This document shows positions 1 through 64,000 of a DNA stretch of 64,000 nucleotides, piece by piece. The position numbers were made by a program, and so were the translations under genes. How positions within the stretch are numbered: the first letter of the stretch is position 1; each line of letters opens with the position of its first letter. This DNA comes from Escherichia phage vB_EcoM_PhAPEC2, in the sequence record NC_024794.1. One strand, 5' to 3'. Under the pieces are notes generated by a model. That model was not told the DNA's origin and made no database searches. It worked only from the letters and a program-made list of their open reading frames with translations.

Positions 1-189
1 CAACAAGGCTTCAAGCTTAACGATATCGCTGGTACGTTCAAATTTGCGAGTATCTATCTTACTAGCAAGTTCAGAAATACGTGCTAATAGACTTTCAGCT
101 TCAACCAAAGCTGCACCTAGCTTAGTCGCAAATGTGTCAGTAGCTTCGCTAAGAATAGATTCTGATAAAAATTCACTATATGTTTTCAT
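1..189 (-). CDS. Internal-protein-like gene, N-terminal fragment (runs off window); ipIII-like position downstream of e
   Basis: Minus-strand ATG at 189 overlaps the e stop (ATGA); translation begins [10 protein letters not shown]..., matching the T4 internal-protein capsid-targeting sequence (IPIII: MKTYQEFIAE, recalled). Confidence 0.5.
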
Positions 190-674
190 ATATACGCTTT
201 CCAAGTTCCTGTTTTAAATGTTGAGATTACGCGTTTCGCGCGATTAGGTGTCTGACGATACCATTTAGATTTGGCTAGATTTACTGCCGCTTCGTCCCAA
301 CGTTTCTGTTGAAGCATACGAAGAGAATTAGTAAAACCAGCGACGCCTGCTACACCCATTTGGAAGACCATATTGATCAATGCACATCGACGAACCGCAT
401 CTAAAGAATCATATACCGGTTTAAGTTTAGCATTACCTAAGATTCCGCGAACGGCTTTATCAACGTCTTCATTAAATAGCTTTTCAGCCTCATCAAGGGT
501 AATTGTACCGTTGCATTTACGACCGATCATTCTGTCAAGTTCAGCTTTAGCTACGGCTAAAGACGGGTTCTTTGTTACTAAATGGCCTATGCCAATCGTC
601 CAAAAGCCTTCAGTGTCTTTGTATAAAGTCAGTCTAAGACCTTCGTCGTTACGAAGCATTTCAAATATATTCAT
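186..674 (-). CDS. e: Endolysin (T4 lysozyme)
   Basis: [32 protein letters not shown]... is near-identical to T4 lysozyme; GGAGG Shine-Dalgarno before the ATG at 674 (the ORF track extends to a GTG at 686). Confidence 0.95.
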
Positions 675-708
675 AATACCTCCCACGTTTATAGGAGGTA
701 TTTATTAC

Positions 709-1167
709 TTATAGGAGGGTAGTGAGCACCTTATATAATGATTTGCCCATTACATATTCCCATTGAGAAGGTTTAATTAAAGCGAATGCATCAAATTCAG
801 GAATCTGACGTCCATCTGGGAATGTATGATAGGAATTACAAATACTGTTTCTGAATTGCTCGTGCTCTACAGGGATGGTATATAGGAACAGATGAATATT
901 CTTATTGTCTGAGTAATGATGTTCGCCTAGGTCTTTCAGGAAGGCAGGGTCATATTGTGTAAACCCAGTTTCTTCTTCGCATTCACGAATAGCGGCTTCG
1001 ATAGGAGATTCGCCAGGTTCGACACGGCCTTTAGGAATATCCCACCGATGAGCTAATGCACCTTTAGGACGAGAACCAGTTACACGGCCCATGAATAACT
1101 CTTTATCTTTTGTCATGAAGATAATACCGGCTGATAGTTCTTTCACTTTATTTTTCTTACTCATCAT
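709..1167 (-). CDS. nudE: Nudix hydrolase
   Basis: Nudix box GRVEPGESPIEAAIRECEEETGF; adjacent to e as T4 e.1/nudE. Confidence 0.8.
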   Translation of the reverse strand: MMSKKNKVKELSAGIIFMTKDKELFMGRVTGSRPKGALAHRWDIPKGRVEPGESPIEAAIRECEEETGFTQYDPAFLKDLGEHHYSDNKNIHLFLYTIPVEHEQFRNSICNSYHTFPDGRQIPEFDAFALIKPSQWEYVMGKSLYKVLTTLL

Positions 1168-1408
1168 CTCGGTCCCATGATTTGGCCATTAATTCGGACA
1201 TAAATTCTTCAATGCGCGTTTCTTTAGACGGACTTTCACTATTAGAGACCGCAAGTTTGTAATCTGCAATAGGACGGAACAAATCAAGGTCCATATTAAG
1301 ATCGTCTTTGATTTTTTCTTCTGACACATCTTTATCGTATGTGTACAGATAACTATCACATGATTCTGATTTAATGTAAATTGCTATACTCATCTCAAAT
1401 TCCTGCAT
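1157..1408 (-). CDS. Hypothetical early protein (83 aa)
   Basis: ORF in the minus-strand early operon; start overlaps the upstream stop. Confidence 0.45.
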   Translation of the reverse strand: MQEFEMSIAIYIKSESCDSYLYTYDKDVSEEKIKDDLNMDLDLFRPIADYKLAVSNSESPSKETRIEEFMSELMAKSWDRDDE

Positions 1409-1881
1409 TCGGTAATAAAACGTTCAACTTCATTATTCTTGGCTTTTATCTTGTCTTTATGTTCTTGTAAACTACTTTTAATAAGATTAATAATGATGGC
1501 AGCGGTACCACCGCCAATGATGCCACCAACAACACTTATGATACTAGATGCTAATAAGATAGCAATAATATCAACAAAACCGAAAGAACTCACCTTAGTA
1601 CTAAAAAACCACACTGACGGTACAAATATAATCCATCCTGTTATCCATTGGCACTTATTGAAAAACTTTTCAAGCTCAGCTTGAGTTGTTCGTATTACTT
1701 CATCGATAGGTTGATATCCGTTAATGTATCTGTTCACAATAATACCTGCTGGCTGGTCGATTTTAAATTCTTGGCAAATATGTTTCACTAAGTAGGATGG
1801 ACATCCTGTCCAATCTACTGAATAGTATGAAATACCTTCATTGCCATCGTCTATATTAGACCAATATGTTTTGTTAATCAT
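1390..1881 (-). CDS. Membrane protein with C-terminal ExFIxECR tail
   Basis: Gly/Ile-rich predicted TM segment; C-terminus ERFITECRNLR; TAATG overlap with the upstream gene. Confidence 0.5.
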   Translation of the reverse strand: MINKTYWSNIDDGNEGISYYSVDWTGCPSYLVKHICQEFKIDQPAGIIVNRYINGYQPIDEVIRTTQAELEKFFNKCQWITGWIIFVPSVWFFSTKVSSFGFVDIIAILLASSIISVVGGIIGGGTAAIIINLIKSSLQEHKDKIKAKNNEVERFITECRNLR

Positions 1882-2567
1882 TACCAGCCTTCCATAGGGA
1901 ATTCCAGATAAACTTGAGCATTGACACGAATTTCATTGGTAATCTTTTTAACTCGATCTGTATTACGAGATACACGTCCGAACCAACGCCATCCGTTACT
2001 AATTGCACGAGAACCAGTGTGCCATGTTTGCCAATCAAACTGAAGAAGAGTACGGTCTGGAGCTTCCCATTTCTCTAGTTCGCCTTTTTCGATTTTTTCG
2101 AGGACTTCTTTGTGCCACTGACGATAGATAAGTTCGCCATCAGGAATCTGACTGAACTCTGCAGTTCCTGTTGCAAAATGAGTAGGACACACACCAGCGT
2201 TAACAAGACCAAGAATATGTTCAGAATGGTAACGAGGGTTGTCATAGTCAGGTTGTCCTGCAGTAATAAAGTGTTGACCAACTGGAATATCAGGGCGTGG
2301 TACGTCATCATGGTGATAGCCTGGGATTGCAGGATACCAACCAGGCATCAGCATGTGGACTCGTGAATCAAATACAACCTGGTCGGTGTTCCAATCATCA
2401 GGCAAGTTCATAATGAAAGAGCGAGTAATAGGACCGCCGTTATTATAAGCAAATTCTAAACTACAGTTGAAGAACATAGGCTCGTTCTTGATTTTATCAT
2501 TAGAAATGCTACCGGCAAAACCACCTACTGCACGAGCTTGACTATTAAACACTTTAGAACTATTCAT
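1881..2567 (-). CDS. Hypothetical protein (228 aa)
   Basis: Long ORF with His/Asp-rich segments; no family recognised. Confidence 0.5.
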   Translation of the reverse strand: MNSSKVFNSQARAVGGFAGSISNDKIKNEPMFFNCSLEFAYNNGGPITRSFIMNLPDDWNTDQVVFDSRVHMLMPGWYPAIPGYHHDDVPRPDIPVGQHFITAGQPDYDNPRYHSEHILGLVNAGVCPTHFATGTAEFSQIPDGELIYRQWHKEVLEKIEKGELEKWEAPDRTLLQFDWQTWHTGSRAISNGWRWFGRVSRNTDRVKKITNEIRVNAQVYLEFPMEGW

Positions 2568-2568
2568 A

Positions 2569-2874
2569 TTATTTTCCTCGACATTCTTTAATGAAATTTT
2601 CTAGATTGGTAGATTCAATAGCTTTTTTACGAGCTTCTGCGTGTTCTTCTTCAGACAATTTACGTTTATAATTGACCCAGACATTATGGTCTAAACCAGT
2701 TGTGGCATATAATATCAAAGCTCCGACGAATAATAAAAACGGTGATAAAAATATACAACCAGGAACACCATCCATACTGTAAGCCTTTTGTAATACGGCA
2801 ACAGAAAGAGCTGCGTAAAAAAGCGATGCAAATATTGTAAAAAGACCGATTCGGTTGGTTTCGCCTAATTTCAT
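2569..2874 (-). CDS. Small membrane protein with C-terminal ENFIKECR tail
   Basis: Two hydrophobic segments; C-terminus ENFIKECRGK; early promoter cassette upstream at 2903-2931. Confidence 0.55.
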   Translation of the reverse strand: MKLGETNRIGLFTIFASLFYAALSVAVLQKAYSMDGVPGCIFLSPFLLFVGALILYATTGLDHNVWVNYKRKLSEEEHAEARKKAIESTNLENFIKECRGK

Positions 2875-2902
2875 AATATTCTCCTCATGTTTTAATAGGA
2901 CT

Positions 2903-2931
2903 ACTATAACATAGTCCTATAATTGTGTAAA
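2903..2931 (-). promoter_or_regulatory. Early promoter cassette (PeSL-like) with palindrome
   Basis: Minus strand: TTTACA, 17 bp, TATAGT; the -10 is embedded in palindrome ATAGGACTA-N7-TAGTCCTAT. Confidence 0.6.
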
Positions 2932-2944
2932 CAGTTTTGTGAAG

Positions 2945-3901
2945 TTATTTGAAAGGTTTTACCATATGGAAATTTTGTTTGAAACGTTTTACGTAATCGT
3001 CGTGTCCTAAGCTTTGGTACATACTTACAACTTTGCTGTAGTTTTCCCAGGCGTATTCACGGAACCAACCGGAGGTGATGCTTGTGCAGACTTTTTCTAA
3101 TGCCATCATGAAACTGGCTTCAGGGTTAATTTTAAAGTCATTAGGAATCTGAGAACGTTCTAACGCTAGTACACATGATTCTTCGTATACACCGGCCAAT
3201 TTGACCATTTCTGGTAACGATTCGAACTTCTCGCGTGAGGTCATGACTTCAGAACCGTCTTTCATGTAAAACGTATAAGCCGGACGGTCTGTTAGTGCAA
3301 TGGCTTCATGAATAGTATCATGGTCATATGTATAGATGTCATCTTTAAAGAACGCACTTTTAGAAGTGTCAAGAACTGGGTGAGCATAGTTCAAAGTTTC
3401 TTTCTGGCGTTTCAGCATAATTTCAGTAAGTTCATCGTTCAGTGTAACACCTTTACCACGAAGATACTGGATATGGTTCATAGTCTTTAAAAAGAATGGA
3501 TTATTTTTCTTGAAACGATGAGACATTTTAATTGCAAGACATATCTCAGGAGTTGCCCAGTAAAACCCGGTCAAACGATCTTTAGTCAAATTTTTCTTGG
3601 CGTATTTTAAAAGGTCATAAGAAGACGTGAAATCTTCAGGAGTGAGTTCGCCGATTAATTCACGGACATTAGTGATTGCCGGAACAATATACGCTTCAAA
3701 ATGAGTTTCGCGTCCGTTATGGAAGCATTTGAAAACTTGGACATCAGGGTTATCTTGGTGAACATATACACCCATCATTTGATTTTTGAATGCATTCCAA
3801 GAACATTGGTCTGCAATAAAGTCCCAGTCACTATTTTTGATAGCGTTAGAATCAATAAGACCATGATAGTGAAGTGCACGAGAACCAATAACTAACATCA
3901 T
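2945..3901 (-). CDS. Putative Pol-beta-superfamily nucleotidyltransferase (318 aa)
   Basis: N-terminal hGS...SDxDh signature (VIGSRALHYHGLIDSNAIKNSDWDFIA) typical of minimal nucleotidyltransferases; no T4 counterpart recalled. Confidence 0.5.
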   Translation of the reverse strand: MMLVIGSRALHYHGLIDSNAIKNSDWDFIADQCSWNAFKNQMMGVYVHQDNPDVQVFKCFHNGRETHFEAYIVPAITNVRELIGELTPEDFTSSYDLLKYAKKNLTKDRLTGFYWATPEICLAIKMSHRFKKNNPFFLKTMNHIQYLRGKGVTLNDELTEIMLKRQKETLNYAHPVLDTSKSAFFKDDIYTYDHDTIHEAIALTDRPAYTFYMKDGSEVMTSREKFESLPEMVKLAGVYEESCVLALERSQIPNDFKINPEASFMMALEKVCTSITSGWFREYAWENYSKVVSMYQSLGHDDYVKRFKQNFHMVKPFK

Positions 3902-3929
3902 AATATTTTCCTCGGATTAATTCATTAAC

Positions 3930-4169
3930 TTAAATTTCACGACATGCGATATTATATTCATCCCAGAGGTCATCATGTGAAGCCTCTACCAATGGAACGA
4001 TTGTACCGTTTATGTCTTCATTATAAGGGCAAATTGTACAGTGCGCGTCTTCGAATCGGATGCCTTTGTGTTCAGATTTTTTATAACGCATATCGAATAT
4101 CTTTGCAAACTTTTCACGAGTAATGGTTTTAGCAACCACTTTGGTTCCAATACTTTCGTAATAAATCAT
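3930..4169 (-). CDS. Hypothetical early protein (79 aa)
   Basis: ORF directly downstream of the early promoter cassette at 4198-4226. Confidence 0.45.
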   Translation of the reverse strand: MIYYESIGTKVVAKTITREKFAKIFDMRYKKSEHKGIRFEDAHCTICPYNEDINGTIVPLVEASHDDLWDEYNIACREI

Positions 4170-4197
4170 TGTGGACTCCGTTTAATTTGATAGGACT

Positions 4198-4226
4198 ACT
4201 ATAACATAGCCCTATCTTGTTGTAAA
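4198..4226 (-). promoter_or_regulatory. Early promoter cassette (PeSL-like)
   Basis: Same architecture and near-identical sequence to 2903-2931 and 11747-11775. Confidence 0.6.
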
Positions 4227-4231
4227 CTGTT

Positions 4232-4429
4232 TTAGCAAGAATAACTAGATGATACCCAGCCTTGAACAGTGATACTATTGTGGGATAATGAGATCGCGTC
4301 CTGGAGATTCAGACCTGCGTTATCTTCAATCCATAATGTAACTTCTTCGCGTTCTTCTGTTGCAATTTGGAACAGGTTTTCCAGGGCAGCTACTGCCGTA
4401 CGTACAGCACAATCTAATTCACGAGACAT
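4232..4429 (-). CDS. Paralog family member, C-terminus GWVSSSYSC
   Basis: Third of three tandem paralogs ending GxWVxSSxxC-stop. Confidence 0.5.
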   Translation of the reverse strand: MSRELDCAVRTAVAALENLFQIATEEREEVTLWIEDNAGLNLQDAISLSHNSITVQGWVSSSYSC

Positions 4430-4438
4430 ATGATTTCC

Positions 4439-4711
4439 TTAACAAGTGTGAGAAGATGCAACCCAACCACCAGTTTCGAGGCTCAGGTTGTAGTCGTATT
4501 GGTAAACGTCGGCCCATTCAGCATAGCCGTTTTTTGTACAACGTTCAAGATCGGCTTTAAGATGTCCTGGTGAATGATAGGTTCCACCCATACCATAAGC
4601 TGGGTACAAGTCGAATGTTGTGTTTTGTTTATCAGCAATTTCTTTGGCAGCCTCAATAGCTGCATAGATTTTTGCTACGGCTTCAGCCAGTTCGGTTTGT
4701 TCTTTAGACAT
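4439..4711 (-). CDS. Paralog family member, C-terminus GGWVASSHTC
   Basis: Shares GGTYHSPG and C-terminal motifs with 4721-5026; the conserved codons differ at synonymous sites. Confidence 0.55.
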   Translation of the reverse strand: MSKEQTELAEAVAKIYAAIEAAKEIADKQNTTFDLYPAYGMGGTYHSPGHLKADLERCTKNGYAEWADVYQYDYNLSLETGGWVASSHTC

Positions 4712-4720
4712 AATGATTCC

Positions 4721-5026
4721 TTAGCACAACGCAGAAGACGAAACCCAAGCACCTTCAGTAATAACGTAACCATTACCTTCACGCTTAACATCGCCACCAT
4801 TATTTTCAATTTCATCTTTCATCCACTGGGATACGATTTCACCCTTAGGATAATAAGTACGACCGCTACCATAATCACCTACAGAAAATGATACGGCATA
4901 TTGGTCTGCGATCTTTGTTGCTTCTTCTTCGATACGTTCAGCTTGATTCAGAAGTTTATAAATTGCATCTGAAGCGGATTTGGCATCATTAAACTCTGGT
5001 ACTTTAATTTCAATAATCTTACTCAT
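4721..5026 (-). CDS. Paralog family member, C-terminus GAWVSSSALC
   Basis: Shares GRTYYPKG and C-terminal motifs; start overlaps the upstream stop (ATGA). Confidence 0.55.
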   Translation of the reverse strand: MSKIIEIKVPEFNDAKSASDAIYKLLNQAERIEEEATKIADQYAVSFSVGDYGSGRTYYPKGEIVSQWMKDEIENNGGDVKREGNGYVITEGAWVSSSALC

Positions 5027-5382
5027 TTTCTACATTCCTTAATAAAGTTTTCAATTGTTTCATTTTCACGTCTAGCTAGGAGTTCATTATAACTAATCAT
5101 TTGAGAAGCGTAAACCTTTTTATTTTTCTTGTTATGGTTTATAAAATCGTAGTAAAAATAGACTACAGTACAAAATGATGCGATGGATGCAAAGGCTTGG
5201 GTGTATCTTAGGTCCTGCCATTGGTCTGTGAATCCACCGGTATTCCCTATAAATCCTAACACAACTCCGTCAATAAGAAATCCAACTAATCCAAAGGCAA
5301 ATCCCATGCCAATACTCATAATAAAAATTAGAATGTTCTCACCAAGAGACGGCCATACGGTTAAGAGTTGAGGCTTTTGCAT
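5023..5382 (-). CDS. Small membrane protein with C-terminal ENFIKECRK tail
   Basis: N-terminal TM helices, charged C-terminal half, terminal ENFIKECRK. Confidence 0.55.
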   Translation of the reverse strand: MQKPQLLTVWPSLGENILIFIMSIGMGFAFGLVGFLIDGVVLGFIGNTGGFTDQWQDLRYTQAFASIASFCTVVYFYYDFINHNKKNKKVYASQMISYNELLARRENETIENFIKECRK

Positions 5383-5756
5383 CTTATTTCCTTAACGAAT
5401 TCCATAGCTTCTTCATATTCATATTTTTTAACAGCTTCATCATACTGAGCTTGGGCTTTTGCGCACTGAACTTTCCACTCGCGAACTCGAGCTCTGTGAT
5501 GACGGCCTTGGTGCCAATATCCTGCCCAATTAATAGGCATTAATAAAAACGGTACAATAAGTGGTGCGACGAACATTAATGAAAACGCTGCATCAGACGA
5601 TATAACTTTATTGGAATCTAAAATAGCTCCTATAATCATAAAGATTAAAAATGCTAAAGCTAAAATAGGGCCAAATAGTACTTCGTTTGGGATTAATTTA
5701 CGTTTGTATTCGTATGCCCATGGCTTAATTGGCATGTACAGGGTTGGCTTTGACAT
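5361..5756 (-). CDS. Small membrane protein with EFVKEIRC tail
   Basis: Likely ATG at 5756 (MSKPTLYM...; the track starts at a TTG at 5786); two TM segments. Confidence 0.5.
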   Translation of the reverse strand: MSKPTLYMPIKPWAYEYKRKLIPNEVLFGPILALAFLIFMIIGAILDSNKVISSDAAFSLMFVAPLIVPFLLMPINWAGYWHQGRHHRARVREWKVQCAKAQAQYDEAVKKYEYEEAMEFVKEIRCKSLNS

Positions 5757-6327
5757 ATTCTCTACATTCCATAATAAATTGCTCAAGGATTAAATTGTTA
5801 GTGAAATTAGGACTAACAACCATAGTTTCATAAAGCGCATCAATAGCACTTAAAGCATCAACTCTTTTAAGCAAAGGCTTGCCTTCATACATAGTTTCAG
5901 AATCGACGATTAACGTAAAGTAATATTTTTTATTATCGACTAGAACTTCTGTGTCGATATAAAACATATTAGACCTCAGAAGCTTATCTCTAAAACCATA
6001 ATAATCTTCTGAACGTTCGCTGATATATTCCAATTCAGTGTTTAAACAACAAACAGACCACGTAGGAGCAACGAAATCAGTGAATCTAATATCATGGTCT
6101 GCAACTAGTTTAGCAATAGCTCCGATATCATGAATCATAATACCTGGGGCTAATAAAGATTTTCTGCTATGGCTAGCAGTTTTCTCAGTGGTCTCATAAG
6201 AAGCTGACCAGTACCATTTACGTCCGGTTGCAACATATCGTAATGAATCAACTAAAGACGTAGGTGGATTTACCTTATCTCGGAACTCTTCGAACATTGA
6301 GTCAATATCATTATTTTGGTTTCGCAT
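5725..6327 (-). CDS. Hypothetical protein with C-terminal EQFIMECR motif
   Basis: Likely start MRNQNN at 6327 with an AAGGAG Shine-Dalgarno; the track start at 6372 lies inside the terminator hairpin. Confidence 0.5.
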   Translation of the reverse strand: MRNQNNDIDSMFEEFRDKVNPPTSLVDSLRYVATGRKWYWSASYETTEKTASHSRKSLLAPGIMIHDIGAIAKLVADHDIRFTDFVAPTWSVCCLNTELEYISERSEDYYGFRDKLLRSNMFYIDTEVLVDNKKYYFTLIVDSETMYEGKPLLKRVDALSAIDALYETMVVSPNFTNNLILEQFIMECREYVKANPVHAN

Positions 6328-6344
6328 GTTAACTCCTTTATTAT

Positions 6345-6368
6345 CCAAAAGGAGGACCGGAGTCCTCC
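6345..6368 (-). terminator. Rho-independent terminator
   Basis: GGAGGAC-UCCG-GUCCUCC hairpin followed by UUUUGG on the minus strand. Confidence 0.6.
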
Positions 6369-6376
6369 GCATTATT

Positions 6377-6985
6377 TTATTTCAAAGAGTTAATATATTC
6401 TTGTACATCAGCAGAAGTGGTTTCGACACCGGCTGGAGTGCCATTGAACGTTTCAACACGAGTCAGAGTGTCTTCGATATCAACCTTAGTCAGTGCAGCG
6501 ATTTCAATTACATCATCGGCTGTAGAGATACCAAGGGCATTGGCTGCTCGAGTTTCACGAATGTATTCGAGTTTAATTGCCAGGTTCTGACGAGCATCGT
6601 CAAGTTCAACCACCTTACGAGCAATTTCAATTCGCATAGCGGCATACCCGTCGGCTTTTGTATTAAGTTGTTCGGCAGTTCGACGATACAGAAGACCAAG
6701 TTTAGCATGCATAGTAACATCTTGTCCTTCAGCCAGGAGCTTGCGAATTTCACGTTCCTTAGAAGCGGCTTGCTTGTTCTTTTCATTAACAAGTTCGCGA
6801 ATACGTTTTTCTTCATTAATAGATTTAACAGAAGCCGTTTTTAGTTCTTTGATTTGGGTAATCAACTTATCTGCAGCTGCGTTATACTGTTCTTCGACAG
6901 TCAGATTTTTAGCCATAGCAGTACCCAGTTTAGTGCGGATGAATTCAACAAGTTTCTTCAGTGTGTTCATATTATTACCTTTCAA
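6377..6985 (-). CDS. Coiled-coil protein, possibly PspA/IM30-like
   Basis: About 200 aa, predicted all-helical with heptad-like charged repeats and a PspA-like N-terminal pattern; weak call. Confidence 0.3.
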
Positions 6986-7011
6986 TTGGTGGTTTATTAT
7001 CCAATGAGAGC

Positions 7012-7040
7012 ATTATACTCTGCTCTCAAGAGTTTGTAAA
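7012..7040 (-). promoter_or_regulatory. Early promoter
   Basis: Minus strand: TTTACA, 17 bp, TATAAT, with inverted repeat GAGAGC/GCTCTC around the -10; upstream of 6377-6985. Confidence 0.55.
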
Positions 7041-7268
7041 TTATTTTTTAATCAAATTGACATAAAACTTGGCGTCTTCCGGGTGCATGCCTTCACAGTA
7101 TTCTTCAACCATGAACTTCTTAACAGCTTCATAAGGACCACTCAGATTAAGCTCAGTTGTCCAGAACTTGGAATCTTGGGCTGAATCGATACGAACTTCA
7201 GGGTGACGGTTGCGAATAACTTCTTCGGTATATTCATAATCAACGACATCAATACTAACTTTAGCCAT
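7041..7268 (-). CDS. Hypothetical early protein (75 aa)
   Basis: Preceded by early promoter cassette 7299-7327 and Shine-Dalgarno AGAGGAG. Confidence 0.5.
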   Translation of the reverse strand: MAKVSIDVVDYEYTEEVIRNRHPEVRIDSAQDSKFWTTELNLSGPYEAVKKFMVEEYCEGMHPEDAKFYVNLIKK

Positions 7269-7298
7269 TTTGTTTCTCCTCTGTAGTTGATAAGTCTA

Positions 7299-7327
7299 TA
7301 GTATCACCATCCTTGGTGCTTGTACAT
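7299..7327 (-). promoter_or_regulatory. Early promoter cassette (PeSL-like)
   Basis: Minus strand: TGTACA, 17 bp, TGaTACTAT; leader duplicated at 44504-44535. Confidence 0.55.
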
Positions 7328-7334
7328 CATTATT

Positions 7335-7640
7335 TTATTTTTTCCAACTTAACAACTTGTAGTGTCCTTCATTCGTACGAGGTTTATCCCAAGAAACACT
7401 AATATATGATTCGCTGTCAATAGAAGTCGCCGGGTTTTTCTCTACCGTAAGACCTTCACTTTCCAACCATTCAATAGTATTTGCACATAAATCAGAAGAA
7501 CACCTAATCGGGAACCGGCAAGATTTTTCACCTTTAGCTGCAGTGTTATACATCTTTTCTAAAATACGCTTTTGCACGTTTTTAAAAATAGTTTCAGCAG
7601 ATTCTTCAGATTTTTTATTCAGTTCAGTATAAAGACTCAT
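7335..7640 (-). CDS. Hypothetical early protein (about 101 aa)
   Basis: Start chosen at MSLYTELN; the first ATG (7667) lies inside the 3' arm of the hairpin at 7660-7687. Confidence 0.4.
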   Translation of the reverse strand: MSLYTELNKKSEESAETIFKNVQKRILEKMYNTAAKGEKSCRFPIRCSSDLCANTIEWLESEGLTVEKNPATSIDSESYISVSWDKPRTNEGHYKLLSWKK

Positions 7641-7659
7641 AACATTCTTCTCATTAATA

Positions 7660-7687
7660 GGGCTCATAATATCTTAATCATGAGCCC
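7660..7687 (-). terminator. Hairpin between early genes that sequesters a start codon
   Basis: 8-bp stem GGGCTCAT/ATGAGCCC with 12-nt loop; the first ATG of the downstream ORF lies in the 3' arm. Confidence 0.4.
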
Positions 7688-7697
7688 ATGTACACAT

Positions 7698-7973
7698 TTA
7701 TTTCATATTATTGAAATAATCTTCCGCATCAAAATCGTTATCATGGTAAACTTTGGTAGACGATTTGGCGTAGCCTTCGGCCGAGAACATATTAATCACA
7801 ACTTTAATTGTATACCACTGTCCGTCTTCATTACCCATTACTGCGTAAGTTTCAAACATCGGATGGTCAGGTCCAATAACTTTAATATCATTCACCGTAC
7901 GTCCGAAATCTTCTGGAACACATTTCATAAAGAAGTTGAACAGTTCACCGTAATTATCCATTTCATTCTCCAA
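7698..7973 (-). CDS. Hypothetical early protein (91 aa)
   Basis: Downstream of early promoter cassette 8004-8032. Confidence 0.5.
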   Translation of the reverse strand: MENEMDNYGELFNFFMKCVPEDFGRTVNDIKVIGPDHPMFETYAVMGNEDGQWYTIKVVINMFSAEGYAKSSTKVYHDNDFDAEDYFNNMK

Positions 7974-8003
7974 GTTTTTTCTGTATCGGTAGTTGATAGT
8001 TGT

Positions 8004-8032
8004 ATAGTACCACGGAAGAACAGGGATGTAAA
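8004..8032 (-). promoter_or_regulatory. Early promoter cassette
   Basis: Minus strand: TTTACA, 17 bp, TGgTACTAT. Confidence 0.55.
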
Positions 8033-8101
8033 CAGTTTTGTGAAAAAATTTTTAAAAAGTTCTGGGGAATTCTAGGGCAGGGAGAGGAAAGGCCTAGATA
8101 C

Positions 8102-8129
8102 CAAAAAGCCCTATCATTTAGATAGGGCT
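8102..8129 (-). terminator. Rho-independent terminator after ip-like gene
   Basis: AGCCCUAUC-loop-GAUAGGGCU followed by a U-run on the minus strand. Confidence 0.6.
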
Positions 8130-8135
8130 TTAAAA

Positions 8136-8699
8136 TTATTTACCTAGTTTAGTTATTATAGCTTCGGCAGCAGCTTTTAGCTTAGATGCAGTGTTAATAC
8201 GATTTTTAATTTCAGTATACGCATCGCCAAGAACATCAAGGCTATCAGAATAAACACTTACACTATTGCGTTCGCTATTTGAAATAGAACCTTTAGTTTT
8301 ACGATCAAAATCAGTGTACACGTCTTGAAGATCACGGGCTGCCTTCTTTGCATCATCCAATGCGTCAAGAGCTTTATTCAAAGCATTGACATATTTTTTA
8401 GTGTCAAACATATTCTTAGAAATTTTAACAGGTGCACGTTCAGGAGTAGCTAAGGCGGATTTAGGAACCTGCGTGCCAGATGCCAGTTTCTTAGAAATTT
8501 TGAAAAACGCTTTATTGAAACTATTTTCTTGACTCATCGTAAAAGAACTAGTATCGATGTTATACATTTCAATAGCTTTAGCTTTCCACTTAAGAAAATC
8601 GCCACGGTCTTTTGGATCCAAGTGGAAGAATACTTTAGTAAGATCTGCTTCAGATGGTAATTTTGCTGCTTCGGTTAAAAATTCGGCATAGGTTTTCAT
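8136..8699 (-). CDS. Internal-protein-like (capsid-targeted) protein, 187 aa
   Basis: N-terminus MKTYAEFLTE|A matches the IP capsid-targeting sequence and gp21 L-x-E cleavage pattern; followed by a rho-independent terminator. Confidence 0.6.
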   Translation of the reverse strand: MKTYAEFLTEAAKLPSEADLTKVFFHLDPKDRGDFLKWKAKAIEMYNIDTSSFTMSQENSFNKAFFKISKKLASGTQVPKSALATPERAPVKISKNMFDTKKYVNALNKALDALDDAKKAARDLQDVYTDFDRKTKGSISNSERNSVSVYSDSLDVLGDAYTEIKNRINTASKLKAAAEAIITKLGK

Positions 8700-8789
8700 T
8701 TAAAATCCTTGAAATAATTTATCGGTTTGTTATTAATTATTTATTACTTTGGTATTATCAGTAACAGCATTCTCCGAGTGAGTCAAACT

Positions 8790-8816
8790 AAAAAGCCCCA
8801 ACCTTTCGGAAGGGGC
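8790..8816 (-). terminator. Rho-independent terminator after ip-like gene
   Basis: GCCCC...GGGGC hairpin followed by a U-run; same element as 9332-9363. Confidence 0.6.
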
Positions 8817-8822
8817 ATTCTA

Positions 8823-9287
8823 TTATTTAATTTGTTTAGCAGACCAGATACGGTCTTTAATAAGTTTTTGGATATCTTCAACATACTCAAGGCTATGAGC
8901 GTGAGGATTATCTTTGAAGCTATGTGCTCGTGCCAGTTTCTGGCCTTCTGTTTTGATTACTAAAAGCTCTTTAAGAATTGCTTCATACTTAGAAATAATT
9001 CCTTTGGCGATATTTTTTTCTTGAGCGGCTTTAGGGTCCGCTTTTGGCACAGGTGCTTTACCTGTAGCTTTCTGGAACAATTCACCTGATGCAGCTAGGC
9101 TTTTAAAAACTCGGCTAACAGTATTAGCATTAGTAAAACCTTCGGCTTTAAAATCTCTAATAAAACGGAAACGTTCTTCATCAGAGGCGTCTTTGTAAGA
9201 ATATTTACCTGCTTGAATTGCTGCAATCGCAGCGGCTTTTACATCTGAACTAGATTGTTCAGTCAAAAATTCAGCGTATGATTTCAT
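8823..9287 (-). CDS. Internal-protein-like (capsid-targeted) protein, 154 aa
   Basis: N-terminus MKSYAEFLTE|Q; same terminator hairpin downstream as the neighbouring ip-like gene. Confidence 0.6.
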   Translation of the reverse strand: MKSYAEFLTEQSSSDVKAAAIAAIQAGKYSYKDASDEERFRFIRDFKAEGFTNANTVSRVFKSLAASGELFQKATGKAPVPKADPKAAQEKNIAKGIISKYEAILKELLVIKTEGQKLARAHSFKDNPHAHSLEYVEDIQKLIKDRIWSAKQIK

Positions 9288-9331
9288 GTTGCTTTTCCTA
9301 AGTTAATTAACTTATCTATTTATTATTATGC

Positions 9332-9363
9332 CAAAAAAAAAGCCCCAACCTTTCGGAAGGGGC
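9332..9363 (-). terminator. Rho-independent terminator closing the tRNA/small-RNA transcription unit
   Basis: Same hairpin as 8790-8816 followed by nine U. Confidence 0.65.
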
Positions 9364-9365
9364 TA

Positions 9366-9520
9366 TGCCTTGCGGCAACCTTGTCGGGGTTCCACCTGCT
9401 AAGGCAAGTGTTTGTACGAAACGCCGGGATTCGAACCCGGTTATTAAGTAGTTGACGCTACTCAATATTTTTAAAAGGCCATATCTCGACCATATCCGAA
9501 CGTTCCGTCAAAAACGCTAC
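9366..9520 (-). ncRNA. tRNA-like structured RNA (T4 rnaC/rnaD-like?)
   Basis: Canonical T-arm CCGGGTTCGAATCCCGG (plus 9424-9440) and a 7-bp acceptor-like pairing (CGGAACG/CGTTTCG), but no canonical D or anticodon arm; 310-nt ORF-free interval ending in the terminator at 9332-9363. Confidence 0.3.
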
Positions 9521-9675
9521 TCGGCTTACGGCAAAGATATTTCCTCGAATCGATAATTCGGTGCGCCGTTTCTGCTGTGATGTAAGGGGATATTAACAAA
9601 TCGTAAAGATTTATTAAGACCAGTCCTTACTCAGGGAACATCAGTCCGACGACTTACCGGTAGCGACCCGGCTTC

Positions 9676-10020
9676 TTATTTTGACATATCATCAATTTGC
9701 TCTCGACGCCGACGCCATAGATTAATCACTTCATTACCACATTCGGCGTTTGGTATATGACGGCAATAATATAATGATTCGCGTTTCTGGAACCGATGTT
9801 GCAATGGGATTTCGTTTAAAAGGTCTTTACGGTCAAAGTATTCAAAACTAGTTAACCCAGAACGATTTTTAATGAACTTCCAATGTCCAAATTCATTTTG
9901 AACATAGATGTAATCGGCATGCTGATACAACGAATTAATCAATCGGTCTGAAATAACTGTATCATGTTCGTTAAAATAAAACGTTAAATCATGAACTACT
10001 AAGTAAACATTACCTTTCAT
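9676..10020 (-). CDS. Hypothetical protein (114 aa) in the tRNA region
   Basis: ORF with a GAGGAAA Shine-Dalgarno, 20 nt downstream of the tRNA-Arg 3' end. Confidence 0.5.
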   Translation of the reverse strand: MKGNVYLVVHDLTFYFNEHDTVISDRLINSLYQHADYIYVQNEFGHWKFIKNRSGLTSFEYFDRKDLLNEIPLQHRFQKRESLYYCRHIPNAECGNEVINLWRRRREQIDDMSK

Positions 10021-10039
10021 ATTTTCCTCACTTATTAAA

Positions 10040-10115
10040 TGGTCGAGACAGTAGGGATCGAACCTACGACCTAGGACTTAGAAGGTCCTTGCTCTTCCTT
10101 CTGAGCTATGCCTCG
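10040..10115 (-). tRNA. tRNA-Arg (anticodon TCT)
   Basis: Hand-folded cloverleaf: acceptor CGAGGCA/TGTCTCG, anticodon loop CTTCTAA, T-arm GTAGGTTCGATCCCTAC, CCA encoded. Confidence 0.8.
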
Positions 10116-10119
10116 TATT

Positions 10120-10194
10120 TGGCGGACGTGCATGGATTCGAACCATGGGCCAATTGATTAACAGTCAACTGCTCTACCACTGAGCTACACATCC
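10120..10194 (-). tRNA. tRNA-Asn (anticodon GTT)
   Basis: Acceptor GGATGTG/CACGTCC, D-arm GCTCAGTGGTAGAGC, anticodon loop CTGTTAA, T-arm CATGGTTCGAATCCATG, CCA encoded. Confidence 0.75.
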
Positions 10195-10198
10195 AAAT

Positions 10199-10273
10199 TG
10201 GTGGCCCTGGCTGGTTTCGATCCAGCTACCTATCAGTTATGAGCTGACAGCTCTCCCATTGAGCTACAGGGCC
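10199..10273 (-). tRNA. tRNA with anticodon CAT (Met, or Ile if lysidine-modified)
   Basis: Perfect acceptor GGCCCTG/CAGGGCC, anticodon loop CTCATAA, CCA encoded. Confidence 0.7.
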
Positions 10274-10335
10274 TAAATAACTTTCTATTATGAAAGGCAC
10301 TTTAGAGCACCTTTGGTAATAGAGGGTATGAATTA

Positions 10336-10362
10336 ATAATAACACATAATTCTTAAAGCAAA
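10336..10362 (-). promoter_or_regulatory. Putative T4-type middle promoter for the tRNA cluster
   Basis: Minus strand reads MotA box TTGCTTTA, 12-bp spacer, TATTAT; about 60 nt upstream of the tRNA cluster. Confidence 0.4.
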
Positions 10363-10868
10363 TCAATCATTTTAACAGTCGGCAAAACGATTTCTTCTTC
10401 AATATAAGCAAATTCGACACGTTCAACTACACGCAAGAAATCATAATCATAATATTCAGAAGCATGGCCAAGAATATCAGTGAGACCTTCTGATACCAAA
10501 TATCCGTTCTCACGGAACAGGTCAAATACACGTGATTCGTCTTCTTCAGATTTATTGCCGAGGTCGACTTCAATATCAAAGACCTTTTTAATGAATTCTG
10601 GATAAAGCTGGTCTGAGAACAGTCCTTCAACCAAGTATTCATAGATTAAAAGCGAGCAATCACTGAATAGTGTATTACCACAGTAACGTTCAGCTTTAGT
10701 GCTGGAATGACGACTCTTAAATTTCTTCAAGAGATATTTAAACTGCTGGAGCTCATGCTCTTCCACACCAAATAATGTTTTGGTTTTATAGTTGTCACCA
10801 TCATTTTCGTAGGTAGTGACATCAATTACGTAGCCCTTAGGAATTGTACTGCCTAAACAAATATTCAT
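10353..10868 (-). CDS. Hypothetical early protein (171 aa)
   Basis: ORF in a coupled operon. Confidence 0.5.
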   Translation of the reverse strand: MNICLGSTIPKGYVIDVTTYENDGDNYKTKTLFGVEEHELQQFKYLLKKFKSRHSSTKAERYCGNTLFSDCSLLIYEYLVEGLFSDQLYPEFIKKVFDIEVDLGNKSEEDESRVFDLFRENGYLVSEGLTDILGHASEYYDYDFLRVVERVEFAYIEEEIVLPTVKMIDLL

Positions 10869-10872
10869 TTAC

Positions 10873-11163
10873 TCACCGTACCATATTAATGTAATTATAT
10901 TCAATGCAACGTAATTTCAAAGGATTCTTGAAAATATCATATTCAAGAGGGCCTTTTTCTGTTTCAATAAAGAAATCAAAGTTAACTGTGTTAAATTTAT
11001 CATCTTCACAGAGTAATTTAACTTGCGAAGATGAACGGTCGATATAAACCTTTTCAACCTCAAAGTTAGTCAGAATACCATAGTCATTAACTAGTGCTTT
11101 AGCTGCACGTTGATCGCTTTCATATCCATTCTCGACAGATTTTACTTTAGCATAAAGAATCAT
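10873..11163 (-). CDS. Hypothetical early protein (96 aa)
   Basis: ORF; start overlaps the upstream stop (ATGA). Confidence 0.45.
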   Translation of the reverse strand: MILYAKVKSVENGYESDQRAAKALVNDYGILTNFEVEKVYIDRSSSQVKLLCEDDKFNTVNFDFFIETEKGPLEYDIFKNPLKLRCIEYNYINMVR

Positions 11164-11540
11164 GAGTGTTCCACCACTTCAAAGGTATGAGCATCAACAA
11201 TATGATACCAGTCAAAATTTTCTTCTGCGTTTTTATAAATTTCGCGAAGAGCCTCAACAGTTTTTCCTGTAGCAACAAGGTCGTCAATACCACCAAGAGG
11301 ATAACAGTCATAACCAGCAAACAGAAGGAAATTAATAGTTTCTGTAGGTTCTGGATGCAGAACTCCGTTATCGTCTACCACTTCAAAGAAAGTGTAAGAA
11401 GGAGTACAAGTTTTAATCCAGGCCCATGCTTGAGCCGCTGAATCAAATGGTCTGCGTATCAAACGACAATCAGGGTCTTTAGAAGGATTTGCTTCAAAAT
11501 CCGCATATACATGATATTTCATTTTACTCACCTTTTGCAA
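11160..11540 (-). CDS. Hypothetical early protein (about 120 aa)
   Basis: ORF; two alternative ATG starts (MQKVSK / MKYHVY). Confidence 0.45.
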   Translation of the reverse strand: MQKVSKMKYHVYADFEANPSKDPDCRLIRRPFDSAAQAWAWIKTCTPSYTFFEVVDDNGVLHPEPTETINFLLFAGYDCYPLGGIDDLVATGKTVEALREIYKNAEENFDWYHIVDAHTFEVVEHS

Positions 11541-11730
11541 TTTTATCCATAACGATAGCGATTAAGCCGATTAGAAATGCTACTACCAATGAGATAGAGT
11601 TTTCAGTTGTTGTCAGTAGTCCACAAATGAATCCTACAAACATCGAAAAACTAAAAGCCATTGAAGCAATTACTACAGCAACATTACGAATCAGTTCAGC
11701 GCGTTTCATTTTATTTCTCCATTTACTCAT
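11524..11730 (-). CDS. Small membrane protein (62-68 aa)
   Basis: Two hydrophobic segments; the likely start is the second ATG (MKRAEL, GGAG Shine-Dalgarno); early promoter cassette 11747-11775 upstream. Confidence 0.45.
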   Translation of the reverse strand: MSKWRNKMKRAELIRNVAVVIASMAFSFSMFVGFICGLLTTTENSISLVVAFLIGLIAIVMDKIAKGE

Positions 11731-11746
11731 TTGTTTTGATAGGACT

Positions 11747-11775
11747 ACTATAACATAGTCCTATCGTGTTGTAAA
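11747..11775 (-). promoter_or_regulatory. Early promoter cassette (PeSL-like)
   Basis: Third copy of the TAGGACTA palindrome cassette: TTTACA, 17 bp, TATAGT. Confidence 0.6.
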
Positions 11776-11779
11776 CTAC

Positions 11780-12067
11780 TTACAGAAGAGTTTTTGCAAT
11801 AATTTTAAGCTGAGCTACAGAAATATGCTTAGCTTTAAACAGTGCGGTCTCTTCAGCCGGAGAGATAACAATAGTAGCGCCGTCTTTCTTAGCAGACCAT
11901 CCGTCCCCTAAGTAAACAGTACCTTTTACTTCTTCACCGTCAACCAGACTAATCATTGGTTTACCCTCACGTCCTTTATTTGTTTTAATAACTTCAGAAG
12001 TAAGGGATGCTTCGGTCAGAGTAGAAACGTTAGCAACAGGTGATATAAATTCTTTATAGGTTTTCAT
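11780..12067 (-). CDS. Internal protein I-like (capsid-targeted), 95 aa
   Basis: N-terminus MKTYKEFIS... with LTE at residues 17-19; same size and position as T4 ipI next to 57B; own early promoter at 12102-12130. Confidence 0.6.
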   Translation of the reverse strand: MKTYKEFISPVANVSTLTEASLTSEVIKTNKGREGKPMISLVDGEEVKGTVYLGDGWSAKKDGATIVISPAEETALFKAKHISVAQLKIIAKTLL

Positions 12068-12101
12068 TTTATTTCCTTGAGGCTGTTTATTTGATAGGAT
12101 G

Positions 12102-12130
12102 ATAGTATCACACCATCATCCTTATGTAAA
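12102..12130 (-). promoter_or_regulatory. Early promoter cassette upstream of ipI-like gene
   Basis: Minus strand: TTTACA, 17 bp, TGaTACTAT, with inverted repeat AGGATGAT/ATCATCCT. Confidence 0.55.
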
Positions 12131-12144
12131 CTGTTTTGTGAAAA

Positions 12145-12830
<686 letters not shown>

Positions 12831-12834
12831 TTTA

Positions 12835-13569
12835 TTACCTTAAGATTTTTTCAATTTTAGAATAAAGCTCTTCTAAAGAGCCGTCGTTTGTAATAACTAA
12901 ATCGCCTTCTTCAATAGGCAACCCAGCTTCTGTAATATGTTTATCAGTGGATTCCGTACCAGAGCGAACCACATGAATAACTGTAGCACCCATCGCTCTA
13001 GCGGTTTCCATTTCATGGACTTGGCGTGTATCGGTCACAACGTAGTAATCGAAATCACTTCCAATATAATCCATATAGTTTAATGCAAAAAGCTTAACCC
13101 AATACATACGGTCAAATAAATTAACGACAACATCCGTACCGAGGGCTTGCATAAGACGGCGGATTGACCATGTGTCGTTGATATTATTTATAGCTTCACG
13201 CAGGGCTTCGTACGGTTTAATATCTAGATATGAATATCCACCTTCTAGTGATGATAATACGTTAACACCGTTAATTGGCAGGTATTGTCGTTGTAAATAA
13301 ATTAGCGTTTCTTCCATTAATTCAATAACATCCAATTTATTGAGATTTAATGGTGTTTCACGGTCGTATCCAATGCCTTCAAAGTATTCATATTTCAACT
13401 CGGTGAATACATCCGGGTTTTCGGCATGTTTACGCTCCCAAGCTATTGCTAGAGCGTCTTTAATTGGATATGCTAATTGATATTTTATGGATTTAAAGTT
13501 TGAATTGATGTAATCAGCAGTAGTGTCTTTACCACTACGTTTGATGCCGCTTAAAAAGATTAGCTCCAT
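12835..13569 (-). CDS. 1: dNMP kinase
   Basis: MELIFLSGIKRSGKDTTADY... P-loop; near-identical to T4 gp1. Confidence 0.95.
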   Translation of the reverse strand: MELIFLSGIKRSGKDTTADYINSNFKSIKYQLAYPIKDALAIAWERKHAENPDVFTELKYEYFEGIGYDRETPLNLNKLDVIELMEETLIYLQRQYLPINGVNVLSSLEGGYSYLDIKPYEALREAINNINDTWSIRRLMQALGTDVVVNLFDRMYWVKLFALNYMDYIGSDFDYYVVTDTRQVHEMETARAMGATVIHVVRSGTESTDKHITEAGLPIEEGDLVITNDGSLEELYSKIEKILR

Positions 13570-13623
13570 AGGTTTTTCCTCATATAATTTATGAACGATT
13601 ATAACATATGGAGCTAGAAGCGA

Positions 13624-14214
13624 TTAGCGCAAGGAAGGGTGTCTAGAAATGGATTTAGATTCGACTGCTTGACGTGGTTGTTGAGATACAATGACTTCGC
13701 CATCTTTTTCTATCGTCATATACGCGTAGTGAATAGTTGCTACGCACGTAACGGCAGGGTCAGAGTCTTCAGTGTAACTAAATTCAATTTCACTCAAATC
13801 AGAAATCCATGGTTTATAGAAATTTGCCGTCAAAACTACTTCTGTCTTATTGTTGTTTAAAATGTGCAAAGTAACAAACTCAGGACCATCGGAGTGGGCC
13901 GTATTATGTCCGGTTATATAGTTATTAGTGCTGAGCATCCATTTATACATGTTCATCCAGGACGTCATGTCTTCATCAACTATAAATCGTACAACAAAAG
14001 GGTCATATTCAAATGTGGTGCCTGCACGCATTGCACGTCCTAACCCCATTGTGCCTGTCACAGTTTCAACAACAGGAATTCTCACACCTGGCAATGGTGC
14101 CGTTTGGGCATTGAGCACAAAACCTGAAGTTCGTGTACTATCCGGGATATCCACAACAAAGTTTGTTATATTTGTTTGGTTAAAAATCTGTCTCGTTGGA
14201 CGAGTCATAAGCAC
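13624..14214 (-). CDS. 3: Tail completion / sheath stabiliser gp3
   Basis: Position between genes 1 and 2 and size; GAGGTG Shine-Dalgarno; exact start (14214 or 14208) uncertain. Confidence 0.75.
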   Translation of the reverse strand: MLMTRPTRQIFNQTNITNFVVDIPDSTRTSGFVLNAQTAPLPGVRIPVVETVTGTMGLGRAMRAGTTFEYDPFVVRFIVDEDMTSWMNMYKWMLSTNNYITGHNTAHSDGPEFVTLHILNNNKTEVVLTANFYKPWISDLSEIEFSYTEDSDPAVTCVATIHYAYMTIEKDGEVIVSQQPRQAVESKSISRHPSLR

Positions 14215-14318
14215 CTCAAAAACGCTTTAATAAAAATGCAGTATAATGGTTTTAGGTCTCTTCCATTAATCCGGTTCAACAGAATATCAGAATATCAGAC
14301 GAACGGAAGAGAATAGAA

Positions 14319-15140
14319 TTAAGATTTCCAAACAGTATTCGCAGAGAAACGTTTTCCTTTTGACATAAATTGCTGAGTAGGTAACATGATTATGTTAGCC
14401 CAGTCTTTAGGAGCTATTTCTGTTATTGTTCCTCTAATGTGGCCTGGCAGGTATGCTTTAATCATTTTGTCAGCACCTTGAAATCCTTTCACCTTGCTCC
14501 AGTCTATCTTCAACTTTGTGTTATTAGTAATAGTAGTTGTGCTAGCATATTGCTTCAGCAATTCTTCAAGAAACTGTTGACGTGCTTTAGGTGGGATATA
14601 GTGCAAGTTTAGCCCATACATCAAATTATGTTTACCTAATCCTAAATAAATAATCAAAGGATATCGGTCCCAATATGGCAGAGTATCTTTATGTTTAGCA
14701 TCATACACGTAAGTATAAATTTTGCCTGGCGTAGGCTTAACTACTTTATGACCTTTTACACTTTTCTTAATTGTTTCAACAAACCACTTAGATGATTTGT
14801 TGTTTACTGCTGCGCCTTCATTTCTAATCTTTTCTCGTATTGAACTGCGAAACGAGTTTATCATCAGAAGTTGACGTTCTTGCTTATTGAGTTTATTTTT
14901 AGGTTTAGATTCAAGCGTTTCAATTTTCTGTGCAGTCTTAATAGATGATGCATATCTAGACATTGCAGATGTAAACGATGAGTATTTTATTCCTTTTGAT
15001 TCTGCAAATGCTTTTGCAGTGATTCCTTTCTCTTTAGCTTTCTTGTATTCTAATCCTATCTCAATCCATTTTCTTTCATTTATAGACTGAGCAATCTTAG
15101 GGGCTTGTACGCCTTCAGATATAATTTGGAATATGCTCAT
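14319..15140 (-). CDS. 2: DNA end-protector gp2
   Basis: 273 aa, basic; T4 order 3-2-4. Confidence 0.8.
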
Positions 15141-15142
15141 AA

Positions 15143-15592
15143 TTACCCCTTGTATCCGAGTTTCCTAAGTCCGTCTTCGGTTAGAACTCGAAATTTTATA
15201 TTTCTCTTTTCAGCAACAGCTGAGGCAGCTTTCCATTTGTCACAGTTCACAGACCAGGTATATATTTCATTCATATAACGTTTCTTTGCTGCAGTCGTAA
15301 GATTTGCAGGCTTAATAGGCGGCTGAGTTTCTTTCTTTGGTTTTATTTCTACAAAGAACTCTTGACCTGATGCATCTTTCATCCATATATCCATAAAGTA
15401 TCTACGTTTTTTACCTTCTGCGTTACAGAAATATGGAATTACTGCTGTTTCGCTGCCCCATGCAATAATTTCTGGATTTTTATCTAACCATTCGAAAAAG
15501 AATTTTTCCCAGTTTGAACGATACGTTATTTTGGTATGGTCTCCACGGTATTTTTTTAAATTTTTTGGGACCCATTTACCAGAGTAGGCCAT
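15143..15592 (-). CDS. 4: Head completion protein gp4
   Basis: [18 protein letters not shown]... matches the T4 gp4 N-terminus (150 aa); the longer track ORF overlapping gp53 is rejected. Confidence 0.9.
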
Positions 15593-15603
15593 GTTGTCCT
15601 CCT

Positions 15604-15611
15604 TATAAATA
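15604..15611 (+). promoter_or_regulatory. Late promoter (TATAAATA) for gp53 and downstream
   Basis: Exact T4 late consensus 43 nt upstream of the gp53 ATG; divergent from the gp4 promoter. Confidence 0.6.
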
Positions 15612-15616
15612 GTATT

Positions 15617-15624
15617 ATTATTTA
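15617..15624 (-). promoter_or_regulatory. Late promoter (TATAAATA) for gp4
   Basis: Minus strand reads TATAAATA about 25 nt upstream of the gp4 ATG. Confidence 0.6.
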
Positions 15625-15653
15625 TACCAATTTCATATTGGAAGGAGACTATC

Positions 15654-16229
15654 TTGTTATTTACATTCTTCGACCCAATAGGATATAGTGCTAAAACCAT
15701 TAATAAGAATGCACCTACTATTCCTATGACAGACATATTTCGTAACTATAAAGAGTACTTTAAGCGTGTTGCTGCCAATTATAGATTACGTTCTTATTAT
15801 ATTAAAGGCTCTCCGCGTCCTGAAGAACTAGCAAACATAATTTATGGAAACCCTCAATTATACTGGGTCCTTTTGATGTGTAATGATAACTATGATCCGT
15901 ATTATGGTTGGATTACATCTCAGGAAGCAGCATATCAAGCTTCTATTCAGAAATATGCAAATGCCGGCGGAGACCAAATTCTTTATCATATTAACGAAAA
16001 ACGCGAGAAATTTTATAACTTAGTTTCATATCCAGATGAGCCATTAGTATGGTATGATAAAGGCGATAAAGCTCGTAAGTATCCACAATATAAAGGACCT
16101 TTAGCTGCAGTAGATACTTATGAAGCGGCAGTATTAGATAATGAAAAACTTCGTAAAATAAAAATTGTTGCAAAAGAAGATATAAACTCGTTTATCACAG
16201 ATTTGATTCGTGAGATGGAGATTGCATAA
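15654..16229 (+). CDS. 53: Baseplate wedge protein gp53
   Basis: MLFTFFDPIGYSAKTINKNAPTIPMTDIFRNYK... near-identical to T4 gp53. Confidence 0.95.
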   Translation: MLFTFFDPIGYSAKTINKNAPTIPMTDIFRNYKEYFKRVAANYRLRSYYIKGSPRPEELANIIYGNPQLYWVLLMCNDNYDPYYGWITSQEAAYQASIQKYANAGGDQILYHINEKREKFYNLVSYPDEPLVWYDKGDKARKYPQYKGPLAAVDTYEAAVLDNEKLRKIKIVAKEDINSFITDLIREMEIA

Positions 16230-17962
16230 TGGAAATGATTAGCAGTAGCCTTAATTGGTTCGTGGGTGTTGTCGAGGACAGAATGGACCCATTAAAACAA
16301 GGGCGAGTTCGAGTGCGAGTAGTTGGTCTTCATCCGGCACAGAGAGCACAAGGTGATGTACAAGGTATTCCTACAGAAAAACTTCCATGGATGACTGTTA
16401 TTCAACCTATTACGTCTGCATCAATGTCTGGTATTGGCGGATCTGTTACAGGCCCTGTCGAAGGAACTCGAGTATATGGTCATTTCTTAGACAAATGGAA
16501 AACAAACGGTATTGTACTTGGTACATATGGTGGAATTGTACGTGAAAAGCCTAATAGACTCGAAGGTTTTTCCGACCCTACAGGTCAATATCCGCGACGT
16601 TTAGGTAATGATACGAACGTATTAAACCAAGGTGGTGAAGCTGGTTATTATTCGAACTCTAACGTAATTCAAGATAACAACTTAGATTATGGTATAAACC
16701 CGGACGATACAGATTTAGCAAATATTCCAGAAGATGATGACCCTAATTTTACAATAACAGAAATGTTACGTCGTGACGAAGGTCTTCGTGATAAAGTGTA
16801 TTGGGACCATCTCGGATATCCTACCGTAGGTATTGGACACCTTATCGTAATGGAAAAGACCCGAGATATGTCTCGAATTAATAAATTGCTATCCGATCAA
16901 GTAGGGCGTGAAGTAACAGGAAATCCCGGGACTATTACATTAGAAGAAGCAACAGCTCTATTTGAGAAGGACCTTGCTAAGATGCAGAAAGACATTCGTT
17001 CTAATTCTAAAGTAGGTCCTGTTTATGCTAAAATGAACAGATCTCGCCAAATGGCATTAGAAAACATGTGCTTCCAAATGGGCGTTGGTGGTGTAGCAAA
17101 ATTCAATACTATGCTTAAAGCAATGGCCTCAGGCGATTGGAAAACTGCATACAAATCTGGACGCGATTCGTTATGGTTCCAACAGACTAAAGGACGCGCT
17201 TCACGTGTAACAACAATTATTTTAACCGGTAACATGGAATCATACGGTGTTCCTGTTAAAACACCACCTTCACCAGGAGTTGGTGCCGATTTAGTTACTA
17301 GAAATACCGATTCAGAAGACCCGGCTGGTCCTCCTGTTCCATTAGATTCACGCATCCTTTTTAAAGAACCGGAATCAAGTTATCGTGGTGAATACCCGTA
17401 TGTTCATGCTATGGAAACAGAAAGTGGTCATATCCAAGAATTTGACGATACTCCAGGTAATGAACGTTATCGCTTAGTTCATCCAACAGGGTCATATGAG
17501 GAAGTTTCTCCGTCAGGGCGTCGTACTCGTAAAACTGTAGAAGACCTTTTTGACATCACTAATGGTGATGGGAACTTCTTGATTTCTGGCGATAAGCTTG
17601 TTAACGTTGGTGCTAATGAAATATATTATAACATGGCAGACCGCCTCCATCAAATAGACGGCAATGACACAATCTTTATTCGCGGTAACCAATCTAAAAC
17701 TGTTGAAGGCGATGGAACTCTTTACGTTAAGGGTAATATCAAAATAGTTGTTGACGGAAATGCAGATATTCTTGTTAAAGGTGATGCCAAAACTCAGGTC
17801 GAAGGGAATCATGATTACACCGTCAACGGAAACGTTAAATGGACTGTTAATGGTAATGTTGATATGACTGTTGCTGGCAATTGGTCGGAGTCAATGTCTA
17901 CAATGAGCTCAATAGCTTCAGGACAATATACTGTTGACGGATCTCGTATTGATATTGGGTAA
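16229..17962 (+). CDS. 5: Baseplate central spike with tail lysozyme gp5
   Basis: 577 aa; lysozyme domain (ITEMLRRDEGLRDKVYWDHLGYPTVGIGHL) and C-terminal VxGxxxxx beta-helix repeats. Confidence 0.95.
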   Translation: MEMISSSLNWFVGVVEDRMDPLKQGRVRVRVVGLHPAQRAQGDVQGIPTEKLPWMTVIQPITSASMSGIGGSVTGPVEGTRVYGHFLDKWKTNGIVLGTYGGIVREKPNRLEGFSDPTGQYPRRLGNDTNVLNQGGEAGYYSNSNVIQDNNLDYGINPDDTDLANIPEDDDPNFTITEMLRRDEGLRDKVYWDHLGYPTVGIGHLIVMEKTRDMSRINKLLSDQVGREVTGNPGTITLEEATALFEKDLAKMQKDIRSNSKVGPVYAKMNRSRQMALENMCFQMGVGGVAKFNTMLKAMASGDWKTAYKSGRDSLWFQQTKGRASRVTTIILTGNMESYGVPVKTPPSPGVGADLVTRNTDSEDPAGPPVPLDSRILFKEPESSYRGEYPYVHAMETESGHIQEFDDTPGNERYRLVHPTGSYEEVSPSGRRTRKTVEDLFDITNGDGNFLISGDKLVNVGANEIYYNMADRLHQIDGNDTIFIRGNQSKTVEGDGTLYVKGNIKIVVDGNADILVKGDAKTQVEGNHDYTVNGNVKWTVNGNVDMTVAGNWSESMSTMSSIASGQYTVDGSRIDIG

Positions 17963-17965
17963 TAT

Positions 17966-18481
17966 ATGGCACAAATACTTCCTTTAAACACCGACTTAGG
18001 AGAAGACATGGAAGGGGCGTCTATTGACGTCCTTTTTACTCCACAGTTAGAAACAACCGAAACTTTAGTGTCAATAAATATAACAGATTATGAACCAACA
18101 CAAGGCATTACGGTAGATGGTAATCGTTTATATGGAACATATGAAAGTGTGTTTAGCTTTTCTTCGGATGCATTGAAATACCGATTAAATGATGATTTTG
18201 AAACCGCATCTTCATGGGACGATTTACCAAAAGATGAATCCACACAGTTATATTTGTGGAGAGCTCCTCAGAATCTTCGTAAAGTGTTTAGTTATACGGT
18301 TGAAATGATTTATAACTACCAAGAAGAAAGTTCATCAGGCGGTTCTAGAAGTGACTCTGGTACAGAACCTCCACCGGCTCCAGTACAAAAAACTCTTACT
18401 AAGGTTTATACAAAAACTATAGTAGGAAATTGGAGCAAATGGGCTCAACAATTACGAAACTATGTTTATGTGAGGCCGTGA
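17966..18481 (+). CDS. 5.1: gp5.1
   Basis: 171-aa ORF after gp5, as in T4. Confidence 0.7.
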
Positions 18482-18483
18482 AA

Positions 18484-18777
18484 ATGTCTGGCTTAAGTTA
18501 CGACAAGTGCATTACAACAGGCCATGAAGCATGGCCTCCTACTGTAATAAATGCTTCCCAATCTAAAGTATTCACCGGCGGTATTCCTGTTCTTGTGGCA
18601 GGAGACCAAATAACACCTCATACAGAAATTAAAAAACCATACGAGACTCATGGAGGTGTTACTGAACCTCGTACATCTAAAGTATATGTCACCGGTAAAA
18701 AGGCCGTTCAAATGGCTGACCCAATTTCATGCGGGGATACTGTTTCTCAGGCCTCGTCAAAAGTCTTTATAAAATAG
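18484..18777 (+). CDS. 5.4: PAAR-repeat spike tip protein gp5.4
   Basis: 97 aa from [19 protein letters not shown]...; size and position as T4 gp5.4. Confidence 0.8.
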
Positions 18778-18785
18778 GAATTAAA

Positions 18786-20756
18786 ATGGCAAACACTCCT
18801 GTAAATTATCAATTAACCCGAACAGCGAATGCTATTCCCGAGATTTTTATCGGGGGCACATTTGCCGAAATCAAACAGAACATTATTGAATGGCTCAATG
18901 GACAGAATGAATTTCTTGATTATGATTTTGAAGGTTCACGCTTAAACGTATTGTGCGACCTTTTAGCATATAACACTCTTTACATCCAACAGTTCAGTAA
19001 TAGTGCAGTGTATGAAAGTTTTATGCGTACTGCAAACTTGCGTAGTTCTGTTGTACAAGCGGCTCAAGATAACGGATATCTGCCTTCATCTAAATCAGCA
19101 GCACAAACAGAAATTATGCTCACGTGTACGGATGCATTAAATAGAAACTATATCACCATTCCACGCGGCACTCGTTTCTTAGCATACGCTAAAGATACTT
19201 CTGTTAACCCGTATAACTTTGTTTCTACTGAAGATGACATTGTAGTTAAAGACAAAAATAACCAATATTTTCCACGTCTTCGATTAGCTCAAGGACGCAT
19301 TGTTCGCACTGAATTAACATTTGATAGATTAAAACCTATCATTATTCGTGATAAGAATATTGACCGTAATTTGGTTAAGTTGTATGTTGACGGAGCAGAA
19401 TGGATTAATTGGACTCGCAAATCAATGGTTCATGCTGGTTCTACTTCAACCATTTATTATATGCGAGAAACTGTTGACGGGAACACTGAATTTTATTTTG
19501 GTGAAGGTGAAATCTCTATTAGCACATCAGAAGGTGCTTTAACATCCAACTACATTGGTGGCCTTAAACCTGTCCAGGGTTCTAAAATCGTAATTGAATA
19601 TATTTCTACTAATGGTGCTGAAGCAAACGGTGCAGTAGGATTCTCTTATGCTGATACATTAGCTAATATCACAGTTATTGGAATTAATGAAAACCCAAGT
19701 AATAACCCTGACTTCGTTGGTGCGGATGGCGGCGGCGACCCTGAAGATATTGAACGTATCCGTGAATTAGGTACAATTAAACGCGAAACTCAACAACGAT
19801 GTGTGACTGCGACTGATTACGACACATTCGTCTCTGAACGATTTGGTTCTATTATTCAAGCGGTTCAGACATTTACGGATTCATCTAAGCCTGGGTACGC
19901 ATTTATTGCTGCTAAACCTAAGTCCGGGTTATATTTGACTTCAGTCCAACGAGATGATATTAAAAATTATCTTAATGAGTATAACTTAGGGACGATAACT
20001 CCTGTTGTTATTTCTCCTGATTATTTGTTTATTAAAATGAATATTCGCGTTACGTACGCATTGAACAAATTACAAGAATCTGAACAATGGTTAGAAGGCC
20101 AAATTATTAATAAAATCGACCGTTATTATATTGAAGACGTGGAAATTTTTAACTCGTCATTCGCAAAATCTAAAATGTTAACGTATGTCGATGACGCAGA
20201 TATTTCTATCATTGGTTCGTCTGCGACTATTCAAATGGTTCGCGAGGTACAGAACTTCTACAAAACACCTGAAACAGGTATTAAATACAATAACCAGATT
20301 AAAGATAGAACATTAGAATCTAACGTGTTTTCATTTGATAGTTTACGCGTTGACCCTGAAACGGAAGCTACTATTAAATACGACGTTCGCATTGTAGGTT
20401 CAGATAGAAATGACCGCGGCATTGGACAAGTTATTATTGGCCCGTTTGCAGATGGCGACGTTATAGAAAACGCTTATATTCAACCATATACTGGTGACGA
20501 TTTTAATAAACTTCATGTTACGGACGGAAGAAACAAATATTACTCTATAGGTGAAGTAAATTATCCGGCTGATTCAATTTATTGGAATATAGCTAAAATT
20601 GATTTAACTTCTGATAGGTTTGAAGTTCAAACTATTGAACTCTATTCAGACCCAGCTGATGATGTTATCTTTACTAAAGACGGGTCGTTAATTGTATTTG
20701 AAAATGACTTACGTCCGCAATATTTAACCATAGATTTGGAGCCTATTTCACAATGA
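18786..20756 (+). CDS. 6: Baseplate wedge gp6
   Basis: MANTPVNYQLTRTANAIPEIF... matches the T4 gp6 start. Confidence 0.95.
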   Translation: MANTPVNYQLTRTANAIPEIFIGGTFAEIKQNIIEWLNGQNEFLDYDFEGSRLNVLCDLLAYNTLYIQQFSNSAVYESFMRTANLRSSVVQAAQDNGYLPSSKSAAQTEIMLTCTDALNRNYITIPRGTRFLAYAKDTSVNPYNFVSTEDDIVVKDKNNQYFPRLRLAQGRIVRTELTFDRLKPIIIRDKNIDRNLVKLYVDGAEWINWTRKSMVHAGSTSTIYYMRETVDGNTEFYFGEGEISISTSEGALTSNYIGGLKPVQGSKIVIEYISTNGAEANGAVGFSYADTLANITVIGINENPSNNPDFVGADGGGDPEDIERIRELGTIKRETQQRCVTATDYDTFVSERFGSIIQAVQTFTDSSKPGYAFIAAKPKSGLYLTSVQRDDIKNYLNEYNLGTITPVVISPDYLFIKMNIRVTYALNKLQESEQWLEGQIINKIDRYYIEDVEIFNSSFAKSKMLTYVDDADISIIGSSATIQMVREVQNFYKTPETGIKYNNQIKDRTLESNVFSFDSLRVDPETEATIKYDVRIVGSDRNDRGIGQVIIGPFADGDVIENAYIQPYTGDDFNKLHVTDGRNKYYSIGEVNYPADSIYWNIAKIDLTSDRFEVQTIELYSDPADDVIFTKDGSLIVFENDLRPQYLTIDLEPISQ

Positions 20757-23700
20757 CAGTAAAAGCGCCAGCAGTCACGAGTCTCAGATTATCTAAATTG
20801 TCCGCAAACCAAGTTCAAATTCGCTGGGATGAGGTTGGCGCTAATTTCTACTATTTTGTGGAAATAGCTGAGACCAAAACAGCTAATGGGGAAGAAATTC
20901 CCCGTAATAGTTATAGATGGACTAATTTAGGATATACCGCTGATAACAATTTCTTTGAGTCTGGTTTAAATTCATTAACAACATATATGATGCGTGTGGC
21001 TACAGCAGCGGAGGGATTTGAGCAGTCTGATTGGAGATACACCGAAGAGTTTGAAACATTTGAAATAAACGCTTATACATTCCAACATATGATTGAAATG
21101 CAATTAGCTAACGAGTTTATTTCTGAAAAATTTACAAAAAATAATACAAACTACGTCGATTTTAATAATGACACGATCATGGCAGCACTGATGAGCGAGT
21201 CGTTCCAATTTAGTCCTGCGTACACCGATGTGTCATCGATTAGAAATTTTATAATTGGTGAAAATCAGTATCATGAAATCCAGGGGCATATCCAGGACGT
21301 ATGTAAAGATATAAATCGAGTATATCTAATGGAATCTGAAGGAATTCTTTACCTTTTTGAAAGATTCCAACCTATTGTAAAAGTGTCTAATGATAAAGGC
21401 CAAACATGGAAAGCGGTTAAATTGCTTAATGACCGTGTAGGATATCCACTTTCACGAACTGTATATTACCAATCAGAATATACGACGTATTTGCTCGGCT
21501 ATGATAAGATTTTTTACGGGCGTAAATCATCCGATATTCGTTGGTCTGCTGATGATGTTCGTTTCAGTTCACAAGATGTAACATTTGCTAAAATCGGGGA
21601 CCGATTAAATTTAGGTTTTGATGTAGAGATTTTCGGTACATACGCGTCATTACCAGGAAACGTATCACGTATTGCAGAAGCTATTACTTGTAATGACGAC
21701 TATGTTTATATTGCGGCCAGAGATAAAGTTCGCTTCGTTAAAACCAGTAACGCTCCTATTGATTCAGATCCATTATCTCCGACCTATTCCGAACGGTTGT
21801 TTGAACCTGAGACGTTTACAATAACAGGCAACCCTAAAGCAGTTTGTTATAAAATGGATTCTGTTGGTGGAAGAATATTCGCTCTTATTATTGGTGAAGT
21901 CGAAAATGTTAATGACGACCCAAGAACAAAGCCTATTTTGGATTCCGTTGATAAAGGTGTATACGTTTTAGACCATGACGCTGGAACATTTAAAAGGATA
22001 TTTGGTAATACCGAAGAAGAACGCCGTCGTATAGAACCGGCTTTCACTAATATGTCTACTGATGGTGTTGAGCTTTATATCTCTTCTAGTAATTTTAAAT
22101 TTTTAGAATCTGATATTGTTGACGACCCAGAAACGCAATCTAAGTATGGACTTTTAAGAGCAGTTAAGTATGAATATCCTAGAGAATGGCTCGCAGATAA
22201 ACATTACCATATGATGATTTTCGCATCAAACGAAGAAAGTAATTGGGAAACTTTTTCACCAACTCCTATGCAGTATTATGCAGAACCTTTCTTTAGTTAT
22301 TCTAGAAAATCAGGCACACGTTCTTGGATTAATAACTCTGATAGAGCGGTAGTGATTTATTCTGATTTGCTTTACACAAAGGTAGTGGAAAGCCACCCTA
22401 GCACTTCACCTGATCGTAAAGTTCATGAATACTGGAATGATGGCGATTGTAAGATTGTTATGCCGAATATAGAATTCACTGGATTTAAAAAATACGCATC
22501 TGGTATGTTGTTTTATAAATCATCAGGTGAAATAATTTCATATTACGATTTTAGTTATCGTGTTAGAGATAACGTTTCTATAATTTGGAAGCCCACTAAC
22601 GTATTCTTGACCGCCTCATTACAAAACCAAGAAAAAGAAACTTCTTGGGTTCCTGTTGAAGAGACAGGTCTAGCTGACCCGGATTTACGCCCATTACTCA
22701 CTACAATGATGCCAGAGTCTTATCTGTTGGATAATACAAACTTTGAAGCATTTTGTGAAGCGTATATTCAATATCTTTCTGATGGATACGGGACTCATTA
22801 TAATAACTTATTGAATTTGATTAAAAATAAATACCCACGAGAAGAACACGCATGGGAATATCTTTGGTCCGAAATTTATAAACGGAACATTTATTTGAAT
22901 GCTGAGAAACGTGATTTAGTTTCTAGGTTCTTTGAGTCCAGAAGTTATGATTTTTATTCTACTAAAGGAACTGAAGCGTCGTATAAGTTTTTGTTTAAAG
23001 TTCTTTATAACGAAGACGTTGAAGTGGAAATTGAGTCATCTGCTGGAACAGAGTACGATATCATAATTCAATCTGATTCTATAAGTGAAGATTTGGTTGG
23101 ACAAACTATATATACCGCTACAGGTAGATGTAATGTTACATATTTAGAAAGAAGCTATTCTAAAGGTAGATTACAATGGACTGTGACTATTCATAACCTT
23201 TTAGGTAGGCTTTTAGTCGGTCAAGAAGTAAAAGCCGAAAGACTAGCAGATTTTGAAGGTGAAATAGTTCGCGGTATTAAAGGTAAAGAACTTGCCCAAA
23301 ACACTATTGATTATTTTAATCGTGGTAGAGCTTATTACGTCATGAAAATAAAGTCAAATCTTCCGTCCTCTCGTTGGAAATCTGACGTACTACGTTTTGT
23401 ACATCCGGTAGGATTTGGATTTATTGCAATAACCTTATTAACAATGTTTATTAATACAGGATTAACGCTTAAACATGTTGAAACTATTATTAATAAATAT
23501 AAAAATTATAAATGGGATTCCGGACTGCCTACGGAATATGCAGACCGCGTCGCTCGTTTAGACCCTCAAGGTAATGTAGAATTCAATCCTGTTACAGGTG
23601 AAGTAATTTATGATGCTGGACCTTATGCCGGTATCGAATACCCTTTACCTGCAAATTATAACGAAGAAAATGATAACTCTATTTTCCAAGGACAATTACC

Positions 23701-23851
23701 GTCTGAACGACGCAAGCCAATGAGCCCATTATTTGATGCATCAGGTACAACGTTCTCTAGATTTAGAGAGCTTGTTAATGAAAGATTGTTAGATAACGTG
23801 GGAAATCCTAGAGACCCGATTAATCCACCACAGGTTAAATTAGATGAATGA
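20753..23851 (+). CDS. 7: Baseplate wedge gp7
   Basis: 1032 aa as in T4; ATGA overlap with gp6. Confidence 0.9.
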   Translation: MTVKAPAVTSLRLSKLSANQVQIRWDEVGANFYYFVEIAETKTANGEEIPRNSYRWTNLGYTADNNFFESGLNSLTTYMMRVATAAEGFEQSDWRYTEEFETFEINAYTFQHMIEMQLANEFISEKFTKNNTNYVDFNNDTIMAALMSESFQFSPAYTDVSSIRNFIIGENQYHEIQGHIQDVCKDINRVYLMESEGILYLFERFQPIVKVSNDKGQTWKAVKLLNDRVGYPLSRTVYYQSEYTTYLLGYDKIFYGRKSSDIRWSADDVRFSSQDVTFAKIGDRLNLGFDVEIFGTYASLPGNVSRIAEAITCNDDYVYIAARDKVRFVKTSNAPIDSDPLSPTYSERLFEPETFTITGNPKAVCYKMDSVGGRIFALIIGEVENVNDDPRTKPILDSVDKGVYVLDHDAGTFKRIFGNTEEERRRIEPAFTNMSTDGVELYISSSNFKFLESDIVDDPETQSKYGLLRAVKYEYPREWLADKHYHMMIFASNEESNWETFSPTPMQYYAEPFFSYSRKSGTRSWINNSDRAVVIYSDLLYTKVVESHPSTSPDRKVHEYWNDGDCKIVMPNIEFTGFKKYASGMLFYKSSGEIISYYDFSYRVRDNVSIIWKPTNVFLTASLQNQEKETSWVPVEETGLADPDLRPLLTTMMPESYLLDNTNFEAFCEAYIQYLSDGYGTHYNNLLNLIKNKYPREEHAWEYLWSEIYKRNIYLNAEKRDLVSRFFESRSYDFYSTKGTEASYKFLFKVLYNEDVEVEIESSAGTEYDIIIQSDSISEDLVGQTIYTATGRCNVTYLERSYSKGRLQWTVTIHNLLGRLLVGQEVKAERLADFEGEIVRGIKGKELAQNTIDYFNRGRAYYVMKIKSNLPSSRWKSDVLRFVHPVGFGFIAITLLTMFINTGLTLKHVETIINKYKNYKWDSGLPTEYADRVARLDPQGNVEFNPVTGEVIYDAGPYAGIEYPLPANYNEENDNSIFQGQLPSERRKPMSPLFDASGTTFSRFRELVNERLLDNVGNPRDPINPPQVKLDE

Positions 23852-24848
23852 TTCAAGTGTTGTCTATCGTGCGATAGTTACTTCAAAATTTAGAACTGAA
23901 AAAATGTTGAATTTCTACAATTCAATAGGTGATGGTGATAATAAAAACACCATCTTTATAACGTTTGGTCGGTCTGAACCATGGGCTGCTAATGAAAATG
24001 AGGTGGGCTTCGCCCCACCGTATCCAACAGACTCGGTTTTAGGTGTAACAGATATGTGGACTAACATGATGGGTTTAGTTAAAGTTATCCCATCTATGTT
24101 AGACTCGGTTATTCCTAGACGTGACTGGGGAGATATTCGTTATCCAGACCCTTATACATTCAAAATAAATGATATAGTCGTATGTAATACAGCCCCTTAT
24201 AATGCTACTGAAGTCGGGGCCGGATGGTTAGTATATCGTTGCGTAGATGTTCCTGATGTTGGGATGTGTTCTATTGAGTCTCTCGACAACAAAGAAGAAT
24301 GTCTTAAATTAGGTGGTAAATGGACTCCATCTGTTAGGTCTTTAACCCCTCCTGAAGGCCGTGGAGATGCTGAAGGGATTATCGAAGTTGGTGATGGATA
24401 TATATGGGAGTATCTTTATGAGATTCCACCTGATGTGTCTATAAACCGATGTACTAATGAATATATAGTCGTTCCATGGCCTGAAGAAGTTAAAGAAGAC
24501 CCTGCTCGTTGGGGATATGAAAACAATCTAACCTGGCAACAAGATGATTTTGGCCTTGTGTATAGAGTTAAAGCAAACATAATTCGTTTTAAAGCCTATT
24601 TAGACTCAGTTTATTTCCCTAATGCAGCACTGCCTGGTAATAAAGGATTTAGACAAATTTCTATTATCACAAACCCCTTGGAAGCTAAACTCCGTCCTAA
24701 TGACCCTAATATAAAGGCTGAAAAGGATTATTATGACCCTAGAGATTTACAGCGTCATTCTGGTGAAATGATTTATATGGAAAACCGTCCACCTATTATT
24801 ATGGCAATGGACCAAACCGAAGAGATCAATATTTTGTTTATGTTCTAA
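23844..24848 (+). CDS. 8: Baseplate wedge gp8
   Basis: 334 aa as in T4; order 7-8-9. Confidence 0.9.
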   Translation: MNDSSVVYRAIVTSKFRTEKMLNFYNSIGDGDNKNTIFITFGRSEPWAANENEVGFAPPYPTDSVLGVTDMWTNMMGLVKVIPSMLDSVIPRRDWGDIRYPDPYTFKINDIVVCNTAPYNATEVGAGWLVYRCVDVPDVGMCSIESLDNKEECLKLGGKWTPSVRSLTPPEGRGDAEGIIEVGDGYIWEYLYEIPPDVSINRCTNEYIVVPWPEEVKEDPARWGYENNLTWQQDDFGLVYRVKANIIRFKAYLDSVYFPNAALPGNKGFRQISIITNPLEAKLRPNDPNIKAEKDYYDPRDLQRHSGEMIYMENRPPIIMAMDQTEEINILFMF

Positions 24849-24852
24849 TTTA

Positions 24853-24870
24853 GGGAGACTTCGGTCTCCC
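24853..24870 (+). terminator. Stem-loop GGGAGAC-UUCG-GUCUCCC after gp8
   Basis: Perfect 7-bp stem with UUCG tetraloop followed by TTTCG; identical hairpin after gp23. Confidence 0.6.
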
Positions 24871-24877
24871 TTTCGTG

Positions 24878-24885
24878 TATAAATA
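24878..24885 (+). promoter_or_regulatory. Late promoter (TATAAATA) for gp9
   Basis: Exact consensus 26 nt upstream of the gp9 ATG. Confidence 0.65.
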
Positions 24886-24910
24886 GTATAAACTATTAAG
24901 GATTAGCCAC

Positions 24911-25774
24911 ATGTATATTCAAACTCCAAAACAATTGATTGACGTTGGCGAAATTGGTAACGCTTCTACAGGCGATATCCTTTTTGACGGCGGTGTTAAA
25001 ATAAACAATGATATAAATGCTATTTACAATGCGTTTGGTGACCAACGAAAAATGGCAACTGCTAATGGGACAGGACCAAATGGACAAATAATCCATGCCA
25101 CTGGATACTACCAAAAAGGAGGCCCTACTGATTATTTCACCCCTGTTCCAGTAGGAAGTAGACACGACATAGATGCTTCTACCGGTGGTGTTATTGTTAC
25201 TGTTGCTAGAGGTGAACTCGGCGATTCCGTGGAATTTATAAATTCAAACGGATCAATTTCGGTAAACAACCCATTAAGTATCCAAGCATTAGATTCTATT
25301 AAAGGTGTTGCAGGTAATTTAGTTATAACCACACCTTATACTAAAGTTACTCTTCGTTGTATTTCTTCTGGTGCAGGCGGTTCAATATGGGATTATTCTA
25401 CAGAAAGTATGTTTAGTCATACCGAAATTCCTGTAGACGGGACATGGAATATTATTTCAGACTATGTCAATATTCCTCTATTTTATAAAACTGAATATAA
25501 CGCTGCTAAACTTTTGGTTACATGCCAATCTGCCAACGGTAGAAAAATTAAATCATGTGAAATAAATATTCTAATAGATACAATTAATTCAAGAGTTATT
25601 TCAACCGAATACGCAGTGATGCGCGTTGGTAATGATAACGAAGAAGATGAAATTGCGAATATTAGTTTTTCAATAATTAACAATTTTGCCACTATGACAG
25701 TTTCTTCACATATAAATGGTCTTCGAGTGGCAGCTAAAGTTATTTCAACTCAGAAAATTAGGGTCGCTCAATAA
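24911..25774 (+). CDS. 9: Long-tail-fibre socket gp9
   Basis: MYIQTPKQLIDVGEIGNASTGDILFDGG... near-identical to T4 gp9. Confidence 0.95.
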   Translation: MYIQTPKQLIDVGEIGNASTGDILFDGGVKINNDINAIYNAFGDQRKMATANGTGPNGQIIHATGYYQKGGPTDYFTPVPVGSRHDIDASTGGVIVTVARGELGDSVEFINSNGSISVNNPLSIQALDSIKGVAGNLVITTPYTKVTLRCISSGAGGSIWDYSTESMFSHTEIPVDGTWNIISDYVNIPLFYKTEYNAAKLLVTCQSANGRKIKSCEINILIDTINSRVISTEYAVMRVGNDNEEDEIANISFSIINNFATMTVSSHINGLRVAAKVISTQKIRVAQ

Positions 25775-27588
25775 TGAAACAAAATATTAAAATTGGGAAC
25801 GTCGTTGATGACGGACAAGGCGATTACCTTCGTCGTGGTGGTGCAAAAATTAATGAAAACTTTGATGAGTTGTATTATGAATTAGGCGATGGCGAAGTTC
25901 CGTATTCCGCTGGTGCCTGGAAAACATACCATTCTTCAGATGGACTTAATTTAGCTGCTGAATGGGGTAAATCATACGCAATTGATACTTCAACAGGGCG
26001 TGTTTCTATAAATTTACCTAAAGGAACAGTGGAAGATTATAATAAAGTAATTAGAGCCCGTGATGTATTCGCCACATGGAATATTAACCCTGTAACATTA
26101 ATTGCTGCCAGCGGTGATACTATTAAAGGTTCTTCTAACCCAGTAGAAATCAATGTGCAGTTTTCAGACTTAGAATTAGTTTACTGTTCTCCTGGGCGCT
26201 GGGAATACGTTAAAAATAAACAAATAGACAAAATTACTAGTTCTGATATTAGTAGTGTAGCTCGTAAAGAATTTTTAGTCGAAGTTCAAGGTCAAACTGA
26301 TTTTCTTGATGTATTTGGGCCTGTTTCTTATAATGTGAATAATATCCGTGTAAAACATCGTGGTAACGAATTATACTACGGTGACGTGTTCAGTGACAAT
26401 AGTGACTTTGGTTCTCCAGGAGCTAATCCTGGTGAAATCGTTGCATTAGATGGTAAAAACATCCGTTTAAGACAACCATGTAATATCGGCGACACCGTAC
26501 AAATTGAAACCTTTTTAGATGGGATTACACAATTACGTAGTTCTTATTCTCGCCGCCAAATACGTATTTTAGATTCGAAATTAACAACCCGTCCTTCCTT
26601 AGAAGGAAGTGTATATGTCGCGGATTTGTCAACTTTGAAATCTATTCCTTTTTCGGCATTTGGAGTTAATCCTTCAGAACCGGTCAATACCAATTCTTTA
26701 GAAGTTCGTTTTAACGGTATTCTTCAAGAATTAGCTGGTACTGTTGGTTTACCTATGTTCAGATGTGAAGGTGCTGATGCAGAAACTTCTACCGAGTGTT
26801 CAGCTTTAGGTGGGACTTGGGTTACATCTAACACCGATTATTCTATTGAATATGATGATAACGATGCAACTATTGCACGTGCTTTAGTCTTTGACCGTAA
26901 GTTTGAAGACCAAGACATTATTGATATTACATGGTTTAATAACGATTTAGGCACTTTATTAAGTATCGATGACATTTTAGATACAACTGATGAAAGGTAT
27001 GTCGCACAAGGTGCAACCGTAAATGTGACCGGCGATGTGGCTTTGACAGATTTCAATAATATCGGATGGCCTAATGTAGAATCTGTTCCTGCATATAGCA
27101 GGGAATTCTCGTCTATTGCAAATATTTTTAACACCATTTACCCTGTCGGTACTATTTACGAAAATGCAGTGAACCCTAATAACCCAGCCACGTATTTAGG
27201 ATTTGGCTCTTGGAAATTATGGGGACAAGGAAAAGTATTAGTTGGATGGAACGACGATATTAGCGATCCTAATTTTGCATTAAATAATAACGACCTTGAT
27301 TCTAGCGGGAATCCTACACATACCGCTGGTGGAACAGTCGGAACAACGTCTAACACACTAACTAATTCTGATTTACCTCCTACTCAAACTGACGAGAAAG
27401 TTCTTATTTCCGATGAGAACGGTACAATTATTATTGGTGGTTGTCAATACGACCCTGATGCAGAAGGTCCTATATACACCAAATACCGTGAAGGCCACGC
27501 CACAACGAATAGTACACACATACCGCCTCAAGCCGTAAATAATATTCAACCGTCAATTACCGTATATCGTTGGGTAAGGATTGCATAA
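25774..27588 (+). CDS. 10: Baseplate wedge / short-fibre attachment gp10
   Basis: 604 aa (T4 602); order. Confidence 0.9.
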
Positions 27589-28247
27589 TGACCATACTTA
27601 ATACTAAAGCGGGAGTAATATCCCGCGAAGCAGATTTTTTAGGATTTAGAAAAAATCCTACTCAAATTGATATTTTAAACAACCAAGGCGTAGGTTCTGT
27701 AACCATTTCTCAATTGGCAAAAGGATTCTATGATGATAACGTAGAATCTGCAATAAACGATGTTCATAATATTGCTAGAGCAGATGTAGGAACAGTTACA
27801 ATTAACACCTCAGGTGTATCTCCTGAAGGAACTTCACAGGTAGATTATTGGTCCTTTAGTGGAAGTGTAACTGACCCTAGTTTGCCCGATGGAAGCCCTG
27901 TTATTGTAAAAGTTTACGGGCTTCCTGTTAATGCTACTGTAGGTATGACAGCCGACGAATTTGTTGTACAATTACGTACTACTCTCCGGAATGCGATTTC
28001 CGACCAATTGGCTATTGCAGAGTATAAAGATGACCCTAATGTTGGGACTAGATTACAAATAACATATTTAGATAACCAAAGACACGTACTCCCAACGTAT
28101 TCCTCTTATGGTATCACGGTTTCTCAAGAAATAGTGTCTCAGGCTAAGTCCGGGTACGGCACTTGGAATTTACTAGGTGCGCAAACCATTACTCTTGACA
28201 ACCATACTTCACCTACAACCTTTTATTATTTTGTGAGAACCGCATGA
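27588..28247 (+). CDS. 11: Baseplate wedge gp11
   Basis: 219 aa from [13 protein letters not shown]...; TAATG overlap with gp10. Confidence 0.9.
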
Positions 28248-29794
28248 GTAACAATACATATCAACACGTTTCGAACGAATCGGTATATGTTGAATTTGAC
28301 CCGGTAGGGTCAAATTTTGATAGTTCAATAACCAATGTCCAGGCAGCCTTAGCCTCAATTAGCGCATATGGTGTTAAAGGTGTTCCAGACGCAAGCGAAG
28401 CAGAAAAAGGTGTAATTCAATTAGCGACAGAACAAGAAGTTCTTGATGGATTTAATAGTACTAAAGCCGTTACTCCCGCCACATTAAATGCAAGACTTCA
28501 GTATCCTAACGCGTCAGAAACACAGTACGGCGTAACTAAATATGCAACACAAGAGGAGGCCATTGCTGGCACTTTAGACACTGTTTCTATTACTCCGCTT
28601 AAATTAAACCAAACTATTGATAACACGTTCTCTACTCGTTATTCAACAGAAACAACTAACGGTGTTATTAAAATTGCAACTCAAACCGCTGCACTTGCCG
28701 GGTCTGATGACACCACAGCAATGACTCCGCTTAAAACGCAGCAATTAGCAATAAAATTAATTTCTCAAATAGCTCCTAATAACGACCCGGCTTCAGAATC
28801 TATTACCGGTGTTGTGCGTTTAGCTACAGTGGCTCAAACACGTCAAGGAACTCTTCGCGAAGGATATGCAATTTCCCCATATACCTTTATGAATTCTGTT
28901 GCAACACAAGAATATAAAGGTGTTATACGTCTAGGAACACAAACGGAAATTAATAGTAATTTGGGAGATGTTGCTGTAACAGGTGAAACGCTAAATGGTA
29001 GAGGAGCTACCGGTTCTATGCGTGGAGTCGTAAAATTAACGACGCAGGCCGGTGTTGCACCCGAAGGCGATAGCTCTGGAGCATTAGCATGGAACGCAGA
29101 TGTAATTAATACACGCGGTGGGCAAACTATTAATGGTTCTTTAAATTTAGATCACCTCACAGCAAATGGAATTTGGTCGCGTGGCGGAATGTGGAAAAAC
29201 GGTGACCAGCCAGTTGCAACAGAGAGATATGCATCTGAACGTGTTCCTGTTGGAACAATTCAAATGTTCGCAGGTGATAGTGCTCCTCCAGGTTGGGTTT
29301 TATGTCATGGTGGGACCATTTCTGGAGACCAATTTCCGGACTATCGAAATGTGGTTGGAACGAGATTTGGCGGTGATTGGAATAATCCTGGAATTCCAGA
29401 CATGCGAGGTCTTTTTGTTAGAGGAGCTGGCACAGGCAGCCATATTTTAAATAATCGCGGTCAAGACGGCTATGGAAAGGATAGATTAGGCGTAGGATGT
29501 GACGGCATGCATGTTGGCGGTGTCCAAGCACAGCAAATGTCATATCATAAACACGCTGGTGGATGGGGCGAATATCAACGTCATGAGGCACCATTCGGAG
29601 CATCCGTATATCAAGGTTATTTGGGTACTAGAAAATACTCTGATTGGGATAATGCGTCATATTTCACAAATGACGGCTTCGAATTAGGTGGTCACCGTGA
29701 CGCAACAGGCACTCTTAACCGTGAAGGACTTATCGGATATGAGACTCGTCCATGGAATATATCTTTAAATTATATTATTAAAGTCCATTACTAA
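28244..29794 (+). CDS. 12: Short tail fibre gp12
   Basis: 516 aa with repetitive GVIxLAT motifs; order. Confidence 0.9.
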
Positions 29795-29803
29795 GGGTAA
29801 AAA

Positions 29804-31246
29804 ATGATCGAATTAAAAAGTCTACCATACGTTGATGGCCCTCCTGATGAGGGTCAAAAACGTTTAAACTGGATTAAAAATTCAGAAGAAATAACTGGCG
29901 CTGATACGTTATACGGTTCTGAAGGAGTAATGAACCGTCCAATAACAGAAGTTCAACGAAATGTAGAAACAATTAACGATAACGTTAAGACTATCGCAGA
30001 ATCTTTAGATACCGCTAATGCTGATATTGTCACAATTAAAAGTATCTTGGATGTTTCTGGTGACGTAGATGCTTTAGCACAAATTGGACATAACACTGAT
30101 GATATTGAAGTATTAAAACACACTGTAAATTCACACGGTGTTGATATTTTAAACACTGAAGAAAAACTAGATGATACTATTGCTAATATCGGAGTAGTTA
30201 ATCCAGAAACAGATTCGGTGTATCGTACGGTGCGTAACGACCTTCTTTGGATTAAAACCGAATTAGGGCAATATACTGGACAAGATATTAATGGTGTCCC
30301 AACCGAAGGTAATGAAAGCACCGGGATGAAACGACGTATTATTACTAACAGTTCAGTGTTGGTCGACCAAGGCGTTCGTTTAACCGAGTTAGAAAATAAA
30401 TTTGCCGATTCTGACGTTGGGGCTCTGACAACCGAAGTTGAAAACCTCCGTCAAGAAATAGGTCCTAGACCATCGTTAACAGTACCGATTTACACTCGTT
30501 TATCCGGTATTGATTCATCCATTTCTATCCAAACTAGAGATATTGCGGCATTAAAAGATTTTGTTGGATATCCTAATTCAACCGCTAGTAAAACTCAAGT
30601 CGAGGCCAATCGTCTTTCTATATCAACAATAAATTCAGACATTAACTCGCCTGGCGGTATTAAACCACGTTTGACAACGTTAGAAACTACTATAGGCTCT
30701 CCAGATTTACCAACTACTCTTCAGGGTAAGATCAAATTAAATACTGATTCTATTTCAGGTATTAACACAGTTTTAGGTGTTGATTCTTCTAGTGGTTTAC
30801 GTTTTAACGTAGCATGGCTCAATCAGGTGGTTGGCGTTGATTCAAATGGTGGACAACCTGAACCGGCTGGTTCACTTTTATATAGGACTCGTATTCTTGA
30901 AACTGGTGTTACTGACCTAGGCAATAACATTCAAAACGTTCAAACCGAATTGGGAACTAATTCGTCCGGTATTAAAGGACAAGTGACTAGTTTAAATAAA
31001 CTTATAAGCGGCACTAACCCAAACGGTCAAACCATAGAAGAACGTGGTATATTGCCAACAGTTAAAAACCATGACACAACAATTATGGCTTTAACTACGC
31101 GTGTTACCACTTTAGAAACAGACCTTGCTGCAGCAGAAGCAGAAATTCAGGCCCTTAAAGAGGCTGGATATATCGAAGATGCTCCTTCAGACGGTAAATT
31201 CTATGTTCGCAAAGATGGTGCATGGGTTGAACTTCCTACAGCTTAA
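29804..31246 (+). CDS. wac: Fibritin (whisker)
   Basis: Coiled-coil protein ending in foldon GYIEDAPSDGKFYVRKDGAWVELPTA. Confidence 0.95.
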   Translation: MIELKSLPYVDGPPDEGQKRLNWIKNSEEITGADTLYGSEGVMNRPITEVQRNVETINDNVKTIAESLDTANADIVTIKSILDVSGDVDALAQIGHNTDDIEVLKHTVNSHGVDILNTEEKLDDTIANIGVVNPETDSVYRTVRNDLLWIKTELGQYTGQDINGVPTEGNESTGMKRRIITNSSVLVDQGVRLTELENKFADSDVGALTTEVENLRQEIGPRPSLTVPIYTRLSGIDSSISIQTRDIAALKDFVGYPNSTASKTQVEANRLSISTINSDINSPGGIKPRLTTLETTIGSPDLPTTLQGKIKLNTDSISGINTVLGVDSSSGLRFNVAWLNQVVGVDSNGGQPEPAGSLLYRTRILETGVTDLGNNIQNVQTELGTNSSGIKGQVTSLNKLISGTNPNGQTIEERGILPTVKNHDTTIMALTTRVTTLETDLAAAEAEIQALKEAGYIEDAPSDGKFYVRKDGAWVELPTA

Positions 31247-31251
31247 TGAAA

Positions 31252-31267
31252 AGGGCCTTCGGGCCCT
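31252..31267 (+). terminator. Stem-loop GGGCC-UUCG-GGCCC after wac
   Basis: GC-rich hairpin with UUCG tetraloop immediately after the wac stop. Confidence 0.5.
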
Positions 31268-31278
31268 AAAGGATTTAT

Positions 31279-32205
31279 ATGTCAGGTTATAATGCACAAA
31301 ACCCTAAAGAATTAAAGGATGTAATATTACGTCGTTTAGGCGCTCCTATTGTAAATGTTGAATTAACTACAGACCAAATTTATGATTGTATTTCACGAGC
31401 GTTAGAACTTTATGGTGAATACCATTTTGACGGGTTGAATAAAGGTTTCCATGTATTTTTTGTTGATGACGAAGAAAAATACCGTCACGGCGTATTTGAT
31501 ATGCGTGGTTCTAACGTATTTGCTGTAACAAGAATTATAAGAACAAATGTTGGCTCTATTACTTCAATGGATGGTAATGCAACTTATCCGTGGTTCACTG
31601 ATTTCCTTTTAGGAATGGCTGGTGTTTCAGGTGGTATGGGTAGTAATTGTGGTAAATTCTACGGTCCGAACGCTTTTGGCGCTGATCTAGGGTATTATTC
31701 TCAATTAGTATCTTATATGGGTATGCTTCAAGATATGATTGCTCCTCTTCCAGATTTTTGGTTTAACTCTGCAAACGAGCAATTAAAAGTAATGGGTAAC
31801 TTTAGACAGAAAGATGTCATTATCGTTGAATCATATGTTCGCTCTTATATCGAGACCCATAAGATGGTAGGAAATACAGTAGGTTATGGGCAGGTCGGTC
31901 CTCGTGATTCATGGTCTATTTCTGAGCGGTATGACAACCCGGACCATAATTTGGTCGGACGACGAGTTGGTGAAGATCCTGCAACCAAACAAGGCGCATA
32001 TAACAACCGCTGGGTTAAAGATTATGCAACTGCATTAGCTAAAGAGCTTAATGGACAAATTCTTGCTAAACATCAAGGTATGATGTTACCTGGTGGTGTC
32101 ACTGTTGACGGTGTTCGATTAATTGAAGAAGCCCGTTTAGAGAAAGAAGCTTTACGAGAAGAGTTATATTTACTAGACCCTCCTGCAGGTATTTTGGTAG
32201 GTTAA
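31279..32205 (+). CDS. 13: Neck protein gp13
   Basis: 308 aa (T4 309); order. Confidence 0.9.
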
Positions 32206-32206
32206 T

Positions 32207-32971
32207 ATGGCAACTTATGATAAAAATCTTTTCGCCAAACTAGAAAATCGCGGTGGGTATTCTCAGACAAATGAGACCGAAATCCTCAATCCATTTGTCA
32301 ATTTTAATAACTATGAGAATAGTCAGACATTAGCCGATGTTCTAGTGGCAGAAAGCATACAAATGCGCGGTATTGAGTGTTTTTATGTTCCACGTGAATA
32401 TGTTGCCGTGGACCTTATCTTTGGTGAAGACCTTAAAAATAAATTTACTAAAGCATGGAAATTTGCTGCATATCTGAACTCTTTTGAAGGTTATGAAGGA
32501 GCGAAATCGTTCTTCAGCAACTTCGGAATGCAAGTTCAAGACGAAGTTACATTATCTATTAACCCGGGTCTTTTCAAACACCAGGTCAACAATCAGGAGC
32601 CTAAGGAAGGTGATTTAATATACTTCCCAATGGACAACAGTTTGTTTGAGATTAACTGGGTTGAACCATATGACCCATTCTATCAAGTAGGTAAAAATGC
32701 GATTCGTAAAATTACTGCAGGCAAGTTTATTTACTCTGGCGAAGAAATCAATCCGGTGCTTCAGAAAAATGAAGGTATCAATATACCTGAATTTAGTGAC
32801 TTGGAACTTAACCCTGTTAGAAATCTTGACGGTATCCATGACATTAATATCGATGAATATTCTGAAGTTGAGCAAATCAATTCAGAGGCAAGTGAATACG
32901 TTGAACCGTACGTAGTAGTTAACAACCGTGGTAGACAAAATTCACCATTTGACGATGGGTTTATGAATTAA
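32207..32971 (+). CDS. 14: Neck protein gp14
   Basis: 254 aa (T4 256); order. Confidence 0.9.
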
Positions 32972-33023
32972 TAAATAAATAAGATAAAGCAAACACCGGT
33001 CGAAAGGCCGGTTAGGAGAAATG

Positions 33024-33845
33024 ATGTTTGGCTATTTTTACAACTCGTCGTTCAGGCGATATATCACAATGATGGGCGATTTGTTTTCAAATATCCAAGT
33101 TAACCGTCAATTGTCTACAGGCAATAAATTAATTAGAGTTCCTATTACGTATGCATCTAAAGAGCACTTTATGATGAAACTTAATAAATGGACCTCTATA
33201 AACTCACAAGAAGATGTGGCTAAAGTCGAAACTATTCTACCACGTATAAATCTCCAAATGGTAGATTTCGTTTATAACCCAACGTTTAAAACGAATATAT
33301 TGAATAACTCTCTTTTGAGTAAATCGACTAAGGATATTGTAGACCAATACAACCCATCACCAATTAAAATGATTTTTGAACTGAGCATCTTTACTCGTTA
33401 TGAAGATGATATGTTCCAAATCGTCGAGCAAATTATTCCATATTTTCAGCCGCATTTTAATACGACTATGATTGAGCAATATGGGCAGGATATTCCATTT
33501 GAAAGGGATATTAAAGTCGTATGGATGGCAGCAGCAATGGATGAACAAATAGACGGTGATAATTTATCTCGTCGACGTTTAGAGTGGTCATTAACATTTG
33601 AAGTAAATGGATGGATGTATCCTCCGGTAGGCGCAGCTGAAGGCCTTATTAAAACGACTTATCTTGATTTTCATGCTAATGAACGAGACCTTCAAACAGC
33701 CGCCAGTGTTTTTGAATCAGTTGATACAGAAATTAAACCGAGAGACGTTGAAGCACAAGATTGGAATGGCGAAGTTGAACAAACTTATACTCATGATATT
33801 CCAATCCCGACTCCACCAACCCCTCCTGGTCCTAGAAAACAATAA
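33024..33845 (+). CDS. 15: Tail terminator / sheath stabiliser gp15
   Basis: MFGYFYNSSFRRY... matches the T4 gp15 start. Confidence 0.9.
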   Translation: MFGYFYNSSFRRYITMMGDLFSNIQVNRQLSTGNKLIRVPITYASKEHFMMKLNKWTSINSQEDVAKVETILPRINLQMVDFVYNPTFKTNILNNSLLSKSTKDIVDQYNPSPIKMIFELSIFTRYEDDMFQIVEQIIPYFQPHFNTTMIEQYGQDIPFERDIKVVWMAAAMDEQIDGDNLSRRRLEWSLTFEVNGWMYPPVGAAEGLIKTTYLDFHANERDLQTAASVFESVDTEIKPRDVEAQDWNGEVEQTYTHDIPIPTPPTPPGPRKQ

Positions 33846-33854
33846 GAGGTAAAT

Positions 33855-36171
<2,317 letters not shown>

Positions 36172-36198
36172 AAATAAAGCAAATTAAGAGGAATTAAA

Positions 36199-38181
36199 AT
36201 GGCACTTCTCTCTCCGGGCGTTGAGCTCAAAGAAACTACCGTACAGAGTACTGTAGTTAATAACTCCACTGGTACTGCTGCCCTGGCTGGAAAATTCCAA
36301 TGGGGACCGGCATTCCAGATTAAACAAATCACTGATGAAGTTGCATTAGTTGATATGTTTGGTACTCCTAATACGGATACAGCAGATTATTTCATGTCTG
36401 CTATGAACTTCCTTCAATATGGTAACGACCTTCGTGTTGTACGCGCAGTCGATCGTGATACTGCTAAGAACTCATCTCCTGTAGCAGGTAATATTGAATT
36501 CACAATCTCTGCCACTGGTAGTAACTATGCGGTTGGTGATAAAATTATCGTTAAGTATTTGACCGAAACTGTTGAAGCAGATGGTTATGTCACTTCAGTT
36601 GATGTCGATGGTAAAATTCTTAACATTTATATCCCAACTGGTAAAATTATTGCTAAAGCGAAAGAAATCGGCGAATATCCTGAATTAGGTTCTAACTGGA
36701 CCGCCGAAGTTGCCAGTTCTTCTTCTGGACTCTCTGGCGTTATTACAATTGGTTCTATCGTAACCGATTCTGGTATTCTGTTAACTGAAGTTGAAACTTC
36801 TGAAGAAGCTATTACTTCTCTAACTTTCCAAGAATCTATTAAAAAATATGGCGTCCCGGGCGTAGTTGCTCTTTATCCTGGTGAACTTGGCGACCAGCTC
36901 GAAATTGAAATCGTATCTAAAGCAGAATATGACAAAGGTGCTTCGGCCCAGTTAAAAATTTATCCTGACGGTGGCACTCGTGCATCTACTGCTAAAGCAA
37001 TCTTTGGGTACGGCCCACAGACTGATGACCAATATGCAATTATCGTTCGTCGCAACGACGCGGTAGTCCAGAGCGTAGTTCTTTCTACTAAACGTGGTGA
37101 ACGCGATATTTATGGTAGCAATATCTTCATTGATGATTTCTTTGCTAAAGGCGCAAGCAATTATATTTTCGCTACGGCACAAGGTTGGCCAAAAGGTTTC
37201 TCTGGTGTAATCAAACTGAATGGTGGCTTATCATCTAATGAAACGGTTGAAGCCGGTGATTTAATGGAAGCTTGGGATTTGTTTGCTGACCGTGAATCGG
37301 TTAATGCACAGTTGTTTATTGCTGGTTCTTGTGCTGGTGAATCTTTAGAAGTTGCTTCTACAGTTCAGAAACATGTTGTAGCAATTGGTGATTCTCGTCA
37401 AGATTGCTTGGTTCTTTGCTCACCGCCACGTGCAACTATAGTCGGTATTCCTGTTAATCGTGCAGTTGATAATCTGGTTGATTGGCGTACAGCGTCAGGA
37501 ACTTACACTGATAATAACTTTAATATAAGTTCTACTTATGCTGCTATTGATGGTAACTATAAATATCAATATGACAAATATAACGATGTGAATCGTTGGG
37601 TTCCATTAGCTGCTGATATCGCCGGTCTTTGTGCTCGAACAGACAATATTTCTCAGCCTTGGATGTCTCCAGCCGGTTATAACCGTGGACAAATTCTTAA
37701 CGTTATTAAGCTTGCAATTGAAACTCGTCAAGCACAAAGAGATCGTTTGTACCAGGAAGCTATTAACCCTGTTACTGGTACCGGTGGTGATGGATATGTT
37801 CTGTATGGTGATAAAACTGCCACTTCTGTTCCTTCGCCATTTGACCGTATTAACGTACGTCGTTTGTTTAACATGGTTAAAACGAACATTGGTTCGGCAT
37901 CCAAATACCGCCTATTTGAATTGAACAACGCGTTTACCCGTTCTTCTTTCCGTACAGAGACTTCTCAATATCTACAGGGTATTAAAGCTCTTGGTGGTGT
38001 ATATAACTTTAAAGTTGTTTGTGATACTACCAATAACACCCCAGCAGTTATCGACCGTAATGAATTTGTAGCTACTTTCTACTTACAACCTGCCCGCTCG
38101 ATAAATTATATTACGTTGAACTTTGTAGCAACAGCAACTGGCGCTGATTTCGACGAACTGATTGGTGCTGTAGGTGGCTAA
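36199..38181 (+). CDS. 18: Tail sheath gp18
   Basis: 660 aa; MALLSPGVELKETTVQS... Confidence 0.97.
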   Translation: MALLSPGVELKETTVQSTVVNNSTGTAALAGKFQWGPAFQIKQITDEVALVDMFGTPNTDTADYFMSAMNFLQYGNDLRVVRAVDRDTAKNSSPVAGNIEFTISATGSNYAVGDKIIVKYLTETVEADGYVTSVDVDGKILNIYIPTGKIIAKAKEIGEYPELGSNWTAEVASSSSGLSGVITIGSIVTDSGILLTEVETSEEAITSLTFQESIKKYGVPGVVALYPGELGDQLEIEIVSKAEYDKGASAQLKIYPDGGTRASTAKAIFGYGPQTDDQYAIIVRRNDAVVQSVVLSTKRGERDIYGSNIFIDDFFAKGASNYIFATAQGWPKGFSGVIKLNGGLSSNETVEAGDLMEAWDLFADRESVNAQLFIAGSCAGESLEVASTVQKHVVAIGDSRQDCLVLCSPPRATIVGIPVNRAVDNLVDWRTASGTYTDNNFNISSTYAAIDGNYKYQYDKYNDVNRWVPLAADIAGLCARTDNISQPWMSPAGYNRGQILNVIKLAIETRQAQRDRLYQEAINPVTGTGGDGYVLYGDKTATSVPSPFDRINVRRLFNMVKTNIGSASKYRLFELNNAFTRSSFRTETSQYLQGIKALGGVYNFKVVCDTTNNTPAVIDRNEFVATFYLQPARSINYITLNFVATATGADFDELIGAVGG

Positions 38182-38194
38182 TAAGACGCCTGAT

Positions 38195-38212
38195 GGGCTA
38201 TTTCGGTAGCCC
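38195..38212 (+). terminator. Stem-loop GGGCUAU-UUCG-GUAGCCC after gp18
   Basis: 7-bp stem with one G-U pair and UUCG loop. Confidence 0.5.
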
Positions 38213-38213
38213 A

Positions 38214-38221
38214 TATAAATA
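38214..38221 (+). promoter_or_regulatory. Late promoter (TATAAATA), possibly for gp19
   Basis: Exact consensus between gp18 and gp19; 73-nt leader. Confidence 0.45.
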
Positions 38222-38293
38222 TACTATATCGTTTAAAAATTAATTCTATGGGCATCCGGTTAATCCTAAGCCCATATTACTACAGAGGCTAAT

Positions 38294-38785
38294 ATGTTTG
38301 TAGATGACGTAACTCGTGCCTTCGAATCTGGTGATTTCGCTCGCCCTAACCTGTTCGAAGTAGAAATCTCTTATCTTGGGCAAAACTTTAGCTTCCAGTG
38401 TCGTGCTACGGCTCTTCCTGCTGCGATCGTTGAAAAGGTTCCTGTTTCTTATATGAACCGTAAAATTAACGTGGCCGGTGATCGTACATTCGATGATTGG
38501 ACTATTACAGTAATGAACGATGATGCTCATAGCATTCGTCAGAAATTTGTTGATTGGCAAGGTATTGCAGCAGGACAAGGTAATGAAATTACCGGTGGTA
38601 AACCTGCTGAATATAAAAAGTCTGCTATCGTTCGTCAATTTGCTCGTGATGCTAAAACAGTCACTAAAGAAGTTGAAATTGTCGGCTTGTGGCCTACTAA
38701 CGTTGGCGAAGTATCTCTTGACTGGGACAGCAATAACGAGATTGAAACGTTCGAAGTAACTCTTGCTCTTGATTGGTGGGAATAA
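38294..38785 (+). CDS. 19: Tail tube gp19
   Basis: 163 aa as in T4. Confidence 0.95.
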   Translation: MFVDDVTRAFESGDFARPNLFEVEISYLGQNFSFQCRATALPAAIVEKVPVSYMNRKINVAGDRTFDDWTITVMNDDAHSIRQKFVDWQGIAAGQGNEITGGKPAEYKKSAIVRQFARDAKTVTKEVEIVGLWPTNVGEVSLDWDSNNEIETFEVTLALDWWE

Positions 38786-38792
38786 TCTTGTT

Positions 38793-38806
38793 GGGGAGAA
38801 ATCCCC
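38793..38806 (+). terminator. Stem-loop GGGGA-GAAA-UCCCC after gp19
   Basis: GNRA-tetraloop hairpin just after the gp19 stop. Confidence 0.4.
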
Positions 38807-38833
38807 AGCTTCCCGTGATGACGGAGAAGTCCA

Positions 38834-38841
38834 TATAAATA
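38834..38841 (+). promoter_or_regulatory. Late promoter (TATAAATA) for gp20
   Basis: Consensus 29 nt upstream of the portal ATG. Confidence 0.65.
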
Positions 38842-38869
38842 TAACTATAATTCCCATTCGGAGAATACA

Positions 38870-40441
38870 ATGAAATTTAATATCTTAAGTTTGTTTGCTC
38901 CATGGGCAAAAATGGACGAACGTGATTACAAAGACCAAGAAAAAGAAAATTTAGAATCGATCACCTCACCAAAATTAGATGACGGCGCTAAAGAATACGA
39001 AGTATCTGAAAATGAAGCACAGCAAACATATAATGCTATGTTTCAGAGAATGTTCGGTAGTCAAGAACCAGGGCTCAAATCAACCCGTGAATTAATCGAT
39101 ACGTATCGAAATTTGATGACGAACTATGAAGTGGATAATGCAGTCTCTGAAATAGTTTCCGATGCTATTGTATATGAAGATGATACAGAAGTCGTTTCTA
39201 TAAATTTAGACAACACAAAATTTAGTCCAAATATAAAATCAATGGTGTTGGATGAATTTAACGAAGTGTTGAATCATTTATCTTTCCAACGTAAAGGTTC
39301 AGACCATTTTAGGCGTTGGTATGTAGATTCTCGAATTTTCTTCCATAAAATTATTGACCCTAAACGCCCTAAAGAAGGTATTAAAGAGCTTCGTCGTTTA
39401 GACCCACGTCAAGTTCAATATGTCCGTGAAGTTATTACAACCACTGAAGCCGGTGTTAAAATAGTCAAGGGTTATAAAGAATATTTCATTTATGACACAT
39501 CACACGAATCTTATGCTTGTGATGGACGCATATATGAAGCTGGCACAAAAATAAAAATCCCTAAAGCCGCGATTGTTTATGCCCATTCTGGTTTAGTCGA
39601 TTGTTGTGGTAAAAATATCATTGGTTATTTGCATCGGGCTATTAAGCCGGCGAACCAATTAAAACTTCTTGAAGACGCCGTCGTAATTTATCGTATTACT
39701 CGTGCTCCCGATCGTCGTGTATGGTACGTTGATACAGGTAATATGCCTTCAAGAAAAGCAGCAGAACATATGCAACATGTTATGAATACGATGAAAAACC
39801 GTATTGCATATGATGCTACTACAGGCAAGATTAAAAACCAGCAGCATATTATGTCGATGACCGAAGATTATTGGTTACAACGACGTGATGGTAAAGCAGT
39901 AACAGAAGTTGATACATTACCAGGTGCAGATAATACTGGAAATATGGAAGATGTACGTTGGTTCCGTAATGCGCTTTATATGGCTTTACGTATTCCTATT
40001 ACCCGTATTCCAAGTGACCAAGGTGGTATACAGTTTGATGCTGGTACTTCTATTACACGAGATGAATTGACATTTGGCAAATTTATTCGTGAGCTGCAAC
40101 ATAAATTTGAAGAGATATTCCTAGACCCGCTTAAAACCAATTTAATTCTTAAAGGAATTATTACAGAAGATGAGTGGAATGATGAAATAAATAATATTAA
40201 GATAAAATTTCATCGGGATAGTTATTTCTCGGAATTAAAGGATGCTGAGATTCTGGAGCGTCGCATTAATATGCTTCAGATGGCCGAACCATTTATTGGT
40301 AAATATATTTCTCACAGAACAGCTATGAAAGATATTCTTCAGATGTCTGACGAGGAAATTGAACAAGAGGCTAAGCAAATTGAAGAAGAGTCGAAAGAGG
40401 CTCGTTTCCAAGACCCCGACCAAGAACAAGAGGATTTTTAA
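38870..40441 (+). CDS. 20: Portal vertex protein gp20
   Basis: 523 aa (T4 524); order. Confidence 0.95.
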
Positions 40442-40674
40442 TGGACGATTTAATTCAAGCTATTAAATCAAACGACCTCGTTGCTACTCGAAAGTTTTTT
40501 GAAAGTGCAATGGCAGAAAAAACGGTTCGTTTGATTGAAGCACGCAAAGCAGAAATCGCTTCTCAATTTTTGATTGAAGGCGAAGAACCTGAAGAAGAAG
40601 AAAAGAACGCTTCGGAAGACGACGCTGATGAAGGCGATGACGACGAAGACGAAGATGATGAGGACGATGAATAA
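40441..40674 (+). CDS. 67: Prohead core protein gp67
   Basis: 77 aa with acidic tail; position. Confidence 0.8.
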
Positions 40675-41099
40675 TGTATCTTATCCCTGAATCTTATGAA
40701 TTGGTACTCGAAAATGTCGAAGCACTTATTCCTGAAGCACAGGGCCGAATCGATGCATTGTCTTCTGCTCTCGATATTGACGATATAAATACTATTATCG
40801 AGAACATGCTTGAAACTGAAACGGATTTAGCTGTTGCAATGGCTTCCATTATTAATGAAGAACAGTTAAATGAGTTTATCGTTAAACATGTTTCTTCTCG
40901 TGGTGAAGTCACTCGCACTAAAGACCGTAAAACTCGTGAACGTAACGCGTTCCAAACAACTGGTCTTTCTAAAGCAAAACGTAGACAAATCGCTCGTAAG
41001 GTCGTTAAAGCTAAAAAAGCTAACCCTTCAGGCCAAGTTAAAGGCTTGCGTAAGCGTAAAAAAGCTCTTAAACGTCGTAAAGCATTAGGATTAAGCTAA
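40674..41099 (+). CDS. 68: Prohead core protein gp68
   Basis: 141 aa as in T4. Confidence 0.8.
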
Positions 41100-41740
41100 T
41101 GAATAAACCCGAGTTACTTATTGAAACTTGGGGTCAACCCGGTGAGATTATTGATGGCGTTCCAATGTTGGAATCTCATGATGGAAAAGATTCTGGCTTA
41201 AAACCAGGGCTTTATATAGAAGGTATTTTTCTTCAGGCAGAGGTTGTTAACCGAAATAAACGTTTATATCCTAAACGCGTTTTAGAAAAAGCGGTAAGTG
41301 ACTATATTAAAGAACAAGTCGCAACCAAACAAGCCCTTGGAGAATTAAACCATCCACCTCGTGCAAATGTTGACCCCATGCAAGCCGCTATCATTATTGA
41401 AGATATGTGGTGGAAAGGAAACGATGTATATGGACGTGCTAGAATTATTGAAGGCGACCATGGTCCCGGCGATAAATTAGCCGCTAATATACGAGCTGGT
41501 TGGATTCCAGGTGTTTCCTCTCGTGGTCTTGGTTCTTTAACCGACACCAATAAAGGGTACCGTATCGTGAACGAAGGATTTAAATTAACCGTCGGCGTAG
41601 ATGCCGTATGGGGACCTTCTGCTCCAGATGCTTGGGTTACTCCTAAACAAATATCAGAATCAGAAAATTCGGTGGAAATCACCAAAAACAGTGCTGACGA
41701 AGCATTTAAAGCTCTCGCAGAGAGTTTAAAAGCATTATAA
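41099..41740 (+). CDS. 21: Prohead protease gp21
   Basis: 213 aa; position between 68 and 22. Confidence 0.9.
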   Translation: MNKPELLIETWGQPGEIIDGVPMLESHDGKDSGLKPGLYIEGIFLQAEVVNRNKRLYPKRVLEKAVSDYIKEQVATKQALGELNHPPRANVDPMQAAIIIEDMWWKGNDVYGRARIIEGDHGPGDKLAANIRAGWIPGVSSRGLGSLTDTNKGYRIVNEGFKLTVGVDAVWGPSAPDAWVTPKQISESENSVEITKNSADEAFKALAESLKAL

Positions 41741-41774
41741 ATAATAATGTAATCTTAAACCACAGGACACTAAA

Positions 41775-42587
41775 ATGATCAAAGAACAACTTTTGAAAGA
41801 AGCTCAGAACATCGAGACTTCAGTTGCTCTTAATAGTGTTTTCGAATCAGTAGAACTGTCTCCGGACGTTAAAGCTAATTTCAGCACTGTATTCGAAGCC
41901 ACCGTTAAGCAGGAAGCAGTCAAACTGGCTGAATCTCATATCAAAGCCATCGCCGAAAAGGCCGAAGAAGAAGTTGAAAAGGCTAAAGAAGATGCTGAAG
42001 AGAAAGCTGATAAAAAATTGACTGAACAAGCTTCTAAATTCCTAGACCATCTTGCAAAAGAATGGCTCGCAGAAAACCAAATCGCAGTTGATAAAGGCAT
42101 TAAAGCTGATTTGTTCGAATCCATGCTTGGTGGTCTGAAAGAACTGTTTGTTGAACATAACGTTGTTGTTCCAGAAGAATCTGTAGATGTTGTAGCAGAA
42201 ATGGAAGAAGAGCTGGCCGAACATAAAGAAGAAACCGCTCGTTTGTTCGAAGAAGTTACCAAACGTGATGCATATATCAATTACGTTCAGCGTGAAACCG
42301 CTATTAATGAAAGCGTAAAAGACCTGACTGAATCTCAGAAAGAAAAAGTTATTGGCCTGGTTGAAGGTATGGATTATTCTGACGCATTTGGTACTAAGTT
42401 AACTGCTATTGTAGAAATGGTTAAAGGTTCTACTAAAGAAGAAGCCGCTATTACCGAAAATATAAATACAGTTGACAATGACGCTGCCGGTCTTAATTTT
42501 GTTGCCGAAGCAGTTGACACTACCACAACTCAGGTAGAACAGAATTCTAATGTAAGTTTATATGCGAAAGTCGCATCTCGTTTCTAA
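41775..42587 (+). CDS. 22: Major prohead scaffold gp22
   Basis: 270 aa, acidic and helical; order. Confidence 0.9.
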   Translation: MIKEQLLKEAQNIETSVALNSVFESVELSPDVKANFSTVFEATVKQEAVKLAESHIKAIAEKAEEEVEKAKEDAEEKADKKLTEQASKFLDHLAKEWLAENQIAVDKGIKADLFESMLGGLKELFVEHNVVVPEESVDVVAEMEEELAEHKEETARLFEEVTKRDAYINYVQRETAINESVKDLTESQKEKVIGLVEGMDYSDAFGTKLTAIVEMVKGSTKEEAAITENINTVDNDAAGLNFVAEAVDTTTTQVEQNSNVSLYAKVASRF

Positions 42588-42604
42588 TTTAAAGGTTAAC
42601 ACAA

Positions 42605-44173
42605 ATGACTACTATCAAAACTAAAGCTCAGCTCGTAGACAAATGGAAAGAACTGCTGGAAGGTGAAGGCCTGCCGGAAATCGCTAATAGCAAGCAGGCT
42701 ATTATCGCTAAAATCTTCGAAAACCAGGAAAAAGATTTCGAAGTATCCCCTGAATATAAAGACGAGAAAATCGCTCAGGCATTTGGTTCTTTCTTGACCG
42801 AAGCTGAAATTGGTGGTGACCACGGTTATAACGCTCAGAACATCGCAGCAGGTCAAACCTCTGGTGCAGTAACCCAAATTGGGCCGGCAGTTATGGGTAT
42901 GGTTCGTCGTGCTATTCCTAATCTGATCGCTTTTGATATTTGTGGTGTTCAGCCTATGAACAGCCCTACCGGTCAGGTATTTGCTCTCCGTGCAGTATAT
43001 GGTAAAGACCCTATCGCTGCTGGCGCTAAAGAAGCTTTCCATCCGATGTATGCCCCAGACGCGATGTTCTCTGGACAGGGTGCTGCTAAGAAATTCCCAG
43101 CTCTGGCTGCCGACACTACTACTGTTGTAGGTGATATCTATACTCACTTCTTCCAAGAAACTGGTACTGTATATCTGCAAGCTTCTGCTGTCGTAACACT
43201 TGATTCTAGTGCGACTGATGCAGCTAAATTAGATGCCGAAGTTAAGAAACAAATGGAAGCTGGTGCACTGGTAGAAATCGCTGAAGGTATGGCTACTTCT
43301 ATCGCTGAACTCCAGGAAGGTTTCAATGGTTCTACCGATAATCCATGGAATGAAATGGGCTTCCGTATCGATAAACAAGTTATCGAAGCTAAATCTCGCC
43401 AGCTGAAAGCTGCTTACTCTATCGAATTAGCACAAGACCTCCGTGCAGTACACGGTATGGATGCTGATGCTGAACTGAGCGGTATTCTGGCTACAGAAAT
43501 TATGCTAGAAATCAACCGTGAAGTTGTTGATTGGATTAACTACTCGGCACAGGTTGGTAAATCTGGTATGACCCTGACTCCGGGTTCTAAAGCTGGCGTA
43601 TTTGACTTCCAGGACCCGATTGATATCCGTGGTGCTCGTTGGGCCGGTGAAAGCTTTAAATCTCTATTGTTCCAGATTGATAAAGAAGCAGTTGAAATTG
43701 CTCGTCAAACCGGTCGTGGTGAAGGTAACTTCATTATCGCTTCCCGTAACGTAGTTAACGTACTGGCTTCAGTTGATACTGGTATTTCTTACGCTGCACA
43801 GGGTCTGGCTTCTGGTTTTAATACCGACACTACTAAGTCTGTATTTGCAGGTGTACTTGGTGGTAAATACCGCGTATACATCGACCAGTATGCTAAACAG
43901 GATTACTTCACCGTTGGTTACAAAGGCGCTAACGAAATGGATGCAGGTATTTACTATGCTCCTTACGTTGCACTTACCCCACTGCGTGGTTCCGATCCTA
44001 AGAACTTCCAGCCGGTAATGGGCTTTAAAACTCGTTACGGTATCGGTGTTAACCCGTTTGCTGAAAGTTCCCTGCAGGCTCCAGGTGCTCGCATCCAGTC
44101 CGGTATGCCGTCTATCCTGAACAGCCTTGGTAAGAACGCTTACTTCCGCCGTGTATATGTAAAAGGCATCTAA
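42605..44173 (+). CDS. 23: Major capsid protein gp23
   Basis: 522 aa; MTTIKTKAQLVDKWKELLEGEGLPEIANSKQ... Confidence 0.97.
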   Translation: MTTIKTKAQLVDKWKELLEGEGLPEIANSKQAIIAKIFENQEKDFEVSPEYKDEKIAQAFGSFLTEAEIGGDHGYNAQNIAAGQTSGAVTQIGPAVMGMVRRAIPNLIAFDICGVQPMNSPTGQVFALRAVYGKDPIAAGAKEAFHPMYAPDAMFSGQGAAKKFPALAADTTTVVGDIYTHFFQETGTVYLQASAVVTLDSSATDAAKLDAEVKKQMEAGALVEIAEGMATSIAELQEGFNGSTDNPWNEMGFRIDKQVIEAKSRQLKAAYSIELAQDLRAVHGMDADAELSGILATEIMLEINREVVDWINYSAQVGKSGMTLTPGSKAGVFDFQDPIDIRGARWAGESFKSLLFQIDKEAVEIARQTGRGEGNFIIASRNVVNVLASVDTGISYAAQGLASGFNTDTTKSVFAGVLGGKYRVYIDQYAKQDYFTVGYKGANEMDAGIYYAPYVALTPLRGSDPKNFQPVMGFKTRYGIGVNPFAESSLQAPGARIQSGMPSILNSLGKNAYFRRVYVKGI

Positions 44174-44197
44174 TCTTAATTGATTAAATCTTATTTT

Positions 44198-44215
44198 GGG
44201 AGACTTCGGTCTCCC
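44198..44215 (+). terminator. Stem-loop GGGAGAC-UUCG-GUCUCCC after gp23
   Basis: Same 18-nt hairpin as after gp8, followed by ATTTTT. Confidence 0.65.
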
Positions 44216-44225
44216 ATTTTTGGTT

Positions 44226-44495
44226 TTATTTCTGTGCAATTTCGATGTAAGTTTTCAAAATATTTTGCCAATTAGGCATACCTTCTTGGACATATGCTGG
44301 AGAACCGTCTTTGTTTTTGAATGATGCAAGTTTATCAGTGGCCCAATAACCTTTAGCTCGAGCTTCAGAATCAACTTTCATCCATACTTTGTTGAAGGCA
44401 TTACCATTAACTTTTGCACCATATTTTTCTACTAACTTAACTGCTTCAGCTTCCAGAACTTTTAAAGTATCTCGTAAGAAACGTGCTTTAGTCAT
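44226..44495 (-). CDS. Hypothetical early protein (89 aa) inserted between gp23 and gp24
   Basis: Minus-strand ORF with GAGGAG Shine-Dalgarno and its own early promoter cassette (44526-44554); T4 carries segD at this position. Confidence 0.55.
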   Translation of the reverse strand: MTKARFLRDTLKVLEAEAVKLVEKYGAKVNGNAFNKVWMKVDSEARAKGYWATDKLASFKNKDGSPAYVQEGMPNWQNILKTYIEIAQK

Positions 44496-44525
44496 TTTGT
44501 TTACTCCTCTGTAGTTGATAAGTCT

Positions 44526-44554
44526 ATAGTATCACATACCAAATACGTTGTAAA
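44526..44554 (-). promoter_or_regulatory. Early promoter cassette (sigma70-like, PeSL-like)
   Basis: Minus strand: TTTACA, 17 bp, TGnTACTAT; 32 nt (44504-44535) identical to 7277-7308. Confidence 0.6.
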
Positions 44555-44561
44555 CAATCTT

Positions 44562-44569
44562 TATAAATA
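44562..44569 (+). promoter_or_regulatory. Late promoter (TATAAATA) for gp24
   Basis: Consensus 28 nt upstream of the gp24 ATG. Confidence 0.6.
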
Positions 44570-44596
44570 ATCTATATCACATAAGGAAAAAATGCA

Positions 44597-45880
44597 ATGA
44601 GTAAAATCCAAAAATTATTGCGTGAATCTACAACGTCTACTAGCAACTCAATTGGTCGCCCAAATCTCGTTGCTTTGACTCGCGCTACGACTAAATTAAT
44701 ATATTCTGACATTGTAGCAACACAAAGAACTAATCAACCTGTTGCTGCTTTTTATGGTATCAAATATCTTAACCCAGATAACGAATTCACATTTAAAACT
44801 GGTGCTACTTATGCGGGTGAAGTTGGATATGTAGACCGAGAAAAAATTACTGAGCTCACAGAAGAATCAAAAGTCACACTAAATAAAGGCGATTTTTTCA
44901 AATATAATAATATCGTCTATAAAGTGTTAGAAGATACACCATTTGCAGATATTCAAGAAAGTGATCTAGAATTAGCTCTTCAGATTGCAGTCGTTCATTT
45001 AAAGGTACGGTTATTTTCAGATGCAGCGGTAACAAGCAAATTTGAAAGCTCTGGTAGCGAAATTTCTGATGCAAGATTCCAGATTAATAAATGGCAAACT
45101 TCAGTCAAATCTCGTAAACTTAAAACCGGCCTCACGGTTGAATTAGCGCAAGATTTGGAAGCGAATGGATTTGATGCCCCTAACTTTTTAGAAGATTTGC
45201 TTGCTACTGAAATGGCTGATGAAATTAATAAAGATATTCTTCAGTCTTTAATTACTGTATCGAAACGTTATAAAGTTACTGGAATTACTGACACTGGATT
45301 TATTGACTTGAGCTATGCATCCGCTCCAGAAGCAGGTCGTTCATTATATCGAATGGTGTGTGAAATGGTATCACACATTCAAAAAGAGACAACTTATACT
45401 GCGACGTTTTGTGTAGCCTCAGCTCGTGCAGCTGCTATTCTTGCTGCTTCTGGTTGGTTAAAACATAAGCCAGAAGATGACAAGTATCTTTCACAAAATG
45501 CTTATGGATTCTTGGCAAATGGATTACCTCTTTACTGCGATACTAACAGTCCGTTAGATTATGTTATTGTGGGTGTTGTAGAAAATATCGGCGAAAAAGA
45601 AATTGTAGGGTCCATCTTTTATGCTCCATACACTGAAGGAGTAGATTTAGATGACCCGGAACATGTTGGTGCTTTTAAAGTTGTAGTTGATCCAGAAAGC
45701 TTGCAACCGTCTATCGGATTACTGGTTAGATATGCTTTATCAGCAAATCCTTACACAGTAGCAAAAGACGAAAAAGAAGCGAGAATAATTGATGGCGGGG
45801 ACATGGATAAAATGGCAGGACGTTCAGACTTGTCTGTTTTACTCGGTGTTAAATTGCCTAAAATTATTATAGATGAATAA
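44597..45880 (+). CDS. 24: Capsid vertex protein gp24
   Basis: 427 aa as in T4; gp23-like fold. Confidence 0.95.
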   Translation: MSKIQKLLRESTTSTSNSIGRPNLVALTRATTKLIYSDIVATQRTNQPVAAFYGIKYLNPDNEFTFKTGATYAGEVGYVDREKITELTEESKVTLNKGDFFKYNNIVYKVLEDTPFADIQESDLELALQIAVVHLKVRLFSDAAVTSKFESSGSEISDARFQINKWQTSVKSRKLKTGLTVELAQDLEANGFDAPNFLEDLLATEMADEINKDILQSLITVSKRYKVTGITDTGFIDLSYASAPEAGRSLYRMVCEMVSHIQKETTYTATFCVASARAAAILAASGWLKHKPEDDKYLSQNAYGFLANGLPLYCDTNSPLDYVIVGVVENIGEKEIVGSIFYAPYTEGVDLDDPEHVGAFKVVVDPESLQPSIGLLVRYALSANPYTVAKDEKEARIIDGGDMDKMAGRSDLSVLLGVKLPKIIIDE

Positions 45881-45890
45881 ACAAAAAAAA

Positions 45891-45906
45891 GGGACCGTAA
45901 GGTCCC
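45891..45906. terminator. Bidirectional terminator between gp24 and rnlB
   Basis: GGGACC-GUAA-GGUCCC hairpin flanked by an A-run and a T-run. Confidence 0.6.
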
Positions 45907-45913
45907 TTTTTCG

Positions 45914-46912
45914 TTATGATACTAATTCAATCCATGCAGGACGCAGAACATCTTGCACCATTCGGACTAATTCTTTCTTAACAAGATTCGGATTATCAGA
46001 TGATGTTAATACAATACCTTCACGAGAAGTTTCTTCCAGAATATCTTGAACAGTTAATCCCATCACTTTGCCAAAATCTTTTGGCGTTACAGCCCCAATC
46101 TTAGAAATCACATTATTAACACGATTTAATGTAACATAACAAGCTAGAACATCAAGCAGGTTTTTGTCAATTTCTGTTAATGGAACCTGAGTTTTAATAG
46201 GCTTATCAGACTTTTTCTTTTCACTGAATTTAGAGTTCTTGCACTTAATAGCTACACGAGTACCGTTTGGCAGCCATTTAGGGAAACAGGGCTTCAGAAC
46301 ATAACCTTCTGCCGTATTATCGCCAATAACATTAGCATCAAATACACAATTATTTGCTTCTACAAGGTCTTCTGACGCAGTAGCATTATAAGCGGCTAAG
46401 ACAGAATCAAGGTCGTTTGGAATCATGATAAGAGAATCAAATGTTCCACGTCCAAGCATTGGTGCCATTTTAAAACCGAATTCATTACAGAAATCTTGCA
46501 TTTCGTAATCGGTCAAATACGTATTATCACCACTTTCTGTATTGATAAGGATATCGAACACATAAAAATCTTTTTCACCGTAGTCAACACCTTTCTGGAT
46601 TCCACCACCAGCGAATTCACCGAATACTTGATATGATACGGCTCGAGCTGTGTACATGAATTCCTGAACGGCTTTAATAGCTTTATCATACTTCTTGAGT
46701 ACGATTTCATAACCATAAAAATCTTCTGCTGGAAGAATAGGGCCTGTGCGCTTGGCGCATGTGACGTTGTCACGTTCAATTATTAACGAGAAGTTAGTCC
46801 CATGGATTTTCTCACGTGCTACCCAAACACCAGTAGTCAAACCATTAGTGTAGAGTTTTTCAATAAACTTAGAGTTGTAGTGGTTTTCAAGACTGCTGTA
46901 TTTCTTAAACAT
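45914..46912 (-). CDS. rnlB: RNA ligase 2
   Basis: [21 protein letters not shown]...[10 protein letters not shown] (KxHGxN lysine); near-identical to T4 Rnl2. Confidence 0.95.
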
Positions 46913-47003
46913 AAATCACCATTATAAATAATAATATCAAAATAATTAGCAGAGACTCTATCTCTGGCCCGATGTTTAATTTGAATGGATAGAACCTAGA
47001 TTC

Positions 47004-47030
47004 ATTATACCATCAAAAAATGTAAAGCAT
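47004..47030 (-). promoter_or_regulatory. T4-type middle promoter upstream of rnlB
   Basis: Minus strand: MotA box ATGCTTTAC, 12 bp, TATAAT. Confidence 0.5.
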
Positions 47031-47031
47031 A

Positions 47032-47283
47032 TTAGAACTTGATTTCTATCCAATGACCATCGCGCTGGTCGTGATTAATTTTATACTGAAAGCCATTATC
47101 ACGTAACCACTGCCCGACTTGCTCGGTGATAGTTAAATCATTCTTTGACGGGTAGTACGTGAATTGTGTCTGACCTTTATCAGCGGCTTTCTCTGCCATC
47201 ACAGAGAAGTTAGTAATAAAATCTTTCAACAAATTGGCTTTAGTGGCCAGGGCCCTTTCTCTTAATTCCTGTGCAAAACTCAT
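47032..47283 (-). CDS. Hypothetical protein (83 aa; 24.2-like position)
   Basis: ORF between rnlB and hoc. Confidence 0.5.
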   Translation of the reverse strand: MSFAQELRERALATKANLLKDFITNFSVMAEKAADKGQTQFTYYPSKNDLTITEQVGQWLRDNGFQYKINHDQRDGHWIEIKF

Positions 47284-47480
47284 TTCTTCACCTTTTTGTT
47301 AATCAAACGTTTACGGTATACAACTTTTTCTTTTGCTTTAAACTTTGACCGAGCTGTCTCGGCTTTAGTCCATAATAATCCAACTTCTTTAGGTTGTAAA
47401 CCGATTTTTTGAGCAATTTCTACGAATGAAAATCCCGCCTCATGTAATGTATAAACTTCAACTTCAGCTCTCATAATCAA
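47280..47480 (-). CDS. Small putative DNA-binding protein (66 aa; 24.3-like position)
   Basis: HTH-like segment FSFVEIAQKIGLQPKEVG; basic tail. Confidence 0.5.
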   Translation of the reverse strand: MIMRAEVEVYTLHEAGFSFVEIAQKIGLQPKEVGLLWTKAETARSKFKAKEKVVYRKRLINKKVKK

Positions 47481-47554
47481 TCCCGTATTATTTGGTTTGT
47501 GCCATTATATACATCAATCTCAAGTTGTGTTTTGTATGCTTTAAAAACGAAGAA

Positions 47555-47570
47555 AGGGGCCGAAGCCCCT
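47555..47570 (-). terminator. Terminator after hoc
   Basis: Minus strand: GGGGCUUCGGCCCC hairpin followed by a U-rich tract. Confidence 0.5.
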
Positions 47571-47575
47571 TACGT

Positions 47576-48706
47576 TTATGGATATGTATAGATGATACCA
47601 GTTTCCAAAGCAGTTTTATGGATGATGTATCCATTACGTGATTCTTGAACATCAACTTCTGGATAGTCTTTCATCATCTTCTGAAGAGTGTAACGATGCA
47701 GGTAGTATTTACTATCTGGATCTTCAGTTTTCCAATCTTTACCTTCTTCAGTCATTTTTTGGATTTCATCCATAACCCACCAACCGCACCAGATGTAAGC
47801 TGAAGTACGATGTGGAAGAGGATGAACATAAGGTAGTTCACCTTCTGGTTCCGGCGCAACTTTATCAGTCACTTGAACTTGACCTTCTGCTGTGATAGTT
47901 TTGCTATCATAATCAGTGGCAGTAACAGTTGCAGTAACTTCAATAGTTTGACTTCCAATAGATGATGTATCAACGGTGTATACATTAGTTGACCCTTCTA
48001 CAGGAGAAGAATCTTTCTTCCATGAATAAGTAATTTGTGCTTCTTCTGGTGCACCAGTAACATTGGCTGTAAATGTAGCCGAAGCATCTTGTTGAACGTT
48101 AATAGAAGGAGGAGTCAATGTAACCTGTGGATTCATTGTCTTCTTATTAACTGTTAATGATACTTCATTAGAAGTAACTGTTTTTGCGTCATAATCCGTT
48201 GCTGTTACTTGGGCTACGCATTTAATTCTTTTTACTCCACTTGTAGTTGGAGTGTAATTGAACGTAGCATTAGTTTCTCCACCAACCTGTGAATCATCTA
48301 CATACCATTGATAAGTAGCGTTTGCGCCTGATGGCTGCGAAGCTAAAGCGGCCGTAAATTGAACTGTGGTTCCAATTACTCCTGCTGGAGGACTATCAGG
48401 AGTTACTGCCAAAGTAGTCGTTTGTGTCTTGTTTTGAACTGTGATAGTCGTAGTAATTTCTGCTGTTTCAACGTCAGTATCAGGAATAGTATTTGTTGCA
48501 ACAACTTTAATTGTTTTTGTTCCAGCAGGTCCTTTTAACACATAATCAAAAGTTTCTGCCGATCCTACTTGAGGAGCATCGTCTACACTCCATGCATAGG
48601 TAATAGTTCCACCTCCAGTTTCACCACTGGGAGTAGCAGTAAACTGCTTAGTCTCATCTATAACTCCAGTAGGTGTTTTAGGAGTTATATCAACTGTAAA
48701 AGCCAT
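47576..48706 (-). CDS. hoc: Highly immunogenic outer capsid protein Hoc
   Basis: 376 aa, near-identical to T4 Hoc (Ig-like repeats, C-terminal ...GIIYTYP). Confidence 0.95.
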   Translation of the reverse strand: MAFTVDITPKTPTGVIDETKQFTATPSGETGGGTITYAWSVDDAPQVGSAETFDYVLKGPAGTKTIKVVATNTIPDTDVETAEITTTITVQNKTQTTTLAVTPDSPPAGVIGTTVQFTAALASQPSGANATYQWYVDDSQVGGETNATFNYTPTTSGVKRIKCVAQVTATDYDAKTVTSNEVSLTVNKKTMNPQVTLTPPSINVQQDASATFTANVTGAPEEAQITYSWKKDSSPVEGSTNVYTVDTSSIGSQTIEVTATVTATDYDSKTITAEGQVQVTDKVAPEPEGELPYVHPLPHRTSAYIWCGWWVMDEIQKMTEEGKDWKTEDPDSKYYLHRYTLQKMMKDYPEVDVQESRNGYIIHKTALETGIIYTYP

Positions 48707-48715
48707 AAGTTATCC

Positions 48716-49384
48716 TTATTTTAATGTTACGAAAGAAGAATTACGAGTTTCACGAATTAGAACTGATCCATCGCGATTAATATAATAAATTAAGCTAAAT
48801 AATGTTTGGTGAGCAGAAGCATGCACAAAACTAGTTGGGCGAGATTTCCAATCTGGGGTTTCGGCTATCCATTGATAAATCCACCAAGGAACAGTAACAT
48901 ACCCTGGGCCTTTGCCTAATTTAATGAGTGTAGGACTAAAATTTTCAGGCAGAACAAAATTTACTTCTTTATTTACCTCTGTCTCAGGCTCTTTTTCAGA
49001 TTCAACAACCTGAGTAATTGCTTCTTCAAATTTATCATGGTCGAATTCTTTTTCTTGTTCGACAACTTCTAATACTTCAACTTGTTCTGTTGGAGAATCA
49101 AACAACAGAATAGCTTCTTCTTTAACTTCTTCGTTGGTGAAATTAACACCGTCCACATCATCTGCGGCAGTAATTAAATCGGTGATAGATAATCCATCAG
49201 TTTCAGGTAATGGTTCATCAGCCAGTGCGTTAAGAGCTTCTTCGATATCAATAACAATATTATCGAATGATTTTGTTTTCTTAACACTAATGCCAAATTG
49301 TTTCGCATATTCGAACAGTTTAGCTTTGGCTTCCTTTTTATCAGAAAGAGCACGTAACTCTTCAATATAGTCTTTATCGATCAT
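48716..49384 (-). CDS. inh: Prohead protease inhibitor Inh
   Basis: 222-aa acidic protein adjacent to hoc (T4 inh about 226 aa). Confidence 0.7.
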   Translation of the reverse strand: MIDKDYIEELRALSDKKEAKAKLFEYAKQFGISVKKTKSFDNIVIDIEEALNALADEPLPETDGLSITDLITAADDVDGVNFTNEEVKEEAILLFDSPTEQVEVLEVVEQEKEFDHDKFEEAITQVVESEKEPETEVNKEVNFVLPENFSPTLIKLGKGPGYVTVPWWIYQWIAETPDWKSRPTSFVHASAHQTLFSLIYYINRDGSVLIRETRNSSFVTLK

Positions 49385-49397
49385 GGTATTTCCTCAT

Positions 49398-49405
49398 TAT
49401 AAATA
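49398..49405 (+). promoter_or_regulatory. TATAAATA late-promoter-like element upstream of uvsW
   Basis: Exact consensus 30 nt upstream of the uvsW ATG. Confidence 0.5.
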
Positions 49406-49434
49406 TAACTATATTTATTACATGGTAATTTGAC

Positions 49435-50949
49435 ATGACTGACATTAAAGTACATTTTTATGATTTTAGTCACGTGCGCATTGAATGCGACGAAAGTACG
49501 TTTTACGAACTTCGTGACTTTTTTAGCTTTGAAGCTGACGGGTATAAATTTAACCCAAAATATCGCTATGGGAACTGGGATGGTAGAATTCGACTTTTAG
49601 ATTACAACCGTTTGTTACCATATGGACTTGTAGGACAAATAAAAAAGTTCTGTAACAATATGAGTTATTCCGTATGGATTGACCCTAAAATCTTTGAGAC
49701 TGAAGACCTTACCAGGGAAGATTTTGACGCATGGCTTTCTAAACAAGAGATTTATTCAGGCAACTCCAAAATAGAACCACATTGGTATCAAAAAGATGCA
49801 GTATACGAAGGACTAGTTAATCGTCGTCGAATTTTAAACCTTCCGACATCAGCAGGTAAATCACTAATCCAAGCACTTTTAGCTCGGTATTATCTAGAGA
49901 ACTATGAAGGTAAAATTCTCATTATCGTCCCTACAACAGCATTGACAACCCAGATGGCTAATGATTTTGTTGATTATCGCTTGTTTAGTCATTCGATGAT
50001 TAAGAAAATTGGTGGTGGTGCTGATAAAGCTGACAAATCTAAAAACGACGCTCCAATTATTGTTGGCACATGGCAAACGGTAGTTAAGCAGCCTAAAGAA
50101 TGGTTCTCTCAGTTCGGTATGATGATGAACGATGAATGCCACTTAGCAACAGGCAAAAGTATTTCTTCAATCATCTCAGGATTAAATAATTGCATGTTTA
50201 AATTCGGTTTATCTGGCTCATTAAGAGACGGAAAAGCCAATGTAATGCAGTACGTAGGTATGTTCGGCGAAATCTTCCGTCCTGTTAGCACGTCTAAATT
50301 AATGGAAGACGGACAGGTAACTGAGCTTAAGATTAATAGTATTTTCCTTCGTTATCCAGACGAATTCACTGTTAAATTAAAAGGTAAAACATACCAAGAA
50401 GAAGTTAAAATTATTACCGGACTAAAACGACGTACAAAGTGGATTGCTCAACTTTCAGTCAAATTGGCTAAGAAAGACGAGAACGCCTTTGTAATGTTTA
50501 AACACGTTACACACGGTAAAGAAATATTTGAAGCTATTAAAGAGCTTGGATACGAAAAAGTTTATTACGTATCAGGTGAAGTTGATACTGAAACACGTAA
50601 CGCGCTTAAAGTCATGGCAGAAAATGGTAAAGGCATTATTATTGTTGCATCATATGGAGTATTCTCTACTGGTATTTCAGTCAAGAATCTTCATCATGTT
50701 ATTTTTGCCCATGGTGTTAAATCAAAAATTATCGTACTTCAAACCGTAGGTCGTGTGCTTCGTAAGCATGGTTCTAAAGCTGTTGCTACAGTTTGGGATC
50801 TAATCGATGACGCAGGTGTAAAACCTAAATCATTAAATACTAAAAAGAAGTATACTCATCTTAATTACTTGTTAAAACACGGTATTGATCGTATCCAACG
50901 TTACGCTGATGAGAAATTTAACTATGTAATGAAAACAATTAATTTATAA
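49435..50949 (+). CDS. uvsW: UvsW SF2 DNA helicase
   Basis: 504 aa; Walker A LPTSAGKSL, DECH box (MNDECHL); matches T4 UvsW. Confidence 0.95.
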   Translation: MTDIKVHFYDFSHVRIECDESTFYELRDFFSFEADGYKFNPKYRYGNWDGRIRLLDYNRLLPYGLVGQIKKFCNNMSYSVWIDPKIFETEDLTREDFDAWLSKQEIYSGNSKIEPHWYQKDAVYEGLVNRRRILNLPTSAGKSLIQALLARYYLENYEGKILIIVPTTALTTQMANDFVDYRLFSHSMIKKIGGGADKADKSKNDAPIIVGTWQTVVKQPKEWFSQFGMMMNDECHLATGKSISSIISGLNNCMFKFGLSGSLRDGKANVMQYVGMFGEIFRPVSTSKLMEDGQVTELKINSIFLRYPDEFTVKLKGKTYQEEVKIITGLKRRTKWIAQLSVKLAKKDENAFVMFKHVTHGKEIFEAIKELGYEKVYYVSGEVDTETRNALKVMAENGKGIIIVASYGVFSTGISVKNLHHVIFAHGVKSKIIVLQTVGRVLRKHGSKAVATVWDLIDDAGVKPKSLNTKKKYTHLNYLLKHGIDRIQRYADEKFNYVMKTINL

Positions 50950-50974
50950 GGGCTTCGGCCCTTAGGAGATAAAA

Positions 50975-51208
50975 ATGGTACTTGAATTTAAACAATTTTT
51001 ATACGAAGCATCTATTGACGAATTCATGGGTAAAATTGCTAATTGTCATACCTTAGAAGGGCTTGAAGAATTGGAAGCTTATTACAAGAAACGTATAAAA
51101 GAAACGGAATTAAAAGATACAGATGATATTTCTGTCAGGGATGCCTTAGCAGGTAAGCGTGCCGAACTTGAAGGGGACGATGATGAGGATGAGGAAGAAG
51201 ACTTCTAA
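50975..51208 (+). CDS. uvsW.1: UvsW.1 small acidic protein
   Basis: 77 aa with acidic tail, immediately after uvsW. Confidence 0.8.
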   Translation: MVLEFKQFLYEASIDEFMGKIANCHTLEGLEELEAYYKKRIKETELKDTDDISVRDALAGKRAELEGDDDEDEEEDF

Positions 51209-51235
51209 TTAAAAAAGGCCCGACCTTTTTGGAAG
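51208..51235. terminator. Bidirectional hairpin terminator
   Basis: GGCCC...GGGCC stem flanked by A and T runs between convergent genes. Confidence 0.45.
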
Positions 51236-51267
51236 GGCCAAAAACCATAGGCAAAAAAAAGGTAACA

Positions 51268-51435
51268 CTATAGTAAAAGTTGGGTTTCGTTCAATTGCTC
51301 TTCTGAACTTTCTGAAACCGGCAATTGTTGGACATAATTATAACAAGGACCAGGATGTGCTGGACCTTTGTCTGTTTCAACAACCAATGCAGAATCGATT
51401 GGAGTTTTACAGACAACACAAATCTTATCTGACAT
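51268..51435 (-). CDS. Small Cys-containing ORF (55 aa), not in the ORF track
   Basis: MSDKICVVCKTPIDS...GPCYNY; GGAGG Shine-Dalgarno; minus-strand TATAAATA at 51465-51472. Confidence 0.4.
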   Translation of the reverse strand: MSDKICVVCKTPIDSALVVETDKGPAHPGPCYNYVQQLPVSESSEEQLNETQLLL

Positions 51436-51467
51436 GATTGCCTCCTAAGTTGAAATTACATATCTAT

Positions 51468-51692
51468 TTATACCACTCGCATGCACATATCGATACCCAT
51501 ATCTTTTGTATAAAAATACTCGTCGATGTACCCGGCAAATTTTCCTTTAATATAAAGGACATCTTCACCACATGGGTGGTCGGCCAGGATACGAATATCC
51601 TGACGACGTAGACGATACTTTTCCATTAAGAATTTAATTTCAGTTTCAAATTCTTCATCATTATTAAAGGCATCTTCAATTGAGTACCGCAT
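51468..51692 (-). CDS. UvsY.-2-like protein (74 aa)
   Basis: ORF immediately downstream of uvsY as in T4. Confidence 0.6.
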   Translation of the reverse strand: MRYSIEDAFNNDEEFETEIKFLMEKYRLRRQDIRILADHPCGEDVLYIKGKFAGYIDEYFYTKDMGIDMCMRVV

Positions 51693-52105
51693 TATTGCCC
51701 CGCTTCAAATTCACGCATATCCTGGATATGTTTAAGTGCAAAACTACGAGACTTAACTGCGTCAAGTGCACCACTACAGAACTCAAGTAAAATTCCCCAG
51801 TATTGTAAAGTAGTCTCTATTTTAAGCACATCTTTATCTGCAGCCAGGACAGTTTTCATTTCAGATTTCTCGTATCGGTCCATACTGAATTCATCACCAT
51901 CACCTCGTCCCGAGTAGTAGTCTAATCTTGCTTTTAGAGCAGTTTTCTTCTGAGTCTCTATACGCAACATTTCTTTACGAATAAATGAATGCTTACGTAG
52001 CCATTTGCTGTATAACTTAACATTATTCGCCGTCTCATATTGCAACTTTGTCGTATCAATAGCTAAGTCTGCGTCTAACTCTTCCTGTAAATCTTCCAGC
52101 TTCAT
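51692..52105 (-). CDS. uvsY: Recombination mediator UvsY
   Basis: MKLEDLQEELDADLAIDTTKLQYETANNV... matches T4 UvsY (137 aa); the track ORF carries an N-terminal extension. Confidence 0.95.
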   Translation of the reverse strand: MKLEDLQEELDADLAIDTTKLQYETANNVKLYSKWLRKHSFIRKEMLRIETQKKTALKARLDYYSGRGDGDEFSMDRYEKSEMKTVLAADKDVLKIETTLQYWGILLEFCSGALDAVKSRSFALKHIQDMREFEAGQ

Positions 52106-52160
52106 AATATTCTCTCTTTTAACTAATAATCTCCCGGCTGTATCGGAAGGACCTAAAACC

Positions 52161-52187
52161 ATTATACACAGGTTGCCTTGAAGCATT
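52161..52187 (-). promoter_or_regulatory. Middle promoter P-uvsY
   Basis: Minus strand: MotA box ATGCTTCA, 12 bp, TATAAT, upstream of uvsY (T4 uvsY is a classic middle gene). Confidence 0.6.
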
Positions 52188-52584
52188 ACACTCTATTGCT
52201 TGACGCTAACTGAAGTTTAATTTGTTCAATATCGTCAGGGTTGTCTACGACCGAAAATCTAATCTCTACTATAACCGTATAGTCGTCATATACTGGCGTT
52301 ACACTTACAGAAAGTTTGTCGATGCGCGGCTCATAGTTACGGACGGCTGCTTGGATATTACGCTCAATCGTATCGGCTGTAAGCGGTGTCATGTTCTCGA
52401 AAAGTTCATCAACCAAATCGCATCCAAATTCAGGGTCGAAGGGGCGTGAGCCTTTTCTAGTTGTCACTATGCCAAGAAGACTATTTTTAATAGAACGAAG
52501 TCCTACAGAACGAGCAACGTCCTTGTTCCAATCCATACGCATTTCTGGGTCGATATCTGAATAAAGTTTATTGATATTAGACAT
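52186..52584 (-). CDS. 25: Baseplate wedge gp25
   Basis: 132 aa; MSNINKLYSDIDPEMRMDWNKDVARS... near-identical to T4 gp25. Confidence 0.95.
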   Translation of the reverse strand: MSNINKLYSDIDPEMRMDWNKDVARSVGLRSIKNSLLGIVTTRKGSRPFDPEFGCDLVDELFENMTPLTADTIERNIQAAVRNYEPRIDKLSVSVTPVYDDYTVIVEIRFSVVDNPDDIEQIKLQLASSNRV

Positions 52585-53210
52585 TATAGTAACTCAAAGA
52601 ATTCTTTGAGGCCTCGTATTGTGTGAACGTGTGACGCCCCGCATTTGGGACATTTAATAGGGGTTGCCAGATAAATTGATGGCGATACCAAAAGATTTTT
52701 AATATTGATCATGTCATCTTCTGTTATAAGGCCGTAAAGGTCATTTATTTCTGCTTCAGTTAAATCTTCAACAGGGATGGACTCTCCATTGACAAAAACA
52801 GCCTCAATACATGAAGCAATCATTAATGCGATATTTTTATCATCGAATAATTTAGGTTGACGGAACTTAATTTTAATACCGCTGAACGAATACCAGGGAT
52901 CGGCCTGTTCATCCAATTGAGTGTGCAATAAATTCATATAGACTTGAAATGAATGCCCACAGGAACAATTCCAGGTGTGTTCTTGATTCACTTCACCTAA
53001 CGAATGTGCCCACAGATTTACCAACAATAGCTCGGCTTCTTGTTTAGTCAAGTTTTTAGCATTAGAGCAATTAGTGATAATATTGTTCACTGCTGATTCA
53101 ATAGTACCGGTAGCCCGCGCACCTATGAGTCCTAAATATTCTTTTAAAGTAAAGGCTCTACAATTCACTTCTTTATCGCCTAAACGTACGGTAAACGTAT
53201 ATTTGTACAT
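52584..53210 (-). CDS. 26: Baseplate hub gp26
   Basis: 208 aa as in T4; order. Confidence 0.85.
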   Translation of the reverse strand: MYKYTFTVRLGDKEVNCRAFTLKEYLGLIGARATGTIESAVNNIITNCSNAKNLTKQEAELLLVNLWAHSLGEVNQEHTWNCSCGHSFQVYMNLLHTQLDEQADPWYSFSGIKIKFRQPKLFDDKNIALMIASCIEAVFVNGESIPVEDLTEAEINDLYGLITEDDMINIKNLLVSPSIYLATPIKCPKCGASHVHTIRGLKEFFELL

Positions 53211-53228
53211 GTTAACTCCTTTATTGTG

Positions 53229-53240
53229 TATTTATAAATA
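53229..53240. promoter_or_regulatory. Overlapping divergent late promoters (TATTTATAAATA)
   Basis: TATAAATA on the plus strand (53233-53240, gp51) and on the minus strand (53229-53236, gp26). Confidence 0.55.
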
Positions 53241-53257
53241 ATAGAAAAGGAGTAATT

Positions 53258-54010
53258 ATGGCTAATATAATTCGTTGTAAATTACCGGATGGTGTTCATC
53301 GTTTCAAGCCGTTCACCGTGGCGGATTATAGAGACTTTTTACTAGTTAGAAATGATATCGAACATCGTTCGCCGCAAGAACAAAAAGAAATAATTGCCGA
53401 TCTGATTGATGATTATTTTGGCGAGTACCCTAAAACATGGCAACCATTTATATTCCTGCAAGTTTTTGCAGGCTCTATAGGCAAAACAAAAGTTCCCGTT
53501 ATTTTCACTTGCCCTAAATGCTCTAAAGAAAAAACTGCACCATTTGAGATATATCAAAAAGAACTAGTCGAACCTGAACTTGATGTTGCTGGTATAAAAA
53601 TACGTTTTTCTTTCCCTGAAAAGTTTTATGACAATAAAGCATTAATGATAAGTGAAAACATAAAAGAAATATATTATAATGATGAATGGTACCCATGGAA
53701 TGATTTGACTGAAGAGAACCAAATCCAAGTAATAGAAGCAATAGACATTGACTCGCTCGAGAAGGTTATTGCTTCTATGAACCCTATTAATTTGACCCTT
53801 AGATTAGGTTGTTGTGAACGTCATGTTAAAACATATACTGATATCTTAGAGGTTTTTAAATTGTTAGTTAACCCTGATGAGATTTTTACATTCTATCAGA
53901 TAAACCATTCACTAGTAAAGAGTCAATACACATTGGATTCTATTATGCAAATGATTCCTGTTGAACGTGGTATTGCTTTAACATTAGTAGAAAAGGACCA
54001 TAAAAAATGA
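53258..54010 (+). CDS. 51: Baseplate hub assembly catalyst gp51
   Basis: 250 aa (T4 249); order. Confidence 0.85.
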
Positions 54011-55179
54011 CAGTATTCCAACGTCCAGGATATCCTAACTTAAGCGTTAAATTATACCAAGATTATTCGGCTTGGCAAGAAAATAGATACGTTGAACTCG
54101 CAGCAACAATAACAACTTTAACCATGCGAGATTCGCTATACGGAAGAAATGAAGGGATTCTTCAATTTTATGACACTAAAAACATCCACACTAAAATGGA
54201 TGGTAGACAGATAGTCCAAATCTCTGTTTCAAATTCAAACACACCTCTCCAAGTTAGAACTCGAATTTACGGATGCAGACATTATTCTGTGTCTGTGGAC
54301 TCAAAAGGTGACAATATTATTGCAATTGAGCTTGGAACAATACATTCTATAGAGAACCTTAAATTTGGGCGACCATTCTTCCCAGACGCAGGAGAATCTA
54401 TACGTGAAATGTTAGGTGTCATATATAAAGACCGTACATTAATTACTCCGCCAATAAACACTATTAATGCTTATGTTCCTGATATTCCTTGGACAAGCAC
54501 ATTTGATGATTATTTGGCATATGTCAGAGAATTAGGACTTGCTACAGCGAGTGATAAGTTCGTATTCGTATGGCAAGATATTTTAGGCGTAAACATGATT
54601 GACTACGATACTCTTATTGGTCAGGAAGGCATTAAGATGATTGTAGGCGAGCCAAATACCGTAGGTCAGTATATTCAAGAGCTTGAGTATCCATTGGTAT
54701 GGGATTTCACCTGGATGACTAAAGCTAACCAATTTACAAGAGACCCTATTAAAAACGCCACGATATTCGCCCATTCATTTTTAGATACATCTATTCCGGT
54801 TATTGTTACAGGTGATGGTGATAACGCTATTGTTGTGTCAAGATCCGGTGGATATTCCGAAATGACCTATCGTAATGGATTTGAAGAAGCAAGTCGTCTT
54901 CAGACAATGGCTCAATATGACGGATATGCTAAATGCACTACTACAGGTAATTTTAACATAACGCCTGCTACTAAAATTATATTTGTTGACCAAAAGAACC
55001 AATTCAAATCTGAATTTTACGTAGATGAAGTTATTCATGAGTTATCAAATAACAACTCACAAACTCATCTATACATGTTTACCAACTCAATGGTGTTAGA
55101 ACCTGTTAACCCAGTTAAGGTTAAAAATGAACTTAAATCTGATTCTACCTCTAAAGAAAATAATTCTACCACAGTCTAA
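54007..55179 (+). CDS. 27: Baseplate hub gp27
   Basis: 390 aa (T4 391). Confidence 0.9.
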
Positions 55180-55660
55180 TAAAAAGGTAATGATTCCCAA
55201 ATTAGGGCTCAAACATTACAATCTTTTAAAGGACGTTAAAGGTCCTGATGAAAACATGAAAATCTTAGCTGATTCTATTTGTAAAAATATGAGTCCAGCA
55301 GATTTTGATTTTGCATGTCTACACATATTGGAATTTAATAACAAACTTAAGTCTGAAGTTGAAAAAGATGGATTCACTTATAAACTAGATGACGTCTATG
55401 TATGCCAACGAACAGAATTCCAATTTCAAGGTAATACTTTTTATTTTAGACCCCCAGGCAAATTTGAACAATTCGCTACAATCAGTGAAATGCTATCAAA
55501 TTGCTTAATAAAAGTTAATGACGAAGAGAAAGAAATTTCTTTCCTTGAGATGCCTGCTTTTGTAATCAAATGGGCAGAAGACCTTTCGACAACTATTGCT
55601 ATTCCAGGCCCTAATGGCCCTATTAAGGGTATAGCAGAAATTATTGGATTGCTTGAATGA
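55127..55660 (+). CDS. 28: Baseplate hub distal subunit gp28
   Basis: 177 aa as in T4; overlaps the gp27 3' end. Confidence 0.8.
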
Positions 55661-57429
55661 AACCTGAAGAAATGAAATCCATGCGTAGAAATAAGGTCAT
55701 TGCCGATAATAAACCACAAAAAGTAGCTGCAACAGCAGCTACCGATTCATTAGAAGCATTGAATAACATTTCATCAAAACTAGACGATGTCCAAGCCGCG
55801 TCTGAACTCACATCACAAAGTGTAGAAGATAAAGGCAATGGAATTATTGAATCAATTGGAGACTTAAAGAATTCGACAGATAATACTGCTGAAGGCACAG
55901 AGCTTATCGCAGAAGTTATTGAAAAACAAACTGAAGTCACTAAAAGTATAAACGAAGTTTCTAGTGCAATAAGCTCTAAGTTAGACAGATTAGCTACATT
56001 ATTAGAGCAAAAATTACAAACATCTACCGCTATTCAAAATACAGGAGGCACCTCTCTTGAAGTAATTGAGAACGCGATACCTGTTAAAGTGGTTGAGAAC
56101 GAAACTTCTGATGAGTTGTTTAAAGCATTACCTACACCTGAAAAGATTGATAATAAGCCAGACGAAGATTTCTTCCCGGTCCCGGTTCAAGAAAGTGCTA
56201 ATTCTACTTCCGATTCTAAAGGCGGAATTAGCTTTAAATTGAGCGATAAAATTGCAATGCTCACCAAAACAGTTCAAACCGGGTTTAATAAATCAATATC
56301 AATTTCAGACAGAATTGCTGGAATGCTTTTCAAATACACTATAACGGCTGCTATTGAAGCAGCAAAAATGGCCGCACTTATTCTTGGTATTGTTATCGGT
56401 ATTGATTTATTGATAGTCCATTTCAAATATTGGACAGACAAGTTCACTTCTGCCTGGGATTTATTTGATGAAAACTTTACTAAATTCTCCGACGAAGCTA
56501 AAGAGTGGGGTAAATTCTTAAGTGATATATTCACTTCTATTGACTCGATAAAACAATTGTGGGAAGCTGGAGACTGGGGTGGTTTAACCGTTGCTATTGT
56601 CAAAGGTGTAGGAACAGCATTAATGAACTTAGGTGAACTAATTCAATTAGGAATGGCTAAACTCTCCGCGTCTATATTGCGTGCTATAGGTTTTGGTGAT
56701 ACCGCGGACGAAATAGAAGGACGTGCTTTGGAAGGATTCCAAGAAACTACTGGGAACAAATTAAAGAAAGAAGACCAAGAGAAAGTCGCTAAATATCAAA
56801 TGAAGCGTGACGATGGGGAATTAGGAACCGTTTCTAAAGGTCTTGATATGTTACAGCGCGGCAAAACATTCGTTACTAACTGGGTTCGTGGTAATGACAA
56901 TAAAGAAGAGTTTAGTACAAGCGATGAGCGTGCTGCGGAATCAGCAAAATTAAAAGAGTTACCTGAAGAGGAGCGTAAAGAAGCGTATATAAAAGCTAAT
57001 GAAACTCGTGCGGCACTTGTTAGATTTGAGGATTATATCGATAAAATCGATATGACTAATCCGGAAAATGCTAAAAACGTCGAGAAGTCTTATGCTGATT
57101 TAAGTAAACTTATTAAAGACCCTGAACTTAATAAAACTCCTGTTGTTAAAAAGGAATTAGATGCTAGATTTGAAAAGCTAAATAATAAAATGGCTGAAGC
57201 CAAAAAGGCTCAGACAACAGTTAAGCCTGAATCTTCGTCTAAATCTCCGGAAGCAAAACAAGTTCAGTCAATAGAGAAAGGACGTGCTTCTGAATCTAAA
57301 CAACAGCAACCGGTAGCGGCGATTAGTAACACAAATAATGTCGTCAAAAAGAATACCGTAGTCCAGAATATGACCCCTGTAACAAGTACAACGGCTCCTG
57401 GAATTTTCCATGCCACCGGTGTTAATTAA
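55657..57429 (+). CDS. 29: Tail tape measure / hub gp29
   Basis: 590 aa as in T4; order. Confidence 0.9.
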   Translation: MKPEEMKSMRRNKVIADNKPQKVAATAATDSLEALNNISSKLDDVQAASELTSQSVEDKGNGIIESIGDLKNSTDNTAEGTELIAEVIEKQTEVTKSINEVSSAISSKLDRLATLLEQKLQTSTAIQNTGGTSLEVIENAIPVKVVENETSDELFKALPTPEKIDNKPDEDFFPVPVQESANSTSDSKGGISFKLSDKIAMLTKTVQTGFNKSISISDRIAGMLFKYTITAAIEAAKMAALILGIVIGIDLLIVHFKYWTDKFTSAWDLFDENFTKFSDEAKEWGKFLSDIFTSIDSIKQLWEAGDWGGLTVAIVKGVGTALMNLGELIQLGMAKLSASILRAIGFGDTADEIEGRALEGFQETTGNKLKKEDQEKVAKYQMKRDDGELGTVSKGLDMLQRGKTFVTNWVRGNDNKEEFSTSDERAAESAKLKELPEEERKEAYIKANETRAALVRFEDYIDKIDMTNPENAKNVEKSYADLSKLIKDPELNKTPVVKKELDARFEKLNNKMAEAKKAQTTVKPESSSKSPEAKQVQSIEKGRASESKQQQPVAAISNTNNVVKKNTVVQNMTPVTSTTAPGIFHATGVN

Positions 57430-57437
57430 GGATTATT

Positions 57438-58547
57438 ATGATTAGTGTAAAAGAAATAGTAGTAGATGCAAAGGATTTAAATAAAGCAATCCCAGTCTCA
57501 GAAAGTGCTGGGCAAAGCACTAAAACCGAAACAACTACTAAAACTTATGTTGCTCAATTTCCTACAGGAAGAGCAGCCGGAAATGACTCCACAGGAGACT
57601 TCCAGGTAACAGACCTTTATAAGAATGGATTATTATTTACCGCGTACAATATGTCTGCACGCGATTCAGGATCCCTCAGGAATTTACGTCCAGCATACGC
57701 CGGGACTTCATCTAACGGTATCATATCAGATTTAACTGATAATGTGAAAGATGCAGTGACTAAATTCTCAAACGGATTGCTTCCTGCTGGAGCTAATAAA
57801 TCTACCATAAATAAAACTCCTGTTGCTAATATACTTTTGCCGCGTTCCAAATCTGACGTTGATACAACTTCACATCGTTTTAATGATATCGGTGATAGTC
57901 TTATTACTAAAGGTGGAGGTACTGCTACGGGTGTTTTAAGTAACATTGCTTCTACTGCAGTTTTTGGTGCATTAGATTCTATTACCCAAGGGCTTATGGC
58001 TGATAATAACGAACAGATTTATACGACTTCTCGTAGTATGTATGGTGGTGCCGAGAACCGTACTAAAGTCTTTACATGGGATTTAACTCCACGTTCAACT
58101 GAAGACCTTATGGCTATTATAAACATTTACCAGTATTTTAACTATTTCTCATATGGTGAGACCGGTAAATCACAGTACGCCCAAGAGATTAAAAGTTATT
58201 TAGACGAATGGTACCGTTCAACGTTTATTGAGCCTATGACACCAGACGATGCTGTAAAAAATAAGACATTGTTTGAAAAGATTACTGCGTCGTTAACAAA
58301 CGTATTAGTTGTAAGCAACCCTACGATTTGGATGGTTAAAAACTTTGGACACACATCTAAATTTGACGGGTTAACTGATGTATTTGGCCCATGTCAAATT
58401 CAAAGCGTACGTTTTGATAAAACTCCAAATGGACAATTTAATGGTCTCGCTGTTGCTCCTAACTTACCGTCAACATTTACGTTAGAGATAACAATGCGAG
58501 AAATTATTACATTAAACCGTTCTTCACTTTATGCGGGGACTTTCTAA
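57438..58547 (+). CDS. 48: Baseplate-tail tube junction gp48
   Basis: 369 aa (T4 364). Confidence 0.9.
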   Translation: MISVKEIVVDAKDLNKAIPVSESAGQSTKTETTTKTYVAQFPTGRAAGNDSTGDFQVTDLYKNGLLFTAYNMSARDSGSLRNLRPAYAGTSSNGIISDLTDNVKDAVTKFSNGLLPAGANKSTINKTPVANILLPRSKSDVDTTSHRFNDIGDSLITKGGGTATGVLSNIASTAVFGALDSITQGLMADNNEQIYTTSRSMYGGAENRTKVFTWDLTPRSTEDLMAIINIYQYFNYFSYGETGKSQYAQEIKSYLDEWYRSTFIEPMTPDDAVKNKTLFEKITASLTNVLVVSNPTIWMVKNFGHTSKFDGLTDVFGPCQIQSVRFDKTPNGQFNGLAVAPNLPSTFTLEITMREIITLNRSSLYAGTF

Positions 58548-59509
58548 TGTACTCTTTAGAAGAATTTAATAACCAAGCTATAAATGCAGATTTCCAACGA
58601 AACAATATGTTTAGTTGTGTATTTGCTACTACACCATCAACCAAATCGTCTTCACTAATTTCGTCAATTGGTAGTTTTGCTTATAATAACTTAGGGTTGG
58701 ATTCTGATTGGCTAGGATTGACTCAAGGTGATATCAATCAGGGCGTAACAACCCTGATTACAGCAGGAACACAGAAATTAATTCGAAAATCAGGTATAAG
58801 TAAATATCTGATTGGAGCAATGAGTCAACGTACGGTACAAAGCTTGTTAGGTGAGTTCACAGTAGGAGCTTATCTGATAGACTTCTTCAATATGGCATAT
58901 AATAATACAGGTTTAATGATTTATTCTGTAAAAATGCCTGAGAACCGATTATCTTATGAAACGGATTTCAACTATAACTCACCGAACATCCGAATTACCG
59001 GTCGTGAAATGGACCCGTTAGTAATAAGCTTTAGAATGGATTCTGAAGCATCTAACTTTAGAGCAATGCAAGACTGGGTAAACTCAGTCCAAGACCCTGT
59101 AACAGGTCTTCGTGCTTTACCACAAGACGTCGAAGCAGATATTCAGGTTAATTTACATGCACGAAATGGTTTACCACATACCGCTGTCATGTTCACCGGA
59201 TGTATTCCTGTTAGTGTCTCTTCTCCTGAGTTAACGTATGATGGTGATAATCAGATAACAGTTTTTGATGTAACATTTGCTTATCGCGTTATGCAATCAG
59301 GTGCTGTAAATAGACAGGCTGCTTTAGAATGGCTGGAATCAGGACTTATTAGTAGTGTTTCAGGAATGTTTGGAAATAATCAGAATGATTCTGGACTAGG
59401 AAGTGCAGTATCAAGACTTTCTAGATTAGGTGGGACTGCTGGTGGTGTGTCTAATATAAACACATTGACAGGTGTGGTGAATTCTGCGTCAAGAGTTTTA
59501 GGACTATAA
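58547..59509 (+). CDS. 54: Baseplate-tail tube initiator gp54
   Basis: 320 aa as in T4. Confidence 0.9.
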   Translation: MYSLEEFNNQAINADFQRNNMFSCVFATTPSTKSSSLISSIGSFAYNNLGLDSDWLGLTQGDINQGVTTLITAGTQKLIRKSGISKYLIGAMSQRTVQSLLGEFTVGAYLIDFFNMAYNNTGLMIYSVKMPENRLSYETDFNYNSPNIRITGREMDPLVISFRMDSEASNFRAMQDWVNSVQDPVTGLRALPQDVEADIQVNLHARNGLPHTAVMFTGCIPVSVSSPELTYDGDNQITVFDVTFAYRVMQSGAVNRQAALEWLESGLISSVSGMFGNNQNDSGLGSAVSRLSRLGGTAGGVSNINTLTGVVNSASRVLGL

Positions 59510-59516
59510 GAAAAAA

Positions 59517-59533
59517 GGGAGACGTTGTCTCCC
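59517..59533. terminator. Bidirectional terminator GGGAGAC-GUUG-GUCUCCC
   Basis: Variant of the gp8/gp23 hairpin flanked by an A-run and T-rich sequence. Confidence 0.55.
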
Positions 59534-59542
59534 TTTAGGGGT

Positions 59543-59836
59543 TTATTTACGGAATGAAAGGAATGCTGGTGCTCTGAATGGAGTATCATCTTTAGAGTAT
59601 TTAACTAATACGACCATTGGTACCTCTGTTTCTAAATGACCTGTCAATACACCGATAAAAATTTGATCAGTGTGCTCAGGGTCACGAAAGTTTTTAAGAG
59701 GTTCCATAGCAATATGGAATGCACCTGGGAATACTCGATTCAATTCGTCAATCACAGCTTCGTTAAAAGCATCATCCGCTGGGATAACATCTTCAACTAC
59801 TAGTTCTTGACCATTAAAGCGAAGCATAGATTTCAT
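59543..59836 (-). CDS. Hypothetical early protein (97 aa) between gp54 and alt
   Basis: Start MKSMLRFNG with GAGGA Shine-Dalgarno (the track starts at a TTG); early promoter cassette at 59866-59894. Confidence 0.5.
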   Translation of the reverse strand: MKSMLRFNGQELVVEDVIPADDAFNEAVIDELNRVFPGAFHIAMEPLKNFRDPEHTDQIFIGVLTGHLETEVPMVVLVKYSKDDTPFRAPAFLSFRK

Positions 59837-59865
59837 AACGTTTTCCTCATGTTGTTGATGGGATG

Positions 59866-59894
59866 ATAGTATCACACATCCATGTGTTTGTAAA
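59866..59894 (-). promoter_or_regulatory. Early promoter cassette (PeSL-like)
   Basis: Minus strand: TTTACA, 17 bp, TGaTACTAT; spacer related to the cassette at 12102-12130. Confidence 0.55.
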
Positions 59895-61982
59895 CTATCC
59901 TTGGACAAATTTAAACGGAACTGATTCTAAATCCATTAAAGATGCTAACAATTTCAATCCTTTAGGAGCACTAGTTTTTTCTACAAATGAGGAGAACGAT
60001 ACCGGCTCATCTGATTCGATTTCACCCGCCATAGCAACCACCTCGCCTGTTTCCATGAGAACATCGCCGTCGTAAATGACAGCTTCATCCAACTGGTCCG
60101 AGGACATGACTTCAGCTTGAATAAATTTAAGGTTGGATTCTAAACCTGCACCGGTGTCAGATGACGCATCTGTAATTTTATTTATCTGCAAGAGAATGCC
60201 TCTAGGCAAAATAATTTCTTGCTCATTAGGGTGATTACTCAACTGTCCTGGATAAATCACGTTAACTTTATGAGCGCCATCAATAGCCCATCCAACGTTA
60301 ACACGGATTTGTTCTGGTGCATGCATAGCTGTTCTTACTTGACTCGGAGAAATAGTAACACCTTCGTCATTATTATCAATGTTAAGCTCTTTGCGAACTT
60401 CTTCAGGAGCAAGTCCAAGGGCAACGTTCTCTTTAAACCCACCGAAAATAATAGGAGCTAGTGAAGTGGAAACATAGTTTCTGAAGTAGAATACCTTATT
60501 TTTAACCATTGCTTCGTAAATAGGCATTCTGATAGACTGAGCTCTATATAACGTTAGTCCTTCAGGTAAACGGTCTCCATTTAAAAACGCCGAATCAAGA
60601 CCATCAATAGCGCGTTTAACTTCATCTTCATCCGCAACATCATAAAAATCTGGTTTATAACGACCTAACAACATATTATTGATATCGGTATACGCAGAAG
60701 AGGCATATTCACGAATAGCTCGTTTTTCAGCAACAGAGTATTGTTTAGGGTCCCGATTCATTGTTATATTAAAGGTGCCTTTAGCCGATTCTCGTGCATA
60801 AGTATACATCACATTAGACAAGAACGCTGATTTACGTTGTTTCCAAGTTTTTTCAGATACTTCAGCTAAAACGTCGTCAGCCAGTTGGAAATTATCTCGT
60901 CTAAAATCTTCAAACCATTCGTCTTTAATAGAGTCTGCAATTTCATTTGCAGCTTCAACAAAAGCAGCTAATGCTTTAACAGATGTTGTTTTTTCAGTTT
61001 TAATTTTCTTAGCAAACTTTTCTAAAGTTGGTTTAATAACACTACCATAAGAAACTTCATCAGCAAATCTAAAGGATTCATCAATACGATTATAAATCTT
61101 ATTTTCGATATCAGCAACTAAAGTGCCTTTTGCTGTGGATGATGCTTGGGCTAGTACGATTTCATATGCTTCAGGAAGTAATTCGGCTGTAGCCGGGCCA
61201 CTAACTTCTTTAGCAGAATTTTCGTATTTCTGGAATAACTCACCTTCTTGGCGGTCAGCTTCTAAAGATTGGCTTGCGGCAATAGCGCGCCGAGAAATTT
61301 TAGTACGAGCAATAACAGGCTTATCTTTACGTTTTTCTTCTACAGCAGCAATAGAACCAGCGATAGCCGTTTCTTTGGTGACCTTTTCGCCAGTCTTTTT
61401 ACTCACATAAACTTCGCCAACATCAGAATCTACTTTCGTGTACAACTCTGTGTTAATGTTAGGGATGCCTTTAATATCTTCAATGTTGGCATTTTTACGA
61501 ACCATCATCACATAGGTGTGTTTACCTGTGAATTGATACATTGCAGACAATACTTTAAAACGACCACCGGTTTTAGTAGAAACTAAACGAGCAAGAAGAG
61601 TTTGAAGTTGTTGTCCGCGTCCTTTCAATTTCTTGGTAGGGAATCGGAACAGAACTGCATCCATACGAAGAGCTTTAACCTGTTCATATACCGTATTGAA
61701 AATGGTGTTGATTGCATCAATAGGAGCAGGACCAAGGCCATTTTTCAATTCAGCGAGATTACCCTTTTCAGACAGACTCATAATAACAACATGAGCGTAT
61801 TTGTCGCCAAGTTTAACTTGTTTTACAGCGTCGCCTTCGGAAAGGTAAGAGAATAAACGAACTACGATGTTTGTATCGATATCACCAATTTTCCAGACTT
61901 GTGGAACTTTAGCTTTAGGGTTCAAATTGACGACAGGAAGACTGCCTTCAGATTCAAACACTTCATTTAATTGTTCAGACAT
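59895..61982 (-). CDS. alt: ADP-ribosyltransferase Alt
   Basis: 695 aa between 54 and 30 as in T4; R-S-E fingerprint (LYRAQ, YVSTSLAP, EQEIILP). Confidence 0.8.
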   Translation of the reverse strand: MSEQLNEVFESEGSLPVVNLNPKAKVPQVWKIGDIDTNIVVRLFSYLSEGDAVKQVKLGDKYAHVVIMSLSEKGNLAELKNGLGPAPIDAINTIFNTVYEQVKALRMDAVLFRFPTKKLKGRGQQLQTLLARLVSTKTGGRFKVLSAMYQFTGKHTYVMMVRKNANIEDIKGIPNINTELYTKVDSDVGEVYVSKKTGEKVTKETAIAGSIAAVEEKRKDKPVIARTKISRRAIAASQSLEADRQEGELFQKYENSAKEVSGPATAELLPEAYEIVLAQASSTAKGTLVADIENKIYNRIDESFRFADEVSYGSVIKPTLEKFAKKIKTEKTTSVKALAAFVEAANEIADSIKDEWFEDFRRDNFQLADDVLAEVSEKTWKQRKSAFLSNVMYTYARESAKGTFNITMNRDPKQYSVAEKRAIREYASSAYTDINNMLLGRYKPDFYDVADEDEVKRAIDGLDSAFLNGDRLPEGLTLYRAQSIRMPIYEAMVKNKVFYFRNYVSTSLAPIIFGGFKENVALGLAPEEVRKELNIDNNDEGVTISPSQVRTAMHAPEQIRVNVGWAIDGAHKVNVIYPGQLSNHPNEQEIILPRGILLQINKITDASSDTGAGLESNLKFIQAEVMSSDQLDEAVIYDGDVLMETGEVVAMAGEIESDEPVSFSSFVEKTSAPKGLKLLASLMDLESVPFKFVQG

Positions 61983-62011
61983 AGTGTTTTCCTTTTAGTA
62001 ATAATTTATAT

Positions 62012-62038
62012 TTATGCCAAAAAGAGCCCGAAGGCTCT
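62012..62038 (-). terminator. Terminator upstream of alt
   Basis: AGAGCC-CGAA-GGCUCU hairpin followed by a U-run on the minus strand. Confidence 0.5.
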
Positions 62039-62226
62039 TAATCCACAATCGGGAGCAAAGTACGATAAACTTCAAAATTAGGGCCTTTTTCGTACCCATT
62101 AACGTTATCTACGAAAACCCGATACGAATTTTCATTAGGAAAATCTAATATAATCTGAGAGCAAGAGGTGGAAACATCTCCACCATCCTTCTTAGCTACA
62201 ATAACTGTTTCTAAATAAGCTTTCAT
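62038..62226 (-). CDS. Hypothetical small protein (62 aa)
   Basis: MKAYLETV...; TAATG overlap with the gp30 stop. Confidence 0.45.
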   Translation of the reverse strand: MKAYLETVIVAKKDGGDVSTSCSQIILDFPNENSYRVFVDNVNGYEKGPNFEVYRTLLPIVD

Positions 62227-63719
62227 TATAAACCTGTCTGGGACCACGGTCCAAATACGTCTTCAAATGAATCCGCTTCTGTTTTATCAAAACGGAACCC
62301 TTTAATAATTGGAAGAAAAATACCTACAGTACCTTCACGGCCTTTAGAATGAACCCAACCGTTACATTCACAATCAGCGATACGTCCAATTAATTTACCT
62401 TCACGAGCTTCGGTCATTAATCGTTCACGGTCTAAATCATGACGCTCGTCTAAAGGAATAAGAACCTTTACACCATCAACTGTTTTATGAGTTGTATCTT
62501 TAAAACCTGAACCACAATCGGTTGTAATACGACGACAACGTGATACGAGTTCGACACCACCTAATTTGTTAGGGTCTTTAGAGTGTTCATAGTATCCTAC
62601 AACTTCTAAAGCGATATCAATAACTTCTTTAAATTTAATTAGGTTCTTAGAGCGTTTGTTTTCCCAATATGAATCACGGTTTTTAAGGATAATACCTTCA
62701 AGACCTTGGTCAACATATTTTTTATAAACCACTTTAGCTTCGTCAAGATTACGAACTAACTGATTTTCAATTGGCTCAATTCGCTTAAAGCCTTCAGCCA
62801 TATTTTCAAGAGCAGCAAAACGAACATCGTATTTCTGACCTTTAATTTTGCCATCAGAATAGACTTCATCTAAAGGAACATAGTCCCAGGCTTGAAGAAC
62901 CATACCTTCCGCTTCTTTAGGAGAAATAGTCCCTTGAAGAGATTTATTTGCTAAACCATTTGAAGTGCTACGGTCTGCAACTTGTACTTCTTCGGATTCT
63001 TCATTATCACCAAATAAGAACGACAGGTCATTTCCTGAGCTCACAGCCTTTTTAATATCAAATGAATGATAAACTAATTCACCGTCGATTAAAACCCCAT
63101 TAGGGTGTCTTTCACGAGCTTCTTTAGTCATTTCCATTAGTTCATCTGCTAATAGGGTAAGACCATGGTATTCATTACCAGCACGAGAAAAGAATTGAAC
63201 ACCAGCATCGCGAACTTCAGCGAAACAACGAGCACCATCGGCTTTTAATTGAGCAAATGCAGGCCATTTAATATTTTTAGTAATCAATTTCTCATCATAT
63301 GCAGATGCTAACATCTGTGGTTGCAATTGAATAAGTCCAGGCCACACCTTATTCGCGATAGACACTGAAGCACCTACTTCAAGGTCGCGCATCATTACAC
63401 GACGAAGGACTTCTACATCATCAGGTTTACCGTCAGCGATATAACCCATGAGCTCTTTAATTGCAGCATTACCAGTGAGTTTACGAGTGGCTAATGTGAA
63501 CTCAATAAAATCCAACATGTCATCTAATTCAAGAAGACCATATGCTTGAGACCTTTCACCTGGTCCTGGCCATTTCTTAATATAATACTGGATACCACGT
63601 GCATATGCTAAACGATACACACGTTCAAGTAATTTGTTGTCCTTATTTTTCTTAAGGATTTCTTGTTTTGTTTTAGTAGAACCGATCGCAGCTATTTGGT
63701 TTAAAATATCTAAAATCAT
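62226..63719 (-). CDS. 30: ATP-dependent DNA ligase gp30
   Basis: 497 aa; adenylation motif LKADGARCF; near-identical to T4 ligase. Confidence 0.95.
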   Translation of the reverse strand: MILDILNQIAAIGSTKTKQEILKKNKDNKLLERVYRLAYARGIQYYIKKWPGPGERSQAYGLLELDDMLDFIEFTLATRKLTGNAAIKELMGYIADGKPDDVEVLRRVMMRDLEVGASVSIANKVWPGLIQLQPQMLASAYDEKLITKNIKWPAFAQLKADGARCFAEVRDAGVQFFSRAGNEYHGLTLLADELMEMTKEARERHPNGVLIDGELVYHSFDIKKAVSSGNDLSFLFGDNEESEEVQVADRSTSNGLANKSLQGTISPKEAEGMVLQAWDYVPLDEVYSDGKIKGQKYDVRFAALENMAEGFKRIEPIENQLVRNLDEAKVVYKKYVDQGLEGIILKNRDSYWENKRSKNLIKFKEVIDIALEVVGYYEHSKDPNKLGGVELVSRCRRITTDCGSGFKDTTHKTVDGVKVLIPLDERHDLDRERLMTEAREGKLIGRIADCECNGWVHSKGREGTVGIFLPIIKGFRFDKTEADSFEDVFGPWSQTGL

Positions 63720-63985
63720 TTGATGTCCTCGATTTTGGTTACGGTTCTATTATAAGCCACTTCATCTAGAAGCGATTTCAGCGTTTTCTGATAAGTGGTA
63801 ATCCATTTACCGAGCCCTTCAACATAATATTCTGAAATGTAGATGAACCCTTGTTCAACACACTCTTTAAATATTTCTGCGTCTTTTACTGAACGAAACA
63901 ATGGCCAGTCTCGAAAGAACATGTTAACGTGACCGTAGTCACGTGTGGTATTTTTGCCATCTGTAATATCATGAACTACAAACAT
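63716..63985 (-). CDS. Hypothetical protein (30.1-like position)
   Basis: 89-aa ORF upstream of ligase; ATGA overlap. Confidence 0.5.
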   Translation of the reverse strand: MFVVHDITDGKNTTRDYGHVNMFFRDWPLFRSVKDAEIFKECVEQGFIYISEYYVEGLGKWITTYQKTLKSLLDEVAYNRTVTKIEDIK

Positions 63986-64000
63986 AATTAACCCTTAACA

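Follow-up and report, generated by a model that had tools for sequence, protein, structure and literature searches.

Four Genes with a T4-Type Capsid-Targeting Sequence in an RB69-Like Phage, Two of Them in a Terminator-Bounded Cassette Array

The stretch of DNA analyzed here (the window, 64 kb long) comes from an RB69-like T-even Mosigvirus, 98% identical to phage ST2, and raises the question of whether four of its open reading frames (ORFs) encode internal proteins that are packaged in the phage head and injected as anti-defense factors. Injected internal proteins act ahead of all phage gene expression, and to our knowledge every internal protein with a known function blocks a type IV restriction enzyme, each being narrow in specificity. 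An earlier note on this DNA had listed the four ORFs with their coordinates and N termini; these could be confirmed, and all four lie on the minus strand. In the features below, a slash marks the predicted cut.

1..189, minus strand: IPa (read from 189 to 1), the first 63 codons of a 93-amino-acid protein with a capsid-targeting sequence (CTS), from translation; the rest lies beyond the window edge
8136..8699, minus strand: IPb (8699 to 8136), a 187-amino-acid CTS protein, MKTYAEFLTE/AAKLPSE...
8823..9287, minus strand: IPc (9287 to 8823), a 154-amino-acid CTS protein, MKSYAEFLTE/QSSSD...
11780..12067, minus strand: IPI ortholog (12067 to 11780), 95 amino acids, MKTYKEFIS...LTE, with a 19-residue propeptide ending in LTE/A, followed by a 76-residue mature IPI*

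Exactly four ORFs within the 64 kb begin with MK[ST]Y.EF, and a six-frame scan of the entire window for MK.Y.EF matched only the starts of IPa, IPb, IPc, and IPI; the chance expectation for the tag motif, given the window's own amino acid frequencies, is 0.0013 matches. All four ORFs fit the N-terminal pattern M-K-x-(Y/F)-x-E-F, with an aromatic residue at position 4 and Phe at position 7. Tyr4 and Phe7 are targeting determinants in T4 IPIII, in which mutagenesis has mapped a targeting or processing role to residues 4, 7, 8, and 10 (PMC9026906). The corresponding residues (Y4, F7, L/I8, and E10) are kept across the tags. Each propeptide ends with the gp21 motif (L/I)-x-E, at residues 8 to 10 in IPa, IPb, and IPc and at residues 17 to 19 in IPI. 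The cleavage motif is LSE in IPa and LTE in IPb, IPc, and IPI, and the P1' residues are S, A, Q, and A, respectively. Cleavage of IPc is less certain, since its P1' residue is Gln rather than Ala (LTE/Q). In IPa, the tag is followed by SILSE..., which contains a second putative site, LSE/A, at residues 13 to 15 (LNE/A in ST2).

The cognate protease and core genes are present in the window, as would be expected if the tags are T4-type targeting sequences with gp21 sites, the interpretation that the earlier note had given them and that we uphold.

40441..42587, plus strand: prohead core genes for gp67, gp68, (gp21), and the gp22 scaffold, the structure targeted by the tag
41099..41740, plus strand: gp21 prohead protease (Pfam Peptidase_S77, E = 3e-107; 88% identical to T4 gp21)

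Identity to the T4 proteins is 58% for gp67, 81% for gp68, and 76% for gp22, and the gp23 cleavage site, FLTE/AEIGG, is identical to that of T4. By analogy with T4, all four proteins would be packaged, cleaved, and injected. The CTS, through Tyr4 and Phe7, would bind each protein into the gp22 scaffolding core during prohead assembly, and gp21 would cut behind the L-x-E glutamate, which is residue 10 in IPa, IPb, and IPc and residue 19 in IPI. After maturation, the proteins would stay with the packaged DNA inside the head and accompany it into the host.

The tag codons vary synonymously (TAT/TAC, GCC/GCT, TTA/TTG, and ACC/ACT), as had been noted before, showing selection on the peptide and not on the DNA. 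This variation bears on a different account, in which the tag is a scar of recombination or translation initiation, a portable 5' junction that serves gene shuffling, and IPb and IPc stay out of the head and work as accessory proteins in the cytoplasm. In favor of this account, conserved modules do occur at gene junctions of the region, among them shared terminators and an SD/ATGA junction that imposes F(I/V)xECR C-terminal peptides, and neither IPb nor IPc belongs to the two classical internal-protein loci. We nevertheless regard a junction scar as very improbable: the tag is kept as protein while its codons differ, which is not the pattern of maintained DNA homology; targeting and cleavage in T4 require the very positions that are conserved; and the 10-residue tag is sufficient to package foreign proteins in T4 (PMC9026906).

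The ORF at 11780 to 12067 is, judged by its sequence, the known restriction inhibitor IPI, an ortholog of T4 IPI. It has the same length as T4 IPI, is 86% identical to it across all 95 residues (13 substitutions), and matches Pfam IPI_T4 (PF11634) over profile positions 1 to 76 of 76 (E = 2.6e-49; 165.5 bits, with a gathering cutoff of 25 bits). Residues 1 to 76 of PDB 2JUB match IPI residues 20 to 95 (E = 7e-41), the mature 2JUB chain beginning exactly after LTE19 of IPI. The gene adjoins 57B, as in T4 and RB69, and has a promoter of the same kind and in the same place as T4 ipI.

12102..12130, minus strand: early-type promoter, TTTACA-17-TACTAT, upstream of IPI

For IPI*, inhibition of GmrSD has been established with the T4 protein only (PMC3012670, PMC12373910). 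Without their tags, the four proteins display no significant pairwise similarity (Smith-Waterman against 500 shuffles, z < 2 for all pairs), so the bodies are unrelated to each other, as the earlier note had it. Its further view that they are also unrelated to T4 IPI, IPII, and IPIII holds for IPa, IPb, and IPc, in which only the tag aligns, but not for the IPI ortholog.

IPa lies at the window edge, behind the lysozyme gene.

186..674, minus strand: gene e (lysozyme), directly upstream of and overlapping IPa; from the ORF list and the RB69 and T4 annotation

The IPa ATG overlaps the stop codon of e (ATGA), and the IPa transcript is probably supplied by gene e. A homolog of RB69ORF127c, IPa is 98% identical to its full-length ST2 counterpart and matches phrog_3499, "internal head protein" (E = 2e-44); the family carries the same label in RefSeq phiE142, as do relatives in Tequatrovirus at 47% identity. 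On this point the earlier note needs correction, since the family already bears this name in RefSeq and PHROGs.

The four genes thus occupy three loci: IPa behind e, IPI beside 57B, and IPc and IPb in tandem at the rnaC terminator. Besides the two ORFs, the third locus contains the following elements.

9364..9681, minus strand: rnaD and rnaC stable-RNA homolog with 3' trailer, from alignment to T4
9337..9363, minus strand: terminator hairpin, repeat copy 1, upstream of IPc; equals the terminator following rnaC in T4
9317..9324, minus strand: AATAAATA late-promoter-like octamer, 29 nt upstream of the IPc ATG
8790..8816, minus strand: terminator hairpin, repeat copy 2, downstream of IPc; exact 27-nt direct repeat
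8738..8745, minus strand: AATAAATA late-promoter-like octamer, 38 nt upstream of the IPb ATG
8105..8131, minus strand: terminator-like hairpin 3' of IPb, its stem unlike the 27-nt repeat and only 70% similar

The rnaD/rnaC homolog, which marks the insertion site of the IPc-IPb array, was identified by direct alignment to T4 (93% identity for window positions 9337 to 9681); an Rfam search of positions 7900 to 10400 returned three tRNAs only and no family for rnaC or rnaD. Where T4 has one terminator, the window has terminator-IPc-terminator-IPb-terminator'. The two terminators around IPc are copies of AAAAAGCCCCAACCTTTCGGAAGGGGC, 100% identical, and the hairpin behind IPb is followed by GGTATCTAGGCCTTTCC, the sequence found behind the rnaC terminator in T4. 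RB69 lacks exactly IPc and one copy of the 27-nt repeat, and Shf125875 lacks IPb. The same hairpin had been described after both central genes, which is incorrect: the repeat flanks the gene at 8823 to 9287, and the gene at 8136 to 8699 ends with a different hairpin. The proposal of a gene-plus-terminator module survives in a corrected form, with IPc between identical terminators and RB69 lacking IPc together with one copy, and not with the terminators as originally placed.

No exact TATAAATA late promoter was found upstream of any of the four tagged genes. Its one-mismatch form, AATAAATA, occurs only three times on the minus strand in 12.7 kb, each time 24 to 38 nt upstream of e, IPc, or IPb. 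The octamer upstream of e (699 to 706) aligns with the TATAAATA late-promoter motif upstream of T4 e, and Tequatrovirus SCS4 has a perfect TATAAATA in the interval matching that of IPc, between the rnaC terminator and the gene start. IPb and IPc each have their own ribosome-binding site, octamer, and terminator. Each unit consists of such an octamer, followed by a ribosome-binding site, the tagged ORF, and a terminator, and units are probably gained and lost via recombination between terminator copies.

IPb is labeled "hypothetical protein" in 163 of the 163 phage records holding it, nearly all 95 to 99% identical, and IPc in all 40 of the records listed, of 510 holding it. It could be argued that IPb, IPc, or both are decaying or unexpressed remnants: in the RB69 record, IPb is frameshift-split into ORF149c/148c, the databases contain truncated and chimeric variants (P0010, P0011, and P0017 to P0021), and a consensus late promoter is absent. 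This is hardly credible given 163 phage records with an intact full-length IPb and about 470 with an intact full-length IPc, the 95 to 99% conservation of the IPb protein, and the expression signals present for each gene. The RB69 reference record also has a scrambled IPa tag; together with the frameshifted IPb, this implies either that the genes are dispensable or that the record contains errors.

At the nucleotide level, the IPb gene is 96.8% identical between this Mosigvirus and a Tequatrovirus, compared with 86.7% for the adjacent e.8 and 73.2% for IPc. The published ip sets covered here place the genes at ipI and ipII/III, "two distinct loci" (PMC12373910). We found no description in the literature of IPb, of IPc, or of the rnaC terminator as an internal-protein locus, Repoila et al. 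(1994) being covered as far as citing papers report it; the IPb and IPc sequences are absent from the supplements of PMC12373910. We propose tentatively, and with some doubt, that the rnaC terminator may be a third, undescribed T-even hotspot for internal-protein genes, at which self-contained cassettes of late-promoter-like octamer, tagged ORF, and terminator enter and are deleted by recombination between terminator hairpins, and that IPb may have spread recently across genera. If true, the spread of IPb would fit an injected inhibitor of a widespread defense that targets phage DNA whether glucosylated or arabinosylated.

Both IPb and IPc match PHROG 2280 (unknown function) end to end (E of about 1e-53). 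Homology between them was not accepted: BLASTP aligned only the tag, the shuffle z score was 1.25, and hhalign gave 23% probability, for a 25-residue C-terminal motif only. The IPc family profile, run against 1.84 billion representatives, does not retrieve IPb; it gave 10 matches, none annotated and all phage-like save one spurious repeat protein. PHROG 2280 is probably composite. Even so, both proteins are predicted to have a similar layout of tag, three-helix domain, Pro-rich linker, and helical hairpin, the AlphaFold2 (AF2) model of IPb being poor (pLDDT of 59.5) and not used for fold searches. The IPc model (mean pLDDT of 74.8) reached a best E of 1 in Foldseek against the PDB and matched only uncharacterized phage proteins in BFVD. 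Profile searches of the PDB gave no match for IPb or IPc, Pfam gave both only sub-threshold helical-bundle noise, and NCBIfam matched none of the four internal proteins; no fold or sequence match in Foldseek/PDB and BFVD (for IPc), Pfam, or NCBIfam hinted at a target of IPb or IPc. From their sequences, IPb and IPc are probable unannotated members of the well-known internal-protein class.

Packaged proteins might also serve the virion itself, in DNA charge neutralization, head assembly, or DNA ejection, and not in counter-defense. The predicted mature forms of IPb (19.6 kDa, pI 9.5) and IPc (16.0 kDa, pI 9.6) are basic, as is IPI* (pI 9.0), the models of IPb and IPc are largely helical, and in T4, IPIII mutations slow head assembly, reduce burst size, and cause polyheads to accumulate (PMC9026906). 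Such a role is unlikely, however, to account for the set: mature IPa is not basic (pI 6.3), the genes vary in presence among close relatives, T4 lacking all three internal proteins grows on laboratory strains (PMC9026906), and specific restriction targets are now known for all three T4 proteins (PMC12373910). We searched the literature for virion proteomics or N-terminal sequencing of the IPa, IPb, and IPc families and found none. Taken together, it is quite likely that all four genes encode T4-type internal proteins with a CTS that are injected as anti-restriction factors.

The injected anti-defense reading is reasonable and has already been published as the hypothesis for proteins of this class (PMC3012670, PMC12373910, bioRxiv 10.1101/2025.11.20.689424). 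T4 Ip1, Ip2, and Ip3 inhibit three different GmrSD enzymes, one each (PMC12373910), and Bas37_0260, an unrelated tagged protein, inhibits McrBC (bioRxiv 10.1101/2025.11.20.689424). On these precedents, IPa, IPb, and IPc may likewise counter restriction. Once in the host, the proteins would act before any phage gene expression. Their most likely mode of action would be stoichiometric inhibition of restriction enzymes that depend on DNA modification (type IV, GmrSD/McrBC class), with a GmrSD(CT596)-type enzyme as the target of IPI* and a separate target for each of IPa, IPb, and IPc. BrxU, a GmrSD-family enzyme, cleaves the DNA of one sequenced Mosigvirus, phage NP, in vitro, and the phage is sensitive to it (PMC13390438). 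Ip4 to Ip10 of related phages showed no reproducible inhibition of GmrSD variants (PMC12373910); a known GmrSD target is not a general property of internal proteins. IPb (163 sequenced phages) and IPc (510) offer two widespread candidates for screening against GmrSD-family enzymes, McrBC, and other early-acting defenses. Terminator-bounded cassettes would provide a concrete mechanism for shuffling internal-protein genes and a search rule for more of them, a tagged ORF between terminator copies. The established picture of injected internal proteins is extended by these findings, not changed.

Among known systems, T4 IPI/IPI* (PF11634, 2JUB), the inhibitor of GmrSD of E. coli CT596, is the counterpart of the window IPI in length, in the 19-residue propeptide ending in TE/A, in its position next to 57B, and in its early-type promoter element. 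In contrast to T4 DNA, Mosigvirus DNA contains arabinosylated, not glucosylated, cytosine (PMC13390438), and the CT596-type enzyme is a candidate target only. T4 IPII and IPIII (Ip2 against GmrSD(ECOR21) and Ip3 against GmrSD(ECOR17)) share with IPa, IPb, and IPc the 10-residue tag cut after Glu10; mature IPb and IPc are predicted to resemble IPII* and IPIII* in small size and basic charge, and IPa occupies behind gene e the slot of ipIII in T4. They differ in that the bodies of IPa, IPb, and IPc have no detectable homology to T4 IPII or IPIII (only the tag aligns; shuffle z < 2) and in that IPb and IPc lie at another locus, rnaC-e.8. The polymorphic ip genes of T-even phages (Ip4 to Ip13; Repoila et al., 1994, as cited in PMC3012670 and PMC12373910), together with Bas37_0260, likewise join unrelated bodies to one conserved tag, and the presence/absence variation and modular exchange of those ip genes among close relatives, as these citing papers present them, follow the same principle as in IPb and IPc.

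When the full 64 kb was scanned in six frames, the motif MK.Y.EF turned up only at the starts of four ORFs, against 0.0013 matches expected from the window's own amino-acid frequencies; the motif finding is genuine and well outside what chance would give. An earlier note had singled out these ORFs as carrying the T4-type N-terminal capsid-targeting sequence (the tag), after whose L-x-E the gp21 prohead protease cuts, and their coordinates and N termini were confirmed, all on the minus strand:

189 to 1, minus strand, IPa (cut by the window edge)
8136-8699, minus strand, IPb
8823-9287, minus strand, IPc
11780-12067, minus strand, IPI

As had also been proposed, the genes use different synonymous codons for the tag, so conservation is at the level of the peptide and not of a DNA stretch. 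With the tag removed, the bodies displayed no significant pairwise similarity among themselves or to T4 IPII and IPIII (Smith-Waterman, 500 shuffles; all z < 2). In T4 IPIII, the first ten residues suffice for packaging, with residues 4 and 7 governing targeting and residues 8 and 10 governing cleavage (PMC9026906). Residues 4, 7 and 8 are retained in all four tagged proteins and Glu10 in IPa, IPb and IPc; IPI instead has Pro10, with its cleavage motif at residues 17-19. The P1' residue of IPc is Gln, which is unusual beside the Ala of T4 sites. In phage ST2, the closest relative, three further tagged ORFs flank denV at 935-1929, just past the window's left edge: MKTYQEFITE (109 aa), MKTYKEFIAE (104 aa) and MKMYQEFIIE (86 aa). 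The window phage probably carries at least seven tagged proteins.

The prohead machinery is encoded in the same window:

38870-40441, gp20 portal
40441-40674, gp67
40674-41099, gp68
41099-41740, gp21 prohead protease
41775-42587, gp22 scaffold
42605-44173, gp23
44597-45880, gp24

The gp21 protein is 88% identical to that of T4, and the gp23 maturation site, FLTE|AEIGG, is the same as in T4. Taken overall, the four proteins are likely to be capsid-targeted, gp21-processed internal proteins; for IPI, this reading is near certain. The body of IPI had earlier been considered unrelated to the T4 internal proteins, but the ORF is the orthologue of T4 IPI, with 86% identity over all 95 residues and a Pfam IPI_T4 match of 165.5 bits covering the full model. 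Residues 1-76 of 2JUB, the solved chain of IPI* (the mature, tag-removed form), align to ORF residues 20-95 and start exactly after the predicted cut at LTE19. The equivalent RB69 gene is annotated ipI, and an early-type promoter element of T4 ipI is also kept before the window gene.

IPa is RB69ORF127c; it matches phrog_3499 ("internal head protein"), its homologue in RefSeq phiE142 bears the same name, and it was found in 495 phage records. The IPa start codon and the gene e stop codon overlap as ATGA, and the mature protein is near neutral. In RB69 (AY303349, 1640-1689, compared with window 140-189), tag residues 5-12 of ORF127c are scrambled (MKTYMNFYQNLS), as one nucleotide is deleted and another, inserted 22 nt further on, restores the frame; the tag is intact in the window, ST2, Shf125875 and phiE142, the last having the form MKTYNEFLSESI. 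The scramble represents either real tag loss or a sequencing error.

The first 12.1 kb of the window are 98.3% identical to Escherichia phage ST2 and 95.5% to RB69, and the phage is assignable by sequence to the genus Mosigvirus (Tevenvirinae). The minus-strand order 1, 57A, 57B, ipI, tRNA.4-2, tRNAs, rnaD/rnaC, e.8 ... e.2, nudE, e agrees with RB69 and T4. The tRNA cluster (10040-10273, minus strand) comprises Arg(TCT), Asn(GTT) and Met(CAT), with tRNA-Asn present in the window and ST2 and without annotation in RB69 and Shf125875. The rnaD/rnaC homologues (9364-9681, minus strand) matched no Rfam family and share 96% identity with those of a Tequatrovirus. Five neighboring genes within 1390-6372 share the C-terminal peptide F(I/V)xECR:

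1390-1881, minus strand, e.2-like
2569-2874, minus strand, F(I/V)xECR gene
5023-5382, minus strand, e.3
5361-5786, minus strand, e.4
5725-6372, minus strand, e.5

In the DNA, most copies of the motif correspond to AAGGAA TGT AGA AAA TGA-type junctions, in which a Shine-Dalgarno sequence is combined with the start codon of the following, overlapping gene. Three small tandem ORFs at 4232-5026 (minus strand; 65, 90 and 101 aa), each with GWV(S/A)SSxxC right before the stop, look like a local paralogue family.

The same terminator had been thought to follow both central genes; instead, an exact 27-nt repeat brackets IPc:

9337-9363 and 8790-8816, 27-nt repeat terminator, two identical copies, either side of IPc
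8105-8131, different hairpin, after IPb

Window 9337-9681 is 93% identical to T4 rnaD/rnaC plus trailer and terminator. In T4, GGTATCTAAGCCTTTCC and the e.8 promoter come directly after the rnaC terminator; the window order is terminator 9337-9363, AATAAATA, IPc, identical terminator 8790-8816, AATAAATA, IPb, hairpin 8105-8131, GGTATCTAGGCCTTTCC and the e.8 promoter.

States of the rnaC-e.8 interval from pairwise comparisons across relatives
T4: a single terminator, no 1.2-kb array
RB69: missing precisely IPc and one 27-nt repeat copy
Shf125875: IPc present, IPb and e.8 absent
ST2, phiE142: both IPb and IPc
SCS4 (Tequatrovirus): both IPb and IPc

Given these states, the "gene-plus-terminator module" of the earlier note is therefore real in corrected form, its terminator placement having been wrong, and the terminators are, as read from these arrangements, the joints where cassettes come and go. 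Nucleotide identity between the window and SCS4 is 96.8% for IPb, 86.7% for the adjacent e.8 and 73.2% for IPc, which suggests that IPb was exchanged recently between genera. In the literature outside Repoila 1994, we found the rnaC-e.8 site, IPb and IPc nowhere described as internal proteins, and the interval is apparently an undescribed internal-protein locus.

We counted 163 phage records with IPb, almost all of them 95-99% identical, and 510 with IPc (70 at ≥95%, about 400 at 60-80%); both are "hypothetical protein" in every record among the matches listed. They share PHROG 2280, which has no assigned function, and a shared PHROG is no proof of homology. A BLASTP alignment of the two was confined to the tag, hhalign gave 23% probability over a 25-residue C-terminal motif, and a profile of the IPc family, searched against 1.84 billion representatives, did not retrieve IPb. 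Their AlphaFold models (mean pLDDT, 59.5 for IPb and 74.8 for IPc) are alike in layout, with the tag, a three-helix domain, a Pro-rich linker and a long helical hairpin. It is possible that they are distant paralogues. Among relatives of IPb and IPc (P0010, P0011, P0021, P0023 and P0025), the N-terminal domain of IPc (AGKYSYxDxSDESRFQFARDMKAEGF) is found again in front of unrelated C-terminal halves, and IPb/IPc C-terminal pieces are joined to other phage ORFs, a pattern that points to shuffling of domains or, possibly, to chimeric assemblies. In RB69 (9914-10476, compared with window 8136-8699), a frameshift divides IPb into ORF149c, identical to the first 122 residues, and ORF148c, the last 61.

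No exact TATAAATA late-promoter motif lies upstream of IPa, IPb, IPc or IPI. The AATAAATA octamer occurs only three times on the minus strand in 12.7 kb, 24-38 nt upstream of e, IPc (9317-9324) and IPb (8738-8745). The copy before e aligns with TATAAATA upstream of T4 e, and in SCS4 the IPc gene is preceded by a perfect TATAAATA; IPb and IPc are thus plausibly expressed late.

That diverse T-even proteins sharing only the tag are injected counter-defense factors is an idea already in the literature (PMC3012670, citing Repoila 1994; PMC9026906). T4 Ip1, Ip2 and Ip3 (IPI, IPII and IPIII) each inhibit a single GmrSD-family type IV enzyme, different for each, and do not cross-protect, and Ip4-10 of relatives gave no reproducible inhibition of further GmrSD variants (PMC12373910). 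T4 growth on ECOR17 requires IPIII (PMC9391042), and Bas37_0260, tagged and with an unrelated body, inhibits McrBC (bioRxiv 10.1101/2025.11.20.689424). Mosigvirus DNA contains arabinosylated cytosine, and phage NP, one sequenced Mosigvirus, is sensitive to the GmrSD-family BrxU, which cuts NP DNA in vitro (PMC13390438); type IV enzymes thus pose a relevant threat to Mosigvirus. Searches with IPa, IPb and IPc gave no Pfam or NCBIfam match and no PDB sequence or fold match hinting at a target, BFVD returned uncharacterized phage proteins only, and we found no virion proteomics for the three in the literature. By analogy, an anti-restriction role is what we would best infer for them. The T4 ip genes occupy "two distinct loci" (PMC12373910). 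IPI corresponds to a known inhibitor and IPa belongs to an already annotated family; IPb and IPc would add unannotated members to a known class, their locus being apparently undescribed and its cassette mechanism clear. Mature IPb (19.6 kDa, pI 9.5) and IPc (16.0 kDa, pI 9.6) resemble T4 IPII* and IPIII* in size and charge.

Follow-up and report, generated by a model that had tools for sequence, protein, structure and literature searches.

Several neighbouring genes in a Mosigvirus, a T4-type phage, end in nearly the same short peptide, and the locus raises the question of what that peptide does on proteins that are otherwise unrelated. The window analysed here is the whole 64-kb stretch of DNA in which these genes lie. 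A preliminary description of it had noted five early proteins with a shared C-terminal E-x-F-I-x-E-C-R, one of them a weaker case, and had suggested an interaction, targeting or degradation tag.

Genes carrying the motif

A six-frame regular-expression scan of the whole window for the strict form, E.FI.ECR, returned exactly four matches, all on the minus strand and all C-terminal, at the ends of genes A, B, C and D with 1–11 aa left before the stop; residue frequencies predict fewer than 0.01 matches over the six frames together. The shared ending is real, and is carried in strict form by these four genes and as a variant by a fifth, gene E:

1390..1881, minus strand: gene A, T4 e.2 homolog, 163 aa, phrog_2203; motif ERFITECR, codons 1402-1425, 3 aa before the stop; C-terminus ...NNEVERFITECRNLR, then stop
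2569..2874, minus strand: gene B, 101 aa, two transmembrane (TM) segments, phrog_9798; motif ENFIKECR, codons 2578-2601, 2 aa before the stop; C-terminus ...STNLENFIKECRGK, then stop
5023..5382, minus strand: gene C, T4 e.3 homolog, 119 aa membrane protein, phrog_2330; motif ENFIKECR, 5029-5052, 1 aa before the stop; C-terminus ...NETIENFIKECRK, then stop
5361..5756, minus strand: gene E, T4 e.4 homolog, 131 aa, two TM segments, phrog_2604; variant tail EFVKEIRC, codons 5382-5405; C-terminus ...EAMEFVKEIRCKSLNS, then stop
5725..6327, minus strand: gene D, T4 e.5 homolog, 200 aa, soluble; motif EQFIMECR, codons 5761-5784, 11 aa before the stop; C-terminus ...NLILEQFIMECREYVKANPVHAN, then stop

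The weaker fifth case was borne out, since MEFVKEIRCKSLNS does terminate 5361-5756; here Ile replaces the Cys, with a Cys two residues further on, and the last codons of gene E overlap the start of gene C. Hydropathy confirmed that four of the five are membrane proteins, in which one to two or more TM segments are predicted, and that the 200-aa protein is soluble. Gene A comprises an N-terminal soluble part, two predicted TM segments and a charged stalk leading into the tail, while in gene D the motif falls within a predicted C-terminal helix (residues 178-194 of an AF2 model). An alignment of e.5-like proteins from 13 clades has only four invariant columns, N96, F184, C188 and R189, the last three being motif residues. 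The start codon of the following gene is placed 0-13 nt past the motif or overlaps it. That the carriers are otherwise unrelated holds both by tail-trimmed BLASTP and by profile comparison, with the caveat that gene B weakly matches the PHROG family of gene A (E 2.8e-4, tail included).

Consensus and distribution across T4-like phages

Across approximately 45 further T4-like loci beyond the window, as in a set of 76 non-redundant tails, the consensus is phi-[E/N/D]-x-[F/W]-[I/V]-x-x-C-[R/K]. What is conserved throughout is a core of phi-x-x-F-[IV]-x-x-C-[RK]; the two Glu residues of the motif as first formulated are specific to coliphage lineages. Exchanges of F for W, I for V and R for K are permitted, and there is a strong preference for Cys at its position, where some families use V, I, M or L. 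Each genome has 3-6 tail-bearing genes. The distance from motif to stop is 0-27 aa, taken up by variable, mostly polar or basic residues; the tail Cys, with R or K next to it, is 1-28 residues from the C-terminus.

Approximately 24 BLAST families carry the tail and are mutually dissimilar once it is removed; when tail-less profiles were compared by hhalign, e.5-like groups alone were linked. No part of any family is better conserved than its tail, the bodies having diverged beyond recognition. In 36 IMG/VR loci, the relaxed pattern [FWY][IVL]..C[RK] matched 130 C-terminal tails when the coding strand was read and 11 on the opposite strand, against 4 matches in 215,751 internal residues.

The tail is confined to one early cluster of T4-like phages, corresponding to T4 e.6 to nudE. 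Among predicted TM proteins, a strict or variant tail is present on 111 of the 117 encoded between e.6 and the lysozyme gene and on 1 of the 90 encoded outside, and strict tails occur in this cluster only in the whole 169-kb Mosigvirus genome. The tail is carried by nearly all of the small two-TM inner-membrane proteins of the cluster and, among soluble proteins, by the e.5-like one and a few small ones. The cluster itself varies, genes being often gained and lost.

Within it, the tail is linked to e.6. In 37 of 40 loci the motif is present in the open reading frame that directly follows e.6, although, because nearly all loci (with few exceptions) were gathered by anchoring on e.6, this co-occurrence is partly by design. 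In distant loci of the Aeromonas-phage type, which have one or two carriers, the e.6-adjacent gene is the sole carrier or nearly so. Citrobacter phage Margaery has an e.6 protein of 35% identity in an nrdD/nrdG neighbourhood, and there the next gene reads ...AMEKFIHSCKK.... The sole negative-control genome, Acinetobacter phage Acj9, showed neither an e.6 homolog nor, over 100 kb with 176 genes, any tail.

Selection on the tail

The preliminary description had held that the peptide, and not a nucleotide signal, appears to be under selection, and the synonymous differences it quoted (aat/aac, ttc/ttt, tgt/tgc, cga/aga/agg) are all present. Across the 76 tails the third codon positions carry approximately 0 bits. 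Cys is encoded by TGT in 40 cases and TGC in 36, Phe by TTT in 46 and TTC in 26, and Arg by all six codons. Changes within families (synonymous/nonsynonymous) number 6/0 at F, 8/0 at C and 8/2 at R; flanking codons alter the amino acid. Because synonymous codons vary freely, purifying selection on the tail peptide, and not on a nucleotide signal, is strongly supported.

Two other explanations can be weighed against these data. The first is a nucleotide-level or translation-level signal, be it a ribosome-binding site, processing site, promoter, or nascent-peptide arrest controlling termination and re-initiation at the coupled junctions. The proximity of the next start codon in the window (0-13 nt) would suit such a signal, as would AAGGAA, which encodes Lys-Glu and is the Shine-Dalgarno sequence at some junctions. 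Yet third positions are free, Arg codons switch between CGN and AGR, and F/W and R/K are exchanged. Moreover, the downstream Shine-Dalgarno and start codon shift in position relative to the motif, and e.3 of AR1 retains the peptide EEFVSDCR although its Shine-Dalgarno sits in another codon. A stop-linked arrest peptide would also sit poorly with unfixed distances from motif to stop and to start. We found no nucleotide element independent of reading frame. This explanation is largely refuted, and we regard it as extremely improbable.

The second holds that the tail is a functionless relic, either the remnant of one ancestral protein or a junction piece kept for the translation start region of the next gene as new genes recombined in upstream of an existing junction. 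The gain and loss of genes in the cluster, tails that adjoin or overlap the next start, the true relationship among e.5-like groups and the weak match of gene B to the family of gene A all lend it something. A relic, however, should not be the best-preserved part of each family while bodies diverge, nor should its F, C and R substitutions be synonymous. Codon sharing between tails is 0.48 in the same genome and 0.44 between different clades; same-genome tails do not share codons in excess, and recent gene conversion is thus not indicated. The interval from tail to next start ranges from overlap to hundreds of nucleotides and the Shine-Dalgarno is inconsistently placed relative to the motif. 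We consider both forms of the relic explanation very unlikely.

A putative docking helix

Of the roles first suggested, interaction is the best supported, and we consider a putative partner-binding helix the most likely reading. We estimate a probability of roughly 0.5 that the tail works as a helix by which the carriers dock onto, or assemble with, a shared partner. It would form a short, amphipathic helix at the C-terminus, phi(-3)-[E/N/D]-x-[F/W](0)-[I/V](+1)-x-x-C(+4)-[R/K](+5), whose phi, F, I/V and C residues at i, i+3, i+4 and i+7 would form a single hydrophobic face plugging into that partner. On membrane carriers the tail would be cytoplasmic, at the end of a charged stalk of 15-40 residues.

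The same hydrophobic face might instead serve self-association, such that the tail proteins bind each other as homo- or hetero-oligomers of membrane proteins and e.5, for example in a helical bundle with clustered Cys residues, and e.6 is not a direct partner. The presence of 3-6 carriers in each genome, the heptad-like (a-d-e-a) spacing of the phi/F/I/C face, the single Cys in each tail and the co-transcription of overlapping carrier genes are all compatible with this. We nevertheless think it unlikely, either in general or as a Cys bundle: the distant Aeromonas-type loci have just one or two carriers, always beside e.6, the hydrophobic face spans merely about two helical turns, and the charged stalks upstream have no heptad pattern.

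Alternatively, the tail could be an in-plane membrane-binding helix of the MinD/FtsA type, keeping e.5 and the ends of the TM proteins on the bilayer. The tails are short, C-terminal, amphipathic (muH 0.4-0.8) and predicted to be helical, the majority of carriers are membrane proteins, and e.6-like scaffolds likewise act at membranes. In the window, however, they have a net charge of -2 to +1, where the MinD targeting sequence has +4, and acidic residues are preferred at -2 and +3. Membrane-targeting helices accept many hydrophobic or basic substitutions, whereas F, C and R of the tail are almost fixed, and such a sequence would be superfluous on TM proteins. We judge this reading improbable, more so than self-association.

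The e.6 protein as candidate partner

For a docking helix, the neighbour of the tail-bearing genes is the leading candidate partner:

6377..6970, minus strand: e.6 homolog, 197 aa, with a tail-bearing gene directly downstream; C-terminal codons 6380-6406

By sequence, e.6 is much more conserved than the tail carriers. It is predicted to have an N-terminal amphipathic helix and a long helical hairpin (model helices 3-22, 25-80 and 86-145), together with a terminal helix that is modelled with confidence. A Foldseek search with this model placed Vipp1/PspA structures in all of the top 8 PDB matches, with full-length alignment and a best E of 2.4e-4. The resemblance to PspA is at the level of the modelled fold only: for five e.6 homologs PspA_IM30 was not among the listed Pfam matches, which were far under curated cut-offs (best E 0.02); an NCBIfam scan gave nothing linking e.6 to PspA; a sequence search of PDB returned chance matches only; and hhalign of a 30-sequence e.6 profile with E. 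coli PspA gave a probability of 0.2%.

The C-terminal helix of e.6 (V-Q-E-Y-I-N-S-L-K) is nearly invariant among homologs and spaces its residue classes as the tail does. In the last 12-16 aa of proteins from the whole Mosigvirus genome, this class pattern, which was defined post hoc with the data already seen, is found in e.2, B, e.3, e.6 and RIII only. The likeness is one of residue classes only, the e.6 C-terminus scoring poorly (-2.5 bits) on a PSSM trained on strict tails. The e.6 sequence has no Cys, so a disulfide to e.6 does not explain the near-invariant tail Cys.

We infer, tentatively and at odds well short of even, that e.6 specifically is the partner of the tails. It may be a long helical-hairpin scaffold like PspA/Vipp1/ESCRT-III (or BAR) proteins, with tails that mimic its own terminal helix and would link it to e.5 and, with small membrane proteins as exchangeable adaptors, to the membrane. 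The complete model, in which e.6 would be a phage-encoded PspA/ESCRT-III-like membrane scaffold on which changing membrane adaptors and soluble e.5 dock by a helix copying the e.6 terminus, is somewhat more doubtful again. If true, it would describe a modular, phage-built system of membrane remodelling or maintenance, active from early infection; the docking-helix reading in itself gives the long-unexplained e.2-e.6 genes a testable function.

Comparison with known systems

In the bacterial Psp/Lia envelope-stress systems a helical-hairpin scaffold is recruited by the cytoplasmic parts of small inner-membrane proteins, whose genes lie beside its own: in E. coli PspA has PspB/PspC, and in B. 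subtilis LiaH has LiaI, a small anchor with two TM segments. The architecture predicted for e.6, with an amphipathic helix at the N-terminus, a long hairpin and short helices at the C-terminus, has Vipp1/PspA as its top Foldseek matches, but e.6 has no sequence match to PspA_IM30. Genes A, B, C and E are like PspB, PspC and LiaI in architecture only (small, two TM segments, cytoplasmic C-terminal helix), with no meaningful match to any family, PspB, PspC and LiaI-LiaF-TM included, in Pfam, NCBIfam or PADLOC. To our knowledge, bacterial Psp/Lia systems have no common C-terminal tag on many unrelated adaptors.

The MIM/MIT interactions of ESCRT-III (Vps4 and others) likewise dock a short amphipathic C-terminal helix of several proteins, be they paralogous or unrelated, on one partner. 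The tail, however, is borne chiefly by proteins that would be partners of the scaffold, and not by the scaffold alone, and the cluster showed neither an MIT-like protein nor an AAA-ATPase. As a MIM1 the tail was rejected, (D/E)xxLxxRLxxL(K/R) differing from the 76-tail consensus in spacing and fixed residues. SHOCT and similar short domains are small helical modules at the C-terminus of many diverse and unrelated bacterial proteins, often membrane or Psp-associated ones, and are presumed to serve oligomerisation or docking. SHOCT is a bihelical domain of about 28 residues, whereas the tail is a single helix of about 9 found in T4-like phages only; a Pfam scan gave no match to SHOCT.

Within T4 itself, internal proteins carry the capsid targeting sequence (CTS; MKTYQEFIAE), a peptide of about 10 residues common to otherwise unrelated products of neighbouring genes, which it directs to one assembly. 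The window has CTS-type genes at 8136-8699 (MKTYAEFLTEA...) and 8823-9287 (MKSYAEFLTEQ...), and these share an E-F-[IL] core with coliphage tails. The CTS is N-terminal, cut off by the prohead protease and carried by soluble head proteins, and it has neither of the fixed residues C and R, while the Glu residues of the tail are unconserved outside coliphages. With the motif C-terminal in all carriers, most of them predicted membrane proteins, identity with the CTS is ruled out. A CaaX box was also rejected, the Cys position being variable and followed by R/K, not fixed four from the end with two aliphatics.

Transcription and expression

T4 e.2-e.6 have early transcripts, and their proteins have been detected (PMC9697503, supplementary files 4 and 6), so the orthologs of these reading frames are translated; the e.2, e.3 and e.6 proteins belong to middle or late protein classes (PMC9697503). 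The designation of the carriers as early proteins agrees with these transcripts and with an early promoter match (below), but the motif marks one cluster (T4 e.2-e.6) and not early proteins generally.

These data bear on the possibility that the tail is a degron that lets a protease of the host or the phage (FtsH, Lon, ClpXP) shorten the lifetime of early proteins. Its C-terminal place, on early and otherwise unrelated proteins, is what a degron would predict. Yet the T4 e.2, e.3 and e.6 proteins, being in middle or late classes, persist, and a general signal would not be limited to one gene cluster. The true C-terminus is up to 27 residues away and its residues are unconserved and mostly polar or basic, not non-polar, on which grounds an ssrA-like tag was rejected. 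A degron is, in our estimation, highly improbable.

Two putative transcriptional features flank e.6:

7012..7040, minus strand: T4-early-type promoter match upstream of e.6, TTTACA-17-TATAAT, 11/12 (consensus match only)
6351..6368, minus strand: hairpin resembling a terminator, GGAGGACTCCGGTCCTCC with TTTT after it, in the gap from the e.6 stop to the gene D Shine-Dalgarno

The promoter match is likely to mark the start of an e.6-e.5-e.4-e.3 transcription unit. A terminator is annotated at the place equivalent to the hairpin in phage Margaery.

Shared C-terminal tails in the window

The genes considered here, named after their T4 homologs where annotated relatives allowed the comparison, are as follows:

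1390-1881, minus strand: ORF A, homolog of T4 e.2
2569-2874, minus strand: ORF B
5023-5382, minus strand: ORF C, homolog of e.3
5361-5756, minus strand: ORF E, homolog of e.4
5725-6327, minus strand: ORF D, homolog of e.5
6377-6970, minus strand: homolog of e.6, the next gene upstream

A six-frame regular-expression scan of the 64-kb window for E.FI.ECR returned four matches, all on the minus strand and all 1-11 residues ahead of the stop codon of ORFs A, B, C and D; ORF E terminates in the weaker tail MEFVKEIRCKSLNS. The tripeptide ECR occurs five more times over the six frames, and in no long ORF. This confirms the preliminary description of an E-x-F-I-x-E-C-R tail shared by five ORFs; the synonymous codon differences it reported among the tails are present in the window sequence, and the start codon of the next gene lies 0-13 nt from each tail or overlaps it. 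Both e.3 and e.4 begin, in a different frame, inside the tail of the gene before them (5361-5405 and 5725-5760, minus strand), and their N-termini (MQKPQL and MSKPTL) are alike in reading M-x-K-P-x-L, which hints that these two genes are old paralogs.

Gene identity and expression

The window derives from a Mosigvirus, a JS98-like T4-type phage, and is 97.7% identical over this stretch to phage ChristianSchoenbein; the tailed genes are followed downstream by nudE and the lysozyme gene e. ORFs A-E belong to five separate PHROG families with no function assigned, and pairwise BLASTP among them with the tails trimmed found no similarity, which upholds the claim that they are otherwise unrelated, with the caveat that B weakly matches the PHROG family of A (E 2.8e-4, tail included). 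Transmembrane (TM) segments were predicted in A, B, C and E and none in D, in agreement with the proposed division into four membrane proteins and one soluble protein. Searches of A-E and e.6 with Pfam, NCBIfam and PADLOC produced no meaningful match, and PF26876 is the precomputed Pfam family reported for homologs of D. The label 'sulfurtransferase', attached to e.4 in some GenBank records (for example, the homolog of 5361-5756), was rejected since neither Pfam nor NCBIfam domains support it. In T4, the best-studied virulent phage, e.2-e.6 have gone for decades without an assigned function or a unifying feature.

T4 e.2-e.6 give rise to early transcripts, and proteomic data place all five proteins in temporal classes (PMC9697503, supplementary files 4 and 6), so the orthologs are translated, which speaks against the concern that the window ORFs might not be. 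A match to the T4 early-type promoter was located upstream of e.6. Within the cluster, that is, the region from e.6 to nudE, there are further such matches, to the consensus only (TTTACA-17-TATAGT/TATAAT) and one of them directly upstream of gene B:

2903-2931, minus strand: T4-early-type promoter match
4198-4226, minus strand: T4-early-type promoter match
5086-5114, minus strand: T4-early-type promoter match
8004-8032, minus strand: T4-early-type promoter match

Conservation of the motif across T4-like phages

The tail is present in orthologs from AR1 (Tequatrovirus), VR5 (Dhakavirus), Klebsiella phage EI (Marfavirus) and Citrobacter phage Moon, where proteins end in NNFITECRKLK, EEFVSDCRKIK, NDFIEECRK, ANWIKGCRK, NRFIKYCRGKHVS, KNFINSCRIIK or DDFINLCRDELKVKE; in T4 itself, e.3 ends in KEFVIDCRKIK, e.4 in MKFVKESRCKSQS and e.5 in EKFVKECREYVKAITIPSK. 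We surveyed 36 IMG/VR loci, retrieved using e.6 as anchor, for the pattern [FWY][IVL]..C[RK]. It was found in 130 coding-strand C-terminal tails (last 22 aa), against 4 occurrences in 215,751 internal residues and 11 in opposite-strand tails. The consensus of 76 non-redundant tails has a hydrophobic residue at -3 (70/76) relative to F, E/N/D at -2, any residue, F (W in 4), I/V, any two residues, C, and R (K in 6), and both Glu of the window's motif are typical of coliphage genera only. The Cys position is occupied by V, I, M, L or S in some families, of which the e.4 family, including E, is one, and Cys may be replaced even inside a single family (TELFIKNVRRK versus LLTFIENCKNEK). The motif is real, statistically overwhelming and conserved far outside the window.

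When an HMM of the four window tails was searched against 1.84 billion representative proteins, the motif was not extended outside T4-like phages; the five matches at the listing threshold of E <= 0.001, two of them below 1e-10 and all but one short, are presumed orthologs. The literature searched on T4 e.2-e.6, on phage-encoded PspA/ESCRT-III and on the peptide strings contained no account of the motif, which apparently has not been described previously.

Selection acts on the peptide

In the 76 tails there is almost no constraint on the third position of the F, I, C and R codons (TTT 46/TTC 26; TGT 40/TGC 36; for Arg, AGA 23, CGT 17, AGG 14, CGA 7, CGC 7 and CGG 2), and the third position of the Arg codon carries 0.04 bits. 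Minimal changes within families, counted as synonymous/non-synonymous, were 6/0 at F, 8/0 at C and 8/2 at R (both to K), in rows chosen by regular expression, which somewhat inflates the invariance; changes in the flanking codons were mostly non-synonymous. An unselected alignment of e.5-like proteins from 13 clades has N96, F184, C188 and R189 as its only invariant columns. The peptide motif is under purifying selection, a pattern that contradicts a functionless relic.

Whether a nucleotide or nascent-peptide signal might instead be conserved is answered by the same codon data, which contradict it. The Shine-Dalgarno sequence of the next gene falls on different codons at different junctions, and AR1 e.3 retains the peptide EEFVSDCR with its Shine-Dalgarno shifted; the motif lies at variable distances from the stop (0-27 aa) and from the next start, which it overlaps in some cases and precedes by hundreds of nt in others. 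These observations bear out the earlier proposal that the peptide is selected and speak against an element conserved regardless of frame. Sites for RegA, RegB or MotA and PeSL cassettes were likewise discarded, there being no nucleotide conservation and the genes overlapping without an intergenic cassette. Nor does recent gene conversion lie behind the identity of the tails, because no excess of codon identity was found among same-genome tails: codon sharing is 0.48 between different families in one genome and 0.44 across clades, both approximating the expectation from codon usage.

Carriers and gene order

BLAST clustering with the tails removed places the strict tail on approximately 24 families; thymidine kinase (YVSLCRKHW) is a false positive. 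In profile-profile comparisons of the tail-less bodies, whose sensitivity is limited by shallow alignments, only e.5-like groups were linked (75% probability over 152 columns), and the bodies of the membrane families gave short, weak matches at most. Some two-TM families may be ancient paralogs, in which case the tail would still be the sole part held by selection. In contig L032 of IMG/VR, an e.5-like gene (10656-11324) lies in three ORF fragments with the tail (ADVSDFINYCRGQ) on the last, which may reflect a frameshift or a sequencing error.

The motif is restricted to the cluster. Among predicted TM proteins, 111 of the 117 encoded between e.6 and the lysozyme gene bear a tail (72 strict and 39 variant), compared with 1 of 90 outside, and strict tails in a complete 169-kb Mosigvirus genome belong to four genes of the cluster only. 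Gene order is kept: after e.6 come a soluble e.5-like protein with the tail, two two-TM proteins, of which the first has a variant tail and the second the tail, variable genes, an e.2-like two-TM protein with the tail, and finally nudE and lysozyme. The membrane carriers have a K/R/E-rich segment of 15-40 residues between the last TM segment and the tail, which by the positive-inside rule would place the tail in the cytoplasm.

Association with e.6

The motif is in tight synteny with e.6. The ORF directly after e.6 has a strict motif in 37/40 loci, rising to 39/40 within the first three ORFs, and the loci furthest removed (Aeromonas phage 65- and 44RR-like) have no carriers other than the one or two e.5-like genes beside e.6. 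Citrobacter phage Margaery (Pseudotevenvirus) has an e.6 of 35% identity set among nrdD/nrdG genes, and the following gene contains RAMEKFIHSCKKNV. More than 1,000 sequenced phages, infecting Escherichia, Klebsiella, Shigella, Yersinia, Citrobacter, Enterobacter and Aeromonas, conserve genes of the e.2-e.6 set; e.6 itself occurs in 1,108 records of enterobacterial and Aeromonas phages, and at 55-88% identity is conserved far above the carriers. Phage records of the Acinetobacter T4-like group yielded no e.6, and the 176 genes called in the first 100 kb of Acinetobacter phage Acj9 include neither an e.6 homolog nor one with a strict tail.

In an AF2 model of e.6 (30 sequences, pLDDT 76), the N-terminal helix (3-22) is followed by a long hairpin (25-80/86-145), and the protein ends in a confident terminal helix (186-196). 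The e.6 C-terminus is nearly invariant, [VIL]-x-[ED]-Y-[IL]-x-S-L-K, and its residue classes are spaced as in the tail. Over the whole Mosigvirus genome, this class pattern, defined after the fact, is found in the last 12-16 residues of e.2, B, e.3, e.6 and RIII only. When scored with a PSSM built from strict tails, the e.6 C-terminus is not recognised, and it matches by class pattern alone; because of this failure and the post hoc definition, the likeness is a lead and not proof. RIII (phrog_1457; L045 24221-24469, OZ035759.1 124221-124469), a lysis-inhibition accessory protein absent from the window, ends in AVRHFVITLK and is the sole protein outside the e.6 cluster in the genome to fit the relaxed pattern, perhaps by chance.

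One further feature marks the e.6/e.5 junction:

6351-6368, minus strand: terminator-like hairpin, rich in G+C and with a T run after it, between the stop codon of e.6 and the e.5 Shine-Dalgarno

The annotation of Margaery also shows a terminator at this junction. The hairpin may set the ratio of e.6 to e.5 expression, which would fit a scaffold produced in excess over its adaptors.

A putative docking helix

In an AF2 model of D the motif lies inside a helix (178-194), and the hydrophobic residue, F, I/V and C, at i, i+3, i+4 and i+7, would line up as a single hydrophobic face on a short helix at the C-terminus. We infer that this helix docks on a partner common to all carriers, most likely e.6, whose terminal helix the tails would imitate; in this model e.6 would be tethered to the inner membrane through the small membrane proteins, with e.5 as a further member or a regulator. 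Docking to e.6 is offered as a testable hypothesis resting on synteny, fold-level resemblance and residue-class similarity. Self-association of the carriers through their tails is a rival to it. A membrane-binding amphipathic helix is made less probable by the net charge of the tails (-2 to +1) and by F, C and R being almost fixed, and a degron by the variable distance to the C-terminus and the persistence of the proteins in T4. Lipidation of the CaaX type was dismissed, the Cys position not being fixed. Neither docking nor any rival explains the strong preference for Cys; e.6 contains no cysteine.

Among the nearest analogies are the Psp and Lia systems, in which a scaffold is paired with small membrane anchors, although cluster proteins do not match their sequence families. 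MIM-MIT docking in ESCRT-III is also analogous, but the MIM consensus differs from the tail, and SHOCT-type C-terminal modules offer another analogy. The T4 capsid targeting sequence is a precedent for a short peptide common to unrelated neighbouring gene products; it is N-terminal and on head proteins, whereas the tail is C-terminal, and mimicry of it was rejected since the tail is at the wrong end and carriers are membrane proteins. The tail system is a member of none of these.

A nine-residue tag joins about two dozen unrelated-looking families and nearly all membrane proteins of the cluster, turning a list of hypothetical proteins into one system. Were e.6 a PspA/ESCRT-III-type scaffold recruited by the tails, it would represent a viral counterpart of a membrane-repair and remodelling machine, and might bear on the membrane energisation of infected cells through infection and lysis inhibition.

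Other features

The T4 internal-protein capsid targeting sequence is MKTYQEFIAE; proteins at 8136-8699 and 8823-9287 (minus strand) begin MKTYAEFLTEA and MKSYAEFLTEQ and resemble it. Three tandem paralogs (4232-4429, 4439-4711 and 4721-5026, minus strand; phrog_4882/phrog_899) end in G-x-W-V-S-S-S-x-x-C (WVSSSYSC, WVASSHTC and WVSSSALC), a second conserved C-terminal Cys motif of the cluster; VR5, EI and Moon each have 3-5 members of this family, which invariably ends in Cys. Two well-conserved soluble proteins encoded inside the cluster lack the tail: one of 228 aa (1881-2567, minus strand), ending EFPMEGW and found also in Aeromonas and Erwinia phages, and one of 318 aa (2945-3901, minus strand) with DUF7277 and DUF7275, labelled nucleotidyltransferase in Acinetobacter phages.

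For annotation, the motif serves as a practical marker of the cluster, and it revealed that e.2 of reference T4 (NC_000866; L050 492-961) is truncated, being annotated at 102 aa compared with 162 aa in relatives. Past in-frame stops, a 161-nt unannotated gap before nudE in T4 still encodes IEMPWRLRRQQKIFDEKKYAQNLNNFITECRKLK, the C-terminal part of the relatives' e.2.

Follow-up and report, generated by a model that had tools for sequence, protein, structure and literature searches.

Putative early promoters with small overlapping hairpins at gene-content breakpoints of an RB69-like T4-type phage

Introduction

The 64,000-nucleotide stretch of Escherichia phage vB_EcoM_PhAPEC2 (NC_024794.1) analyzed here, hereafter the window, carries repeated promoter-like elements in front of small genes. 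This raises the question of whether these repeats are ordinary early promoters or, as proposed in an earlier note on this DNA, mobile promoter-early stem-loop (PeSL) cassettes delivering horizontally shuffled genes. The window originates from a Mosigvirus, i.e., an RB69-like coliphage, and features 96–98% identity to RB69-group phages. Judged by their sequence, the repeats represent the usual early promoters found in a T4-type phage similar to RB69, and many of them overlap with a small hairpin. As a whole, they are probably best explained as sigma-70-dependent early promoters which undergo PeSL-type recombination.

Promoter Architecture and Downstream Genes

The nine minus-strand promoter sites reported in the earlier note all proved real, with a -35 box TTTACA (once TGTACA), a spacer of exactly 17 bp and a TAnnnT box, one of them being shifted by 1 nt (7298-7326 instead of 7299-7327). 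The strict pattern TTTACA-N14-TGnTA applies to seven of these sites, compared to 0.35 matches expected from shuffles, and the two sites outside this pattern are the 7298 site (TGTACA) and the 7012 site (TG missing). An extended -10 box, claimed for each copy, was found at eight reported sites but not at 7012-7040, where GAG precedes TATAAT. The nine copies are not the full set, as one strong site (7666-7694, TGTACA-N17-TATTAT) had been overlooked. Altogether, ten strong sites occur in the window, every one on the minus strand and eight with TGn, besides two weak promoter-like sites (5086-5114 and 47372-47400); a relaxed scan of both strands revealed no comparable promoter site on the plus strand of the window.

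The ten cassettes align gap-free (Table 1). The upstream stop codon is located 0–16 nt before the -35 box, the DNA upstream of this box is A-rich, and SD and ATG follow 35–55 nt past the -10 box. In cassettes 3 and 10, the -35 box directly adjoins the stop codons of frd.3 and alt, respectively. The sites thus show the features of the T4-type early promoter class, namely a GTTTAC -35 box, TGn, TAnnnT, an UP-like A-rich region and the orientation toward an early gene (Nolan et al., 2006, PMC1524935; Hinton, 2010, PMC2988021), from which promoter activity and early timing may be deduced. Likewise, all 12 sites of the window (nine reported, one overlooked, two weak) have counterparts among the 58 early promoters listed as predictions for RB69 (Nolan et al., 2006, PMC1524935), with cassette 5 being equivalent to Pe:72936.

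Table 1. Promoter cassettes and neighboring elements of the window (all positions refer to the window; breakpoints are given with the relatives concerned where these are specified).
Element	Position	Strand	Promoter	Hairpin or repeat	Downstream start and gene	Breakpoint
Cassette 1	2872..2931	-	-35 at 2926-2931; -10 TATAGT at 2903-2908; predicted +1 ~2896	2895-2920, z -5.4	ATG 2874, RB69ORF133c-like gene; SD GGAG	2926-2932 (SA79RD, MM02)
Cassette 2	4167..4226	-	present	4190-4215, one G·T pair, z -6.4	ATG 4169, RB69ORF135c-like gene	
Weak site	5086..5114	-	TTTACG-N17-TATAAT inside e.3; Nolan Pe:70143, score 4.9			left edge of e.3 deletion (phiC120, CCU7)
Cassette 3	6968..7040	-	TTTACA-N17-TATAAT, without TGn	7005-7028, TGAGAGC/GCTCTCA, z -4.2	ATG 6970, e.6	7032-7046 (SA79RD)
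Cassette 4	7266..7326	-	TGTACA-N17-TACTAT	-10-spanning hairpin not significant (shuffle test)	ATG 7268, frd.3	7262-7298
Cassette 5	7638..7694	-	TGTACA-N17-TATTAT; overlooked in earlier note	7660-7687, stem GGGCTCAT/ATGAGCCC, z -6.1	likely true ATG 7640, RB69ORF146c-like gene	7652
Cassette 6	7959..8032	-	e.8 promoter	without overlapping hairpin	e.8	
Separate hairpin	8105..8131	-		11 bp, AAAGCCCTATC...GATAGGGCTTT; 73 nt upstream of cassette 6 -35 box		8086-8090 (between hairpin and cassette 6 promoter)
Terminator, copy 1/2	8790..8816	-		GCCCCTTCCGAAAGGTTGGGGCTTTTT, canonical intrinsic; 6 T follow		8787 and 8816
Terminator, copy 2/2	9337..9363	-		identical to copy 1; 8 T follow		
Cassette 7	11707..11775	-	present	11739-11764, z -7.2	ATG 11709, tRNA.4	11776 (SF)
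Cassette 8	12065..12130	-	present	12096-12122, AGGATGAT.../...ATCATCCT, z -6.0	ATG 12067, ipI-like gene (Pfam IPI_T4)	zone 12045-12099 (RB69, SF)
Cassette 9	44493..44554	-	predicted	not significant	89-aa ORF 44226-44495	
Weak site	47372..47400	-	TTTACA-N17-TATTAT, without TGn; Nolan Pe:112451	none		
Cassette 10	59834..59894	-	alt.-3 promoter	marginal (p ~0.07)	alt.-3	

The claim that the downstream genes have no T4 counterpart fails for six of the ten (e.6, frd.3, e.8, tRNA.4, ipI and alt.-3). The proteins of e.6, e.8, tRNA.4 and ipI are 84–89% identical to those of T4, the frd.3 product matches Pfam Phage_FRD3, and the alt.-3 product is a DUF5498 protein and annotated as a T4 orthologue. Moreover, the promoters of e.8, tRNA.4 and ipI are found at syntenic positions in T4, with cassette 6 being almost identical to the T4 e.8 promoter. 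Thus, the description of all downstream genes as shuffled cargo devoid of T4 counterparts is overstated, six of the ten being conserved T4 genes. The 89-aa ORF behind cassette 9 is placed between genes 23 and 24 in antisense orientation, with a hairpin after it at 44198-44215.

Hairpins Over the -10 Box

An inverted repeat around the -10 box had been ascribed to all nine reported copies. Tested as z against shuffles holding TG and the -10 box fixed, it was found in five of them (-35 starts 2931, 4226, 7040, 11775 and 12130; z -4 to -7), but received no statistical support in the other four (7326, 8032, 44554 and 59894). Including the overlooked site, six of the ten cassettes feature a significant -10-spanning hairpin. 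Among the remaining four, a hairpin stands apart from the promoter, 73 nt upstream, in one cassette, and three have none. The 26-nt palindrome ATAGGACTACTATAACATAGTCCTAT indeed occurs in three copies with at most one mismatch (2895, 4190 and 11739), compared to zero expected.

In RB69, 23 of 57 predicted early promoters reached a core folding energy of at most -8 kcal/mol (mean z -2.5), and the same cut-off was reached by 6 of 57 control stretches just upstream and by none of 57 just downstream of the promoter. Such a stem was further present in 22.6% of 106 non-redundant IMG/VR promoters vs. 5% in shuffles; hairpins are four- to five-fold enriched over shuffles with fixed promoter boxes. The stems of RB69 belong to about ten families, which vary in sequence and register and retain the pairing, and their 3' arms have a promoter-proximal CCTATC motif in common. 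Promoters with a syntenic location in T4 (trna.4, ipI, e.7, ipII and ipIII) feature different stems at the same place. Internal non-Watson-Crick stem positions comprised 13 G·T, 2 A·C and 3 other mismatches with a null G·T share of 12.5%, the counts being small and some stems being related by descent. This predominance of G·T mismatches on the sense strand suggests a fold that may form in RNA.

The six -10-spanning hairpins have no U tract behind them (0–4 T in 8 nt) and were not flagged by the terminator scan, which makes canonical intrinsic termination unlikely; the absent U tract rules against assigning them to the canonical intrinsic terminators. Equivalent hairpins were called terminators by the GenBank annotators of SA79RD (WebGeSTer).

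Gene-Content Breakpoints

Comparison of the window with seven relatives revealed indel and replacement junctions which coincide with cassettes. Six of 12 breakpoint clusters fall in or at the edge of cassettes, which make up 3.8% of the region (p ~2e-6 by length), and seven of 12 fall at cassette-bearing gene junctions, which represent 8 of 32 junctions (p = 0.014). This co-location alone is confounded, as the breakpoints that persist should mostly be those in intergenic DNA, where promoters are located too. In addition, some cassettes of the window are chimeric, the crossover being situated either at the -35 box or in the SD-ATG leader. In cassette 4, the promoter of RB69 ORF145c is joined to the leader and gene of frd.3, and cassette 9 and RB69 ORF145c have identical leaders. 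At other places in RB69, and in other phage genera, this type of cassette is found in front of different genes; the repeats are neither unique to this genome nor without association to breakpoints. The PeSL-like reading holds with regard to promoter architecture, intergenic position, 3' SD-ATG and breakpoints; an overlapping stem-loop was observed in six of ten cassettes.

The repeated intrinsic terminator represents another kind of punctuation, which is likewise found at indel junctions: RB69 is devoid of exactly the stretch between the copies at 8790-8816 and 9337-9363. As breakpoints occur at terminator repeats and also at tRNA repeats, nothing special about recombination sets the cassettes apart.

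Alternative Explanations

The repeats might be vertically inherited early promoters only, with inverted repeats arising as by-products of motifs such as the CCTATC start site and a TAGG spacer, neither mobility nor a hairpin function being involved and breakpoints being found at promoters solely because intergenic DNA tolerates them. This would agree with the service of six promoters to conserved T4 genes, the synteny of three of them in T4, the CCTATC motif common to the 3' arms, the use of terminator and tRNA repeats by indels and a junction-level enrichment of just p = 0.014. Nevertheless, it appears rather unlikely, as the hairpins exceed box-fixed shuffles several-fold and are missing just downstream of promoters, the stems still pair while differing in sequence and register, a by-product would not give a G·T bias, and the chimeric cassettes crossed over within common sequence.

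An action of the palindromes or inverted repeats at the level of DNA is even less probable. As duplex operators, the palindromes would bind a dimeric phage protein, serving the shut-off of early promoters or the initiation of recombination. Overlapping with the -10 box, the ATAGGAC...GTCCTAT palindrome amounts to about 9–10 copies per Mosigvirus genome and is retained in Acinetobacter T4-like phages, i.e., in another subfamily; besides, the cause of early shut-off is not settled (Hinton, 2010, PMC2988021). Operators would call for one symmetric sequence at all sites, whereas at least ten unrelated stem sequences in several registers were found, the mismatches are asymmetric (13 G·T vs. 2 A·C on the sense strand), and much of the identity across genera is accounted for by promoter consensus and pairing. 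This explanation is therefore considered highly improbable. The same holds for a cruciform or a single-stranded replication fold which, cut by a nuclease of the endonuclease VII type, would start recombination. Short AT-rich stems with loops of 6–12 nt are poor cruciform extruders. RB69 encodes endonuclease VII (gp49), and the G·T bias of the sense strand could agree with a single-stranded DNA fold too. For RB49, one crossover of a mini-circle was mapped inside the loop of a stem-loop, and a targeted pathway was brought up in that study (Arbiol et al., 2010, PMC2839356). Still, the crossovers observed here are situated outside the stem, and the hairpin-free cassettes 7326 and 8032 are breakpoints too.

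Proposed Mechanism

Early promoters with PeSL-type recombination would act as follows. Each cassette fills the whole short intergenic gap, beginning behind the upstream stop codon with A-rich DNA, which is followed by GTTTACA, 17 bp, (TGn)TAnnnT, a start region of the type TATCAA, an SD that often reads GGAG, and ATG. In approximately 40–60% of the cassettes, the spacer is complementary to the 6–10 nt after the -10 box, and read-through RNA from the upstream gene could fold a hairpin ending at about -3 to +7. RNA initiated at the promoter itself cannot fold this hairpin, since the 5' arm is missing. One stretch of about 30 bp might have two roles, marking the end of the upstream message (as an attenuator, as a terminator or by protecting the 3' end) and giving the next gene its start signal. 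Crossover between cassettes would result from cassettes of about 60 nt with near-identical patches of 30–45 nt every few hundred bases, combined with efficient homologous recombination of the phage. Such passive, homology-driven exchange would delete, insert or swap small genes, with each gene keeping a working promoter as in the PeSL model. This would explain for the RB69-like group how small accessory genes come and go while the expression of their neighbors stays intact, each module having its own start signal and a recombination-ready linker in common with the next, and may be of use for the annotation and engineering of RB69-like therapeutic phages.

A farther-reaching idea is that the -10-spanning hairpin is a selected sense-strand RNA element, foldable by read-through RNA only and working as a stop/start switch, with ATAGGAC...GTCCTAT being recognized by a factor. 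This is unlikely, yet if true, a shared 30-bp switch would couple what becomes of the upstream message with the firing of the next promoter. Candidate recognizers of the ATAGGAC...GTCCTAT version, which extends from Mosigvirus to Acinetobacter T4-like phages, would be conserved factors of the phage or host, such as an RNase or a factor of termination or recombination.

Comparison With Known Systems

The PeSLs of RB49 and phi1, for which promoter and terminator activities as well as mini-circles were shown experimentally (Arbiol et al., 2010, PMC2839356), likewise combine, in intergenic position, AT-rich DNA with a strong early promoter, SD and ATG, and include a stem-loop as found over the -10 box in six of ten cassettes here. 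They are concentrated in hyperplastic regions and border on indels between close relatives. Their crossovers were mapped to the zone from SD to the -10 box. In contrast, RB49 promoters are near-perfect TTGACA/TATAAT with G/C-rich stems (GGGG...CCCC), whereas the present putative cassettes feature GTTTACA and AT-rich stems without polyG. The elements of T-even phages were described as based on T4 early promoters with weaker AT-rich stem-loops (Arbiol et al., 2010, PMC2839356), and T4 itself was found to carry -10-spanning stems at the trna.4, ipI, ipII and ipIII promoters. The PeSLs of T4 and PST share the consensus TTTACW-N17-TAYWAT (Comeau et al., 2014, PMC4122927), and the AGGA...TCCT stems of the window at 2895-2920, 11739-11764 and 12096-12122 include their stem motif AGNA-loop-TCNT. 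Swaps of ipI-type genes are a further likeness to these PeSLs and to the T-even IP-locus elements, as far as the latter (Repoila et al., 1994) are summarized in PMC2839356. According to a figure legend, the PST stem-loops lie immediately upstream of the promoter (PMC4122927), whereas most of the present ones overlap the -10 box and the upstream layout is found at 8032 only.

A resemblance to lambdoid morons is seen in the combination of a small accessory gene with its own promoter and a terminator-like hairpin, e.g., ORF 44226-44495. Morons would differ by illegitimate insertion without a repeated linker, whereas the repeated cassette would provide homology here (after Arbiol et al., 2010, PMC2839356).

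The RB69 group was outside the analyses of PMC2839356 and PMC4122927, and the prediction of RB69 early promoters by Nolan et al. (2006, PMC1524935) mentioned promoters only, without hairpins, palindromes or a link to breakpoints. The cassettes are not new in kind, given the 2006 prediction of the RB69 promoters and the PeSL descriptions of 2010 and 2014, and they open no new question; modestly new are only the constant position of the hairpin with respect to the start site and the sense-strand wobble bias. With the RB69-like phages, one more T4-type lineage joins the PeSL picture.

Predicted early promoters repeated in the accessory region

Region 2800-12200 of the window matches 907 phage records, best Escherichia phage ST2 (98.1% identity over 100%) and RB69 (96.1% over 92%), both of the genus Mosigvirus. 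Mosigvirus accounts for roughly 200 of these genomes, with 208 records reaching 95-99% identity. According to the RB69 annotation, positions 1-13,600 constitute the e / nudE / e.2-e.8 / tRNA / ipI / 57B / gene 1 segment with all genes on the minus strand, and structural genes follow beyond 13,600, up to alt. An earlier note claimed nine minus-strand promoter sites here and in the structural part, and each indeed comprises TTTACA (one TGTACA), 17 bp and TAnnnT. The strict pattern TTTACA-N14-TGnTA matches seven times against 0.35 expected; two sites escape it, the one at 7298 because of its TGTACA and the one at 7012 because the TG is missing. Likewise, a 26-nt palindrome occurs in three copies against none expected. 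A relaxed scan of both strands recovered the nine sites plus two weak ones (5086-5114, 47372-47400) and no site on the plus strand. A tenth cassette of the same build (TGTACA-N17-TATTAT) lies at 7666-7694, and all ten, numbered 1-10 in the order of their -35 starts (2931, 4226, 7040, 7326, 7694, 8032, 11775, 12130, 44554, 59894), align without gaps. The repetition is thus real and far beyond chance. Two of the sites needed correction, as the fourth site spans 7298-7326 instead of 7299-7327 and the 7012 site carries GAG, not the TGn of an extended -10, ahead of TATAAT. The interpretation as PeSL-like (promoter-early stem-loop) cassettes is largely right, with a known kind of element correctly recognised and some details overstated.

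The Shine-Dalgarno sequence of most leaders carries GGAG, the RegB cleavage motif per the T4 and RB69 records, which is in keeping with early genes. In the ORF146c-like gene behind cassette 5, the first in-frame ATG (7667) falls inside the gene's promoter, in the -10 box and ahead of the predicted transcription start (window 7638-7667). Since the PHROG match starts at residue 10, translation probably begins at ATG 7640, giving 101 aa, and the RB69 annotation of ORF146c at 110 aa is likely too long.

Hairpins over the -10 box

Spacer, -10 box and 14 further nucleotides of each cassette were folded and compared with 1000 shuffles in which TG and -10 box were held fixed. Six of the ten cassettes (2931, 4226, 7040, 7694, 11775, 12130) form a strong hairpin (-12.7 to -17.8 kcal/mol, z -4.2 to -7.2). 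In these, the spacer supplies the 5' arm and the sequence following the -10 box the 3' arm, while TGn and the greater part of the -10 box lie in the loop; ATAGGACUAU...GUAGUCCUAU are the paired arms of one such stem. The same test gave no strong hairpin at 7326, 8032, 44554 and 59894, so that the claimed embedding in an inverted repeat holds for five of the nine original sites (2931, 4226, 7040, 11775, 12130) and fails for these four. Cassette 8032 has instead a separate 11-bp hairpin 73 nt upstream, at 8105-8131. Because the stems occur in three or more registers, a covariation count in a single register was dropped in favour of the constrained-shuffle energies and register-free stem scoring.

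The palindromes could act as RNA folds or as duplex sites for a binding protein. A comparison of sense and antisense energies was discarded because the hairpins had been picked on the sense strand, which biased the comparison; it was replaced by strand-neutral stem selection (Watson-Crick pairs only) with a composition-matched null. Internal non-Watson-Crick positions amounted to 13 G·T, 2 A·C and 3 others, small counts from stems partly of shared ancestry, against chance stems in which G·T accounts for 12.5% of mismatches (p ~8e-9) and for 44% of the G·T and A·C positions combined (p ~9e-4). As a sense-strand G·T is an A·C on the other strand, this bias points to folding of the sense strand, most simply as RNA, and argues against a protein-binding duplex palindrome.

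With the predicted start set 7 nt after the -10 box (the convention of the RB69 list of Nolan et al., 2006), the 3' arms end at about -3 to +7, so that a transcript begun at a cassette could not fold the hairpin of that cassette; folding would be restricted to RNA reading through from the gene upstream. The arrangement fits the PeSL idea of a terminator or attenuator for upstream transcription combined in one element with the promoter of the following gene. Nevertheless, canonical termination appears unlikely and was rejected, since a U tract is missing behind all six hairpins (0-4 T in 8 nt) but present at the intrinsic terminators 8790-8816 and 9337-9363. Alternatives would be attenuation, pausing or protection of the 3' end. 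In the GenBank record of SA79RD, the equivalent hairpins were labelled rho-independent terminators (WebGeSTer), with just one of the early promoters overlapping them marked.

Breakpoints, chimeric cassettes and terminator repeats

Local BLAST of window 1-16,500 against the same locus of RB69, ST2, SA79RD, phiC120, CCU7, SF and MM02 yielded 12 breakpoint clusters. The association of cassettes with gene-content breakpoints implied by the earlier note is supported: six clusters lie within or at the edge of cassettes, which occupy 3.8% of the region (p ~2e-6 by length), and seven fall on gene junctions with a cassette, which number 8 out of 32 (p = 0.014). The junction test is the more appropriate of the two, given that viable indels should mostly lie in intergenic positions. 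In phiC120 and CCU7, 250 bp of e.3 are deleted, and the left edge of this deletion coincides exactly with the weak promoter-like site 5086-5114 inside the gene, whose upstream flank is replaced up to the -35 box.

Breakpoint clusters in the window and hairpins labelled as terminators in SA79RD
Feature	Position	Location or source
Breakpoint	2926-2932	cassette 1, -35 box
Breakpoint	5115 / 5366	weak site inside e.3
Breakpoint	7032-7046	cassette 3, -35 box
Breakpoint	7262-7298	cassette 4, -10 box to ATG
Breakpoint	7350 / 7381	ORF146c-like gene, 3' end
Breakpoint	7652	cassette 5 leader
Breakpoint	8086-8090	between 8105-8131 hairpin and cassette 6
Breakpoint	8787 / 8816	terminator repeat
Breakpoint	9337	terminator repeat
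Breakpoint	10118-10134	tRNAs
Breakpoint	11776	cassette 7, -35 box edge
Breakpoint	12045-12099	cassette 8 leader and ipI start
WebGeSTer-labelled hairpins	L003 (SA79RD) 3587-3623, 3860-3898, 5154-5187, 7962-7995, 12077-12110, 12433-12469	GenBank annotation

Stronger evidence than these statistics comes from chimeric cassettes. RB69 holds ORF145c between frd.3 and ORF146c, every one with its own cassette, and the single cassette of the window at this place is the ORF145c cassette until GAGGAG and frd.3 sequence thereafter, starting AAACAAAATG. Similarly, an additional 201-bp ORF separates the ORF133c- and ORF134c-like genes in SA79RD and MM02 and has a cassette on either side; the one cassette of the window follows the left one to the end of the -35 box and the right one from the spacer on. 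The ipI genes conform to this pattern as well: RB69ORF156c is missing from the window, with the crossover in the ipI region (12045-12099), and SF has different IP genes between 11776 and 12045. Judged from these alignments, crossovers seem to occur at any conserved patch on hand, a variety that fits homology-driven exchange and not a site in the stem. In SA79RD, three nucleotides in the 3' arm of the ORF133c-like cassette are duplicated (TATAGTAGTAGTCC; L003 about 3590-3635), and the identical ...AAATAAG-TGTACA end junction of both extra ORFs hints that the inserted modules are related to each other.

Two identical 27-nt intrinsic terminators on the minus strand (GCCCCTTCCGAAAGGTTGGGGCTTTTT; 8790-8816 and 9337-9363) flank an ORF at 8823-9287. 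RB69 lacks precisely what lies between the two copies, and a breakpoint at 8787 is seen in SA79RD, SF and MM02, suggesting that repeated terminators mediate indels as the promoter cassettes do. Window 9337-9681 shows 93% identity to the T4 rnaC/rnaD region (stable RNA species 1 and 2), a tRNA-like T-arm included; Rfam at the gathering threshold gave no match there, and across 8000-10400 it returned three tRNAs and nothing else. These are Arg-TCT, Asn-GTT and Met-CAT at 10040-10273, compared with two in RB69. The tRNA-Asn is an insertion common to the window and ST2, with breakpoints inside the tRNA array.

Genes downstream of the cassettes

The claim that the downstream ORFs have no T4 counterpart does not apply to six of the ten: e.6 (88%), e.8 (89%), tRNA.4 (84%) and ipI (86%) are clear T4 orthologues (the ipI-like gene being Pfam IPI_T4), frd.3 belongs to Pfam Phage_FRD3, and alt.-3 is DUF5498 with a T4 orthologue per the RB69 record. 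It stands, within the T4 segment tested, for the ORF133c-, ORF135c- and ORF146c-like genes and an 89-aa ORF, which alone lacked a T4 match; the RB69 annotators likewise recorded no T4 similarity for ORF133c, ORF135c and ORF146c. The 89-aa ORF (phrog_6003; window 44198-44554) occupies an antisense position between gene 23 (major capsid) and gene 24 (vertex); it has an early promoter of its own, and a hairpin at 44198-44215 marks its end. Its leader is identical from -10 box to ATG to that of RB69 ORF145c, whose position is ~37 kb away. The gene 23/24 locus is polymorphic: a homing endonuclease occupies it in some Mosigvirus genomes, and Tequatrovirus records match in the flanking genes 23 and 24 alone.

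Occurrence in other phages and relation to known elements

A 56-nt cassette query produced 1300 hits in 344 phage records, Acinetobacter, Aeromonas and Dhakavirus phages among them; a single Mosigvirus genome holds as many as nine. An association with different ORFs is seen in Acj61 and KARL-1, where GTTTACA-N5-ATAGGAC-N12-GTCCTAT stands ahead of unrelated small ORFs. Horizontal transfer was not adopted for this Acinetobacter-phage similarity, as a shared promoter consensus together with pairing largely explains the identity (87-91% across 43-47 nt).

For RB69, 58 early promoters were predicted without mention of hairpins (Nolan et al., 2006; PMC1524935), and each site of the window has a counterpart in that list. 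Folding its 57 minus-strand entries from -30 to +8 (cut-off -8 kcal/mol or lower) yielded 23 folds at the promoter, 6 in the 38 nt upstream and none in the 38 nt downstream, with a mean z of -2.5. The stems comprise about ten unrelated families, among them the ATAGGACTAT family with 9-10 copies before sp, tRNA.4, ipI, ndd.1 and several novel ORFs. In T4, -10-spanning stems of other sequences occur at the trna.4, ipI, e.7, ipII and ipIII promoters. Furthermore, among 106 non-redundant promoters from 120 IMG/VR stretches, 22.6% reached a stem score of at least 7, compared with 5.0% of shuffles, 17.9% upstream and 0.9% downstream.

The PeSLs of RB49 and phi1 exhibited promoter and terminator activity in lacZ fusions (Arbiol et al., 2010; PMC2839356), whereas the activities of the window cassettes are predicted; the literature searched contained no transcription start-site data for RB69. 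PeSLs were later extended to T4/PST (TTTACW-N17-TAYWAT, stems AGNA-loop-TCNT) and KVP40/nt-1 (Comeau et al., 2014; PMC4122927). The 2010 paper had already described the T-even IP-locus elements of 1994 as analogous, with T4 early promoters as their basis and with stem-loops that are weaker and AT-rich. The window cassettes are exactly of this T-even type, so that the finding is the recognition of an already described kind of element and of low novelty, here in the RB69 group, which lay outside the analyses of both PeSL papers.

Follow-up and report, generated by a model that had tools for sequence, protein, structure and literature searches.

Small phage proteins with a conserved C-terminal cysteine tail and their linkage to a DUF7277/DUF7275 gene

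Three adjacent open reading frames in Escherichia phage vB_EcoM_PhAPEC2 (sequence record NC_024794.1) encode small paralogous proteins that terminate in cysteine, and a gene for a 318 amino acid protein with DUF7277 and DUF7275 domains is present on the same strand, 330 nt downstream of the array. Because the C-terminal tail of the small proteins is always kept and the large gene is a near-constant neighbor, the small genes and the large gene together point to an undescribed two-part phage system. The large protein appears to be nucleotidyltransferase-like by its motifs and predicted secondary structure, and the small proteins may be its partners or substrates. The entire stretch of DNA analyzed, 64,000 nucleotides in length, is termed the window. 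Table 1 lists the features of the locus.

The Cys-tailed open reading frames and their family

The list of open reading frames of the window shows the three minus-strand frames of 65, 90 and 101 aa where a previous inspection of the bare sequence (termed the sequence-only reading) had placed them, and the tails it reported (GWVSSSYSC, GGWVASSHTC and GAWVSSSALC) are correct. In all three proteins a C-terminal W-x-x-S-x(1–4)-C is found directly before the stop codon. A second motif, said to be shared by two of the copies, was found in the 101-aa protein (GRTYYPKG) and in the 90-aa protein (GGTYHSPG) and is absent from the 65-aa protein. The 65-aa copy retains the N-terminal helix and the tail, but the YGxGGTYY loop is absent.

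A reading of the tail codons bears out the differences between copies that had been noticed. In the order 101, 90 and 65 aa, the Val codons are GTT, GTT and GTA, those at the first Ser position TCG, GCA (Ala) and TCA, those of the third Ser TCT, TCT and AGT, and those of the terminal Cys TGC, TGT and TGC. Since the tail codons vary among the copies, the tail similarity is maintained at the protein level.

The array genes are closely packed. The start codon of the 101-aa frame overlaps the stop codon of the e.3 homolog (ATGA), and both spacers within the array have the form TAA-GGAA(A)TCAT(T)-ATG, with a Shine-Dalgarno-like GGA immediately 3′ of the stop codon. Translational coupling of the three array genes is plausible from this arrangement. 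Two promoter-like sites came from a consensus scan in which the number of sites was not above the shuffled expectation. The annotation of phage SA79RD has a T4-type middle promoter at the place equivalent to the site upstream of the array, and a terminator in the intergenic region equivalent to that of the site downstream of the array. Given this downstream promoter-like site, transcription of the large gene in this phage may be partly independent of that of the array.

Table 1. Features of the locus in the window, in order of position
Position	Strand	Feature	Remarks
2945–3901	minus	318-aa protein, DUF7277 (residues 2–101) + DUF7275 (residues 120–305); RB69ORF134c ortholog	Pfam E = 1.6e-27 and 4.8e-79; phrog_2141
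3930–4169	minus	79-aa open reading frame	phrog_3723 (E = 7e-37); between array and large gene
4198–4226	minus	Promoter-like site TTTACA-17-TATAGT, extended TG	Between 65-aa stop and 79-aa start; consensus scan
4232–4429	minus	65-aa small Cys-tailed protein; RB69ORF136c ortholog	Reduced copy; tail QGWVSSSYSC
4430–4438	minus	9-nt spacer, 90-aa stop to 65-aa start	TAA-GGAAATCAT-ATG; Shine-Dalgarno-like GGA; sequence reading
4439–4711	minus	90-aa small Cys-tailed protein	Array copy 2; canonical YGMGGTY type; tail GGWVASSHTC
4712–4720	minus	9-nt spacer, 101-aa stop to 90-aa start	TAA-GGAATCATT-ATG; Shine-Dalgarno-like GGA; sequence reading
4721–5026	minus	101-aa small Cys-tailed protein; RB69ORF139c ortholog	Array copy 1; DYGSGRTYYP type; tail GAWVSSSALC
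5086–5114	minus	Promoter-like site TTTACG-17-TATAAT	Within e.3 homolog, upstream of array; consensus scan

The three copies are a real paralog family, as had been proposed, with pairwise BLASTP matches above chance (E-values 3e-6, 1e-3 and 4e-4). The 101-aa and 90-aa proteins match phrog_899 (E-values 1.3e-22 and 3.5e-19), which is also matched by 59 of 60 diverse homologs; the 65-aa protein matches phrog_4882 instead (E-value 7.7e-37). A family HMM gives E-values of 1e-24, 2e-24 and 1e-7 for the three (1.3e-24 for the 90-aa and 1.1e-7 for the 65-aa protein), scores that are partly circular because close orthologs are included in the HMM. It detects no member besides these three across the 64-kb window.

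A full HMMER scan yielded 781 family representatives at 50% identity. Cysteine is at the C-terminus in 182 of 194 database proteins; these 182 display Trp at position −7 (181 proteins), Ser at −4 (all 182) and Ser at −3 (180). In the locus set, 99 of the 105 unique members are Cys-terminal and 91 have W-x-x-S-x(1 or 3)-C. The conservation that the sequence-only reading ascribed to a strictly C-terminal Cys after W-V-x-S-S thus extends well beyond this phage, the same terminus being present in hundreds of others. The tail is the universally conserved element of the family; the YGxGGTYY loop is lost in reduced copies, and the middle linker is the variable part. The proteins are acidic (median pI 4.5), and in some members the N-terminal helix is extended to coiled-coil length. 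Loci contain 1–6 diverged copies, with a single copy in 17 of 56. The family is phage-restricted, and in bacterial genomes the module was found in only 6 MAG contigs among 185,579 species genomes.

The sequence-only reading had taken T4 as its frame of reference. The genome of the window is that of a Mosigvirus (RB69/JS09-like), whose matches at 98% identity include Shigella phage JK36 and vB_EcoM_SA79RD. In T4, the syntenic e-to-tRNA region (64–74 kb) contains no family member by the HMM. T4 e.2, which has the same position after e.3, was considered as a member and rejected; its sequence is unrelated and gives no family HMM match in that region.

Neighboring copies show an identity of ~30%, compared with 42%–63% for same-position orthologs in other T4-like genera (63% for the 65-aa protein), and therefore the copies are not recent duplicates. 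Within Mosigvirus, dN/dS is 0.058 for the 101-aa, 0.105 for the 90-aa and 0.045 for the 65-aa gene. The family is under purifying selection and the duplications are old. Neither of the two outcomes that the sequence-only reading had named as speaking against it, i.e. a dN/dS near 1 and an absence of homologs elsewhere, is seen. It should be noted that in Mosigvirus phi25-307 the Trp codon of the 65-aa gene is replaced by a stop codon, and that the RB69 and mar005P1 records have the 101-aa and 90-aa genes in frameshifted versions.

The AlphaFold model of the 101-aa protein (pLDDT 92, pTM 0.78) shows residues 93–96 (AWVS) as the final strand and residues 97–101 as an exposed end. By this model, the small proteins are predicted to have an alpha/beta fold that opens with an N-terminal helix, includes a Y-G-x-G-G-T-Y-Y loop and closes with a beta-strand bearing the invariant Trp. 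The tail, W-x-x-S-x(1–4)-C-COOH, would project from this strand and terminate exactly at the free cysteine.

The small proteins gave nothing significant in Pfam (P-II family included) or NCBIfam, and only chance-level matches in PADLOC (E-values of 0.01 or weaker). Structure comparison of the model with the PDB gave no match, PII and metalloprotein folds included. The best result of a profile search against PDB sequences, a designed helical protein (E-value 0.026), was dismissed as a helix-only match. As regards ubiquitin-like or sulfur-carrier proteins, there is no beta-grasp match, no C-terminal Gly-Gly and no adjacent E1-like enzyme. As regards RiPP precursors, the proteins have a folded domain, and no RiPP enzyme Pfam is found among the neighbors in 10 annotated loci. 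Searches of the available literature for these genes, families and motifs found nothing relevant. The sequence-only reading knew of no characterized T4 protein with the tail signature; no characterized protein from any source carries it in Pfam, NCBIfam, PADLOC, the PDB or the literature. PHROG 899, 4882 and 2141 and Pfam DUF7277 and DUF7275 are all annotated as “unknown function”.

The linked DUF7277/DUF7275 gene

When loci are found via the small gene, a DUF7277+DUF7275 gene adjoins the small genes in 37 of 41. This gene of ~300 aa is the only neighbor common across lineages, any other neighbor cluster being present in nine or fewer of these loci. In the reverse direction, all 12 distinct cases found via the large gene (five of five annotated phages whose large gene is full-length, and seven of seven metagenomic look-ups) have small Cys-tailed genes, 1–6 of them within about 3 kb of the large gene. 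Five phages with a DUF7275-like gene only have no Cys-tailed gene, and at loci L006 and L007 small genes are present with no large gene within 4 kb. By host genus, the counts of small and large genes nearly agree, being 59 and 57 in Aeromonas, 36 and 34 in Enterobacter, 35 and 30 in Klebsiella, and 18 and 17 in Shigella. The linkage spans T4-like phages, jumbo phages of 355–395 kb, Phapecoctavirus, Otagovirus, and Acinetobacter and Xanthomonas phages, in which the other neighbors all differ. In mosaic phage genomes such linkage is strong evidence, but it is still circumstantial.

The near-obligatory linkage is the most informative feature of the locus, and it is absent from the sequence-only reading.

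Several other neighbors were considered. Only in Mosigvirus and Karam-like loci does a homolog of the 79-aa frame immediately precede the large gene, and since this positional conservation is confined to T4-like relatives, membership of the 79-aa frame in the module is uncertain. A ~300-aa protein cluster, encoded upstream in jumbo phage loci, was rejected as a second enzyme; it resembles polynucleotide kinase/phosphatase (P-loop and DxDGT, by eye). A ClpS Pfam match on a 99-aa neighbor is present at one locus only and is not general. The e.4 homolog is labeled “sulfurtransferase” in some records; its product looks hydrophobic, and the label was treated as unreliable and the gene as outside the module.

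The large gene has a dN/dS of 0.073 within Mosigvirus, and its protein family comprises 2,881 clusters at 90% identity. In 36 sequences with 38%–48% identity to the window protein, residues G6-S7 and D25-x-D27 do not vary. The G-S to D-x-D spacing is 13–17 residues, and the pattern of Pol-beta-type nucleotidyltransferases, hG[GS] followed by [DE]h[DE]h on the next strand, is present. A candidate for the third carboxylate, E69, is within the predicted strand 65–71; its conservation reaches 90% or more in one alignment, and a second alignment does not list it among the conserved residues. The AlphaFold model (pLDDT 83) displays the order beta(2–5)-alpha(6–12)-beta(26–30)-alpha(32–45)-beta(57–62)-beta(65–71), then an all-helical domain. 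The predicted order b1-a-b2-a-b3-b4 is compatible with a Pol-beta-type nucleotidyltransferase core. The helical domain has many invariant Lys, Arg, His, Asp and Glu residues and one invariant Cys (Cys272); invariant residues of DUF7275 are H128, H194-D195, H198 and E240/E241. An HD-domain phosphohydrolase was considered for DUF7275 and rejected, as these residues are unusually spaced for the H...HD...D motif and Pfam HD is not matched by any member at E-values up to 5.

Homologs have been labeled “nucleotidyltransferase” by independent GenBank annotators. In Pfam (E-values up to 5) the large protein matches DUF7277 and DUF7275 only and no nucleotidyltransferase family; DUF6036 is matched by one of 27 members (E-value 0.25). 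The family profile has no match among PDB sequences. With hhalign it gives a probability of <1% against kanamycin nucleotidyltransferase and 0.2% against the N-terminus of E. coli GlnD. PADLOC shows no relevant match and none to AbiE, MNT or HEPN. The large protein is termed nucleotidyltransferase-like on the strength of its motifs and predicted secondary structure, with no confirming profile match.

Possible roles of the small proteins

We tentatively favor a reading in which the small proteins present their tails to the putative nucleotidyltransferase-like enzyme, as its partners or substrates. The three open reading frames would supply the small proteins of a two-part module that is conserved and confined to phages, and the large enzyme would recognize the Trp-anchored tail and then act on it. 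Most likely it would transfer a nucleotide, either to the hydroxyl of the conserved tail Ser or to the terminal Cys. The several old, diverged paralogs may serve a single enzyme as alternative substrates or adaptors, and would probably be used against host targets early in infection. Here we infer all four of physical interaction, enzymatic activity, type of modification and biological target. The model accounts neither for the need of a Cys nor for its terminal position. Also counting against it are the promoter-like site and the terminator annotated in SA79RD between array and large gene, the loci L006 and L007, and the negative profile searches with the large protein. An extension of it, for which the odds are clearly lower, is a new phage protein-modification system: a Pol-beta-type nucleotidyltransferase would charge the Ser...Cys-COOH tail of dedicated carriers, with nucleotidylylation or another activation of the terminal cysteine, and the charged paralogs would each hit a different host target. 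Such a system might be the phage counterpart, in logic, of ubiquitin-like/E1 or PII/GlnD pairs, with unrelated folds.

It is rather unlikely that the small acidic proteins are instead antitoxin-like inhibitors that act as pseudo-substrates to regulate a nucleotidyltransferase-like enzyme that may be toxic, the Ser...Cys-COOH tail plugging the active site until the enzyme is needed, e.g. by chelating the catalytic metal. A small acidic gene directly upstream of a larger gene resembles a type II/IV toxin-antitoxin layout, nucleotidyltransferase toxins with protein partners are established (AbiEii/MenT, MntA-HepT), and the invariant Cys272 could pair with the tail Cys. However, up to six old, diverged paralogs per enzyme are unexpected for a simple inhibitor, and neither the PADLOC results for AbiE, MNT and HEPN nor the near absence of the module from bacterial genomes agrees with this explanation. 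We give a similarly low standing to small proteins that hit host targets alone, as takeover or anti-defense inhibitors or mimics, or as sponges acting via the Gly-rich YGMGGTYY loop, with the large gene only sharing a regulatory or functional neighborhood. Small, acidic, phage-only proteins encoded in the early region by diversified tandem arrays are typical of anti-defense and host-takeover genes; the array may have its own promoter in this phage, and L006 and L007 are without a large gene nearby. Such effectors leave unexplained why this one neighbor alone is retained across lineages, and the universal element is the tail, not the loop that they might use.

The sequence-only reading suggested a reactive or metal-binding terminus, which is still a guess. 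The terminal Cys is the sole Cys of the chain in 106 of 188 members, and one such chain cannot form a multi-Cys metal site. Homo- or hetero-oligomers of the paralogs could gather terminal cysteines to bind a metal or Fe-S cluster or to relay sulfur, and an invariant terminal thiol plus carboxylate, several paralogs that are counted as co-expressed, and long N-terminal helices that could drive oligomerization agree with this. We consider it improbable, in that there is no other invariant metal ligand (His, Asp), single-copy loci are common, the fold comparison showed no likeness to metalloproteins, and the linkage to the large gene is unaccounted for. Less probable still is a RiPP- or pearlin-like scaffold, on which the neighboring enzyme would convert the C-terminal Cys on the protein with release of the product, several precursors serving one enzyme. 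Several diverged precursor-like genes beside one enzyme gene are the classic RiPP layout, and the conserved site of action would be at the extreme C-terminus, but the products are confidently folded domains of 60–130 aa and not leader-core peptides, and none of the known RiPP enzyme families is a recurrent neighbor, nor is a protease or an exporter. Finally, a lack of function (a recent local triplication or spurious open reading frames in unconstrained drift), for which the interrupted versions in phi25-307, RB69 and mar005P1 might be cited, is already refuted by the dN/dS values, the same-position orthologs in other genera and the 781 representatives with the same tail.

Should the linkage prove to be that of an enzyme and its partners, it would join two large families of phage “dark matter”, whose combined range takes in T4-like, jumbo, Phapecoctavirus, Otagovirus, Acinetobacter, Xanthomonas and Stenotrophomonas phages. 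In that case an undescribed protein-based chemistry of early infection would have as its handle a genetically encoded cysteine at the end of a tail anchored by Trp. The system is tractable, as E. coli phages that are easy to grow carry it, the BASEL phage Bas47 among them, and its proteins are small and look soluble. Even if the small proteins are ordinary host-directed effectors, the invariant tail provides a sequence rule for finding members missed by HMMs.

Comparison with known systems

The window proteins are clear members of PHROG 899, 4882 and 2141 and of DUF7277 and DUF7275; in the literature that was searched, neither these families nor the linkage and the tail motif appear. Multi-precursor RiPP clusters (prochlorosins/ProcM) similarly have tandem, diverged small genes with a single enzyme gene and a conserved site near the C-terminus; here, in contrast, the products are stably folded (pLDDT 92), the variable middle is a linker and not a core peptide, and there is no known RiPP enzyme. 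Acyl and peptidyl carrier proteins are also small and acidic with a single thiol on a flexible arm. In these phages, however, the thiol is that of an encoded terminal Cys and not of a cofactor on Ser, there is no four-helix carrier fold, and adenylation or ketosynthase partners are absent near the small genes.

The ThiS/MoaD and ThiF/MoeB pairs likewise place a small protein with an invariant extreme C-terminal motif beside a nucleotide-transferring enzyme that acts on the terminus, but the terminus here is S-x-x-C and not G-G, no beta-grasp match was found and the neighbor is not E1/ThiF-like. MntA-HepT and AbiEii/MenT each consist of two genes, one for a minimal G-S...D-x-D nucleotidyltransferase (~100–300 aa) and one for a protein partner that is modified or controlling. 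The present module gives no match to MNT, HEPN, AbiEii or DUF1814 in PADLOC or Pfam, and it differs in a partner with a new alpha/beta fold and a Cys tail in 1–6 copies, and in its occurrence in lytic phages and not in bacterial chromosomes.

GlnD has a Pol-beta-type nucleotidyltransferase domain and a helical domain containing His/Asp, and modifies the small alpha/beta protein PII (~100 aa) at an exposed conserved hydroxyl; several PII paralogs can be served by one GlnD. No sequence similarity between GlnD and the large protein was found, the PII site is a T-loop Tyr whereas the conserved site here is the extreme C-terminus with its final Cys, and the present module is phage-only. The likeness between the two would thus be one of logic only, i.e. 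in the order of domains, in a small alpha/beta partner and in several paralogs per enzyme.

Array of Cys-tailed genes and its family

Three consecutive open reading frames on the minus strand, of 101, 90 and 65 aa, end in a Trp-containing motif closed by cysteine (table). The sequence-only reading had described three adjacent frames ending W-V-x-S-S-x-x-C, and their coordinates and tails are borne out. So are the G-(G/R)-T-Y motif of the two longer proteins (GRTYYPKG in the 101-aa and GGTYHSPG in the 90-aa protein) and the synonymous differences in conserved codons. Tail codons are unlike among the copies, e.g. serine TCT versus AGT; what is conserved is therefore the protein sequence. The stop codon of the e.3 homologue overlaps the start of the 101-aa gene (ATGA), and both spacers within the array are 9 nt long (TAA-GGAA(A)TCAT(T)-ATG). 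The copies share ~30% identity (pairwise BLASTP, E = 3e-6, 1e-3 and 4e-4), and they are the only matches of the family HMM over the 64-kb window. Annotated relatives list all three as hypothetical protein; their records give the 101-aa gene as similar to RB69ORF139c and the 65-aa gene as similar to RB69ORF136c.

Features of the module and its surroundings (positions in the window unless a compared locus or contig, L, is given; dN/dS, pooled Nei-Gojobori estimates over ten Mosigvirus genomes)
Feature	Position	Strand	dN/dS	Description
101-aa ORF	4721-5026	-	0.058	C-terminus GAWVSSSALC
90-aa ORF	4439-4711	-	0.105	C-terminus GGWVASSHTC
65-aa ORF	4232-4429	-	0.045	C-terminus QGWVSSSYSC
Large gene, 318 aa	2945-3901	-	0.073	RB69ORF134c orthologue; DUF7277 + DUF7275, phrog_2141
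79-aa ORF, phrog_3723	3930-4169	-		between array and 318-aa gene; H-C-x-x-C-P, near-terminal Cys
e.3 homologue			0.040	
e.4 homologue	5361-5786; L001 5462-5836	-		hydrophobic-looking; 'sulfurtransferase' label in several GenBank records
Terminator-like hairpin	6351-6368			strong, bidirectional; GGAGGACC-GGAG-TCCTCC + T-run; between e.5 and e.6 homologues
c2, very acidic 83-aa protein	1157-1408; L008 3705-3977; L009 3690-3944; L038 5748-	- (window)		alongside module, three lineages
Polynucleotide kinase/phosphatase-like gene	L006-L009, L014, L026, L029, L033			~3.5 kb upstream of arrays
c19 protein, 142-159 aa	L016 3324-3803; L027 4150-4626; L028 4651-; L031 4153-			directly upstream of large gene

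The 101-aa protein matches 393 phage records by tblastn, covering Mosigvirus, Dhakavirus-like and Karamvirus-like phages and T4-likes of Aeromonas, Yersinia, Serratia and Edwardsiella. Profile searches also match jumbo-phage contigs of 355-395 kb, together with many other, unrelated contigs of viral origin. When 1.84 billion representatives were scanned in full with HMMER, 781 matched at E ≤1e-3 and 168 at E ≤1e-10, and the match extends to the final residue in nearly all of those listed. A terminal cysteine is present in 182 of 194 family proteins examined; within these 182, Trp is found at -7 in 181, Ser at -4 in all and Ser at -3 in 180. The set of compared loci displays more tail classes, shorter or longer (W-Q-G-S-S-C, W-Y-S-S-S-M-Q-N-C), with a terminal cysteine in 99 of 105 unique members and 1- or 3-residue spacing in 91 of 105. 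The universal tail rule is W-x-x-S-x(1-4)-C-stop. The Cys-tailed array is a real, strongly conserved feature, neither T4-specific nor a local oddity.

The consensus starts with an N-terminal helix followed by A-x-x-I-A-D-E-x-G-x-x-F-x-F and Y-G-M-G-G-T-Y-Y-P; an acidic/aromatic linker, variable in length, then leads to the closing G-W-V-S-S-S-x-x-C. Reduced members, e.g. the 65-aa copy, retain the helix and the tail, the rest being gone. The AlphaFold model of the 101-aa protein (pLDDT 92, pTM 0.78) has helices at 15-43 and 67-75 and strands at 47-49, 56-59, 79-83, 86-91 and 93-96. The final strand is A-W-V-S; a short turn follows (97-100), and confidence falls at the last residue. From this order the Trp is predicted to anchor the last strand, with S-S-x-x-C as an exposed end. 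The small proteins could be assigned to no known family or fold. Pfam, NCBIfam and PADLOC give no significant match for them; phrog_899 is matched by 59 of 60 diverse members and phrog_4882 by the 65-aa copy (both annotated 'unknown function').

The c19 protein ends in W-H-S-S-(M/R)-C and is apparently a family member that the HMM overlooked, long and divergent. One 72-aa protein (L042 2413-2631) contains W-Q-S-S-S-C internally as well as W-H-S-S-S-C at its terminus.

Age of the copies and genome setting

The explanation of the array as a recent triplication, or as a set of drifting duplicates, is refuted. Each copy is closer to its same-position orthologue in other T4-like genera (42%-50% for the 101-aa, 51%-57% for the 90-aa and 63% for the 65-aa type) than to its own neighbours. 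Duplication without constraint (dN/dS near 1) and a C-terminus confined to this genome would have counted against the sequence-only reading; the values observed are 0.045-0.105, and homologues with the same C-terminus were searched for and found elsewhere. The dN/dS values show the three array genes to be constrained as much as their neighbours. Distant contigs (L022, L058, L060) share one order of the sub-types, and a four-type order recurs among T4-likes; it follows that the paralogues are old, each being maintained in its own right.

Occasional copies are inactivated, which could be real decay or sequencing error. In Shigella phage phi25-307 (L070 1401-1598) the 65-aa gene has a stop codon where the invariant Trp should be; the 101-aa gene is frameshifted in the RB69 record (P0002, RB69ORF139c, 71 aa), as is the 90-aa gene in the mar005P1 record (P0048, 75 aa).

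The window belongs to a Mosigvirus, an RB69/JS09-like T4-type phage, and its region 3900-5400 shows 98% identity to Shigella phage JK36, vB_EcoM_SA79RD, APCEc01 and ~130 others. In T4 (67.0-68.3 kb, L073), e.2 (102 aa) is the sole gene between nudE and e.3, whereas this Mosigvirus has ~4.3 kb there (709-2874 and 2945-5026) with at least nine genes, the whole module included. This is therefore a hyperplastic insertion site. The syntenic e-to-tRNA region of T4 contains no Cys-tailed family member, and e.2, which occupies the corresponding place, bears no relation to the family. The hairpin at 6351-6368 coincides with the annotated terminator of phage SA79RD. The 'sulfurtransferase' label of the e.4 homologue (JK36, F27, F31, JK42) looks unreliable and is not used as evidence.

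Linkage of the array to a large gene

When neighbour proteins of the small genes were clustered over 41 loci, one ~300-aa cluster was found in 37, every other cluster being present in nine or fewer. The ~300-aa gene shares the strand of the small genes and nearly always follows immediately after 1-6 Cys-tailed copies. Two of the four exceptions are contigs that end too early (L014, L039); the other two (L006, L007) are without a large gene within 4 kb. The 318-aa protein of the window matches DUF7277 (residues 2-101, E = 1.6e-27) and DUF7275 (residues 120-305, E = 4.8e-79).

The reverse comparison took annotated phages from other lineages that the large protein matches by tblastn; all five (Phapecoctavirus ukendt, Pseudomonas Otagovirus M5.1, Acinetobacter Abraxas, Xanthomonas X1 and Stenotrophomonas IME-SM1) have two or more Cys-tailed genes, detected by HMM, within ~2 kb. 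Of the metagenomic loci chosen for a large-gene homologue, seven of seven contain 1-6 copies. None of five phages whose homologue spans the DUF7275 part only (KVP40, Vibrio R16F, Gordonia, Streptomyces, Limnohabitans) has Cys-tailed genes nearby. Host-genus counts for the small and large genes are nearly equal (Aeromonas 59/57, Enterobacter 36/34, Klebsiella 35/30, Shigella 18/17; tblastn). At 90% identity the large family falls into 2,881 clusters; the 120 clusters listed are all ~300 aa, nearly all with both DUFs. With one genome per species over 185,579 bacterial/archaeal species, the large gene is found in 6 MAG contigs only; the two-gene system is essentially viral. What is seen as an array is one end of a phage module with two components, widespread and uncharacterised.

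Other neighbours are less regular. The 79-aa frame keeps its position in Mosigvirus and Karam-like T4 relatives, not in other lineages. The acidic c2 protein may be a third, more loosely attached component. Its gene immediately precedes the array in jumbo contigs of 355-371 kb; in L038 it immediately follows the large gene, and in the window it is ~1.5 kb downstream of that gene. The kinase/phosphatase likeness, in jumbo and other contigs, was seen by eye from P-loop and DxDGT motifs. A gene upstream of the module in a 395-kb contig (L053 1140-1787) has an RNA_ligase Pfam match, and in T4-likes the module is near the tRNA gene cluster; these neighbours may reflect an RNA-repair neighbourhood or simple early-region mosaicism. 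A ClpS match (PF02617) directly upstream of the large gene occurs at one locus only (L052 3113-3412, 44-kb contig).

The large protein and possible roles of the module

Conservation was scored on 36 sequences with 38%-48% identity to the 318-aa protein. Invariant residues include G6, S7, D25 and D27 in the N-terminal part, with E69 conserved in ≥90% of the sequences of one alignment, and K125, H128, R129, K139, T140, R165, Y190, H194, D195, H198, E240, E241, E248, R249, K270, C272, R281 and E282 in DUF7275. AlphaFold (pLDDT 83, pTM 0.80) gives the order b1(2-5)-a(6-12)-b2(26-30)-a(32-45)-b3(57-62)-b4(65-71), then an all-helical domain at 118-309. The Pol-beta nucleotidyltransferase signature consists of G-S where a strand passes into a helix, D-x-D opening the strand that follows, and an acidic residue on a strand further along (Holm & Sander 1995; Aravind & Koonin 1999). 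Homologues are named 'nucleotidyltransferase' independently in three GenBank records. A Pfam scan of large-protein members detected no nucleotidyltransferase or HD family (DUF6036 at E = 0.25 in one); the family profile found no PDB sequence, and PADLOC nothing relevant. Alignment by hhalign with kanamycin nucleotidyltransferase (an approximate query sequence) and the E. coli GlnD N-terminus gave probabilities <1%. No profile confirms the assignment, but a nucleotidyltransferase is rather likely, probably as a divergent member of the fold.

A tentative model is that the partner enzyme would recognise the Trp-anchored tail of the small proteins and then act on it, the diverged paralogues being alternative substrates or adaptors. 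The likeliest reaction, proposed with greater reserve, would be nucleotide transfer onto the conserved Ser hydroxyl or the terminal Cys. The small proteins are acidic (median pI 4.5) and could instead be pseudo-substrate inhibitors of a toxic enzyme, which seems unlikely; an equally unlikely role is that of independent host-directed effectors merely co-located with the large gene. The terminal cysteine is the single one of the chain in 106 of 188 members. That terminal cysteines form metal or sulfur sites in oligomers, a form of the metal-binding terminus suggested by the sequence-only reading, is quite improbable, and a scaffold for a Cys-derived small molecule is very improbable indeed.

PHROG 899, 4882 and 2141 and the two DUFs already catalogue these genes, as 'unknown function' only. 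A literature search gave no mention of these frames, PHROGs or DUFs, and neither the tail rule nor the array-large gene linkage was found described before. GlnD-PII, the MntA-HepT and AbiEii/MenT pairs, ubiquitin-like/sulfur-carrier proteins with E1 enzymes, and multi-precursor RiPP clusters are closest to the module by logic; the array and large gene pass the membership test of none of these. Relative to characterised systems the module is new.
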